In this document: positions 1-41,559 of the stretch, one piece after another | How positions within the stretch are numbered: position 1 is the first letter of the stretch | Layout of the letters: each line of letters starts with the position of its first letter | Origin: Escherichia phage DN1 | Sequence record: MF374379.1 | Reading direction: 5' to 3' (one strand) | Length of the DNA stretch: 41,559 nucleotides | Program-made: the position numbers and the translations under genes | Notes under the pieces: generated by a model | The model's input: only the letters and a program-made list of their open reading frames with translations | The model's database searches: none | What the model was told of the DNA's origin: nothing

Positions 1-12
1 GGGCGGCGACCT
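1..12. other. cos: Left cohesive end (cosN-derived 12-nt end GGGCGGCGACCT)
   Basis: Window begins GGGCGGCGACCTCGCGGGTTTTCGCTATTTATGAAAATTTTCCGG, which I recognise as the left end of mature lambda DNA. Confidence 0.9.
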
Positions 13-189
13 CGCGGGTTTTCGCTATTTATGAAAATTTTCCGGTTTAAGGCGTTTCCGTTCTTCTTCGTCATAACTTAATGTTTTTATTTAAAATACC
101 CTCTGAAAAGAAAGGAAACGACAGGTGCTGAAAGCGAGCTTTTTGGCCTCTGTCGTTTCCTTTCTCTGTTTTTGTCCGTGGAATGAACA
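13..189. promoter_or_regulatory. cosB: cosB terminase-binding region upstream of nu1
   Basis: Non-coding stretch between the cohesive end and the nu1 start at 190; position matches the lambda R-site/IHF-site region. Individual R sites not mapped. Confidence 0.7.
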
Positions 190-709
190 ATGGAAGTCAA
201 CAAAAAGCAGCTGGCTGACATTTTCGGTGCGAGTATCCGTACCATTCAGAACTGGCAGGAACAGGGAATGCCCGTTCTGCGAGGCGGTGGCAAGGGTAAT
301 GAGGTGCTTTATGACTCTGCCGCCGTCATAAAATGGTATGCCGAAAGGGATGCTGAAATTGAGAACGAAAAGCTGCGCCGGGAGGTTGAAGAACTGCGGC
401 AGGCCAGCGAGGCAGATCTCCAGCCAGGAACTATTGAGTACGAACGCCATCGACTTACGCGTGCGCAGGCCGACGCACAGGAACTGAAGAATGCCAGAGA
501 CTCCGCTGAAGTGGTGGAAACCGCATTCTGTACTTTCGTGCTGTCGCGGATCGCAGGTGAAATTGCCAGTATTCTCGACGGGCTCCCCCTGTCGGTGCAG
601 CGGCGTTTTCCGGAACTGGAAAACCGACATGTTGATTTCCTGAAACGGGATATCATCAAAGCCATGAACAAAGCAGCCGCGCTGGATGAACTGATACCGG
701 GGTTGCTGA

Positions 710-735
<26 letters not shown>
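190..735 (+). CDS. nu1: Terminase small subunit Nu1
   Basis: 181-aa ORF starting MEVNKKQLADIFGASIRTIQNWQEQGMPVLRGGGKGNEVLYDSAAVIKWY, recognised as lambda Nu1 with an N-terminal wHTH. Confidence 0.95.
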
Positions 736-4416
<3,681 letters not shown>

Positions 4417-4436
<20 letters not shown>

Positions 4437-5736
4437 TCTCCCGCATATTGCCAGCATGGCCTTTAATGAGCCGCTGATGCTTGAACCCGCCTATGCGCGG
4501 GTTTTCTTTTGTGCGCTTGCAGGCCAGCTTGGGATCAGCAGCCTGACGGATGCGGTGTCCGGCGACAGCCTGACTGCCCAGGAGGCACTCGCGACGCTGG
4601 CATTATCCGGTGATGATGACGGACCACGACAGGCCCGCAGTTATCAGGTCATGAACGGCATCGCCGTGCTGCCGGTGTCCGGCACGCTGGTCAGCCGGAC
4701 GCGGGCGCTGCAGCCGTACTCGGGGATGACCGGTTACAACGGCATTATCGCCCGTCTGCAACAGGCTGCCAGCGATCCGATGGTGGACGGCATTCTGCTC
4801 GATATGGACACGCCCGGCGGGATGGTGGCGGGGGCATTTGACTGCGCTGACATCATCGCCCGTGTGCGTGACATAAAACCGGTATGGGCGCTTGCCAACG
4901 ACATGAACTGCAGTGCAGGTCAGTTGCTTGCCAGTGCCGCCTCCCGGCGTCTGGTCACGCAGACCGCCCGGACAGGCTCCATCGGCGTCATGATGGCTCA
5001 CAGTAATTACGGTGCTGCGCTGGAGAAACAGGGTGTGGAAATCACGCTGATTTACAGCGGCAGCCATAAGGTGGATGGCAACCCCTACAGCCATCTTCCG
5101 GATGACGTCCGGGAGACACTGCAGTCCCGGATGGACGCAACCCGCCAGATGTTTGCGCAGAAGGTGTCGGCATATACCGGCCTGTCCGTGCAGGTTGTGC
5201 TGGATACCGAGGCTGCAGTGTACAGCGGTCAGGAGGCCATTGATGCCGGACTGGCTGATGAACTTGTTAACAGCACCGATGCGATCACCGTCATGCGTGA
5301 TGCACTGGATGCACGTAAATCCCGTCTCTCAGGAGGGCGAATGACCAAAGAGACTCAATCAACAACTGTTTCAGCCACTGCTTCGCAGGCTGACGTTACT
5401 GACGTGGTGCCAGCGACGGAGGGCGAGAACGCCAGCGCGGCGCAGCCGGACGTGAACGCGCAGATCACCGCAGCGGTTGCGGCAGAAAACAGCCGCATTA
5501 TGGGGATACTCAACTGTGAGGAGGCTCACGGACGCGAAGAACAGGCACGCGTGCTGGCAGAAACCCCCGGTATGACCGTGAAAACGGCCCGCCGCATTCT
5601 GGCCGCAGCACCACAGAGTGCACAGGCGCGCAGTGACACTGCGCTGGATCGTCTGATGCAGGGGGCACCGGCACCGCTGGCTGCAGGTAACCCGGCATCT
5701 GATGCCGTTAACGATTTGCTGAACACACCAGTGTAA
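4417..5736 (+). CDS. C: Capsid assembly protease C (GTG start; ORF track extends upstream to 4282)
   Basis: In-frame GTG at 4417 gives MTAELRNLPHIASMAFNEPLMLEPAYARVFF; ClpP/SppA-like peptidase region; overlaps the B 3' end. Confidence 0.85.
5131..5736 (+). CDS. nu3: Scaffolding protein Nu3 (internal in-frame start within C)
   Basis: ATG at 5131 is in frame with C and sits at the canonical lambda Nu3 position (MDATRQMFAQK...). Confidence 0.75.
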   Translation: MDATRQMFAQKVSAYTGLSVQVVLDTEAAVYSGQEAIDAGLADELVNSTDAITVMRDALDARKSRLSGGRMTKETQSTTVSATASQADVTDVVPATEGENASAAQPDVNAQITAAVAAENSRIMGILNCEEAHGREEQARVLAETPGMTVKTARRILAAAPQSAQARSDTALDRLMQGAPAPLAAGNPASDAVNDLLNTPV

Positions 5737-5745
5737 GGGATGTTT

Positions 5746-6078
5746 ATGACGAGCAAAGAAACCTTTACCCATTACCAGCCGCAGGGCAACAGTGACCCGG
5801 CTCATACCGCAACCGCGCCCGGCGGATTGAGTGCGAAAGCGCCTGCAATGACCCCGCTGATGCTGGACACCTCCAGCCGTAAGCTGGTTGCGTGGGATGG
5901 CACCACCGACGGTGCTGCCGTTGGCATTCTTGCGGTTGCTGCTGACCAGACCAGCACCACGCTGACGTTCTACAAGTCCGGCACGTTCCGTTATGAGGAT
6001 GTGCTCTGGCCGGAGGCTGCCAGCGACGAGACGAAAAAACGGACCGCGTTTGCCGGAACGGCAATCAGCATCGTTTAA
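5746..6078 (+). CDS. D: Head decoration protein D
   Basis: [27 protein letters not shown]...; ORF track start at 5740 is two codons upstream. Confidence 0.9.
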
Positions 6079-6133
6079 CTTTACCCTTCATCACTAAAGG
6101 CCGCCTGTGCGGCTTTTTTTACGGGATTTTTTT

Positions 6134-7159
6134 ATGTCGATGTACACAACCGCCCAACTGCTGGCGGCAAATGAGCAGAAATTTAAGTTTGATCCGCTGT
6201 TTCTGCGTCTCTTTTTCCGTGAGAGCTATCCCTTCACCACGGAGAAAGTCTATCTCTCACAAATTCCGGGACTGGTAAACATGGCGCTGTACGTTTCGCC
6301 GATTGTTTCCGGTGAGGTTATCCGTTCCCGTGGCGGCTCCACCTCTGAATTTACGCCGGGATATGTCAAGCCGAAGCATGAAGTGAATCCGCAGATGACC
6401 CTGCGTCGCCTGCCGGATGAAGATCCGCAGAATCTGGCGGACCCGGCTTACCGCCGCCGTCGCATCATCATGCAGAACATGCGTGACGAAGAGCTGGCCA
6501 TTGCTCAGGTCGAAGAGATGCAGGCAGTTTCTGCCGTGCTTAAGGGCAAATACACCATGACCGGTGAAGCCTTCGATCCGGTTGAGGTGGATATGGGCCG
6601 CAGTGAGGAGAATAACATCACGCAGTCCGGCGGCACGGAGTGGAGCAAGCGTGACAAGTCCACGTATGACCCGACCGACGATATCGAAGCCTACGCGCTG
6701 AACGCCAGCGGTGTGGTGAATATCATCGTGTTCGATCCGAAAGGCTGGGCGCTGTTCCGTTCCTTCAAAGCCGTCAAGGAGAAGCTGGATACCCGTCGTG
6801 GCTCTAATTCCGAGCTGGAGACAGCGGTGAAAGACCTGGGCAAAGCGGTGTCCTATAAGGGGATGTATGGCGATGTGGCCATCGTCGTGTATTCCGGACA
6901 GTACGTGGAAAACGGCGTCAAAAAGAACTTCCTGCCGGACAACACGATGGTGCTGGGGAACACTCAGGCACGCGGTCTGCGCACCTATGGCTGCATTCAG
7001 GATGCGGACGCACAGCGCGAAGGCATTAACGCCTCTGCCCGTTACCCGAAAAACTGGGTGACCACCGGCGATCCGGCGCGTGAGTTCACCATGATTCAGT
7101 CAGCACCGCTGATGCTGCTGGCTGACCCTGATGAGTTCGTGTCCGTACAACTGGCGTAA
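6134..7159 (+). CDS. E: Major capsid protein E
   Basis: MSMYTTAQLLAANEQKFKFDPLFLRLFFRESYPF...; HK97-fold major capsid protein of lambda; ORF track extends upstream to 6107. Confidence 0.95.
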   Translation: MSMYTTAQLLAANEQKFKFDPLFLRLFFRESYPFTTEKVYLSQIPGLVNMALYVSPIVSGEVIRSRGGSTSEFTPGYVKPKHEVNPQMTLRRLPDEDPQNLADPAYRRRRIIMQNMRDEELAIAQVEEMQAVSAVLKGKYTMTGEAFDPVEVDMGRSEENNITQSGGTEWSKRDKSTYDPTDDIEAYALNASGVVNIIVFDPKGWALFRSFKAVKEKLDTRRGSNSELETAVKDLGKAVSYKGMYGDVAIVVYSGQYVENGVKKNFLPDNTMVLGNTQARGLRTYGCIQDADAQREGINASARYPKNWVTTGDPAREFTMIQSAPLMLLADPDEFVSVQLA

Positions 7160-7200
7160 TCATGGCCCTTCGGGGCCATTGTTTCTCTGTGGAGGAGTCC

Positions 7201-7599
7201 ATGACGAAAGATGAACTGATTGCCCGTCTCCGCTCGCTGGGTGAACAACTGAACCGTGATGTCAGCCTGACGGGGACGAAAGAAGAACTGGCGCTCCGTG
7301 TGGCAGAGCTGAAAGAGGAGCTTGATGACACGGATGAAACTGCCGGTCAGGACACCCCTCTCAGCCGGGAAAATGTGCTGACCGGACATGAAAATGAGGT
7401 GGGATCAGCGCAGCCGGATACCGTGATTCTGGATACGTCTGAACTGGTCACGGTCGTGGCACTGGTGAAGCTGCATACTGATGCACTTCACGCCACGCGG
7501 GATGAACCTGTGGCATTTGTGCTGCCGGGAACGGCGTTTCGTGTCTCTGCCGGTGTGGCAGCCGAAATGACAGAGCGCGGCCTGGCCAGAATGCAATAA
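7201..7599 (+). CDS. FI: DNA packaging protein FI
   Basis: MTKDELIARLRSLGEQLNRDVSLTGTKEELALRVAELKEEL; lambda FI position. Confidence 0.85.
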   Translation: MTKDELIARLRSLGEQLNRDVSLTGTKEELALRVAELKEELDDTDETAGQDTPLSRENVLTGHENEVGSAQPDTVILDTSELVTVVALVKLHTDALHATRDEPVAFVLPGTAFRVSAGVAAEMTERGLARMQ

Positions 7600-7610
7600 C
7601 GGGAGGCGCT

Positions 7611-7964
7611 GTGGCTGATTTCGATAACCTGTTCGATGCTGCCATTGCCCGCGCCGATGAAACGATACGCGGGTACATGGGAACGTCAGCCACCATTACA
7701 TCCGGTGAGCAGTCAGGTGCGGTGATACGTGGTGTTTTTGATGACCCTGAAAATATCAGCTATGCCGGACAGGGCGTGCGCGTTGAAGGCTCCAGCCCGT
7801 CCCTGTTTGTCCGGACTGATGAGGTGCGGCAGCTGCGGCGTGGAGACACGCTGACCATCGGTGAGGAAAATTTCTGGGTAGATCGGGTTTCGCCGGATGA
7901 TGGCGGAAGTTGTCATCTCTGGCTTGGACGGGGCGTACCGCCTGCCGTTAACCGTCGCCGCTGA
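7611..7964 (+). CDS. FII: Head-tail connector FII
   Basis: 117-aa ORF MADFDNLFDAAIARADETIRGYMG at the lambda FII position. Confidence 0.9.
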   Translation: MADFDNLFDAAIARADETIRGYMGTSATITSGEQSGAVIRGVFDDPENISYAGQGVRVEGSSPSLFVRTDEVRQLRRGDTLTIGEENFWVDRVSPDDGGSCHLWLGRGVPPAVNRRR

Positions 7965-7975
7965 AAGGGGGATGT

Positions 7976-8554
7976 ATGGCCATAAAAGGTCTTGAGCAGG
8001 CCGTTGAAAACCTCAGCCGTATCAGCAAAACGGCGGTGCCTGGTGCCGCCGCAATGGCCATTAACCGCGTTGCTTCATCCGCGATATCGCAGTCGGCGTC
8101 ACAGGTTGCCCGTGAGACAAAGGTACGCCGGAAACTGGTAAAGGAAAGGGCCAGGCTGAAAAGGGCCACGGTCAAAAATCCGCAGGCCAGAATCAAAGTT
8201 AACCGGGGGGATTTGCCCGTAATCAAGCTGGGTAATGCGCGGGTTGTCCTTTCGCGCCGCAGGCGTCGTAAAAAGGGGCAGCGTTCATCCCTGAAAGGTG
8301 GCGGCAGCGTGCTTGTGGTGGGTAACCGTCGTATTCCCGGCGCGTTTATTCAGCAACTGAAAAATGGCCGGTGGCATGTCATGCAGCGTGTGGCTGGGAA
8401 AAACCGTTACCCCATTGATGTGGTGAAAATCCCGATGGCGGTGCCGCTGACCACGGCGTTTAAACAAAATATTGAGCGGATACGGCGTGAACGTCTTCCG
8501 AAAGAGCTGGGCTATGCGCTGCAGCATCAACTGAGGATGGTAATAAAGCGATGA
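7976..8554 (+). CDS. Z: Tail completion protein Z
   Basis: 192-aa ORF at the lambda Z position. Confidence 0.9.
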   Translation: MAIKGLEQAVENLSRISKTAVPGAAAMAINRVASSAISQSASQVARETKVRRKLVKERARLKRATVKNPQARIKVNRGDLPVIKLGNARVVLSRRRRRKKGQRSSLKGGGSVLVVGNRRIPGAFIQQLKNGRWHVMQRVAGKNRYPIDVVKIPMAVPLTTAFKQNIERIRRERLPKELGYALQHQLRMVIKR

Positions 8555-8946
8555 AACATACTGAACTCCGTGCAGCCGTACTGGATGCACTGGAGAAGCA
8601 TGACACCGGGGCGACGTTTTTTGATGGTCGCCCCGCTGTTTTTGATGAGGCGGATTTTCCGGCAGTTGCCGTTTATCTCACCGGCGCTGAATACACGGGC
8701 GAAGAGCTGGACAGCGATACCTGGCAGGCGGAGCTGCATATCGAAGTTTTCCTGCCTGCTCAGGTGCCGGATTCAGAGCTGGATGCGTGGATGGAGTCCC
8801 GGATTTATCCGGTGATGAGCGATATCCCGGCACTGTCAGATTTGATCACCAGTATGGTGGCCAGCGGCTATGACTACCGGCGCGACGATGATGCGGGCTT
8901 GTGGAGTTCAGCCGATCTGACTTATGTCATTACCTATGAAATGTGA
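8551..8946 (+). CDS. U: Tail terminator protein U
   Basis: 131-aa [34 protein letters not shown]; overlaps the Z stop. Confidence 0.9.
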
Positions 8947-8953
8947 GGACGCT

Positions 8954-9694
8954 ATGCCTGTACCAAATCCTACAATGCCGGTGAAAGGTGCCGGGACCAC
9001 CCTGTGGGTTTATAAGGGGAGCGGTGACCCTTACGCGAATCCGCTTTCAGACGTTGACTGGTCGCGTCTGGCAAAAGTTAAAGACCTGACGCCCGGCGAA
9101 CTGACCGCTGAGTCCTATGACGACAGCTATCTCGATGATGAAGATGCAGACTGGACTGCGACCGGGCAGGGGCAGAAATCTGCCGGAGATACCAGCTTCA
9201 CGCTGGCGTGGATGCCCGGAGAGCAGGGGCAGCAGGCGCTGCTGGCGTGGTTTAATGAAGGCGATACCCGTGCCTATAAAATCCGCTTCCCGAACGGCAC
9301 GGTCGATGTGTTCCGTGGCTGGGTCAGCAGTATCGGTAAGGCGGTGACGGCGAAGGAAGTGATCACCCGCACGGTGAAAGTCACCAATGTGGGACGTCCG
9401 TCGATGGCAGAAGATCGCAGCACGGTAACAGCGGCAACCGGCATGACCGTGACGCCTGCCAGCACCTCGGTGGTGAAAGGGCAGAGCACCACGCTGACCG
9501 TGGCCTTCCAGCCGGAGGGCGTAACCGACAAGAGCTTTCGTGCGGTGTCTGCGGATAAAACAAAAGCCACCGTGTCGGTCAGTGGTATGACCATCACCGT
9601 GAACGGCGTTGCTGCAGGCAAGGTCAACATTCCGGTTGTATCCGGTAATGGTGAGTTTGCTGCGGTTGCAGAAATTACCGTCACCGCCAGTTAA
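8954..9694 (+). CDS. V: Major tail tube protein V
   Basis: [36 protein letters not shown]..., with a C-terminal Ig-like region; ORF track starts 10 codons upstream at 8924. Confidence 0.9.
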
Positions 9695-9709
9695 TCCGGA
9701 GAGTCAGCG

Positions 9710-10132
9710 ATGTTCCTGAAAACCGAATCATTTGAACATAACGGTGTGACCGTCACGCTTTCTGAACTGTCAGCCCTGCAGCGCATTGAGCATCTCGCCC
9801 TGATGAAACGGCAGGCAGAACAGGCGGAGTCAGACAGCAACCGGAAGTTTACTGTGGAAGACGCCATCAGAACCGGCGCGTTTCTGGTGGCGATGTCCCT
9901 GTGGCATAACCATCCGCAGAAGACGCAGATGCCGTCCATGAATGAAGCCGTTAAACAGATTGAGCAGGAAGTGCTTACCACCTGGCCCACGGAGGCAATT
10001 TCTCATGCTGAAAACGTGGTGTACCGGCTGTCTGGTATGTATGAGTTTGTGGTGAATAATGCCCCTGAACAGACAGAGGACGCCGGGCCCGCAGAGCCTG
10101 TTTCTGCGGGAAAGTGTTCGACGGTGAGCTGA
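9710..10132 (+). CDS. G: Tail assembly chaperone G
   Basis: 140-aa ORF directly upstream of the tape measure gene; lambda G. Confidence 0.9.
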   Translation: MFLKTESFEHNGVTVTLSELSALQRIEHLALMKRQAEQAESDSNRKFTVEDAIRTGAFLVAMSLWHNHPQKTQMPSMNEAVKQIEQEVLTTWPTEAISHAENVVYRLSGMYEFVVNNAPEQTEDAGPAEPVSAGKCSTVS

Positions 10133-10548
10133 GTTTTGCCCTGAAACTGGCGCGTGAGATGGGGCGACCCGACTGGCGTGCCATGCTTGCCGGGATGTCA
10201 TCCACGGAGTATGCCGACTGGCACCGCTTTTACAGTACCCATTATTTTCATGATGTTCTGCTGGATATGCACTTTTCCGGGCTGACGTACACCGTGCTCA
10301 GCCTGTTTTTCAGCGATCCGGATATGCATCCGCTGGATTTCAGTCTGCTGAACCGGCGCGAGGCTGACGAAGAGCCTGAAGATGATGTGCTGATGCAGAA
10401 AGCGGCAGGGCTTGCCGGAGGTGTCCGCTTTGGCCCGGACGGGAATGAAGTTATCCCCGCTTCCCCGGATGTGGCGGACATGACGGAGGATGACGTAATG
10501 CTGATGACAGTATCAGAAGGGATCGCAGGAGGAGTCCGGTATGGCTGA
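10114..10548 (+). CDS. T: T frame of the G-T tail assembly chaperone, made by programmed -1 frameshift from G
   Basis: ORF in the -1 frame overlapping the G 3' end; slippery heptamer GGGAAAG at 10108..10114; conserved G/GT arrangement ahead of the tape measure gene. Confidence 0.8.
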   Translation: MFDGELSFALKLAREMGRPDWRAMLAGMSSTEYADWHRFYSTHYFHDVLLDMHFSGLTYTVLSLFFSDPDMHPLDFSLLNRREADEEPEDDVLMQKAAGLAGGVRFGPDGNEVIPASPDVADMTEDDVMLMTVSEGIAGGVRYG

Positions 10549-13102
10549 ACCGGTAGGCGATCTGGTCGTTGATTTGAGTCTGGATGCGGCCAGATTTGAC
10601 GAGCAGATGGCCAGAGTCAGGCGTCATTTTTCTGGTACGGAAAGTGATGCGAAAAAAACAGCGGCAGTCGTTGAACAGTCGCTGAGCCGACAGGCGCTGG
10701 CTGCACAGAAAGCGGGGATTTCCGTCGGGCAGTATAAAGCCGCCATGCGTATGCTGCCTGCACAGTTCACCGACGTGGCCACGCAGCTTGCAGGCGGGCA
10801 AAGTCCGTGGCTGATCCTGCTGCAACAGGGGGGGCAGGTGAAGGACTCCTTCGGCGGGATGATCCCCATGTTCAGGGGGCTTGCCGGTGCGATCACCCTG
10901 CCGATGGTGGGGGCCACCTCGCTGGCGGTGGCGACCGGTGCGCTGGCGTATGCCTGGTATCAGGGCAACTCAACCCTGTCCGATTTCAACAAAACGCTGG
11001 TCCTTTCCGGCAATCAGGCGGGACTGACGGCAGATCGTATGCTGGTCCTGTCCAGAGCCGGGCAGGCGGCAGGGCTGACGTTTAACCAGACCAGCGAGTC
11101 ACTCAGCGCACTGGTTAAGGCGGGGGTAAGCGGTGAGGCTCAGATTGCGTCCATCAGCCAGAGTGTGGCGCGTTTCTCCTCTGCATCCGGCGTGGAGGTG
11201 GACAAGGTCGCTGAAGCCTTCGGGAAGCTGACCACAGACCCGACGTCGGGGCTGACGGCGATGGCTCGCCAGTTCCATAACGTGTCGGCGGAGCAGATTG
11301 CGTATGTTGCTCAGTTGCAGCGTTCCGGCGATGAAGCCGGGGCATTGCAGGCGGCGAACGAGGCCGCAACGAAAGGGTTTGATGACCAGACCCGCCGCCT
11401 GAAAGAGAACATGGGCACGCTGGAGACCTGGGCAGACAGGACTGCGCGGGCATTCAAATCCATGTGGGATGCGGTGCTGGATATTGGTCGTCCTGATACC
11501 GCGCAGGAGATGCTGATTAAGGCAGAGGCTGCGTATAAGAAAGCAGACGACATCTGGAATCTGCGCAAGGATGATTATTTTGTTAACGATGAAGCGCGGG
11601 CGCGTTACTGGGATGATCGTGAAAAGGCCCGTCTTGCGCTTGAAGCCGCCCGAAAGAAGGCTGAGCAGCAGACTCAACAGGACAAAAATGCGCAGCAGCA
11701 GAGCGATACCGAAGCGTCACGGCTGAAATATACCGAAGAGGCGCAGAAGGCTTACGAACGGCTGCAGACGCCGCTGGAGAAATATACCGCCCGTCAGGAA
11801 GAACTGAACAAGGCACTGAAAGACGGGAAAATCCTGCAGGCGGATTACAACACGCTGATGGCGGCGGCGAAAAAGGATTATGAAGCGACGCTGAAAAAGC
11901 CGAAACAGTCCAGCGTGAAGGTGTCTGCGGGCGATCGTCAGGAAGACAGTGCTCATGCTGCCCTGCTGACGCTTCAGGCAGAACTCCGGACGCTGGAGAA
12001 GCATGCCGGAGCAAATGAGAAAATCAGCCAGCAGCGCCGGGATTTGTGGAAGGCGGAGAGTCAGTTCGCGGTACTGGAGGAGGCGGCGCAACGTCGCCAG
12101 CTGTCTGCACAGGAGAAATCCCTGCTGGCGCATAAAGATGAGACGCTGGAGTACAAACGCCAGCTGGCTGCACTTGGCGACAAGGTTACGTATCAGGAGC
12201 GCCTGAACGCGCTGGCGCAGCAGGCGGATAAATTCGCACAGCAGCAACGGGCAAAACGGGCCGCCATTGATGCGAAAAGCCGGGGGCTGACTGACCGGCA
12301 GGCAGAACGGGAAGCCACGGAACAGCGCCTGAAGGAACAGTATGGCGATAATCCGCTGGCGCTGAATAACGTCATGTCAGAGCAGAAAAAGACCTGGGCG
12401 GCTGAAGACCAGCTTCGCGGGAACTGGATGGCAGGCCTGAAGTCCGGCTGGAGTGAGTGGGAAGAGAGCGCCACGGACAGTATGTCGCAGGTAAAAAGTG
12501 CAGCCACGCAGACCTTTGATGGTATTGCACAGAATATGGCGGCGATGCTGACCGGCAGTGAGCAGAACTGGCGCAGCTTCACCCGTTCCGTGCTGTCCAT
12601 GATGACAGAAATTCTGCTTAAGCAGGCAATGGTGGGGATTGTCGGGAGTATCGGCAGCGCCATTGGCGGGGCTGTTGGTGGCGGCGCATCCGCGTCAGGC
12701 GGTACAGCCATTCAGGCCGCTGCGGCGAAATTCCATTTTGCAACCGGAGGATTTACGGGAACCGGCGGCAAATATGAGCCAGCGGGGATTGTTCACCGTG
12801 GTGAGTTTGTCTTCACGAAGGAGGCAACCAGCCGGATTGGCGTGGGGAATCTTTACCGGCTGATGCGCGGCTATGCCACCGGCGGTTATGTCGGTACACC
12901 GGGCAGCATGGCAGACAGCCGGTCGCAGGCGTCCGGGACGTTTGAGCAGAATAACCATGTGGTGATTAACAACGACGGCACGAACGGGCAGATAGGTCCG
13001 GCTGCTCTGAAGGCGGTGTATGACATGGCCCGCAAGGGTGCCCGTGATGAAATTCAGACACAGATGCGTGATGGTGGCCTGTTCTCCGGAGGTGGACGAT
13101 GA
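10541..13102 (+). CDS. H: Tail tape measure protein H
   Basis: 853-aa ORF, coiled-coil and Ala/Gln-rich, at the lambda H position. Confidence 0.95.
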   Translation: MAEPVGDLVVDLSLDAARFDEQMARVRRHFSGTESDAKKTAAVVEQSLSRQALAAQKAGISVGQYKAAMRMLPAQFTDVATQLAGGQSPWLILLQQGGQVKDSFGGMIPMFRGLAGAITLPMVGATSLAVATGALAYAWYQGNSTLSDFNKTLVLSGNQAGLTADRMLVLSRAGQAAGLTFNQTSESLSALVKAGVSGEAQIASISQSVARFSSASGVEVDKVAEAFGKLTTDPTSGLTAMARQFHNVSAEQIAYVAQLQRSGDEAGALQAANEAATKGFDDQTRRLKENMGTLETWADRTARAFKSMWDAVLDIGRPDTAQEMLIKAEAAYKKADDIWNLRKDDYFVNDEARARYWDDREKARLALEAARKKAEQQTQQDKNAQQQSDTEASRLKYTEEAQKAYERLQTPLEKYTARQEELNKALKDGKILQADYNTLMAAAKKDYEATLKKPKQSSVKVSAGDRQEDSAHAALLTLQAELRTLEKHAGANEKISQQRRDLWKAESQFAVLEEAAQRRQLSAQEKSLLAHKDETLEYKRQLAALGDKVTYQERLNALAQQADKFAQQQRAKRAAIDAKSRGLTDRQAEREATEQRLKEQYGDNPLALNNVMSEQKKTWAAEDQLRGNWMAGLKSGWSEWEESATDSMSQVKSAATQTFDGIAQNMAAMLTGSEQNWRSFTRSVLSMMTEILLKQAMVGIVGSIGSAIGGAVGGGASASGGTAIQAAAAKFHFATGGFTGTGGKYEPAGIVHRGEFVFTKEATSRIGVGNLYRLMRGYATGGYVGTPGSMADSRSQASGTFEQNNHVVINNDGTNGQIGPAALKAVYDMARKGARDEIQTQMRDGGLFSGGGR

Positions 13103-13428
13103 AGACCTTCCGCTGGAAAGTGAAACCCGGTATGGATGTGGCTTCGGTCCCTTCTGTAAGAAAGGTGCGCTTTGGTGATGGCTATTCTCAGCGAGCGCCT
13201 GCCGGGCTGAATGCCAACCTGAAAACGTACAGCGTGACGCTTTCTGTCCCCCGTGAGGAGGCCACGGTACTGGAGTCGTTTCTGGAAGAGCACGGGGGCT
13301 GGAAATCCTTTCTGTGGACGCCGCCTTATGAGTGGCGGCAGATAAAGGTGACCTGCGCAAAATGGTCGTCGCGGGTCAGTATGCTGCGTGTTGAGTTCAG
13401 CGCAGAGTTTGAACAGGTGGTGAACTGA
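13099..13428 (+). CDS. M: Tail tip protein M
   Basis: 109-aa ORF MKTFRWKVKPGMDVASVPSVRKVRFGDGYSQRAP. Confidence 0.9.
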   Translation: MKTFRWKVKPGMDVASVPSVRKVRFGDGYSQRAPAGLNANLKTYSVTLSVPREEATVLESFLEEHGGWKSFLWTPPYEWRQIKVTCAKWSSRVSMLRVEFSAEFEQVVN

Positions 13429-14126
13429 TGCAGGATATCCGGCAGGAAACACTGAATGAATGCACCCGTGCGGAGCAGTCGGCCAGCGTGGTGCTCTGGG
13501 AAATCGACCTGACAGAGGTCGGTGGAGAACGTTATTTTTTCTGTAATGAGCAGAACGAAAAAGGTGAGCCGGTCACCTGGCAGGGGCGACAGTATCAGCC
13601 GTATCCCATTCAGGGGAGCGGTTTTGAACTGAATGGCAAAGGCACCAGTACGCGCCCCACGCTGACGGTTTCTAACCTGTACGGTATGGTCACCGGGATG
13701 GCGGAAGATATGCAGAGTCTGGTCGGCGGAACGGTGGTCCGGCGTAAGGTTTACGCCCGTTTTCTGGATGCGGTGAACTTCGTCAACGGAAACAGTTACG
13801 CCGATCCGGAGCAGGAGGTGATCAGCCGCTGGCGCATTGAGCAGTGCAGCGAACTGAGCGCGGTGAGTGCCTCCTTTGTACTGTCCACGCCGACGGAAAC
13901 GGATGGCGCTGTTTTTCCGGGACGTATCATGCTGGCCAACACCTGCACCTGGACCTATCGCGGTGACGAGTGCGGTTATAGCGGTCCGGCTGTCGCGGAT
14001 GAATATGACCAGCCAACGTCCGATATCACGAAGGATAAATGCAGCAAATGCCTGAGCGGTTGTAAGTTCCGCAATAACGTCGGCAACTTTGGCGGCTTCC
14101 TTTCCATTAACAAACTTTCGCAGTAA
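13428..14126 (+). CDS. L: Tail tip protein L
   Basis: 232-aa ORF at the lambda L position with a C-terminal Cys cluster. Confidence 0.9.
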   Translation: MQDIRQETLNECTRAEQSASVVLWEIDLTEVGGERYFFCNEQNEKGEPVTWQGRQYQPYPIQGSGFELNGKGTSTRPTLTVSNLYGMVTGMAEDMQSLVGGTVVRRKVYARFLDAVNFVNGNSYADPEQEVISRWRIEQCSELSAVSASFVLSTPTETDGAVFPGRIMLANTCTWTYRGDECGYSGPAVADEYDQPTSDITKDKCSKCLSGCKFRNNVGNFGGFLSINKLSQ

Positions 14127-14131
14127 ATCCC

Positions 14132-24861: not shown

Positions 24862-25902
24862 ATGGCTCACCGCCCACGCTGGACATTGTCGCAAGTCACA
24901 GAATTATTTGAAAAACCGTTGCTGGATCTGCTGTTTGAAGCGCAGCAGGTGCATCGCCAGCATTTCGATCCTCGTCAGGTGCAGGTCAGCACGTTGCTGT
25001 CGATTAAGACCGGAGCTTGTCCGGAAGATTGCAAATACTGCCCGCAAAGCTCGCGCTACAAAACCGGGCTGGAAGCCGAGCGGTTGATGGAAGTTGAACA
25101 GGTGCTGGAGTCGGCGCGCAAAGCGAAAGCGGCAGGATCGACGCGCTTCTGTATGGGCGCGGCGTGGAAGAATCCCCACGAACGCGATATGCCGTACCTG
25201 GAACAAATGGTGCAGGGGGTAAAAGCGATGGGGCTGGAGGCGTGTATGACGCTGGGCACGTTGAGTGAATCTCAGGCGCAGCGCCTCGCGAACGCCGGGC
25301 TGGATTACTACAACCACAACCTGGACACCTCGCCGGAGTTTTACGGCAATATCATCACCACACGCACTTATCAGGAACGCCTCGATACGCTGGAAAAAGT
25401 GCGCGATGCCGGGATCAAAGTCTGTTCTGGCGGCATTGTGGGCTTAGGCGAAACGGTAAAAGATCGCGCCGGATTATTGCTGCAACTGGCAAACCTGCCG
25501 ACGCCGCCGGAAAGCGTGCCAATCAACATGCTGGTGAAGGTGAAAGGCACGCCGCTTGCCGATAACGATGATGTCGATGCCTTTGATTTTATTCGCACCA
25601 TTGCGGTCGCGCGGATCATGATGCCAACCTCTTACGTGCGCCTTTCTGCCGGACGCGAGCAGATGAACGAACAGACTCAGGCGATGTGCTTTATGGCAGG
25701 CGCAAACTCGATTTTCTACGGTTGCAAACTGCTGACCACGCCGAATCCGGAAGAAGATAAAGACCTGCAACTGTTCCGCAAACTGGGGCTAAATCCGCAG
25801 CAAACTGCCGTGCTGGCGGGCGATAACGAACAACAGCAGCGTCTGGAACAGGCACTGATGACCCCGGACACTGACGAATATTACAACGCGGCAGCACTAT
25901 GA
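24862..25902 (+). CDS. bioB: Biotin synthase BioB (radical SAM)
   Basis: 346 aa, [25 protein letters not shown]; CxxxCxxC motif (CPEDCKYC). Confidence 0.95.
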
Positions 25903-27053
25903 GCTGGCAGGATAAAATCAACGCGGCCCTCGATGCGCGGCGTGCTGCCGATGCCCTGCGTCGCCGTTATCCAGTGGCGCAAGGAGCAGGACGCTGGCTG
26001 GTGGCGGACGATCGCCAGTATCTGAACTTTTCCAGTAACGATTATTTAGGTTTAAGCCATCATCCGCAAATTATCCGTGCCTGGAAGCAGAGTGCGGAGC
26101 AATTTGGCGTCGGTAGCGGCGGCTCCGGTCACGTCAGCGGTTATAGCGTGGCACATCAGGCGCTGGAAGAAGAACTGGCCGAGTGGCTGGGCTATTCGCG
26201 GGCACTGCTGTTTATCTCTGGTTTTGCCGCTAATCAGGCGGTCATTGCCGCGATGATGGCGAAAGAGGACCGTATTGTTGCCGACCGGCTTAGCCATGCC
26301 TCATTGCTGGAGGCTGCCAGTTTAAGCCCGTCGCAGCTTCGCCGTTTTGTTCATAACGATGTCACTCATCTGGCGCGACTGCTTGCTTCCCCCTGTCCGG
26401 GGCAGCAAATGGTGGTGACAGAAGGCGTGTTCAGCATGGACGGCGATAGTGCGCCACTGGCGGAAATCCAGCAGGTAACGCAACAGCACAATGGCTGGTT
26501 GATGGTCGATGATGCCCACGGCACGGGCGTTATCGGGGAGCAGGGGCGCGGCAGCTGCTGGCTGCAAAAGGTAAAACCAGAATTGCTGGTAGTGACTTTT
26601 GGCAAAGGATTTGGCGTCAGCGGGGCAGCGGTGCTTTGCTCCAGTACGGTGGCGGATTATCTGCTGCAATTCGCCCGCCACCTTATCTACAGCACCAGTA
26701 TGCCGCCCGCTCAGGCGCAGGCATTACGTGCGTCGCTGGCGGTCATTCGCAGTGATGAGGGTGATGCACGGCGCGAAAAACTGGCGGCACTCATTACGCG
26801 TTTTCGTGCCGGAGTACAGGATTTGCCGTTTACGCTTGCTGATTCATGCAGCGCCATCCAGCCATTGATTGTCGGTGATAACAGCCGTGCGTTACAACTG
26901 GCAGAAAAACTGCGCCAGCAAGGCTGCTGGGTCACGGCGATTCGCCCGCCAACCGTACCCGCTGGTACTGCGCGACTGCGCTTAACGCTAACCGCTGCGC
27001 ATGAAATGCAGGATATCGACCGTCTGCTGGAGGTGCTGCATGGCAACGGTTAA
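25899..27053 (+). CDS. bioF: 8-amino-7-oxononanoate synthase BioF
   Basis: 384 aa, [26 protein letters not shown]; start overlaps the bioB stop. Confidence 0.95.
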
Positions 27054-27795
27054 TAAACAAGCCATTGCAGCGGCATTTGGTCGGGCAGCCGCACACTATG
27101 AGCAACATGCAGATCTACAGCGCCAGAGTGCTGACGCCTTACTGGCAATGCTTCCACAGCGTAAATACACCCACGTACTGGACGCGGGTTGTGGACCTGG
27201 CTGGATGAGCCGCCACTGGCGGGAACGTCACGCGCAGGTGACGGCCTTAGATCTCTCGCCGCCAATGCTTGTTCAGGCACGCCAGAAGGATGCCGCAGAC
27301 CATTATCTGGCGGGAGATATCGAATCCCTGCCGTTAGCGACTGCGACGTTCGATCTTGCATGGAGCAATCTCGCAGTGCAGTGGTGCGGTAATTTATCCA
27401 CGGCACTCCGCGAGCTGTATCGGGTGGTGCGCCCCAAAGGCGTGGTCGCGTTTACCACGCTGGTGCAGGGATCGTTACCCGAACTGCATCAGGCGTGGCA
27501 GGCGGTGGACGAGCGTCCGCATGCTAATCGCTTTTTACCGCCAGATGAAATCGAACAGTCGCTGAACGGCGTGCATTATCAACATCATATTCAGCCCATC
27601 ACGCTGTGGTTTGATGATGCGCTCAGTGCCATGCGTTCGCTGAAAGGCATCGGTGCCACGCATCTTCATGAAGGGCGCGACCCGCGAATATTAACGCGTT
27701 CGCAGTTGCAGCGATTGCAACTGGCCTGGCCGCAACAGCAGGGGCGATATCCTCTGACGTATCATCTTTTTTTGGGAGTGATTGCTCGTGAGTAA
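27040..27795 (+). CDS. bioC: Malonyl-ACP O-methyltransferase BioC
   Basis: Start taken at [27 protein letters not shown] (251 aa); SAM-binding LDAGCGPG motif; ORF track starts 13 codons upstream. Confidence 0.9.
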
Positions 27796-28465
27796 ACGTT
27801 ATTTTGTCACCGGAACGGATACCGAAGTGGGGAAAACTGTCGCCAGTTGTGCACTTTTACAAGCCGCAAAGGCAGCAGGCTACCGGACGGCAGGTTATAA
27901 ACCGGTCGCCTCTGGCAGCGAAAAGACCCCGGAAGGTTTACGCAATAGCGACGCGCTGGCGTTACAGCGCAACAGCAGCCTGCAGCTGGATTACGCAACA
28001 GTAAATCCTTACACCTTCGCAGAACCCACTTCGCCGCACATCATCAGCGCGCAAGAGGGCAGACCGATAGAATCATTGGTAATGAGCGCCGGATTACGCG
28101 CGCTTGAACAACAGGCTGACTGGGTGTTAGTGGAAGGTGCTGGCGGCTGGTTTACGCCGCTTTCTGACACTTTCACTTTTGCAGATTGGGTAACACAGGA
28201 ACAACTGCCGGTGATACTGGTAGTTGGTGTGAAACTCGGCTGTATTAATCACGCGATGTTGACTGCGCAGGCAATACAACACGCCGGACTGACTCTGGCG
28301 GGTTGGGTGGCGAACGATGTTACGCCTCCGGGAAAACGTCACGCTGAATATATGACCACGCTCACCCGCATGATTCCCGCGCCGCTGCTGGGAGAGATCC
28401 CCTGGCTTGCAGAAAATCCAGAAAATGCGGCAACCGGAAAGTACATAAACCTTGCCTTGTTGTAG
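27788..28465 (+). CDS. bioD: Dethiobiotin synthetase BioD (GTG start)
   Basis: (M)[27 protein letters not shown] with P-loop GTDTEVGKT; ORF track uses an upstream TTG at 27782. Confidence 0.9.
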
Positions 28466-28950
28466 CCATTCTGTATTTGGTTAAATTGCGAGCGAGATCG
28501 CGTCTTCGATTGACTGCAATTTAACCAATTAAATTCTAAAATAATCACGAAAAAAATTTTACTTCCGCCTCATGCGGCGAATGTGGGAATTGCCCAGGCG
28601 GCGGGGGATAGGGGCTGGAGACAGTTATCCACTATTCCTGTGGATAACCATGTGTATTAGAGTTAGAAAACACGAGGCAAGCGAGAGAATACGCGGCTTG
28701 CACGCGAATTGGCGTTAAAGACGGCTCAAAGAAATATCTTTTATTTTTTAACTGGTTAGATAAATGCAATGGCAGTCACTGAACAGGCATCTCTTGCCAT
28801 AAAACTGTCATCACTCATCTTGACAAATGTTAAAAAAGCCGTTGCTTTGGGGATAACCCGGTAAGGCCGGAGTTTTATCTCGCCACAGAGTAAATTTTGC
28901 TCATGATTGACAGCGGAGTTTACGCTGTATCAGAAATATTATGGTGATGA

Positions 28951-28970
28951 ACTGTTTTTTTATCCAGTAT
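28951..28970. promoter_or_regulatory. LexA (SOS) box in the uvrB promoter region
   Basis: ACTGTTTTTTTATCCAGTAT has the CTGT-N8-xCAG pattern with an AT-rich centre; lies ~75 bp upstream of the uvrB start. Confidence 0.7.
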
Positions 28971-29043
28971 AATTTGTTGGCATAATTAAGTACGACGAGT
29001 AAAATTACATACCTGCCCGCCCAACTCCTTCAGGTAGCGACTC

Positions 29044-31065
<2,022 letters not shown>

Positions 31066-31095
31066 CAGGATAGCGAAGAAGACTGATGACAAACG

Positions 31096-31205
31096 GAAAA
31101 CAGCCTGATGCGCTACGCTTATCAGGCCTACATTTTCTCCGCAATATATTGAATTTGCGCGGTTTGTAGGCCGGATAAGGCGTTCACGCCGCATCCGGCA
31201 TAAAC
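31096..31205. repeat. REP (repetitive extragenic palindromic) elements downstream of uvrB
   Basis: GCCTGATGCGCTACGCTTATCAGGCCTAC and GCCGGATAAGGCGTTCACGCCGCATCCGGC are typical E. coli REP palindromes. Confidence 0.75.
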
Positions 31206-31256
31206 AACGCGCACTTTGTCTTCAATAGGAAGCCGGAATTTTCCTTCGGATTTCCG

Positions 31257-32225
<969 letters not shown>

Positions 32226-32424
32226 TTAACCTGCCAATATTGAGGATACAAACTATTTTCTTCTACCTCTAAAGGACGATGCACGCTATGCCTCCCTGAT
32301 GATGTATATCAAAGTAAAACCGCCATTTTCCCTTATTCTGTAGCGAAATAGCACGATCATGACGCTATATACATGATTACATAGCGAAAGTGTGGATGGT
32401 AAAAATCTCATTTACACGCTAGTA

Positions 32425-32555
32425 TCGGCATAACCACTAAACACTCTAGCCTCTGCACCTGGGTCAACTGATACGGTGCTTTGGCCGTGACAATGCTCGT
32501 AAAGATTGCCACCAGGGCGAAGGAAGAAATGACTTCGCCTCCCGTATCTGGAAAG
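32425..32555 (+). ncRNA. Molybdenum cofactor (Moco) riboswitch in the moaA leader
   Basis: Structured 5' leader just before the moaA start, with segments CCTCTGCACCTGGG, GGCCGTGACAA, GCCACCAGGGCGAAGGAAG and CCTCCCG; boundaries approximate. Confidence 0.55.
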
Positions 32556-32561
32556 GTGTAC

Positions 32562-32895
32562 ATGGCTTCACAACTGACTGATGCATTTGCGCGTAAGTTT
32601 TACTACTTGCGCCTGTCGATTACCGATGTGTGTAACTTTCGTTGCACCTACTGCCTGCCGGATGGGTACAAGCCGAGCGGCGTCACCAATAAAGGCTTTC
32701 TAACCGTCGATGAAATTCGCCGGGTTACGCGCGCCTTCGCCAGTCTGGGCACCGAAAAAGTGCGCCTGACAGGCGGTGAGCCGTCTTTACGCCGCGACTT
32801 TACCGATATCATCGCCGCTGTGCGAGAAAATGACGCTATCCGCCAGATTGCGGTCACCACCAATGGTTACCGTCTGGAACGCGATGTGGCTTTGG
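32562..32895 (+). pseudogene. moaA: 5' fragment of moaA (about 110 codons), truncated at the substitution junction
   Basis: [41 protein letters not shown] (radical SAM CxxxCxxC); MoaA-like sequence ends after ...[12 protein letters not shown] and the frame runs into unrelated sequence. Confidence 0.8.
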
Positions 32896-32981
32896 CGCAT
32901 GACGCGTCGAGGTGCTTATCTTCTCGATCGCTGTCTTGTAGCTGCAATTCGCGCCATCCCCAAAACCACTCAAGTTCTGGT

Positions 32982-33020
32982 CTCAACGGTTAGGTTGAGA
33001 GTCCGTCGATGTTAAAGAGC
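32982..33020 (-). promoter_or_regulatory. nutL: nutL-like site (boxA + boxB hairpin) of the heterologous immunity region
   Basis: On the minus strand: boxA-like GCTCTTTAACA, then hairpin CTCAAC-CTAACC-GTTGAG, downstream of the PL-like promoter. Confidence 0.6.
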
Positions 33021-33062
33021 CTGCCAATCTGTTCCGTTTGGCTTCCAGCGTCCTGCTGATGG

Positions 33063-33100
33063 CTTAAATTTAAGACTTCTTAATTTATTGGTCAAGTGCA
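33063..33100 (-). promoter_or_regulatory. PL-like promoter with OL operator (leftward transcription)
   Basis: Minus strand reads TTGACC-17 nt-TAAATT; overlapping 18-bp operator-like palindrome ATTTAAGACTTCTTAATT resembles the P22/21-type half-sites seen in OR. Confidence 0.6.
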
Positions 33101-33159
33101 TTTTTGAAGAAAACTTAATTTTATGGGCGTGAATTTAGTTTGTCTTTGATTTTTAACGG

Positions 33160-33185
33160 GAAATAAAAAAGGGGCGAAAGCCCCT
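33160..33185 (-). terminator. Intrinsic terminator just past the cI stop
   Basis: Minus strand: GGGGCTTTCGCCCC hairpin followed by TTTTTTATTT. Confidence 0.65.
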
Positions 33186-33835
33186 TAAGGAAGGTTTGCT
33201 AGCTTGGCATCAACGACAACGCCAATGATTTTACAGTTCCCATTGATTTCAATCATTGGGTATTGTGGATTGAGTGGTTTCAGGAATTTTCTACCGGCAT
33301 CAATAACTAACTTTTTGAATGTCGCCTCGTTTTCTCCTTCAAGTTTGGCGACTACCAGCTTTCCATTACGTGGTTCGACTTCTGGGTCGACGAGAATAAT
33401 CATCCCCTCAGGAATACTCAGTCCTGCCGGGGCAGTCATTGAATCGCCTTTAACGTCGAGCCAAAAAGAGTCTTCAGAACAATCTACCGTTGTGTCGTAC
33501 CAGTTATCTATTGCACGCCTATGATATGGCTCTACAGCTTCCATCCAACATCCTGCGCTTACCCAACTAATTAGAGGATACGAACCTCTTGGATCATGCC
33601 TGCTGTGATAGGCAATGTTTGAAAGACTATCCTCTCCTTTCAACAGGTAATCAGGGGAGCACTGCAAAGCCTTGGCTAAGGCCAATAGGTTTTCGCCATT
33701 GGGCTCAGTTTCAGATCGCTCCCATTGGGAAATAGCAACATTAGACACGCCAACCATCTTGCCAAGGGCAGCCTGCCTAATCTTGAGTTCTTTTCTGCGA
33801 GCGCGAATACGCTCACCCATCAGTTGTGTATTCAT
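33185..33835 (-). CDS. cI: Immunity repressor of the P22 c2 / phage 21 cI type (LexA-like autocleavable)
   Basis: 216 aa, MNTQLMGERIRARRKELKIRQAALGKMVGVSNVAISQWERSE (HTH) with a C-terminal S24 peptidase-like region (GDSM); near-identical to the P22 C2 sequence as I recall it, with scattered substitutions. Confidence 0.9.
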   Translation of the reverse strand: MNTQLMGERIRARRKELKIRQAALGKMVGVSNVAISQWERSETEPNGENLLALAKALQCSPDYLLKGEDSLSNIAYHSRHDPRGSYPLISWVSAGCWMEAVEPYHRRAIDNWYDTTVDCSEDSFWLDVKGDSMTAPAGLSIPEGMIILVDPEVEPRNGKLVVAKLEGENEATFKKLVIDAGRKFLKPLNPQYPMIEINGNCKIIGVVVDAKLANLP

Positions 33836-33915
33836 AGTTAAGACATCTTAAATAAACTTGACTTAAGATTCCTTTGGTGGATAATTTAAGTGTTCTTTAA
33901 TTTCGGAGCGAGTCT
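33836..33915. promoter_or_regulatory. Right operator region with divergent PRM and PR
   Basis: Operator-like palindromes AGTTAAGACATCTTAAAT and AATTTAAGTGTTCTTTAATT; PR -35 TTGACT (33858..33863) and -10 GATAAT (33880..33885). Confidence 0.7.
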
Positions 33916-34101
33916 ATGTACAAAAAAGATGTTATTGACCACTTCGGAACCCAGCGTGCTGTTGCTAAAGCACTAGGCATTAGCGATGCAGCAGTCTCTC
34001 AGTGGAAAGAAGTTATCCCAGAGAAAGACGCCTATCGATTGGAAATCGTTACAGCTGGCGCCCTGAAGTATCAAGAAAGTGCTTACCGCCAAGCGGCATA
34101 A
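33916..34101 (+). CDS. cro: Cro (P22/21 type)
   Basis: 61 aa, MYKKDVIDHFGTQRAVAKALGISDAAVSQWKEVIPEKDAYRLEIVTAGALKYQESAYRQAA. Confidence 0.9.
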   Translation: MYKKDVIDHFGTQRAVAKALGISDAAVSQWKEVIPEKDAYRLEIVTAGALKYQESAYRQAA

Positions 34102-34107
34102 GCAAAT

Positions 34108-34148
34108 TGCTCTTTAACAGTTCTGGCCTTTCACCTCTAACCGGGTGA
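34108..34148 (+). promoter_or_regulatory. nutR: nutR-like site (boxA TGCTCTTTAACA and boxB hairpin CACCTCTAACCGGGTG)
   Basis: Immediately downstream of cro; boxA resembles lambda CGCTCTTACACA; boxB loop CTAACC matches the nutL-like loop. Confidence 0.65.
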
Positions 34149-34216
34149 GCAAACATCAGCGGCAAATCCATTGGGTGTGCCGCTATAACTCAATATCAAT
34201 ATAGGTAAATTAACAA

Positions 34217-34516
34217 ATGGCACAAGCAAGCTACAGCAAGCCAACACAGCGAGAAATTGATCGCGCTGAAACTGATTTACTCATCAACCTGTCAACGCTT
34301 ACCCAGCGCGGTCTGGCAAAGATGATTGGCTGTCATGAATCGAAGATAAGCAGAACGGACTGGAGATTTATTGCTTCGGTCTTGTGTGCTTTCGGAATGG
34401 CATCAGACATCAGTCCGATTAGCAGGGCTTTTAAGTATGCGCTTGATGGACTCACAAAGAAAAAACGCCCGGTGTGCAAGACCGAGCGTTCTGAACAAAT
34501 CCAGATGGAGTTCTGA
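34217..34516 (+). CDS. cII: CII-type lysogeny activator, hybrid (heterologous N-terminus, lambda-type C-terminus)
   Basis: 99 aa; N-terminal MAQASYSKPTQREIDRAETDLLINLSTLTQRGLAKMIGCHESKISR is not lambda CII; C-terminal ...TERSEQIQMEF is the lambda CII ending. Confidence 0.85.
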   Translation: MAQASYSKPTQREIDRAETDLLINLSTLTQRGLAKMIGCHESKISRTDWRFIASVLCAFGMASDISPISRAFKYALDGLTKKKRPVCKTERSEQIQMEF

Positions 34517-34540
34517 GGTCATTACTGGATCTATCAACAG
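34462..34540 (-). ncRNA. oop: Possible oop antisense RNA overlapping the cII 3' end
   Basis: Placed by collinearity with lambda; the terminator hairpin here (CGGT-CTTGCAC-ACCG then T-tract on the minus strand) is weaker than in lambda. Confidence 0.35.
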
Positions 34541-34548
34541 GAGTCATT

Positions 34549-35448
34549 ATGACAAATACAGCAAAAATACTCAACTTCGGCAGAGGTAACTTTGCCGGAC
34601 AGGAGCGTAATGTGGCAGATCTCGATGATGGTTACGCCAGACTATCAAATATGCTGCTTGAGGCTTATTCGGGCGCAGATCTGACCAAGCGACAGTTTAA
34701 AGTGCTGCTTGCCATTCTGCGTAAAACCTATGGGTGGAATAAACCAATGGACAGAATCACCGATTCTCAACTTAGCGAGATTACAAAGTTACCTGTCAAA
34801 CGGTGCAATGAAGCCAAGTTAGAACTCGTCAGAATGAATATTATCAAGCAGCAAGGCGGCATGTTTGGACCAAATAAAAACATCTCAGAATGGTGTATCC
34901 CTCAAAACGAGGGAAAATCCCCTAAAACGAGGGATAAAACATCCCTCAAATTGGGGGATTGCTATCCCTCAAAACAGGGGGACACAAAAGACACTATTAC
35001 AAAAGAAAAAAGAAAAGATTATTCGTCAGAGAATTCTGGCGAATCCTCTGACCAGCCAGAAAACGACCTTTCTGTGGTGAAACCGGATGCTGCAATTCAG
35101 AGCGGCAGCAAGTGGGGGACAGCAGAAGACCTGACCGCCGCAGAGTGGATGTTTGACATGGTGAAGACTATCGCACCATCAGCCAGAAAACCGAATTTTG
35201 CTGGGTGGGCTAACGATATCCGCCTGATGCGTGAACGTGACGGACGTAACCACCGCGACATGTGTGTGCTGTTCCGCTGGGCATGCCAGGACAACTTCTG
35301 GTCCGGTAACGTGCTGAGCCCGGCCAAACTCCGCGATAAGTGGACCCAACTCGAAATCAACCGTAACAAGCAACAGGCAGGCGTGACAGCCAGCAAACCA
35401 AAACTCGACCTGACAAACACAGACTGGATTTACGGGGTGGATCTATGA
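34549..35448 (+). CDS. O: Replication initiator O
   Basis: 299 aa, MTNTAKILNFGRGNFAGQERNVADLDDGYARLSNMLLEAY; contains the ori iterons. Confidence 0.95.
   Translation: MTNTAKILNFGRGNFAGQERNVADLDDGYARLSNMLLEAYSGADLTKRQFKVLLAILRKTYGWNKPMDRITDSQLSEITKLPVKRCNEAKLELVRMNIIKQQGGMFGPNKNISEWCIPQNEGKSPKTRDKTSLKLGDCYPSKQGDTKDTITKEKRKDYSSENSGESSDQPENDLSVVKPDAAIQSGSKWGTAEDLTAAEWMFDMVKTIAPSARKPNFAGWANDIRLMRERDGRNHRDMCVLFRWACQDNFWSGNVLSPAKLRDKWTQLEINRNKQQAGVTASKPKLDLTNTDWIYGVDL
34896..35030. other. ori: Replication origin: four ~18-bp iterons plus adjacent A/T-rich region inside O
   Basis: ATCCCTCAAAACGAGGGA, AATCCCCTAAAACGAGGGA, ATCCCTCAAATTGGGGGA, ATCCCTCAAAACAGGGGGA, then AAAAGAAAAAAGAAAAGATTATT. Confidence 0.9.
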
Positions 35449-36146
35449 AAAACATCGCCGCACAGATGGTTAACTTTGACCGTGAGCAGATGCGTCGGAT
35501 CGCCAACAACATGCCGGAACAGTACGACGAAAAGCCGCAGGTACAGCAGGTAGCGCAGATCATCAACGGTGTGTTCAGCCAGTTACTGGCAACTTTCCCG
35601 GCGAGCCTGGCTAACCGTGACCAGAACGAAGTGAACGAAATCCGTCGCCAGTGGGTTCTGGCTTTTCGGGAAAACGGGATCACCACGATGGAACAGGTTA
35701 ACGCAGGAATGCGCGTAGCCCGTCGGCAGAATCGACCATTTCTGCCATCACCCGGGCAGTTTGTTGCATGGTGCCGGGAAGAAGCATCCGTTACCGCCGG
35801 ACTGCCAAACGTCAGCGAGCTGGTTGATATGGTTTACGAGTATTGCCGGAAGCGAGGCCTGTATCCGGATGCGGAGTCTTATCCGTGGAAATCAAACGCG
35901 CACTACTGGCTGGTTACCAACCTGTATCAGAACATGCGGGCCAATGCGCTTACTGATGCGGAATTACGCCGTAAGGCCGCAGATGAGCTTGTCCATATGA
36001 CTGCGAGAATTAACCGTGGTGAGGCGATCCCTGAACCAGTAAAACAACTTCCTGTCATGGGCGGTAGACCTCTAAATCGTGCACAGGCTCTGGCGAAGAT
36101 CGCAGAAATCAAAGCTAAGTTCGGACTGAAAGGAGCAAGTGTATGA
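35445..36146 (+). CDS. P: Replication protein P (DnaB helicase loader)
   Basis: 233 aa, [44 protein letters not shown]. Confidence 0.95.
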
Positions 36147-36946
36147 CGGGCAAAGAGGCAATTATTCATTACCTGGGGACGCATAATAGCTTCTGTGCGC
36201 CGGACGTTGCCGCGCTAACAGGCGCAACAGTAACCAGCATAAATCAGGCCGCGGCTAAAATGGCACGGGCAGGTCTTCTGGTTATCGAAGGTAAGGTCTG
36301 GCGAACGGTGTATTACCGGTTTGCTACCAGGGAAGAACGGGAAGGAAAGATGAGCACGAACCTGATGAACAAACTGGATACGATTGGATTCGACAACAAA
36401 AAAGACCTGCTTATCTCGGTGGGCGATTTGGTTGATCGTGGTGCAGAGAACGTTGAATGCCTGGAATTAATCACATTCCCCTGGTTCAGAGCTGTACGTG
36501 GAAACCATGAGCAAATGATGATTGATGGCTTATCAGAGCGTGGAAACGTTAATCACTGGCTGCTTAATGGCGGTGGCTGGTTCTTTAATCTCGATTACGA
36601 CAAAGAAATTCTGGCTAAAGCTCTTGCCCATAAAGCAGATGAACTTCCGTTAATCATCGAACTGGTGAGCAAAGATAAAAAATATGTTATCTGCCACGCC
36701 GATTATCCCTTTGACGAATACGAGTTTGGAAAGCCAGTTGATCATCAGCAGGTAATCTGGAACCGCGAACGAATCAGCAACTCACAAAACGGGATCGTGA
36801 AAGAAATCAAAGGCGCGGACACGTTCATCTTTGGTCATACGCCAGCAGTGAAACCACTCAAGTTTGCCAACCAAATGTATATCGATACCGGCGCAGTGTT
36901 CTGCGGAAACCTAACATTGATTCAGGTACAGGGAGAAGGCGCATGA
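36143..36946 (+). CDS. Ren-NinI fusion ORF from a nin5-type deletion (Ren N-terminal ~74 aa joined in frame to the Ser/Thr phosphatase NinI lacking its first motif)
   Basis: N-terminus [30 protein letters not shown] (Ren) switches at ...MSTNL|MNKLDTIGF... to phosphatase sequence with GDLVDRG and GNHE motifs; no ninB-ninH genes between P and Q. Confidence 0.85.
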
Positions 36947-37566
36947 GACTCGAAAGCGTAGCTAAATTTCATTCGCCAAAAAGCCCGATGATGAGCGACT
37001 CACCACGGGCCACGGCTTCTGACTCTCTTTCCGGTACTGATGTGATGGCTGCTATGGGGATGGCGCAATCACAAGCCGGATTCGGTATGGCTGCATTCTG
37101 CGGTAAGCACGAACTCAGCCAGAACGACAAACAAAAGGCTATCAACTATCTGATGCAATTTGCACACAAGGTATCGGGGAAATACCGTGGTGTGGCATAT
37201 CTTGAAGGAAATACTAAGGCAAAGGTACTGCAAGTGCTCGCAACATTCGCTTATGCGGATTATTGCCGTAGTGCCGCGACGCCGGGGGCAAGATGCAGAG
37301 ATTGCCATGGTACAGGCCGTGCGGTTGATATTGCCAAAACAGAGCTGTGGGGGAGAGTTGTCGAGAAAGAGTGCGGAAGATGCAAAGGCGTCGGCTATTC
37401 AAGGATGCCAGCAAGCGCAGCATATCGCGCTGTGACGATGCTAATCCCAAACCTTACCCAACCCACCTGGTCACGCACTGTTAAGCCGCTGTATGACGCT
37501 CTGGTGGTGCAATGCCACAAAGAAGAGTCAATCGCAGACAACATTTTGAATGCGGTCACACGTTAG
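36943..37566 (+). CDS. Q: Late antiterminator Q
   Basis: 207 aa, [28 protein letters not shown]...; Cys-rich zinc-binding region CRDCHGTG...CGRCKG. Confidence 0.95.
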
Positions 37567-37614
37567 CAGCATGATTGCCACGGATGGCAACATATTAACG
37601 GCATGATATTGACT

Positions 37615-37655
37615 TATTGAATAAAATTGGGTAAATTTGACTCAACGATGGGTTA
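37615..37655 (+). promoter_or_regulatory. Late promoter pR' with qut region
   Basis: TTGACT (37619..37624), 17-nt spacer, TAAATT (37642..37647); immediately downstream of Q. Confidence 0.65.
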
Positions 37656-37779
37656 ATTCGCTCGTTGTGGTAGTGAGATGAAAAGAGGCGGCGCTTACTA
37701 CCGATTCCGCCTAGTTGGTCACTTCGACGTATCGTCTGGAACTCCAACCATCGCAGGCAGAGAGGTCTGCAAAATGCAA

Positions 37780-37838
37780 TCCCGAAACAGTTCGCAGGTA
37801 ATAGTTAGAGCCTGCATAACGGTTTCGGGATTTTTTAT
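37780..37838 (+). terminator. tR' intrinsic terminator (3' end of the 6S transcript)
   Basis: Hairpin TCCCGAAAC...GGTTTCGGGA followed by TTTTTTAT. Confidence 0.8.
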
Positions 37839-38242
37839 ATCTGCACAACAGGTAAGAGCATTGAGTCGATAATCGTGAAGAGTCGGCGAGCCTGGTTAGC
37901 CAGTGCTCTTTCCGTTGTGCTGAATTAAGCGAATACCGGAAGCAGAACCGGATCACCAAATGCGTACAGGCGTCATCGCCGCCCAGCAACAGCACAACCC
38001 AAACTGAGCCGTAGCCACTGTCTGTCCTGAATTCATTAGTAATAGTTACGCTGCGGCCTTTTACACATGACCTTCGTGAAAGCGGGTGGCAGGAGGTCGC
38101 GCTAACAACCTCCTGCCGTTTTGCCCGTGCATATCGGTCACGAACAAATCTGATTACTAAACACAGTAGCCTGGATTTGTTCTATCAGTAATCGACCTTA
38201 TTCCTAATTAAATAGAGCAAATCCCCTTATTGGGGGTAAGAC

Positions 38243-38566
38243 ATGAAGATGCCAGAAAAACATGACCTGTTGGCCGCCATTCTCGCGGCAAAGGAACAAG
38301 GCATCGGGGCAATCCTTGCGTTTGCAATGGCGTACCTTCGCGGCAGATATAATGGCGGTGCGTTTACAAAAACAGTAATCGACGCAACGATGTGCGCCAT
38401 TATCGCCTGGTTCATTCGTGACCTTCTCGACTTCGCCGGACTAAGTAGCAATCTCGCTTATATAACGAGCGTGTTTATCGGCTACATCGGTACTGACTCG
38501 ATTGGTTCGCTTATCAAACGCTTCGCTGCTAAAAAAGCCGGAGTAGAAGATGGTAGAAATCAATAA
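38243..38566 (+). CDS. S: Holin/antiholin S (dual start, Met1 and Met3)
   Basis: 107 aa, [41 protein letters not shown]; three TM segments; no amber codon in the frame. Confidence 0.95.
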
Positions 38567-39026
38567 TCAACGTAAGGCGTTCCTCGATATGCTGGCGTGG
38601 TCGGAGGGAACTGATAACGGACGTCAGAAAACCAGAAATCATGGTTATGACGTCATTGTAGGCGGAGAGCTATTCACTGATTACTCCGATCACCCTCGCA
38701 AACTTGTCACGCTAAACCCAAAACTCAAATCAACAGGCGCCGGACGCTACCAGCTTCTTTCCCGTTGGTGGGATGCCTACCGCAAGCAGCTTGGCCTGAA
38801 AGACTTCTCTCCGAAAAGTCAGGACGCTGTGGCATTGCAGCAGATTAAGGAGCGTGGCGCTTTACCTATGATTGATCGTGGTGATATCCGTCAGGCAATC
38901 GACCGTTGCAGCAATATCTGGGCTTCACTGCCGGGCGCTGGTTATGGTCAGTTCGAGCATAAGGCTGACAGCCTGATTGCAAAATTCAAAGAAGCGGGCG
39001 GAACGGTCAGAGAGATTGATGTATGA
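38550..39026 (+). CDS. R: Endolysin R (lytic transglycosylase)
   Basis: 158 aa, [39 protein letters not shown]. Confidence 0.95.
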
Positions 39027-39484
39027 GCAGAGTCACCGCGATTATCTCCGCTCTGGTTATCTGCATCATCGTCTGCCTGTCATGGGCTGTTAATCATTAC
39101 CGTGATAACGCCATTACCTACAAAGCCCAGCGCGACAAAAATGCCAGAGAACTGAAGCTGGCGAACGCGGCAATTACTGACATGCAGATGCGTCAGCGTG
39201 ATGTTGCTGCGCTCGATGCAAAATACACGAAGGAGTTAGCTGATGCTAAAGCTGAAAATGATGCTCTGCGTGATGATGTTGCCGCTGGTCGTCGTCGGTT
39301 GCACATCAAAGCAGTCTGTCAGTCAGTGCGTGAAGCCACCACCGCCTCCGGCGTGGATAATGCAGCCTCCCCCCGACTGGCAGACACCGCTGAACGGGAT
39401 TATTTCACCCTCAGAGAGAGGCTGATCACTATGCAAAAACAACTGGAAGGAACCCAGAAGTATATTAATGAGCAGTGCAGATAG
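39023..39484 (+). CDS. Rz: Spanin inner-membrane subunit Rz
   Basis: 153 aa; N-terminal TM segment then coiled coil. Confidence 0.9.
39243..39425 (+). CDS. Rz1: Spanin outer-membrane lipoprotein Rz1, embedded in Rz in the +1 frame
   Basis: 60 aa, [24 protein letters not shown] (lipobox) with a Pro-rich C-terminus; entirely inside Rz. Confidence 0.85.
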
Positions 39485-39515
39485 AGCTGACCATATCGAT
39501 GGGCAACTCATGCAA

Positions 39516-39809
39516 TTATTTTGAGCAATACACACGCGCTTCCAGCGGAGTATAAATGCCTAAAGTAATAAAACCGAGCAATCCATTTACGAATGTTTGC
39601 TGGGTTTCTGTTTTAACAACATTTTCTGCGCCGCCACAAATTTTAGCTGCATCGACAGTTTTCTTCTGCCCAATTCCAGAAACGAAGAAATGATGGGTGA
39701 TGGTTTCCTTTGGTGCTACTGCTGCCGGTTTGTTTTGAACAGTAAACGTCTGTTGAGCACATCCTGTAATAAGCAGGGCCAGCGCAGTAGCGAGTAGCAT
39801 TTTTTTCAT
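39516..39809 (-). CDS. bor: Bor lipoprotein (serum-resistance-associated)
   Basis: 97 aa, MKKMLLATALALLITGCAQQTF (lipobox LITGC). Confidence 0.9.
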   Translation of the reverse strand: MKKMLLATALALLITGCAQQTFTVQNKPAAVAPKETITHHFFVSGIGQKKTVDAAKICGGAENVVKTETQQTFVNGLLGFITLGIYTPLEARVYCSK

Positions 39810-40098
39810 GGTGTTATTCCCGATGCTTTTTGAAGTTCGCAGAATCGTATGTGTAGAAAATTAAACAAACCCTAAACAATGAGTTGAAATTTCATATTGT
39901 TAATATTTATTAATGTATGTCAGGTGCGATGAATCGTCATTGTATTCCCGGATTAACTATGTCCACAGCCCTGACGGGGAACTTCTCTGCGGGAGTGTCC
40001 GGGAATAATTAAAACGATGCACACAGGGTTTAGCGCGTACACGTATTGCATTATGCCAACGCCCCGGTGCTGACACGGAAGAAACCGGACGTTATGAT

Positions 40099-40632
40099 TT
40101 AGCGTGGAAAGATTTGTGTAGTGTTCTGAATGCTCTCAGTAAATAGTAATGAATTATCAAAGGTATAGTAATATCTTTTATGTTCATGGATATTTGTAAC
40201 CCATCGGAAAACTCCTGCTTTAGCAAGATTTTCCCTGTATTGCTGAAATGTGATTTCTCTTGATTTCAACCTATCATAGGACGTTTCTATAAGATGCGTG
40301 TTTCTTGAGAATTTAACATTTACAACCTTTTTAAGTCCTTTTATTAACACGGTGTTATCGTTTTCTAACACGATGTGAATATTATCTGTGGCTAGATAGT
40401 AAATATAATGTGAGACGTTGTGACGTTTTAGTTCAGAATAAAACAATTCACAGTCTAAATCTTTTCGCACTTGATCGAATATTTCTTTAAAAATGGCAAC
40501 CTGAGCCATTGGTAAAACCTTCCATGTGATACGAGGGCGCGTAGTTTGCATTATCGTTTTTATCGTTTCAATCTGGTCTGACCTCCTTGTGTTTTGTTGA
40601 TGATTTATGTCAAATATTAGGAATGTTTTCAC
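40099..40632 (-). CDS. Uncharacterised right-end protein (matches the position of lambda p78)
   Basis: 177-aa ORF in an AT-rich segment; no motif I can assign. Confidence 0.6.
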
Positions 40633-40794
40633 TTAATAGTATTGGTTGCGTAACAAAGTGCGGTCCTGCTGGCATTCTGGAGGGAAATACAACCGACAGA
40701 TGTATGTAAGGCCAACGTGCTCAAATCTTCATACAGAAAGATTTGAAGTAATATTTTAACCGCTAGATGAAGAGCAAGCGCATGGAGCGACAAA

Positions 40795-41001
40795 ATGAAT
40801 AAAGAACAATCTGCTGATGATCCCTCCGTGGATCTGATTCGTGTAAAAAATATGCTTAATAGCACCATTTCTATGAGTTACCCTGATGTTGTAATTGCAT
40901 GTATAGAACATAAGGTGTCTCTGGAAGCATTCAGAGCAATTGAGGCAGCGTTGGTGAAGCACGATAATAATATGAAGGATTATTCCCTGGTGGTTGACTG
41001 A
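40795..41001 (+). CDS. Small uncharacterised right-end ORF (matches the position of lambda p79)
   Basis: 68-aa [45 protein letters not shown]. Confidence 0.5.
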
Positions 41002-41165
41002 TCACCATAACTGCTAATCATTCAAACTATTTAGTCTGTGACAGAGCCAACACGCAGTCTGTCACTGTCAGGAAAGTGGTAAAACTGCAACTCAATTACT
41101 GCAATGCCCTCGTAATTAAGTGAATTTACAATATCGTCCTGTTCGGAGGGAAGAACGCGGGATGT

Positions 41166-41360
41166 TCATTCTTCATCACTTTTAATTGATGTATATGCTC
41201 TCTTTTCTGACGTTAGTCTCCGACGGCAGGCTTCAATGACCCAGGCTGAGAAATTCCCGGACCCTTTTTGCTCAAGAGCGATGTTAATTTGTTCAATCAT
41301 TTGGTTAGGAAAGCGGATGTTGCGGGTTGTTGTTCTGCGGGTTCTGTTCTTCGTTGACAT
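41166..41360 (-). CDS. Small ribbon-helix-helix-like ORF near cosR (hypothetical)
   Basis: 64 aa; RNIRFPNQMIEQINIALEQKGSGNFSAWVIEACRRRL fits a beta-strand / helix / helix pattern typical of Arc/CopG/ParD-type domains. Expression unknown. Confidence 0.4.
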   Translation of the reverse strand: MSTKNRTRRTTTRNIRFPNQMIEQINIALEQKGSGNFSAWVIEACRRRLTSEKRAYTSIKSDEE

Positions 41361-41499
41361 GAGGTTGCCCCGTATTCAGTGTCGCTGATTTGTATTGTCT
41401 GAAGTTGTTTTTACGTTAAGTTGATGCAGATCAATTAATACGATACCTGCGTCATAATTGATTATTTGACGTGGTTTGATGGCCTCCACGCACGTTGTG

Positions 41500-41559
41500 A
41501 TATGTAGATGATAATCATTATCACTTTACGGGTCCTTTCCGGTGATCCGACAGGTTACG
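41500..41559. other. cos: Right cos end (cosQ region and terminal bases)
   Basis: Window ends ...ACGGGTCCTTTCCGGTGATCCGACAGGTTACG, which I recognise as the right end of mature lambda DNA. Confidence 0.85.

Follow-up and report, generated by a model that had tools for sequence, protein, structure and literature searches.

The 41,559-bp stretch of DNA analysed here (sequence record MF374379.1, Escherichia phage DN1; hereafter the window) is very probably the whole genome, bounded by cos, of a lambda-bio specialised transducing phage that would have arisen by illegitimate, microhomology-mediated excision of the prophage DE3 in a lysogen of E. coli B, for example BL21(DE3). At a novel joint, a truncated host moaA gene is fused to the leftward leader of the phage 21 immunity region, the antiterminator gene N is missing and its nut sites are retained, and the nin5 deletion of the DE3 lineage lies downstream of P.

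Parentage of the phage portion

Comparison with the BL21(DE3) chromosome identified the window as an exact circular permutation of NC_012971.2 positions 759802-801360, with 0 mismatches over 41,559 positions once the window was rotated at 32886. By this correspondence, the window is that chromosomal interval circularised and then opened at lambda cos. Its first base is lambda base 1 and its last is lambda 48502, making it a cos-to-cos unit with a single cos and a length of 85.7% of the lambda genome, the packaging range of lambda being ~78-105% of genome length.

The phage portion consists of 31.5 kb of DE3 (DE3 11407-42925), retained in identical form. Positions 20081-42925 of the DE3 record correspond to window 1-22845 in one uninterrupted match ending at attR, and DE3 11407 onward corresponds to window 32886 onward, through imm21, O, P, nin5, Q, S, R and cos. 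DE3 1-11406 is absent from the window and is no longer carried. The genes and sites left behind in this interval are attL, lacI, lacUV5, T7 gene 1, xis, exo, bet, gam, kil, cIII, ea10, ral and N21, with lacI, T7 gene 1, xis, exo, bet, gam, kil, cIII, ral and N all falling in DE3 1-11391.

The DE3 parent is lambda D69, which carries imm21, nin5 and the EcoRI-B deletion. The last of these, a marker of the D69/DE3 lineage, has its joint at window 21226-21231, where 4,878 bp of the b region (lambda 21226-26104) are missing. Two single-base indels relative to the lambda reference are also present, one in window 1-190 and one in window 14127-14772; the genes from nu1 to L are offset by -1 relative to lambda, and the register is regained in the K region, where a longer open reading frame occupies 14132-14875. 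The sequence matches BL21(DE3) here as elsewhere, and the indels are lineage or reference differences, not new mutations.

A colinear block of E. coli B DNA extends from attR to moaA

The left end of the host DNA is a legitimate attR (P-O-B'), whose 15-bp core lies at 22846-22860 (+), where the lambda core 27724-27738 maps. Lambda homology continues to 22864 (lambda 27742), host homology starts at 22846 and the DE3 record ends at 22845; the hybrid attachment site, which separates phage DNA from host DNA, is kept. From here the bio substitution runs for 10,045 bp (22846-32890, +) and contains ybhB, bioA, bioBFCD, uvrB, ybhK, the Moco riboswitch and the truncated moaA, with the genes in chromosomal order outward from attR, from ybhB to moaA. 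The segment matches E. coli B strains at 100% identity, and comparison with BL21(DE3) (NC_012971.2) gave 0 mismatches versus 56 with K-12 MG1655 (99.44% identity), which rules out K-12 as the source of the host DNA.

The truncated moaA comprises the first 109 codons of the gene (32562-32890, +) and matches the E. coli B chromosome without a difference as far as 32890. Its frame crosses the joint and continues into a 34-codon, out-of-context tail that passes through the antisense of the nutL boxB to a stop at 32993, giving a 143-aa fusion for which no record was found in the protein-to-contig index. Upstream of the truncated gene, the Moco riboswitch is intact (RF01055, 103.6 bits; 32430-32574, +). 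An Rfam match to the sRNA ES036 (CssrF) in the uvrB-ybhK intergenic region (43.4 bits; 31124-31165, -) is ordinary host DNA.

Three Chi octamers (GCTGGTGG) are present in the host DNA, at 25997 (+, in bioF), 30591 (+, in uvrB) and 23242 (-, in ybhB), and none in the lambda backbone. Chi in the plus-strand orientation is active for RecBCD entering from the lambda right end, and the two plus-strand copies are expected, by their orientation, to shield a Red- Gam- phage from RecBCD. Chi is also supplied by the bio DNA in lambda-bio phages (PMC11372144).

The joint between moaA and the N21 leader

The right end of the host DNA is a joint at a 5-bp microhomology, GTGGC (32886-32890), where moaA identity extends to 32890 and phage 21 identity begins at 32886. 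When the parental sequences of BL21(DE3) were compared with the window, the moaA parent read GGAACGCGAT-GTGGC-GAACTGG, the N21-leader parent read CTCCTTTAA-GTGGC-TTTGGCGC, and the product in the window read GGAACGCGAT-GTGGC-TTTGGCGC. On the phage side, the joint falls 2 nt before the Shine-Dalgarno sequence of N (AAGGAG on the transcribed strand) and 16 nt before its ATG. The preliminary description had a truncated moaA abutting the nutL side of the immunity region, exactly as the two parents now show; its reading of the last MoaA residues was correct, and the joint lies ~5 nt to the left of the position of about 32895 that it gave. It had also proposed aligning the breakpoint with K-12 moaA and with phage 21 or P22. 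This alignment places the host side in E. coli B and not K-12, on the mismatch counts given above, and the phage side in phage 21 and not P22, a P22 origin of the immunity region being rejected on an identity of ~84% versus 100% to phage 21, DE3 and lambda imm21.

When 20,000 random joints between the moaA and N21-leader regions were simulated, microhomologies of at least 5 bp were infrequent (P = 0.0049). A second shared element, the 11-mer CAATGGTTACC, is common to moaA and the start of N21 and lies at 32855-32865 in the window and at BL21(DE3) 759777-759787 in the other parent. The two copies lie 14-17 nt to the left of the joint, offset from register by 3 nt, and in the phage parent the 11-mer spans most of the N start codon and the codons that follow. 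Of the simulated joints, 0.2% had a shared stretch of 11 nt or more within +-40 nt (P = 0.002). The 11-mer may have aided synapsis, or it may be a coincidence. The formation of lambda-bio phages is reported to be RecA-independent and to rely on microhomologies (PMC11372144, Spi- assay literature), and the 5-bp microhomology with its nearby 11-mer fits short-homology, RecA-independent end-joining of this kind. The microhomology cited as typical for lambda-bio joints is ~9 bp (PMC11372144), and the shorter overlap found here counts against illegitimate excision as the explanation.

The junction, searched as a 29-mer or as a region, was found nowhere else in E. coli complete genomes, phage records, plasmids, IMG/VR viral contigs, GTDB genomes or JGI metagenomes; the joint is a single observation without independent replication in the public sequence searched. 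This uniqueness, together with the base-for-base identity of the window to the BL21(DE3) chromosome, is also what would be seen if reads from an induced DE3 region replicating in situ had been chimeric or falsely circularised, with no real phage molecule behind the record. We consider such an artefact very improbable, since an overlap of only 5 bp falls well below what an assembler needs for a join, since the microhomology and the 11-mer are both improbable in a random false join, and since the product fits biological selection, with one cos, the essential genes, attR, a size of 85.7% of lambda and the loss of N offset by nin5. Deliberate construction, by recombineering or cloning designed to carry bio-uvrB and to delete the PL operon, is less credible still. 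The DE3/D69 parent is itself a laboratory vector with engineered deletions, which lends the idea some plausibility, but no restriction site, linker, FRT or lox site, marker or recombineering scar is present at the joint, an end point within moaA serves no design purpose, and the perfectly colinear host DNA running out from attR is the mark that aberrant excision, not cloning, leaves. Under aberrant excision, the reading that we prefer, a further and unlikely proposal concerns the site itself: the 11-nt and 5-nt split homology might be a recurrent escape hotspot, by way of which Int- DE3 lysogens would release viable phage that lack T7 RNA polymerase.

The PL leader and nut sites are retained and N is lost

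To locate the regulatory sites on the phage side of the joint, the curated annotation of phage 21 (OL657228) was carried over with an offset of +30385, the identity to phage 21, DE3 and lambda imm21 being 100% from window 32886 (megablast). The PL promoter and the operators OL1 to OL3 occupy 33060-33149 (-), as indicated by a promoter scan and by the OL657228 annotation. On the minus strand, the -35 element TTGACC lies at 33095-33090, the -10 element TAAATT at 33072-33067 and the transcript start at 33060; the scan independently picked TTGACC-17-TAAATT at 33095-33067 (-), and OL1 to OL3 fall at 33068-33149 in the phage 21 annotation. Downstream, the PL leader is retained from its first transcribed base to a point 2 nt short of the Shine-Dalgarno sequence of N (32891-33060, -), 100% identical to phage 21 L001 2506-2675, and it now reads into antisense moaA.

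Within this leader, nutL consists of a boxA (GCTCTTTAACA; 33010-33020, -; annotated boxA-L at 33013-33020) and a boxB hairpin, TCTCAAC-CTAACC-GTTGAGA (RNA UCUCAAC-CUAACC-GUUGAGA; 32981-33000, -), the latter matching, base for base, the stem-loop annotated as nutL in phage 21. On the rightward side, nutR occupies 34109-34148 (+), with boxA at 34109-34119 (annotated boxA-R at 34109-34116) and boxB at 34131-34148. PL/OL, nutL and nutR are all 100% phage 21 sequence, and the boxA 11-mer GCTCTTTAACA occurs in exactly 2 copies in the window, one in each nut site, versus 0.01 expected by chance. Folding of boxB was less telling, as the minimum-energy fold of nutL chose an alternative pairing (z = -1.5) and nutR gave z = 0; the nut assignment is therefore based not on folding but on the boxA statistics and on identity to the sites annotated in phage 21. 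The boxA and boxB that had been proposed downstream of a PL-like promoter on the minus strand, and the retention of both nutL and nutR (the latter then given as 34108-34148), are borne out by these alignments.

The coding sequence of N, by comparison, lies just beyond the joint. In the phage 21 locus, the N ribosome-binding site is at 2492-2496 and the N coding sequence at 2186-2485, and the homology of the window stops at locus position 2501, with nutL, boxA-L and pL just inside. A tblastn search of the window with N21 (99 aa) gave no match below E = 1, and blastn of the window with the phage 21 segment from exo to N gave no match either, in agreement with the earlier proposal that N is missing. 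The N gene is wholly gone, along with its ribosome-binding site, and the phage 21 N/nut module is incomplete. Because the joint is 2 nt from the Shine-Dalgarno sequence, N was cleanly removed and the whole nutL-containing leader was kept.

Two small open reading frames near the joint were considered as a hidden N and rejected. A 13-codon, Arg-rich mini-ORF between nutL and the joint (32957-32916, -) is far too short, and it is native phage 21 leader without a well-spaced Shine-Dalgarno sequence. A 37-codon chimeric frame across the joint (32900-32787, -) has no likeness to N21 and gave no significant match by tblastn; its only similarity to N21 is the tripeptide V-T-I, encoded by the shared 11-mer. 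No N-like frame was found downstream of nutL, and nutL and nutR are orphan RNA sites that lack an N protein as their partner and are presumably vestigial.

Immunity region, nin5 and the rightward genes

Beyond the PL/OL region, the cI repressor of phage 21 (P22 c2-like, LexA family) lies at 33185-33835 (-) and cro of phage 21 at 33916-34101 (+). The cII gene (34217-34516) is a hybrid whose N-terminus comes from phage 21 and whose C-terminus comes from lambda (...KKRPxxxTERSEQIQMEF), and the right boundary of the imm21 substitution falls inside it, at window 34451. The terminator tR1 is annotated at ~34196, and lambda O and P are present in the list of open reading frames.

Downstream of P, where the preliminary description had placed a nin5-type deletion, blast against lambda showed lambda 40502-43297 to be missing. 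The joint of this nin5 deletion is at 36355-36364 (+), with window 36364 corresponding to lambda 40501 and window 36355 to lambda 43298, and ~2.8 kb is gone between P and Q. The deletion creates a ren'-'ninI fusion frame of 267 aa (36143-36946, +), which is the same 804-nt 'ren' as in DE3. The late antiterminator gene Q of lambda (36943-37566, +) lies directly downstream of P-ren', without tR2-tR4. Further to the right, the holin gene S is intact (38243-38566, +), with 107 codons and no amber codon; Sam7 is ruled out by the intact S, and the phage should consequently lyse sup0 hosts.

A model for formation and gene expression

We propose that normal excision of DE3 would be blocked in the lysogen, as the lacI-lacUV5-T7 gene 1 cassette interrupts int; since DE3 is Int- for this reason, only illegitimate excision could free it. 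A rare joining of GTGGC in host moaA with GTGGC in the N leader of phage 21 would have looped out 41,559 bp. The excised DNA would have included cos, all late genes, attR, 10 kb of host DNA, the PL/OL-cI-cro region, O, P, Q, S and R, and the part from attL to N would have stayed in the chromosome. A viable product would need cos, the late genes, O, P, Q, S, R and a packageable length, all of which are present here.

Loss of N is normally lethal, and it would be tolerated in this phage because nin5 removes the terminators between P and Q. In the rightward direction, PR transcripts leaking past tR1 would express O and P and continue to Q, as read-through to Q follows from the removal of the tR2-tR4 terminator region by nin5, and Q would then switch on the late genes as usual. 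From the position of nin5 downstream of P we infer N-independent expression of the delayed-early and late genes, in line with the earlier description. In the leftward direction, PL transcripts that include nutL would run on through antisense moaA and the antisense Moco riboswitch to reach ybhK in sense; PL transcription would no longer serve any phage gene. Lambda nin5 lacks the terminators and is unaffected by nus mutations (PMC4807359; PMC3177189), and on this published behaviour the phage probably still grows without N owing to nin5. It is expected to be N-independent, Nus-independent and Red- Gam- (Spi-), with Chi aiding it in rec+ hosts, and it would presumably form plaques and transduce bio.

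It is conceivable that the orphan sites still contribute to viability beside nin5, with the nut boxA loading NusB/NusE (with NusA, NusG and SuhB) and allowing partial, N-independent read-through of the Rho-dependent tR1. The boxA of imm21 is stated to be identical to EcBoxA, the rrn boxA, and to bind Nus factors better than lambda boxA (PMC3177189), and the exact 11-mer is kept at both nutL and nutR. We regard this contribution as unlikely, given that nin5 alone is enough for N- and Nus-independent growth of lambda (PMC3177189; PMC4807359), that no extra mechanism is required by the sequence, and that the leftward operon is left without any phage gene. Slightly less likely again is the broader version, in which the orphan, rrn-consensus boxA would still recruit a Nus complex without N for anti-Rho read-through at tR1, and in which imm21 phages would be less N-dependent than lambda. 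The loss of the P-Q terminators through nin5 remains our preferred account of growth without N.

Implications

DE3 is usually regarded as stable given its disrupted int, and the window suggests that DE3 in BL21(DE3) is not fully locked in. Int- DE3 lysogens are apparently able to yield a packageable genome that has all the essential lytic functions, minus the T7 RNA polymerase cassette and plus bio-uvrB. The point bears on the contamination of expression laboratories by phage and on how 'new' lambda-like isolates are interpreted. In the literature searched for DE3-derived bio or transducing phage, no paper was found. The window offers a textbook case, at base-pair resolution, of aberrant excision, specialised transduction and the nin5 bypass of N antitermination; it opens no new biological question.

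Comparison with known systems

Lambda-bio phages, N-deleted bio substitutions rescued by nin5, and the orphan nut sites of such phages are classical and decades old. What is particular here is the DE3 parent in E. coli B and the limits of the substitution, one lying within moaA and the other 2 nt from the Shine-Dalgarno sequence of N. As in the lambda-bio (Spi-) phages, attR is kept, the early genes on the int side have given way to a colinear host block from att through bio, red and gam have been lost, Chi is brought in by bio DNA and the joint lies at a microhomology. Unlike in the usual lambda-bio phages, the substitution is unusually long, extending past uvrB and ybhK into moaA, the loss extends through N and ends just short of its Shine-Dalgarno sequence, the parent is an Int- DE3 in E. 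coli B versus lambda cI857 in K-12, and the microhomology is 5 bp versus the ~9 bp cited as typical.

Lambda N- nin5 is reportedly the N-independent lambda of the Court and Sato type. The window shares with it, and with the nin5 controls of nus studies, the same deletion (lambda 40502-43297) and a Q that is reached without need of N or Nus, but N is here physically deleted with the entire PL operon and not mutated, and the nut sites are specific to phage 21. Compared with the N/nut system of phage 21, the boxA and boxB of nutL and nutR are 100% identical and the N21 gene is absent. Compared with DE3 (lambda D69, int::lacI-lacUV5-T7 gene 1), 31.5 kb is identical, and 10 kb of host DNA replaces DE3 1-11406.

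Follow-up and report, generated by a model that had tools for sequence, protein, structure and literature searches.

The window, that is, the whole 41,559-bp stretch of DNA that was analysed, contains a lambdoid phage immunity switch comprising the repressor gene cI, cro and cII, together with their operators, promoters and nut sites. The nut coordinates were transferred from the phage 21 record OL657228 by subtracting 1070 from the record position, across sequence without mismatches. The features of this region, from left to right, are:

32981 to 33000, minus strand: nutL stem-loop, phage 21 specificity (annotation transferred from OL657228)
33013 to 33020, minus strand: boxA-L, phage 21 specificity (annotation transferred from OL657228)
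33067 to 33149, minus strand: OL region, with OL1 (33068 to 33085) and OL2 (33103 to 33120) from the operator pattern and OL3 (33132 to 33149) from the phage 21 annotation only
33095 to 33067, minus strand: pL (TTGACC-17-TAAATT), start site near 33060 (promoter scan)
33169 to 33186, minus strand: intrinsic terminator (AAGGGGCTTTCGCCCCTT hairpin and T run) immediately following the stop codon of cI (terminator scan and OL657228 annotation)
33185 to 33835, minus strand: cI of phage 21, 216 aa, LexA-like, with an N-terminal helix-turn-helix and a C-terminal S24 autocleavage domain
33836 to 33901: OR region, with OR3 (33836 to 33853), OR2 (33861 to 33878) and OR1 (33884 to 33901), from the operator pattern and comparison with P22
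33858 to 33885, plus strand: pR (TTGACT-16-GATAAT), overlapping OR2 and OR1 (promoter scan)
33916 to 34101, plus strand: cro of phage 21, 61 aa
34109 to 34116, plus strand: boxA-R (annotation transferred from OL657228)
34131 to 34148, plus strand: nutR stem-loop (annotation transferred from OL657228)
34217 to 34516, plus strand: cII of phage 21, 99 aa (Pfam Phage_CII, PF05269, 124.5 bits, residues 1-93)
34226 to 34239, minus strand: predicted CII-binding site of pRE, TTGC-N6-TTGC (GCAAGCTACAGCAA), inside the first cII codons
34492 to 34462, minus strand: terminator hairpin of the antisense oop RNA (scan)
34574 to 34546: po-like promoter (scan)

The CI protein belongs to the LexA-like phage repressors (helix-turn-helix plus peptidase S24). 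Both domains were identified in Pfam (HTH_3, 61.8 bits; Peptidase_S24, 106 bits), and the Ala-Gly site and the Ser/Lys dyad are present. In the alignment to lambda CI, the Ala-Gly site falls on A111-G112, and the dyad residues, Ser in GDSMTAP and Lys in FKKL, fall on S149 and K192. A sequence-only reading of the window had described the repressor as near-identical to P22 C2, and the protein alignment agreed: 202 of 216 residues (93.5%) were identical in a gapless alignment, compared with 31% identity to lambda CI. Residues 17-53, which include the helix-turn-helix, are identical to those of P22 C2, and the closest solved structures are entries for the P22 C2 N-terminal domain (1adr, 2r1j and 3jxb).

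The same reading had likened Cro to P22 Cro, which it matches at 60 of 61 residues (98.4%), against 26% identity to lambda Cro. The Pfam match of Cro was to P22_Cro (96.9 bits), and its sole PDB match was P22 Cro (1rzs). P22-type operator half-sites had also been reported, and were recovered when the pattern ANTNAAGNNNNCTTNANT, allowing at most one mismatch, was searched across the 41.6 kb. Five matches were observed (33068, 33103, 33836, 33861 and 33884), all inside the immunity region, where the chance expectation was 0.73 and none of 100 shuffles reached five; OL3 did not match the pattern at this threshold. The OR region, the c2-cro intergenic region in P22, is identical to P22 at 76 of 80 positions, and OR1 is identical throughout. 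The P22-like recognition region, Cro and 18-bp operators lead us to predict that the operator specificity is the same, or nearly the same, as that of P22. Phage 21 and P22 immC are reported to share immunity specificity; a literature search for a statement to this effect returned nothing usable.

The resemblance in repressor, Cro and OR1 would be expected if the module came from Salmonella phage P22, as in a lambda immP22-type hybrid. However, the DNA comparison, covering c2-cro together with genes 24 and c1 on either side, refuted P22 as the source, and we consider this origin exceedingly improbable. The DNA identity to P22 is 83.6% and is confined to 33006 to 34119, with no P22 homology left of boxA-L or beyond cro on the right, and CII is only 22.5% identical to P22 C1. 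Phage 21, by contrast, is 100% identical over the whole region. The window from 32886 to 35027 aligned to phage 21 (OL657228) with 0 mismatches, including cI, cro, cII, OR/OL, nutR and the start of O, and 32900 to 34600 was 100% identical to the public records of phage 21, lambda imm21 and DE3. The sequence-only reading, which had recognised a heterologous module in lambda and had favoured the imm21 of coliphage 21 as its likeliest source, was correct on both points. We conclude with high confidence that the region is the coliphage 21 immunity switch, imm21, in the form carried by the lambda laboratory derivative DE3 (EcoRI-fragment b-region deletion, imm21, nin5).

Gene order, promoters, operators and nut sites all agree with those of phage 21, lambda imm21 and DE3 (OL657228, OM418625 and EU078592). 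The P22 immC region shares the repressor fold, C2 residues 17-53, a Cro that differs by one residue and the 18-bp P22-type operators, but it diverges by approximately 16% at the DNA level and differs in its antiterminator, nut regions and CII/C1, and the window has no immI/ant system. The lambda switch follows the same logic, with cI and cro diverging around a tripartite OR, a second tripartite OL at pL, cII downstream of nutR/tR1, pRE inside the cII start, an antisense oop RNA over the cII end, and an S24 autocleavage domain in CI with conserved Ala-Gly, Ser and Lys. In contrast to lambda, where the operator sequence differs, there is no rexA/rexB between cI and OL. No Rfam family was identified in the immunity region.

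From the lambda and P22 paradigms, CI21 dimers on OR1/OR2 and OL1/OL2 would shut off pR and pL while cI transcription was kept up from pRM, and Cro21 would occupy these operators in the opposite order of preference, committing the phage to lytic growth. CII21 is predicted to act at the pRE site within the start of its own gene, establishing repressor synthesis, and the putative antisense oop RNA would overlap the 3' end of cII. Prophage induction would probably proceed through RecA-stimulated self-cleavage of CI21 at the Ala-Gly site by the Ser/Lys S24 domain.

The CII protein can be assigned to the phage CII activators, as it contains the Phage_CII domain and the TTGC-N6-TTGC target is present. 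Overall identity to lambda CII is 37.5%, but the two proteins share their final 11 residues (TERSEQIQMEF), consistent with the earlier description of a non-lambda N-terminus and a lambda C-terminus. Two positions are relevant to how this composite gene arose:

34451 to 34481: natural mosaic boundary, where phage 21-specific sequence gives way to lambda-like sequence, in the end part of cII and inside the oop RNA terminator hairpin
34897 to 35027: exchange interval of the lineage in gene O (lambda 39034 to 39164), in the ori iteron region, from the SNP pattern

In a column-by-column comparison, identity to lambda was patchy over 34451 to 34480 and complete from 34481. The sequence-only reading had taken the composite CII as the resolution point of a lambda x 21 cross, with the right end of the substitution being a homologous crossover inside cII. 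The non-homology to lambda does stop within cII, where the imm21 non-homology block is classically taken to end on the right; however, phage 21 itself carries this exact cII and remains identical to the window for a further 510 bp, to 35027. The independent natural isolates HK629 and mEp235 also match the window through the cII stop codon to approximately 34560, with 98.3-98.6% identity, and a phage 21-specific allele is retained at 34896. A crossover in cII is thus quite unlikely, and this part of the earlier reading was not upheld. The composite cII is a native phage 21 gene, and its lambda-like tail is a mosaic joint that occurs naturally in phage 21 itself. The case serves as a caution against equating mosaic boundaries with crossover sites.

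Six genomes were compared across O-P-ren for their SNP pattern. Position 34896 is T in the window, phage 21, lambda imm21, lambda h434 imm21 and DE3, and C in lambda and lambda imm434. From 35028 rightwards, the window has the lambda allele at all 24 of the lambda/21 differences. The 21 allele at 34896 followed by lambda alleles from 35028 places the lambda x 21 exchange made in the laboratory within gene O, in the interval 34897 to 35027. The left bound of this interval is a single nucleotide, where the phage 21 allele could conceivably be the product of a chance mutation; the allele is common to phage 21 and all three imm21 hybrids and is absent from both lambda-type O genes. It has been reported that lambda imm21 hybrids bear extra phage 21 sequence beyond the immunity region (Feiss et al. 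2022, PMC9119081). The right-hand exchange point of DE3 matches that of the window. The DE3-lineage exchange point at the ori iterons differs from those of the two other sequenced imm21 hybrids: lambda imm21 (OM418625) retains phage 21 alleles to at least 35794, and lambda h434 imm21 (OM418627) carries phage 21 alleles in a patchy distribution.

The analysis of the remaining sequence showed that the whole 41,559-bp window is a cos-to-cos DE3 genome in which the int-to-N21 arm has been swapped for E. coli B DNA (ybhB-bio-uvrB-ybhK-moaA'). Positions 1 to 22845 and 32886 to 41559 aligned to DE3 with 0 mismatches. The lambda backbone that had been proposed was confirmed by the 99.98% identity of positions 1 to 21231 to lambda. 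The engineered features of DE3 are present: lambda 21232 to 26103 is deleted at an EcoRI site, with GAATTC at the joint, and the nin5 deletion creates a ren-ninI fusion ORF at 36143 to 36946, after which lambda homology restarts at lambda 43298. The base changes at lambda 44141/44143, also among these engineered features, are common to the window and DE3. No phage record was found that covered more than 56% of 19000 to 41559. A natural lambdoid phage or prophage with an imm21-type module, involving no laboratory construct, was considered, as such modules are common in nature; at least 80% of 33000 to 34450 is covered in 226 of 5426 complete E. coli genomes, and the module type occurs in the phages HK629, mEp235, phiv205-1 and Kapi1. 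However, these natural relatives reach only 98.3-99.4% identity, while both arms of the window are DE3 without mismatches, engineered deletions included. A natural origin was therefore rejected as having a negligible probability, and the window is regarded as a DE3 derivative.

The departure from DE3 lies at the left of the immunity module, in the following features:

22846 to 32885: E. coli B chromosomal substitution of 10,040 bp, running from attR and replacing the int-to-N21 arm
32885/32886: novel joint between truncated moaA and the DE3 pL leader, with a 5-bp microhomology, GTGGC, at 32886 to 32890

The substitution contains ybhB, bioA, bioBFCD, uvrB, ybhK, a Moco riboswitch (32430 to 32574) and the first 108 codons of moaA (moaA'); Rfam also identified the ES036 sRNA in the bacterial segment. 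The window from 19525 to 32890 matched BL21(DE3) (NC_012971.2) with 0 mismatches in 13,366 bp, and the bacterial segment showed 56 mismatches to K-12 MG1655, such that the host DNA is B-type. Chi sequences in the plus orientation are present within the substitution at 25997 and 30591.

At the joint, the BL21 alignment stops at 32890 and the DE3 alignment begins at 32886 (DE3 11407). As N21 lies at DE3 11092 to 11391, it is absent from the window; the GTGGC microhomology lies 15 nt upstream of the N21 start codon in DE3. The classical imm21 block pairs N21 with its cognate nut sites, and here nutL, boxA-L, boxA-R and nutR are present without N21. Compared with imm21 of phage 21 and DE3, 298 bp are also missing from the window at the left end of the 1,864-bp non-homology block, and the ral-to-int flank of lambda found in imm21 hybrids is absent. 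Lambda DNA thus flanks the module on the right only; on the left is E. coli B DNA, with no lambda ral or cIII. This left truncation, in which N21 was deleted and the pL leader joined to moaA, had been overlooked in the sequence-only reading.

The exact 28-nt joint sequence had no matches in IMG/VR viral contigs, JGI metagenome contigs or GTDB genome contigs, and none of the 5426 complete E. coli genomes spanned 32600 to 33200. The absence of the joint from every public collection searched would fit an assembly or chimera artefact, with no such molecule in existence. Against this, the 5 bp shared at the joint are too few for mistaken bridging by an assembler, the product spans cos to cos exactly at a packageable length (85.7% of that of lambda), and the topology, in which host DNA runs on from attR without a break, is exactly what excision of a classical lambda-bio phage would give. 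On these grounds, the artefact was down-weighted, and we regard it as unlikely.

The window is instead a lambda-bio-type specialised transducing genome, with an attR (POB') joint at approximately 22845, host DNA to 32890 and a single novel joint. As in the lambda bio transducing phages, the int-side arm has given way to host DNA that extends without interruption from attR through bio, and the short-microhomology novel joint and packageable size are shared. It differs from them in its parent, an int-disrupted DE3 prophage in E. coli B, in the length of the substitution, which continues through uvrB and ybhK into moaA, and in the removal of N, with growth predicted to depend on nin5 for N-independence. 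Illegitimate recombination at the GTGGC microhomology joined the pL leader to moaA, and in the same event N21 and the entire int-to-N arm, T7 gene 1 and lacI included, were lost in exchange for the 10,040 bp of host DNA. The loss of N21 would leave nutL and nutR without their cognate N, and nin5 would permit N-independent late gene expression.

The immunity module itself is already known. It is ordinary because it is the textbook imm21 substitution carried by DE3, a laboratory prophage lineage that is among those in widest use, and it is base-for-base equal to public records. The sole unusual point, and a modest side finding, is a DE3 derivative in which 10 kb of bio-uvrB DNA from E. coli B has taken the place of the left arm. 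A literature search for DE3-derived transducing phages identified nothing relevant. We give even chances that the window represents a viable, N-independent specialised transducing phage with bioABFCD, uvrB and ybhK intact and a working imm21 switch. Such a phage would have arisen in an E. coli B expression strain, where illegitimate recombination of the pL leader with moaA freed it from a DE3 prophage supposed to be locked in. If this is true, the retained switch would render the phage silent in DE3 lysogens, and it could infect non-lysogenic laboratory strains. The findings suggest that DE3 can yield a packageable bio-uvrB transducing derivative without T7 RNA polymerase and N, and such a genome would have a practical bearing on phage contamination and on the stability of DE3 expression strains.

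The open reading frames within 32975..34520, with the promoter elements of the immunity module, were as follows:

33185..33835, minus strand: 216-aa repressor, cI21 (Pfam HTH_3 and Peptidase_S24)
33916..34101: 61-aa Cro (Pfam P22_Cro)
34217..34516: 99-aa CII (Pfam Phage_CII)
33858..33885: promoter pR, TTGACT-16-GATAAT
33095..33067: promoter pL
34226..34239: CII target at pRE, TTGC-N6-TTGC

A sequence-only reading had described the repressor and Cro as nearly identical to P22 C2 and Cro, and protein alignment confirmed this (202/216 residues, 93.5%, without gaps, including all of residues 17-53, and 60/61 residues, respectively). Identity to lambda CI and lambda Cro was 31% and 26%. Among solved structures, the repressor is related to the P22 C2 N-terminal domain (1adr, 2r1j, 3jxb) and Cro to P22 Cro (1rzs). 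CII was 22.5% identical to P22 C1 and 37.5% identical to lambda CII, and its last 11 residues (TERSEQIQMEF) are those of lambda CII, consistent with the hybrid protein that had been proposed. The P22-type operators were likewise borne out: the pattern ANTNAAGNNNNCTTNANT, with at most one mismatch, matched the 41.6-kb window five times (0.73 expected by chance; five or more in 0 of 100 shuffles), exclusively in two clusters flanking cI (33068 and 33103; 33836, 33861 and 33884).

The repressor is annotated inconsistently in public records. It is given as 190 aa from an internal Met start in phage 21 (OL657228 34255..34827) and lambda imm21, which omits the first 26 residues, while P22 C2 matches the 216-aa frame end to end; the record of DE3, a laboratory lambda derivative, carries the full 216 aa. 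In lambda h434 imm21 (OM418627 3273..3632) the repressor is shorter still, annotated "due to sequence difference", probably through a clear-plaque mutation.

At the DNA level, region 32900..34600 was identical along its full length (megablast; 100% identity, 100% query coverage) to phage 21 (OL657228), lambda imm21 (OM418625) and DE3 (EU078592), compared to 83.7% identity over 65% for P22 and its relatives. In our own alignment, phage 21 had no mismatches to the window over 32886..35027, and a P22 origin was rejected, as P22 homology was confined to 33006..34119 at only 83.6%. Over the cI/c2 coding sequence, DNA identity was 81%, against 93.5% for the proteins. These alignments identify phage 21 as the source of the module, as the preference for imm21 had correctly anticipated. 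The module is also present at 98-99% identity in phages HK629, mEp235, phiv205-1 and Kapi1 (megablast, 32900..34600), and is widespread in nature: among 5426 complete E. coli genomes, 226 carry at least 80% of 33000..34450.

The switch elements were recognised by sequence and by identity to annotated phage 21 features, and their mode of action would be like that of the P22 immC and lambda switches. By this analogy, CI21 dimers on OR1/OR2 and OL1/OL2 would repress pR and pL and sustain pRM, Cro21 would oppose this action, and pRE would be fired by CII21 bound at its TTGC repeats. Prophage induction is predicted to proceed via RecA-stimulated CI21 self-cleavage at the conserved Ala-Gly, with the Ser/Lys dyad. 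The genome carries nutL and nutR without their N; the nin5 deletion should permit N-independent late expression.

Lambda homology returns in patches at 34451 and becomes complete at 34481, over the last 12 cII codons. A minus-strand terminator hairpin (34492..34462), interpreted as the 3' terminus of antisense oop RNA, coincides with this 34451..34481 stretch, with a po-like promoter upstream (34574..34546). The crossover had been placed inside cII; however, phage 21 itself carries this exact boundary and matches the window identically for a further 510 bp, by which comparison the cII boundary is not the product of a laboratory crossover. From 34481 to 36360, 25 positions distinguish phage 21 from lambda. 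The first of them, 34896 (lambda 39033; synonymous, O codon 116), is T in the window, as in phage 21, lambda imm21, lambda h434 imm21 and DE3, compared to C in lambda and lambda imm434; at the remaining 24, from 35028 onward, the window has the lambda base throughout. Because of these alleles, the exchange behind this lineage is placed between 34897 and 35027, in the ori iterons of gene O (lambda 39034..39164), with its left bound set by one nucleotide. Lambda imm21 has phage 21 alleles at 25/25 sites, and in lambda h434 imm21 they occur in patches, at 34896-35079 and then 35337-35349; together with the DE3 lineage, these represent three distinct right-hand exchange patterns in O and P (34896..35794). 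An exchange point in O agrees with the extra phage 21 sequence beyond the immunity region in lambda imm21 (Feiss et al. 2022, PMC9119081).

The window is a complete genome, cos to cos, of 85.7% of lambda length, and comprises two DE3 arms around E. coli DNA:

1..22845: left arm; cos, Nu1 through J, lom, b region up to attR (DE3 20081..42925, 0 mismatches)
10,040 bp between the arms, contiguous with attR: E. coli ybhB, bioA, bioBFCD, uvrB, ybhK, Moco riboswitch, moaA' (first 108 codons)
31124..31165, minus strand: ES036/CssrF sRNA match, between uvrB and ybhK
32430..32574, plus strand: intact Moco riboswitch (RF01055, 103.6 bits), upstream of truncated moaA
25997 (plus), 30591 (plus), 23242 (minus): Chi octamers GCTGGTGG, in the bacterial substitution
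32886..41559: right arm; pL leader, cI21, cro, cII, O, P, nin5 ren-ninI fusion, Q, S, R, Rz, cos (DE3 11407..20080, 0 mismatches)

The b region has the EcoRI-site deletion of lambda 21232..26103. Two base changes at 37198 and 37200 (lambda 44141/44143) fall at a lambda HindIII site, which was probably removed on purpose during construction of the vector lineage. S, R and Rz are intact, and the holin gene S (38243..38566) has no amber codon; DE3 genotype listings commonly include Sam7. The E. coli segment matches BL21(DE3) and other B strains exactly, against 56 mismatches to K-12 MG1655. Across the whole window, Chi was confined to this segment. The plus orientation is the active one for the lambda genome, and plus Chi sites at 25997 and 30591 would aid Red- Gam- growth in recA+ cells, as in the classical Chi-in-bio results. 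Transcripts from pL would cross moaA and the riboswitch antisense, then enter ybhK in sense.

The match to BL21 runs as far as 32890, and that to DE3 already starts at 32886; the left joint, from moaA to the pL leader, is therefore a 5-bp microhomology, GTGGC, which lies 15 nt ahead of the start codon of N21, the phage 21 antiterminator gene. Both parents also share the 11-mer CAATGGTTACC (window 32861..32871, DE3 11379..11389), which precedes GTGGC by 14 nt in moaA and 17 nt in DE3; only approximately 0.6% of random 125-bp window pairs share an 11-mer. The joint was matched nowhere in phage records, the 5426 E. coli genomes, IMG/VR, or JGI metagenome and GTDB contigs. Of the DE3 stretch non-homologous to lambda (11109..12972, 1,864 bp), the right-hand 1,565 bp are retained and N21 is absent, as are ral, cIII, kil, gam, bet, exo, xis, the split int, T7 gene 1 and lacI.

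The segments are arranged as in the classical lambda-bio specialised transducing genomes that arise by aberrant excision; packaging of a tandem duplication from cos to cos would yield an equivalent topology. The genome appears to be that of a specialised transducing phage of the lambda-bio type, derived from a DE3 lysogen of a B strain, with the int-to-N21 arm replaced. A literature search found no account of a DE3-derived bio-uvrB transducing genome. The module is a truncated imm21 member, without N21 and without the lambda left flank, and is neither P22-derived, nor a natural isolate, nor new; the transducing genome surrounding it is a modest curiosity.

Follow-up and report, generated by a model that had tools for sequence, protein, structure and literature searches.

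Between the replication gene P and the late-gene antiterminator gene Q of Escherichia phage DN1 (sequence record MF374379.1) lies a gene whose product begins as one lambda protein and ends as another. How did this gene arise, is its product still a phosphatase, and what does its presence mean for the phage that carries it? We addressed these questions by comparing the complete DN1 sequence of 41,559 bp, hereafter referred to as the window, with lambda, with the DE3 prophage, and with genome, phage and protein family collections.

A Fused Gene between P and Q

The locus consists of three overlapping genes, the middle one of which has two parents:

35445..36146, + strand: replication gene P, which starts at lambda position 39582
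36143..36946, + strand: chimeric ORF Ren(1-74)::NinI(29-221), 267 aa, attributed below to the nin5 deletion (ORF listing and lambda comparison)
36143..36364, + strand: Ren-derived part of the chimera, equal to lambda 40280-40501; the 22 last ren codons are gone (lambda comparison)
36355..36946, + strand: part derived from NinI (Orf221, lambda phosphatase), equal to lambda 43298-43889; the 25 first codons, including those for GDLHG, are gone (lambda comparison)
36943..37566, + strand: late-gene antiterminator Q (ORF listing)

The chimeric ORF runs from ATG to TGA and is the sole ORF at exactly these coordinates. Per-residue comparison with lambda (J02459, 39500-44600) identifies its amino acids 1-74 as Ren 1-74 and its amino acids 72-267 as NinI (Orf221) 26-221. 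This agrees with the original prediction, made from the DN1 sequence alone, of an ORF that begins as Ren and switches to NinI where ..GKMSTNL is followed by MNKLDTIGF..; the TNL at the join is common to both proteins. At its upstream end, the ATG of the fusion overlaps the TGA stop codon of P (GTATGA), the same arrangement as P/ren in wild-type lambda. At its downstream end, the TGA of the fusion overlaps the Q ATG (ATGA), so Q is still translationally coupled to the fusion ORF.

The Ren portion (amino acids 1-74) matches PHROG 142, "Ren-like exclusion protein" (3e-25); full-length Ren has 96 aa, and residues 1-74 are the only ones present here. Residues 1-65 (window 36143-36337) also match phrog_1687, a MarR-family transcription regulator, with an E-value of 1.7e-9, which hints that Ren, a poorly understood protein, has a MarR-like, presumably DNA-binding, fold. 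Pfam contains no Ren family.

The Truncated Phosphatase Domain

NinI is Orf221, the phosphatase of the structure 1G5B (PMC3224144). The wild-type protein contains the motifs GDLHG (residues 19-23), GDLVDRG (48-54), and GNHE (74-77), and the latter two can be read directly in the fusion:

36422..36442, + strand: GDLVDRG, kept; fusion aa 94-100, NinI aa 48-54
36500..36511, + strand: GNHE, kept; fusion aa 120-123, NinI aa 74-77

The claim that GDxxDRG and GNHE are kept and that the N-terminal GDxHG is missing withstood a motif search that included all upstream frames: neither the fusion nor any of the three frames of 35900-36450 contains GDxHG. Among the motifs of an active PPP/calcineurin-like metallophosphoesterase, the fusion thus has II (GDxxDRG) and III (GNHE) and lacks I (GDxHG). 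The truncation is also visible in profile and structure alignments. The fusion aligns with Pfam Metallophos at profile positions 18-189 with a score of 41.7 bits, as against an alignment from position 2 and 64.3 bits for wild-type NinI. The 1G5B chain aligns with the fusion from chain residue 25 on (E-value 1.8e-134) and is identical from residue 26, bar one position.

We take Asp20 and His22 of the GDLHG motif to coordinate the binuclear metal centre, and the first beta-strand, which precedes the motif, to belong to the core sheet, as in the PPP family and 1G5B. Because both the motif and the strand are lost, the fusion is expected to be catalytically dead, and we regard the Ren::NinI protein as probably inactive as a phosphatase.

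It is very unlikely that the chimera is instead a working enzyme, in which the domain would still bind metal and dephosphorylate its substrates, perhaps with Ren replacing the missing N-terminus. Four of what we take to be six metal-ligand positions fall after residue 28 and so are retained, as is the histidine of GNHE, and the Metallophos score of the fusion still exceeds the gathering threshold of 21.5 bits. However, Asp20 and His22 are gone together with the preceding strand, and no frame of the Ren sequence supplies a GDxHG that could stand in for them; a single mutation of either residue reportedly cripples lambda phosphatase. Phosphatase activity is also said to be lacking from lambda gt11, which is nin5, and to be present from lambda gt10, which is nin+, and the inactivity suggested by the lost motif agrees with that reported result.

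The Deletion Joint

We walked the joint base by base against lambda J02459. The left arm follows lambda through 40501 (window 36364), with the first mismatch at 40502, and the right arm is lambda from 43298 (window 36355). The bases claimed by both arms form a repeat:

36355..36364, + strand: deletion joint, where one copy survives of CACGAACCTG, a 10-bp direct repeat found in lambda at 40492-40501 and 43298-43307

In lambda, CACGAACCTG occurs once in ren and once in ninI, at these two positions. Both copies begin at the third codon position, which is why the Ren::NinI joint is in frame. The lambda DNA missing at the joint amounts to exactly 2,806 bp, where an alignment to lambda had been expected to reveal a deletion of about 2.8 kb. 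The removed interval takes in the 22 last ren codons, the tR2 hairpin, ninB-ninH, and the 25 first ninI codons. A blastn search with lambda 40502-43297 (ninB-ninH) found no part of this segment anywhere in the window, as foreseen from the direct passage of Ren into NinI.

The TNL present in both parent proteins had been taken as a sign of microhomology, and the DNA bears this out with a 10-bp repeat that is longer than the protein alone could reveal. By computation, a joint made at random would have a chance of about 8e-6 of showing a microhomology of 10 bp or more; the repeat found here is therefore not accidental and points to slippage or illegitimate recombination between short repeats. According to this mechanism, which also draws on the literature, replication slippage or illegitimate recombination between the ren and ninI copies of CACGAACCTG would have caused the loss of the 2,806 bp. 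The event would have removed ninB(orf), ninC, ninD, ninE, ninF, ninG(rap), and ninH, and would have left an in-frame Ren 1-74/NinI 29-221 chimera whose translation is coupled to that of P, upstream, and of Q, downstream.

Identity as nin5 and Distribution of the Joint

A literature search for nin5 turned up BL21(DE3) genotype strings for the most part; PMC3349717 alone stated explicit coordinates, with limits at lambda 40,503-43,307 ("ren-ninA-ninI"). Both end points of the DN1 deletion agree with these, the left at about 40,502 in ren and the right at about 43,307 in ninI/orf221, with about 2.8 kb and ninB-ninH gone. Because the 10-bp repeat leaves the exact limits ambiguous, the difference between 40501/40502 here and 40,503 as published is one of convention.

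By megablast, window 35400-37600 is 100% identical over its full length to phage DE3 (EU078592, NC_042057), and one further lambda record is 99.9% identical to it. Wild-type lambda and its relatives match this query only from position 956, which is the joint, with the P-ren part found elsewhere in the record. End points, size, and DE3 identity all fit the nin5-type deletion that had been proposed, and no sequence feature contradicts it. We conclude that the fused gene is almost certainly the classical lambda nin5 deletion, inherited via the vector lineage behind the DE3 prophage.

This deletion has been known since about 1970 and has been sequenced. Its carriers include lambda D69, DE3, lambda gt11, lambda pir, and numerous further cloning vectors, and to our knowledge all BL21(DE3)-type strains have it in their DE3 prophage. 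The Ren::NinI chimera is thus a catalogued vector allele, already known, and not a discovery.

The distribution of the joint was determined with a 300-bp probe centred on it, for which full coverage was required, in 5,426 complete E. coli genomes. Twenty of these contain the joint. The majority bear the names of DE3-type expression strains, among them BL21(DE3), C41, C43, Rosetta2, and Nico21; ST18 and others are also present, and nearly all of the carriers listed are recognisable laboratory strains. The ordinary E. coli isolates listed match the probe at query positions 1-157 only, which is the ren half, and none of the matches listed among the 5,426 genomes places the joint in a natural prophage.

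Outside complete genomes, one "viral" metagenome contig of IMG/VR, IMGVR_UViG_3300009034_000366 (10.2 kb), carries the nin5 joint within its positions 1-6268. Over these 6,268 bp it matches window 39153 down to 32886 with 100% identity, so that the match ends exactly at the DE3 boundary. The other 3.9 kb presumably continue into N as in DE3, and the contig is most likely laboratory-strain DNA within a metagenome.

Lambdoid nin regions are highly mosaic, and in PHROG profiles NinI-like domains are joined to other modules, as at positions 256-447 of phrog_171 (NinG/Rap). Both observations would suit a natural lambdoid mosaic, that is, a wild prophage lineage with a ren-ninI fusion in place of the laboratory nin5 allele. 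We nevertheless rejected this explanation as extremely improbable: the joint is restricted to the few, mostly laboratory, genomes described above, the listed natural isolates share only its ren half, and its flanks are 100% DE3, with limits that are those published for nin5 (PMC3349717). An assembly artefact, in which reads collapsed over the repeat while the real template keeps its nin region, might be suspected at a joint within a direct repeat, but we rejected it as having virtually no chance of being correct, as 10 bp is far too short for collapse, the same joint occurs in many independently finished genomes and in the one IMG/VR contig, and the 41,559-bp cos-to-cos length fits the deletion.

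Loss of tR2 and the Transcript to Q

If the joint is that of nin5, the deletion should have consequences for transcription. A consensus scan of the lambda segment detects one strong intrinsic terminator at 40596-40619 (+), composed of AGGCCTGC-loop-GCAGGCCT and then TTTTATTT. Its location in the gap from the end of ren (40570) to the start of ninB (40644) is that of tR2, and the terminator falls within the deleted interval. In the P-Q interval of the window (36146-36943), the scan for intrinsic terminators detects no tR2 equivalent, just two weak in-gene matches, both of which are also found in the retained part of lambda ninI. The predicted loss of tR2 is thus accounted for by a hairpin that lies inside the deletion and is without counterpart between P and Q. 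The Rho-dependent tR3/tR4 regions, further along the nin region, are reportedly also removed by nin5, and nin deletions reportedly confer N-independence via the loss of tR2 together with the Rho-dependent nin termination regions. With tR2 (and tR3/tR4) gone, the pR transcript would be able to reach Q without N antitermination, which corresponds to the "N-independent" phenotype of the literature.

A candidate start point for this transcript was found by promoter scan:

33858..33885, + strand: imm21-region site resembling a promoter, upstream of cro and with 10/12 hexamer matches; presumed pR

The cro gene occupies 33916-34101, and both c2 and cro are intact. Based on its position, the site is presumably pR, from which the transcript that has to extend as far as Q would start.

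As described in the following section, the DN1 genome is without an N gene, and because of this nin5 is probably needed for its late gene expression. The deletion, in other words, probably is what lets the late genes be expressed in an N-less genome, and the absence of N turns N-independence from a historical remark into a probable requirement for DN1. A cos-to-cos genome without N also lends indirect support to an N-independent growth phenotype. The reading frame of the joint may matter as well. For out-of-frame joints, we computed that translation would stop 0 or 22 codons past the joint, with 508-575 nt untranslated before Q; the transcript would therefore be exposed to Rho, and the ATGA coupling to Q would be broken. 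That the in-frame chimera was favoured, and is not accidental, is speculation.

A Genome Organised Like a DE3-Derived Transducing Phage

The window has the cohesive-end sequences of lambda at its two termini, the left one first, and is 85.7% as long as lambda. Two blocks are DE3: window 1-22845 corresponds to DE3 20081-42925 (A through J to attR), and window 32886-41559 to DE3 11407-20080. The approximately 10 kb between them (window 22846-32890) match, at 100% identity, the part of the BL21(DE3) chromosome directly right of attR, and contain ybhB, bioA, bioBFCD, uvrB, ybhK, a molybdenum-cofactor riboswitch, and the 5' third of moaA. This E. coli B insert stands in place of the prophage-left genes of DE3, from int::T7 RNA polymerase through gene N. 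Searches of the window by tblastn and blastn found no lacI, T7 RNA polymerase, xis, exo, bet, gam, kil, cIII, ral, or N. The insert ends at a second joint:

32886..32890, no strand assigned: host/phage joint GTGGC, at which truncated moaA meets DE3 position 11407; the N (N21) start codon of DE3 would follow 16 nt downstream

The GTGGC at the moaA'/DE3 joint is a 5-bp microhomology. A further shared patch, AATGGTTACC, occurs about 25 nt from the joint in both parents, out of register (window 32859-32890). A 170-codon ORF with a TTG start (window 32481-32993) spans the joint, entering from truncated moaA and continuing into the pL21 leader; it is a chimeric frame created by the aberrant excision.

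DN1 is built like a specialised transducing phage of the bio type, 41.6 kb from cos to cos, produced by aberrant excision of DE3. Neither IMG/VR nor the GTDB species genomes contain a match to the moaA'-pL21 joint, and no record in the phage collections covers at least 80% of window 22000-41559. A literature search for a DE3-derived transducing phage yielded nothing beyond the remark that the DE3 prophage is thought unable to excise (PMC10250240). If real, DN1 bears on the assumption that DE3 yields no phage, and the genome surrounding the nin5 scar is more noteworthy than the scar itself. We tentatively suggest that nin5 could have let a DE3 prophage lacking N and int escape as a packageable bio-uvrB transducing phage, with the in-frame joint perhaps favoured under N-less selection.

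Two other features of this genome may be mentioned. All three Chi octamers of the window (GCTGGTGG) are located in the host insert, at 25997 and 30591 on the + strand and at 23242 on the - strand; this placement is relevant to how well a red- gam- phage grows in recBCD+ cells. The holin gene S (38243-38566) is an unbroken 107-codon ORF, the same as in the DE3 record, and the "Sam7" amber that is often quoted in DE3 genotypes is therefore not present.

Annotation of the Chimera

The nin5 chimera carries little scientific weight itself; its practical value lies in annotation. Public records variously name it "Ren exclusion protein", "serine/threonine protein phosphatase", or "metallophosphoesterase", and none of them flags it as an engineered fusion without a catalytic motif. 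PHROG 246, "NinI-like phosphatase" (417 positions), aligns with chimera residues 4-266, Ren part included, which suggests that engineered or similar fusions sit inside the family alignment.

Comparison with Known Systems

Compared to lambda Ren (Rex-exclusion resistance, 96 aa), the chimera has the same first 74 residues, while the C-terminal 22 are swapped for 193 NinI residues. Compared to the lambda phosphatase NinI/Orf221 (1G5B), it keeps GDxxDRG and GNHE but is without residues 1-25, GDLHG among them, and has 71 foreign Ren residues at its N-terminus. The lone mismatch to the crystallised chain is near the C-terminus, where both the window and J02459 have E and the crystallised chain has A.

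The closest relative of the locus is the lambda nin5 allele of D69, DE3, gt11, and pir, which has the same end points (40501/40502 and 43307/43308, within the repeat), the same 2,806 bp missing, and the same chimera. The locus itself is no different from that of these nin5 carriers; only the background differs, in that the DN1 genome is also without gene N.

As a whole, DN1 most resembles the lambda bio transducing phages, which reportedly are substituted through N and viable only with nin. As in those phages, host DNA from the right of attR (bio-uvrB and beyond) replaces the prophage-left genes through N in DN1, and nin5 is present. Unlike them, DN1 has as its parent a DE3 prophage residing in the chromosome of E. 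coli B, and its substitution extends to moaA.

Follow-up and report, generated by a model that had tools for sequence, protein, structure and literature searches.

The window analysed here is the whole 41,559-nt DNA of Escherichia phage DN1 (MF374379.1). The RefSeq record of phage O276 is 100 % identical to it, and the offset from window to lambda coordinates is +6943. A preliminary description of the window had noted that, past the lysis genes, the GC content falls and the genes lie mostly on the opposite strand. The fall was borne out: GC content is 39.7 % in positions 39516–41360 vs 53.1 % in the whole window, which is the eighth lowest value among 398 windows of equal size. The ORF coordinates of that description were all recovered by our ORF listing. 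We assigned the following features.

39443..39457, minus strand: terminator-like hairpin with T-run, 3' of bor (consensus scan)
39516..39809, minus strand: bor, serum-resistance outer-membrane lipoprotein, 97 aa (Lambda_Bor, E=1.9e-30; phrog_260, E=4.3e-58)
39896..39923, minus strand: sigma-70-like promoter match CTGACA-16-AACAAT, 5' of bor (consensus scan, pattern match only)
40017..40042, minus strand: terminator-like hairpin, 3' of the DUF1398 gene (consensus scan)
40099..40632, minus strand: lambdap78, DUF1398 (YbcV/YdfO) protein, maximal ORF of 177 aa (Pfam DUF1398, E=2.2e-46)
40571..40587, no strand: PdhR-box-like site ATCTGGTCTGACCTC in the divergent p78/p79 control region (sequence match)
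40795..41001, plus strand: lambdap79 / YbcW, 68 aa (phrog_657, E=7.5e-48; annotated in lambda and O276)
41166..41360, minus strand: ylcI homologue, 64 aa, DUF3950 / YlcI-YnfO family, predicted ribbon-helix-helix (RHH) protein (profiles, AF2, Foldseek)
41214..41360, minus strand: conserved ylcI core, codons 1–49, with basic arm, predicted beta-strand I15-R16-F17, helix A, N36 cap and helix B
41430..41462, no strand: palindrome ATCAATTAATACG-N7-CGTCATAATTGAT with 13-nt arms, 70–102 bp 5' of the ylcI start (repeat search)

The strand assignment holds for bor (annotated in the lambda and O276 records), p78 and the 64-aa ORF, but the annotated 68-aa gene, lambdap79, is on the plus strand. A minus-strand ORF of 68 aa (40756–40962) overlaps lambdap79, lacks any family match and was taken as spurious. 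In the consensus scan the region held four terminator-like sites where 1.1 were expected. PADLOC returned zero defence-system matches for the region's four proteins. Lambdap79 was described in a 2026 preprint as the activator of the Vulcan NADase defence that is deleted in lambda-vir escapers (10.64898/2026.09.04.749371).

The 177-aa protein of the preliminary description exists as an ORF, but only as the maximal one. Within it, the Pfam DUF1398 match spans only residues 49–167, and the structure of YdfO (PDB 2HH8) matches only residues 40–177 (E=4.4e-71). A GGAAGG Shine–Dalgarno sequence lies 8 nt 5' of M42, and YbcV is annotated with 136 aa in an E. coli chromosome carrying a DLP12-type prophage (L007). 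The real start of p78 is thus probably M42, which would give a coding sequence of 136 aa at 40099–40509. The PdhR-box-like site falls within the supposed N-terminal extension of the 177-aa ORF. ATCTGGTCTGACCTC occurs once in the window and differs at 1 of 17 positions from the PdhR site of DLP12 ybcV/ybcW. In a pdhR mutant, ybcV and ybcW mRNA are down ~10-fold, and PdhR activates both genes (PMC7660256). By CRISPRi, lambdap78 is non-essential (PMC10695390).

Identity and coding status of the 64-aa ORF

The preliminary description did not recall the last ORF (41166–41360) from the classical lambda map, and it is indeed absent from J02459 and NC_001416. The O276 RefSeq record labels the same ORF 'YlcI/YnfO family protein'. 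The lambda ORF scored 72.8 bits against Pfam DUF3950 (PF13132; cut-off 25) and 37.6 bits against the NCBIfam model YlcI_YnfO_N (NF041551; cut-off 30), and it matched phrog_949 with E=2.5e-35. Its product is identical in all 64 aa (100 %) to the YlcI of E. coli K-12, as encoded on the chromosome with the DLP12-type prophage. With YnfO of the Qin prophage it shares the core of residues 1–49, whereas the C-terminal tail differs. The gene order of L007, essD-rrrD-rzpD-bor-ybcV-ybcW-ylcI-nohD, mirrors the lambda order S-R-Rz-bor-p78-p79-ORF-cos. Wherever ylcI is listed in E. coli, it carries a PGAP annotation. The 64-aa ORF is therefore the lambda copy of an already catalogued family and not a new discovery. 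The searchable literature holds no published experiments on any DUF3950 family member.

The reading frame is under strong purifying selection. For codons 1–49 the median dN/dS was 0.044 (71 pairs with dS>0.1, 15 distinct core sequences), after leaving out many database 'homologues' that are error-ridden copies of lambda control DNA. Synonymous sites of the core are near saturation (dS 0.7–2.3) and amino-acid changes affect just 3–8 of the 49 codons. Past codon ~50, different prophages carry unrelated tails, which vary by prophage type in a mosaic manner. Recombination junctions fall at codons ~45–54, and the conserved core remains linked to the cos side. The lambda ATG is preceded at 7 nt by a Shine–Dalgarno-like GGGG; homologues in HK97-type prophages have stronger sites, GAGGAAAG or AAGGAAAT. 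We conclude that ylcI is a genuine protein-coding gene.

We considered whether the ORF might instead be untranslated and conserved as cos-proximal DNA, for packaging termination or as another DNA or RNA element. Its omission from the classical lambda annotations and the high conservation, among lambda-type prophages, of the 200 bp from the ORF to the chromosome end would fit such an element. Against this, synonymous sites are nearly saturated between lineages (dS up to 2.3) and few amino acids change, and the DUF3950 family reaches ~35–60 % identity across many Enterobacterales in non-cos contexts. Moreover, Rfam gave zero matches (E≤1), and the fold of the convergent p79–ylcI gap was not unusual (z=0). 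The dN/dS values effectively refute this reading, to which we give a negligible probability.

The suggestion of the preliminary description that this might be no more than a conserved ORF within the region near cosQ was not sustained either. CosQ is a 7-bp element ~30 bp from the nick site. GGGTCCT was read directly at 41530–41536 on the plus strand, followed by the right chromosome end at 41559; we take this heptamer to be cosQ (lambda bp 48473–48479). The start codon at 41360 lies 170 bp from this presumed cosQ, and ylcI is conserved at the protein level but not at the DNA level.

In every lambdoid prophage examined, ylcI is the last gene before the cos/packaging genes and is on the opposite strand. 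This fixed slot is common to lambda-type and HK97-type lambdoid prophages. The gene precedes Nu1/nohA/nohD in the former and, in the latter, is divergent from HNH-terS-terL at a distance of 42 bp. DNA matches to ylcI were found in 4184 of 5426 complete E. coli genomes (77 %). The presence of bor, p78 and p79 varies: ev203 lacks p78 and p79, and the Qin-type prophage of L008 lacks ybcW.

Morons such as bor and lom are transcribed autonomously from within the late operon and are distinct from it in composition. The preliminary description called the whole cluster moron-like, which fits bor and the p78/p79 pair and applies less well to ylcI with its fixed slot near the packaging module. Like lambdoid morons, ylcI is AT-rich and lies on the minus strand between lysis and packaging genes. 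It differs from them in its fixed position and its distribution; given this slot across prophage types and the matches in 77 % of the E. coli genomes, ylcI is not sporadic cargo. Bor and p78 have promoter-like or terminator-like sites, but the consensus scan found neither a sigma-70-like promoter on the minus strand 5' of ylcI (by eye, weak candidates only) nor a terminator-like site 3' of it. Since ylcI is antisense to the late pR' transcript, it would need a promoter of its own between 41361 and the right end, and its expression probably does not depend on the late operon and takes place in prophages too. At least 50 % of the samples in a meta-analysis of E. coli K-12 RNA-seq data show ybcW and ylcI as a convergent excludon (PMC12288877). 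The DLP12 copy is therefore, as is the case for morons, transcribed without phage induction.

Lambda is the reference temperate phage, and its two reference records omit a strongly selected gene. A CRISPRi essentiality map of lambda did not target ylcI (PMC10695390); being unannotated in lambda, the gene is missed by gene-by-gene screens of this kind.

Predicted fold of YlcI

The preliminary description saw a clear beta-alpha-alpha RHH pattern in the 64-aa product. In the AF2 monomer model, residues 11–18 are extended and are followed by helices at 19–32 and 37–62 (pLDDT 72; core 72–84). The confidence of this model is moderate, and a strand modelled in a single chain cannot be scored as part of a sheet. 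A Foldseek search of the PDB gave RHH or RHH-like proteins as ~47 of the top 50 neighbours (rmsd 2.1–2.5 Å over ~40 residues), among them NikR, StnY/CopG, HicB, MazE, Arc, ParD, VapB, NikA, CopA, MatP and TCP. None of the YlcI hits had E<0.1 (best E 0.39, best probability 0.87).

In profile searches, weak matches to HicB-like and Arc-like profiles recurred among family members. The HicB-like phrog_497 was matched by 10 of 23 family members (best 8.3e-5) and the Arc-like phrog_228 by three of the 23 (best 6.8e-4); lambda YlcI itself gave 0.02 and 0.19, respectively. Family members did not match Pfam RHH families, save one against RHH_6 (E=0.09). Sequence searches of the PDB with two family profiles returned nothing significant: the CopG-family RHH protein 9kkd had E=0.5–1.3 and was slightly outscored by a short segment of a non-RHH Argonaute.

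Across 35 family members R16, F37, S38 and V41 are invariant, and I15, F17 and N36 (just ahead of helix B) are nearly so. The resulting pattern I15-R16-F17 ... N36-F37-S38-x-W40-V41 fits an RHH strand and the start of helix B. YlcI shares with the RHH repressors of phages and plasmids (P22 Arc, Mnt, CopG, omega) and with RHH antitoxins the small size and the basic arm ahead of a predicted strand and two helices; the predicted strand alternates hydrophobic and polar residues with a conserved Arg, and an Asn would cap helix B, while the structural neighbours lie at ~2.2 Å rmsd. It differs from them in that the turn, usually G-x-S/T/N, lacks a conserved Gly in this family and that helix B is predicted to extend into a long helix or tail. 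Of the preliminary claim, the strand-helix-helix layout and the RHH-dominated neighbourhood stand, but statistical significance was not reached. Neither of the two outcomes that would have spoken against that claim, a frame not conserved among lambdoid phages and a model lacking the RHH layout, was observed. We conclude that YlcI probably has an RHH fold, which the model and its neighbours support below statistical significance.

According to this model, the 49-residue core would form an RHH module followed by a variable tail. K4, R6, R8, R9 and R13 would make up a basic N-terminal arm. In the predicted strand N14–P18, I15 and F17 would face the core and the invariant R16 would point outward; helix A would span residues 19–32, with Asn36 capping a helix B that starts at 37. 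If YlcI works as Arc, Mnt, CopG and the RHH antitoxins do, the strands of two chains would join in a ribbon and insert into the major groove of DNA. A small dimer of this kind might regulate genes by binding specific DNA sequences, most likely to repress them. We hold a DNA-binding RHH regulator to be the best reading of the model, though not a proven one. That ylcI is a genuine DUF3950 gene whose predicted RHH core makes it a small DNA-binding regulator, as the preliminary description had proposed, we regard as fairly likely. Assigning DUF3950 to an RHH DNA-binding fold would provide a testable function for the E. coli genes ylcI and ynfO.

The RHH antitoxins (the C-terminal domain of HicB, ParD, MazE-type) are structural neighbours of the YlcI model, none of them significant. 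They raise the alternative that the core dimerizes and binds DNA and that the variable tail neutralizes or regulates a partner, such as the neighbouring DUF1398 protein, in the manner of type II toxin–antitoxin pairs. This would be in line with HicB-like antitoxins as the best sub-threshold profile matches, with the many antitoxins (MazE, ParD, VapB, HicB) among the structural neighbours, and with a tail that differs by prophage type. In the Qin-type prophage of L008 and in phage ev099, ynfO/ylcI is moreover co-oriented with a DUF1398 gene and lies ~57 bp 5' of it. In lambda and L007, however, ybcW intervenes on the other strand between the two genes, and HK97-type prophages and satellites have neither a DUF1398 neighbour nor another partner. 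A DUF1398 neighbour thus exists in some lineages only, and a conserved adjacent toxin partner was not found. PADLOC matched neither YlcI nor the DUF1398 protein, and DUF1398 is not known to be toxic. Taken together, we consider an antitoxin-like function very improbable.

Upstream DNA, satellite homologues and the proposed role

We searched the DNA 5' of ylcI for operator-like repeats. In lambda there were five, compared with 5.2±3.9 by chance, and 0 direct 10-mer pairs. The palindrome at 41430–41462 is kept in all lambda-type cos loci and missing from HK97-type loci. It therefore tracks lambda-type cos only and was dropped as a YlcI operator.

Most distant DUF3950 homologues are located in satellite control regions, either of PICI or of helper-embedded satellites. 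At 23 of 40 loci with a distant homologue, an integrase homologue, a primase homologue or both were present within 5 kb, which identifies satellites of the type int-alpA ... primase. In these satellites the DUF3950 homologue is on the other strand from the early or replication operon and points away from it, and in 11 of 17 loci of this kind it is preceded by two or three operator-like direct repeats spaced ~23 bp. Small repressors that regulate their own gene usually stand in such a setting. The satellite homologues thus resemble RHH repressors in standing at divergent promoters with iterated repeats, whereas lambda ylcI lacks operator repeats.

In seven protein clusters (45–65 % mutual identity), DUF3950 is fused to the N-terminal HTH DNA-binding domain of Terminase_2. 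These DUF3950–TerS fusions were seen in satellites only, and the satellite fusion protein repeats the predicted strand-helix-helix layout in its N-terminal half. One satellite (L010) sits inside an HK97-like prophage that itself carries ylcI. The HTH of its fusion protein shares 66 % identity with the TerS N-terminus of ylcI-carrying HK97-like Stx-type prophages, and 53 % with the TerS of the satellite itself. As a second habitat of the family, the control regions and the TerS fusions suggest phage–satellite interplay as a subject for experiment.

DUF3950 homologues share the satellite control-region setting with the regulatory ('Bro'/immunity) zone genes that Gram-negative PICIs and helper-embedded satellites carry (Tommasini, Mageeney and Williams 2022). 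The fusion resembles Rpp (Fillol-Salom et al. 2019) in having a TerS-like DNA-binding domain without the TerL-binding part. Unlike Rpp, a winged-HTH protein with its own oligomerization domain, the fusion is of the predicted RHH type. The descriptions in Tommasini et al. 2022 and Fillol-Salom et al. 2019 do not include DUF3950 genes.

These fusions bear on a second alternative, in which YlcI would bind near cos, either to DNA or to the small terminase subunit, and would modulate terminase access, cos cleavage or packaging competition and not transcription. The constant position of ylcI directly ahead of cos and the packaging genes would agree with this, as would the linkage of the conserved core to the cos side (junctions at codons ~45–54) and the fusion to a TerS-type HTH in seven clusters, with the 66 % identity of the L010 HTH to helper-type TerS. 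However, co-inheritance is explicable by physical linkage alone, the fusion is confined to satellites, and the repeat search found no binding-site repeats beside lambda cos. Furthermore, cos fragments of ~200 bp without the ylcI ORF are sufficient for packaging, so ylcI cannot be required for it. We therefore consider a packaging role unlikely.

Returning to the RHH regulator, a role of YlcI in satellite biology is conjecture. DUF3950 RHH proteins might be a shared currency of helper–satellite conflict, an idea to which we assign a low probability. Lambdoid phages would keep one DUF3950 gene beside the cos/terminase module, and PICI or helper-embedded satellites would keep one or two in the control zone before iterated operators, sometimes fused to the HTH of a helper-type TerS. 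If so, YlcI might cross-regulate satellite control regions, affecting immunity or induction, or alternatively help or counter TerS at cos during packaging competition. This would place an unrecognized function at the very right end of lambda. The gain from the present analysis is modest: an annotation is mended and a concrete hypothesis added, but the system is not of a new kind.

Long minus-strand ORFs (~250–420 aa) over satellite DUF3950 genes were rejected as artefacts of longest-ORF calling. BLAST of one such ORF (L072) aligned no more than its last ~50 residues with the 67-aa gene of the satellite.

The right-end cluster and the identity of its 64-aa ORF

Over its last 2.1 kb the window shared 100% identity with the lambda derivatives O276 and DE3, and 99.8% with lambda. 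The right cohesive end is the end of the window, and window positions in this region equal lambda positions minus 6943. The preliminary description had proposed an AT-rich, moron-like cluster after the lysis genes. GC content did drop, from 0.506 over S-R-Rz to 0.397 over 39516-41360 (0.531 for the whole window), which was the eighth lowest value among 398 windows of equal size, and the four ORFs described were all found in place:

39516-39809, minus strand: bor
40099-40632, minus strand: maximal ORF of 177 aa (lambdap78)
40795-41001, plus strand: 68-aa ORF (lambdap79, YbcW)
41166-41360, minus strand: 64-aa ORF (ylcI)

The bor product is the serum-resistance lipoprotein (Pfam and PHROG matches). 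A second 68-aa ORF, on the minus strand and overlapping the first, had no family match.

The 64-aa ORF is ylcI. It matched Pfam DUF3950 with 72.8 bits (cut-off 25), NCBIfam YlcI_YnfO_N with 37.6 bits (cut-off 30) and phrog_949 (E=2.5e-35). Its product and the YlcI annotated for one E. coli chromosome are 100% identical; the DLP12-type prophage of that chromosome has the gene order of lambda, essD-rrrD-rzpD-bor-ybcV-ybcW-ylcI-nohD. DNA matches occurred in 4184 of 5426 complete E. coli genomes (at most 12 per genome), and among the matches listed every one carried a YlcI/YnfO annotation. As had been suspected, the ORF is without an entry in the classical lambda records J02459 and NC_001416; the RefSeq record of O276 already names it YlcI/YnfO. 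The lambda 'orf-64' (lambdap73), located between Q and S, is a distinct gene and should not be confused with ylcI. Both the cluster and the 64-aa ORF are already catalogued, and the other genes of the cluster are known. Our analysis adds that ylcI is under selection, that DUF3950 is probably a ribbon-helix-helix (RHH) family, that the place of the gene next to cos and terminase is invariant, and that the family is connected with satellites and TerS fusions. The outcome, a correction of the lambda annotation and a testable hypothesis, is of modest interest.

Selection, predicted fold and expression of YlcI

We compared 15 different core sequences, taken from prophages of the lambda and HK97 types and from one Rouxiella chromosome. 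The reading frame was kept, with a median dN/dS of 0.044 over codons 1-49 (Nei-Gojobori; 71 pairs with dS>0.1); a typical pair had 15-24 synonymous and 3-8 non-synonymous differences, and dS reached 2.3. Low dN/dS at such high dS rules out DNA-level conservation, for instance on account of cos function, and a non-coding explanation of the ORF is excluded. We conclude that ylcI is a real gene. Beyond codon ~50 the tails were unrelated between lineages and nucleotide matches ended at codons ~45-54; therefore, the 3' end of ylcI is a mosaic junction, while the conserved core remains linked to the cos side.

The AlphaFold2 model of YlcI (23 family sequences; mean pLDDT 72, core 78-84) consisted of an extended segment (residues 11-18) followed by helices 19-32 and 37-62. 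This monomer model has the RHH layout that the preliminary description had read from the sequence. A Foldseek search of the PDB gave no match at E<0.1; among the 50 best neighbours, about 47 were RHH or RHH-like, superposing at 2.1-2.5 Å over ~40 residues, and the neighbours included NikR, StnY (CopG family), HicB, MazE, Arc, ParD, NikA, CopA, MatP and the TCP domain. Weak but recurrent matches were obtained to a HicB-like PHROG (10 of 23 family members, best 8.3e-5) and an Arc-like PHROG (3 of 23, best 6.8e-4), and in the PDB sequence search the CopG-family entry 9kkd scored no better than E=0.5. In a 35-member alignment R16, F37, S38 and V41 were invariant and I15, F17, I25, N36, W40, A44 and C45 nearly so, the pattern predicted for an RHH strand with a DNA-facing arginine, then helix B from its N-cap through its first turns. 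Taken together, an RHH fold is likely rather than demonstrated.

The sequence GGGG, 7 nt 5' of the ylcI ATG, is a plausible ribosome-binding site; the HK97-type homologues have a stronger one. A scan for a consensus promoter and terminator of ylcI found none. An RNA-seq meta-analysis of E. coli K-12 (PMC12288877) recorded ybcW-ylcI as a convergent excludon in 50% or more of the samples, so uninduced cells do transcribe the DLP12 copy. The best-supported reading, which we favour with some reserve, is that YlcI would be a small predicted RHH DNA-binding regulator, its gene being expressed antisense to the late operon from a promoter of its own.

Linkage to packaging genes and to satellites

In every lambdoid prophage examined, ylcI was the last gene before the packaging genes and lay on the opposite strand. 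In the lambda type, ~390 bp separate its start from nohD/nohA/terS, with cos in between; in HK97-type Stx prophages, the start lies 42 bp from a divergent HNH endonuclease gene, followed by terS and terL. The neighbours on the other side vary (bor, ybcV, ybcW, perC, tonB-like or none). YlcI has no conserved partner, which makes an antitoxin-like role unlikely. Two further features lie between ylcI and the right end:

41376-41489, minus strand: 37-aa GTG-start ORF directly 5' of ylcI (O276 gene 69, hypothetical protein)
41430-41462: palindrome with 13-nt arms, ATCAATTAATACG-N7-CGTCATAATTGAT, ~100-130 bp from the right end

The 37-aa ORF is located in conserved cos-proximal DNA, has the O276 annotation as its sole support and is probably not a gene. 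The palindrome was kept in all lambda-type cos loci and missing from HK97-type loci; we know of no function assigned to it. The sequence GGGTCCT at 41530-41536, which we take to be cosQ, is 170 bp from the ylcI start codon, so the ORF lies outside cosQ, and the earlier suggestion of just a conserved ORF inside the cosQ-proximal region does not hold.

Beyond lambdoid prophages, the DUF3950 family is spread across Enterobacterales. The family is limited in size, with 142 clusters at 50% identity, and many of these are artefacts. Of 40 distant loci, 23 had a homologue of a satellite integrase and/or primase no more than 5 kb away. In satellites, the DUF3950 gene lies on the strand opposite to the rest, divergent from an Icd-like/primase operon. 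One E. coli locus (L010, CP027459.1) carries at 2090-9876 an int-alpA-primase-terS-capsid satellite of ~8 kb, inserted in an HK97-like Stx-type prophage between TerL and a 61-aa TerS fragment, an arrangement that fits the 'helper-embedded satellites' of Tommasini et al. 2022. This satellite has two DUF3950 genes:

L010 7590-7772, opposite strand: DUF3950 gene, 60 aa
L010 8001-8363, opposite strand: DUF3950 RHH-TerS(HTH) fusion

We analysed the 130 bp preceding 17 satellite DUF3950 genes, 15 of them in loci of the L054-L090 range and the other two being the L010 genes at 7590 and 8001. Direct 10-mer repeats exceeded the shuffled expectation in 11 of the 17, typically as two sites ~23 bp apart, with a third near the start in some loci. 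Each satellite had its own motif of 10-14 bp in two or three copies (e.g. GGTGCACAAACAC, TGTGCGCACA, GTTTAAACAC, GGTACGTACC), which looks like a putative operator array. The lambda region upstream of ylcI had no such repeats. By eye, motif variants seemed to go with the residues that immediately precede the IRF strand (TKG vs YKG); this comparison, uncontrolled for phylogeny, would fit repressor-operator co-variation.

In seven protein clusters, DUF3950 was fused to the N-terminal HTH of Terminase_2, the proteins stopping right after the HTH. In the AlphaFold2 model of the fusion, a disordered linker connected an RHH-like half to an HTH predicted with confidence (pLDDT>90). In the L010 fusion, the HTH shared 66% identity with the N-terminus of TerS from the ylcI-bearing type of HK97-like prophage and 53% with the satellite's own TerS. 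These TerS-domain fusions and the fixed linkage of ylcI to the packaging module leave some room for a packaging-related role of YlcI or for a satellite-related one; the two overlap, and we consider each improbable.

Long opposite-strand ORFs (~250-420 aa) overlapped satellite DUF3950 genes in seven loci (L058, L061, L064, L070, L072, L073, L086) and in the phage/satellite vB_KppS-Ant (L005 3134-4108); a public record annotates one of them as a gene of 975 bp. For the L072 ORF, the only one checked by BLAST, matches to the satellite's 67-aa gene were limited to the C-terminal ~50 residues. The long ORFs thus appear to be artefacts of annotation that mask the DUF3950 gene.

Neighbouring genes and stray lambda DNA

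The 177-aa ORF encodes a DUF1398 protein (YbcV/YdfO; PDB 2HH8). It exists as described, and its real start is probably M42 (product of 136 aa), since YbcV in the E. coli DLP12-type locus is annotated from the equivalent position, a Shine-Dalgarno sequence (GGAAGG) lies 8 nt 5' of M42, all homology begins at about residue 40, and the supposed N-terminal extension (40507-40632) contains this site:

40571-40587: PdhR-box-like site; its homologue in DLP12 is a PdhR box mapped between ybcV and ybcW (PMC7660256)

The site within the extension and the Shine-Dalgarno sequence before M42 suggest that lambdap78 is over-extended in NC_001416 and that it makes up, with lambdap79, a divergent pair under host regulation.

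According to a 2026 preprint (10.64898/2026.09.04.749371), lambdap79 is the activator (trigger) of the Vulcan NADase defence, and lambda-vir escapers had deleted it by recombination with the Qin prophage. A Qin-type locus contained ydfO-ynfO and lacked ybcW, and these recombinants may have swapped ylcI for ynfO as well. By CRISPRi, bor and lambdap78 are non-essential and lambdap79 is 'essential', at odds with the literature cited there (PMC10695390); we attribute the latter call to polarity on the late transcript.

Copies of the lambda right end, in many cases contigs of ~3.5 kb, were also found in assemblies of many unrelated organisms (L014-L052, e.g. L015 Kitasatospora, L016 Pseudomonas, L017 Cohnella and L022, an Arcanobacterium 'plasmid'; proteins P0001-P0120), sometimes labelled as a plasmid or another phage (H29, 'Campylobacter phage CJLB-4'). 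These copies are almost certainly sequencing-control lambda DNA, and they load protein databases with frameshifted, error-bearing YlcI 'homologues'.
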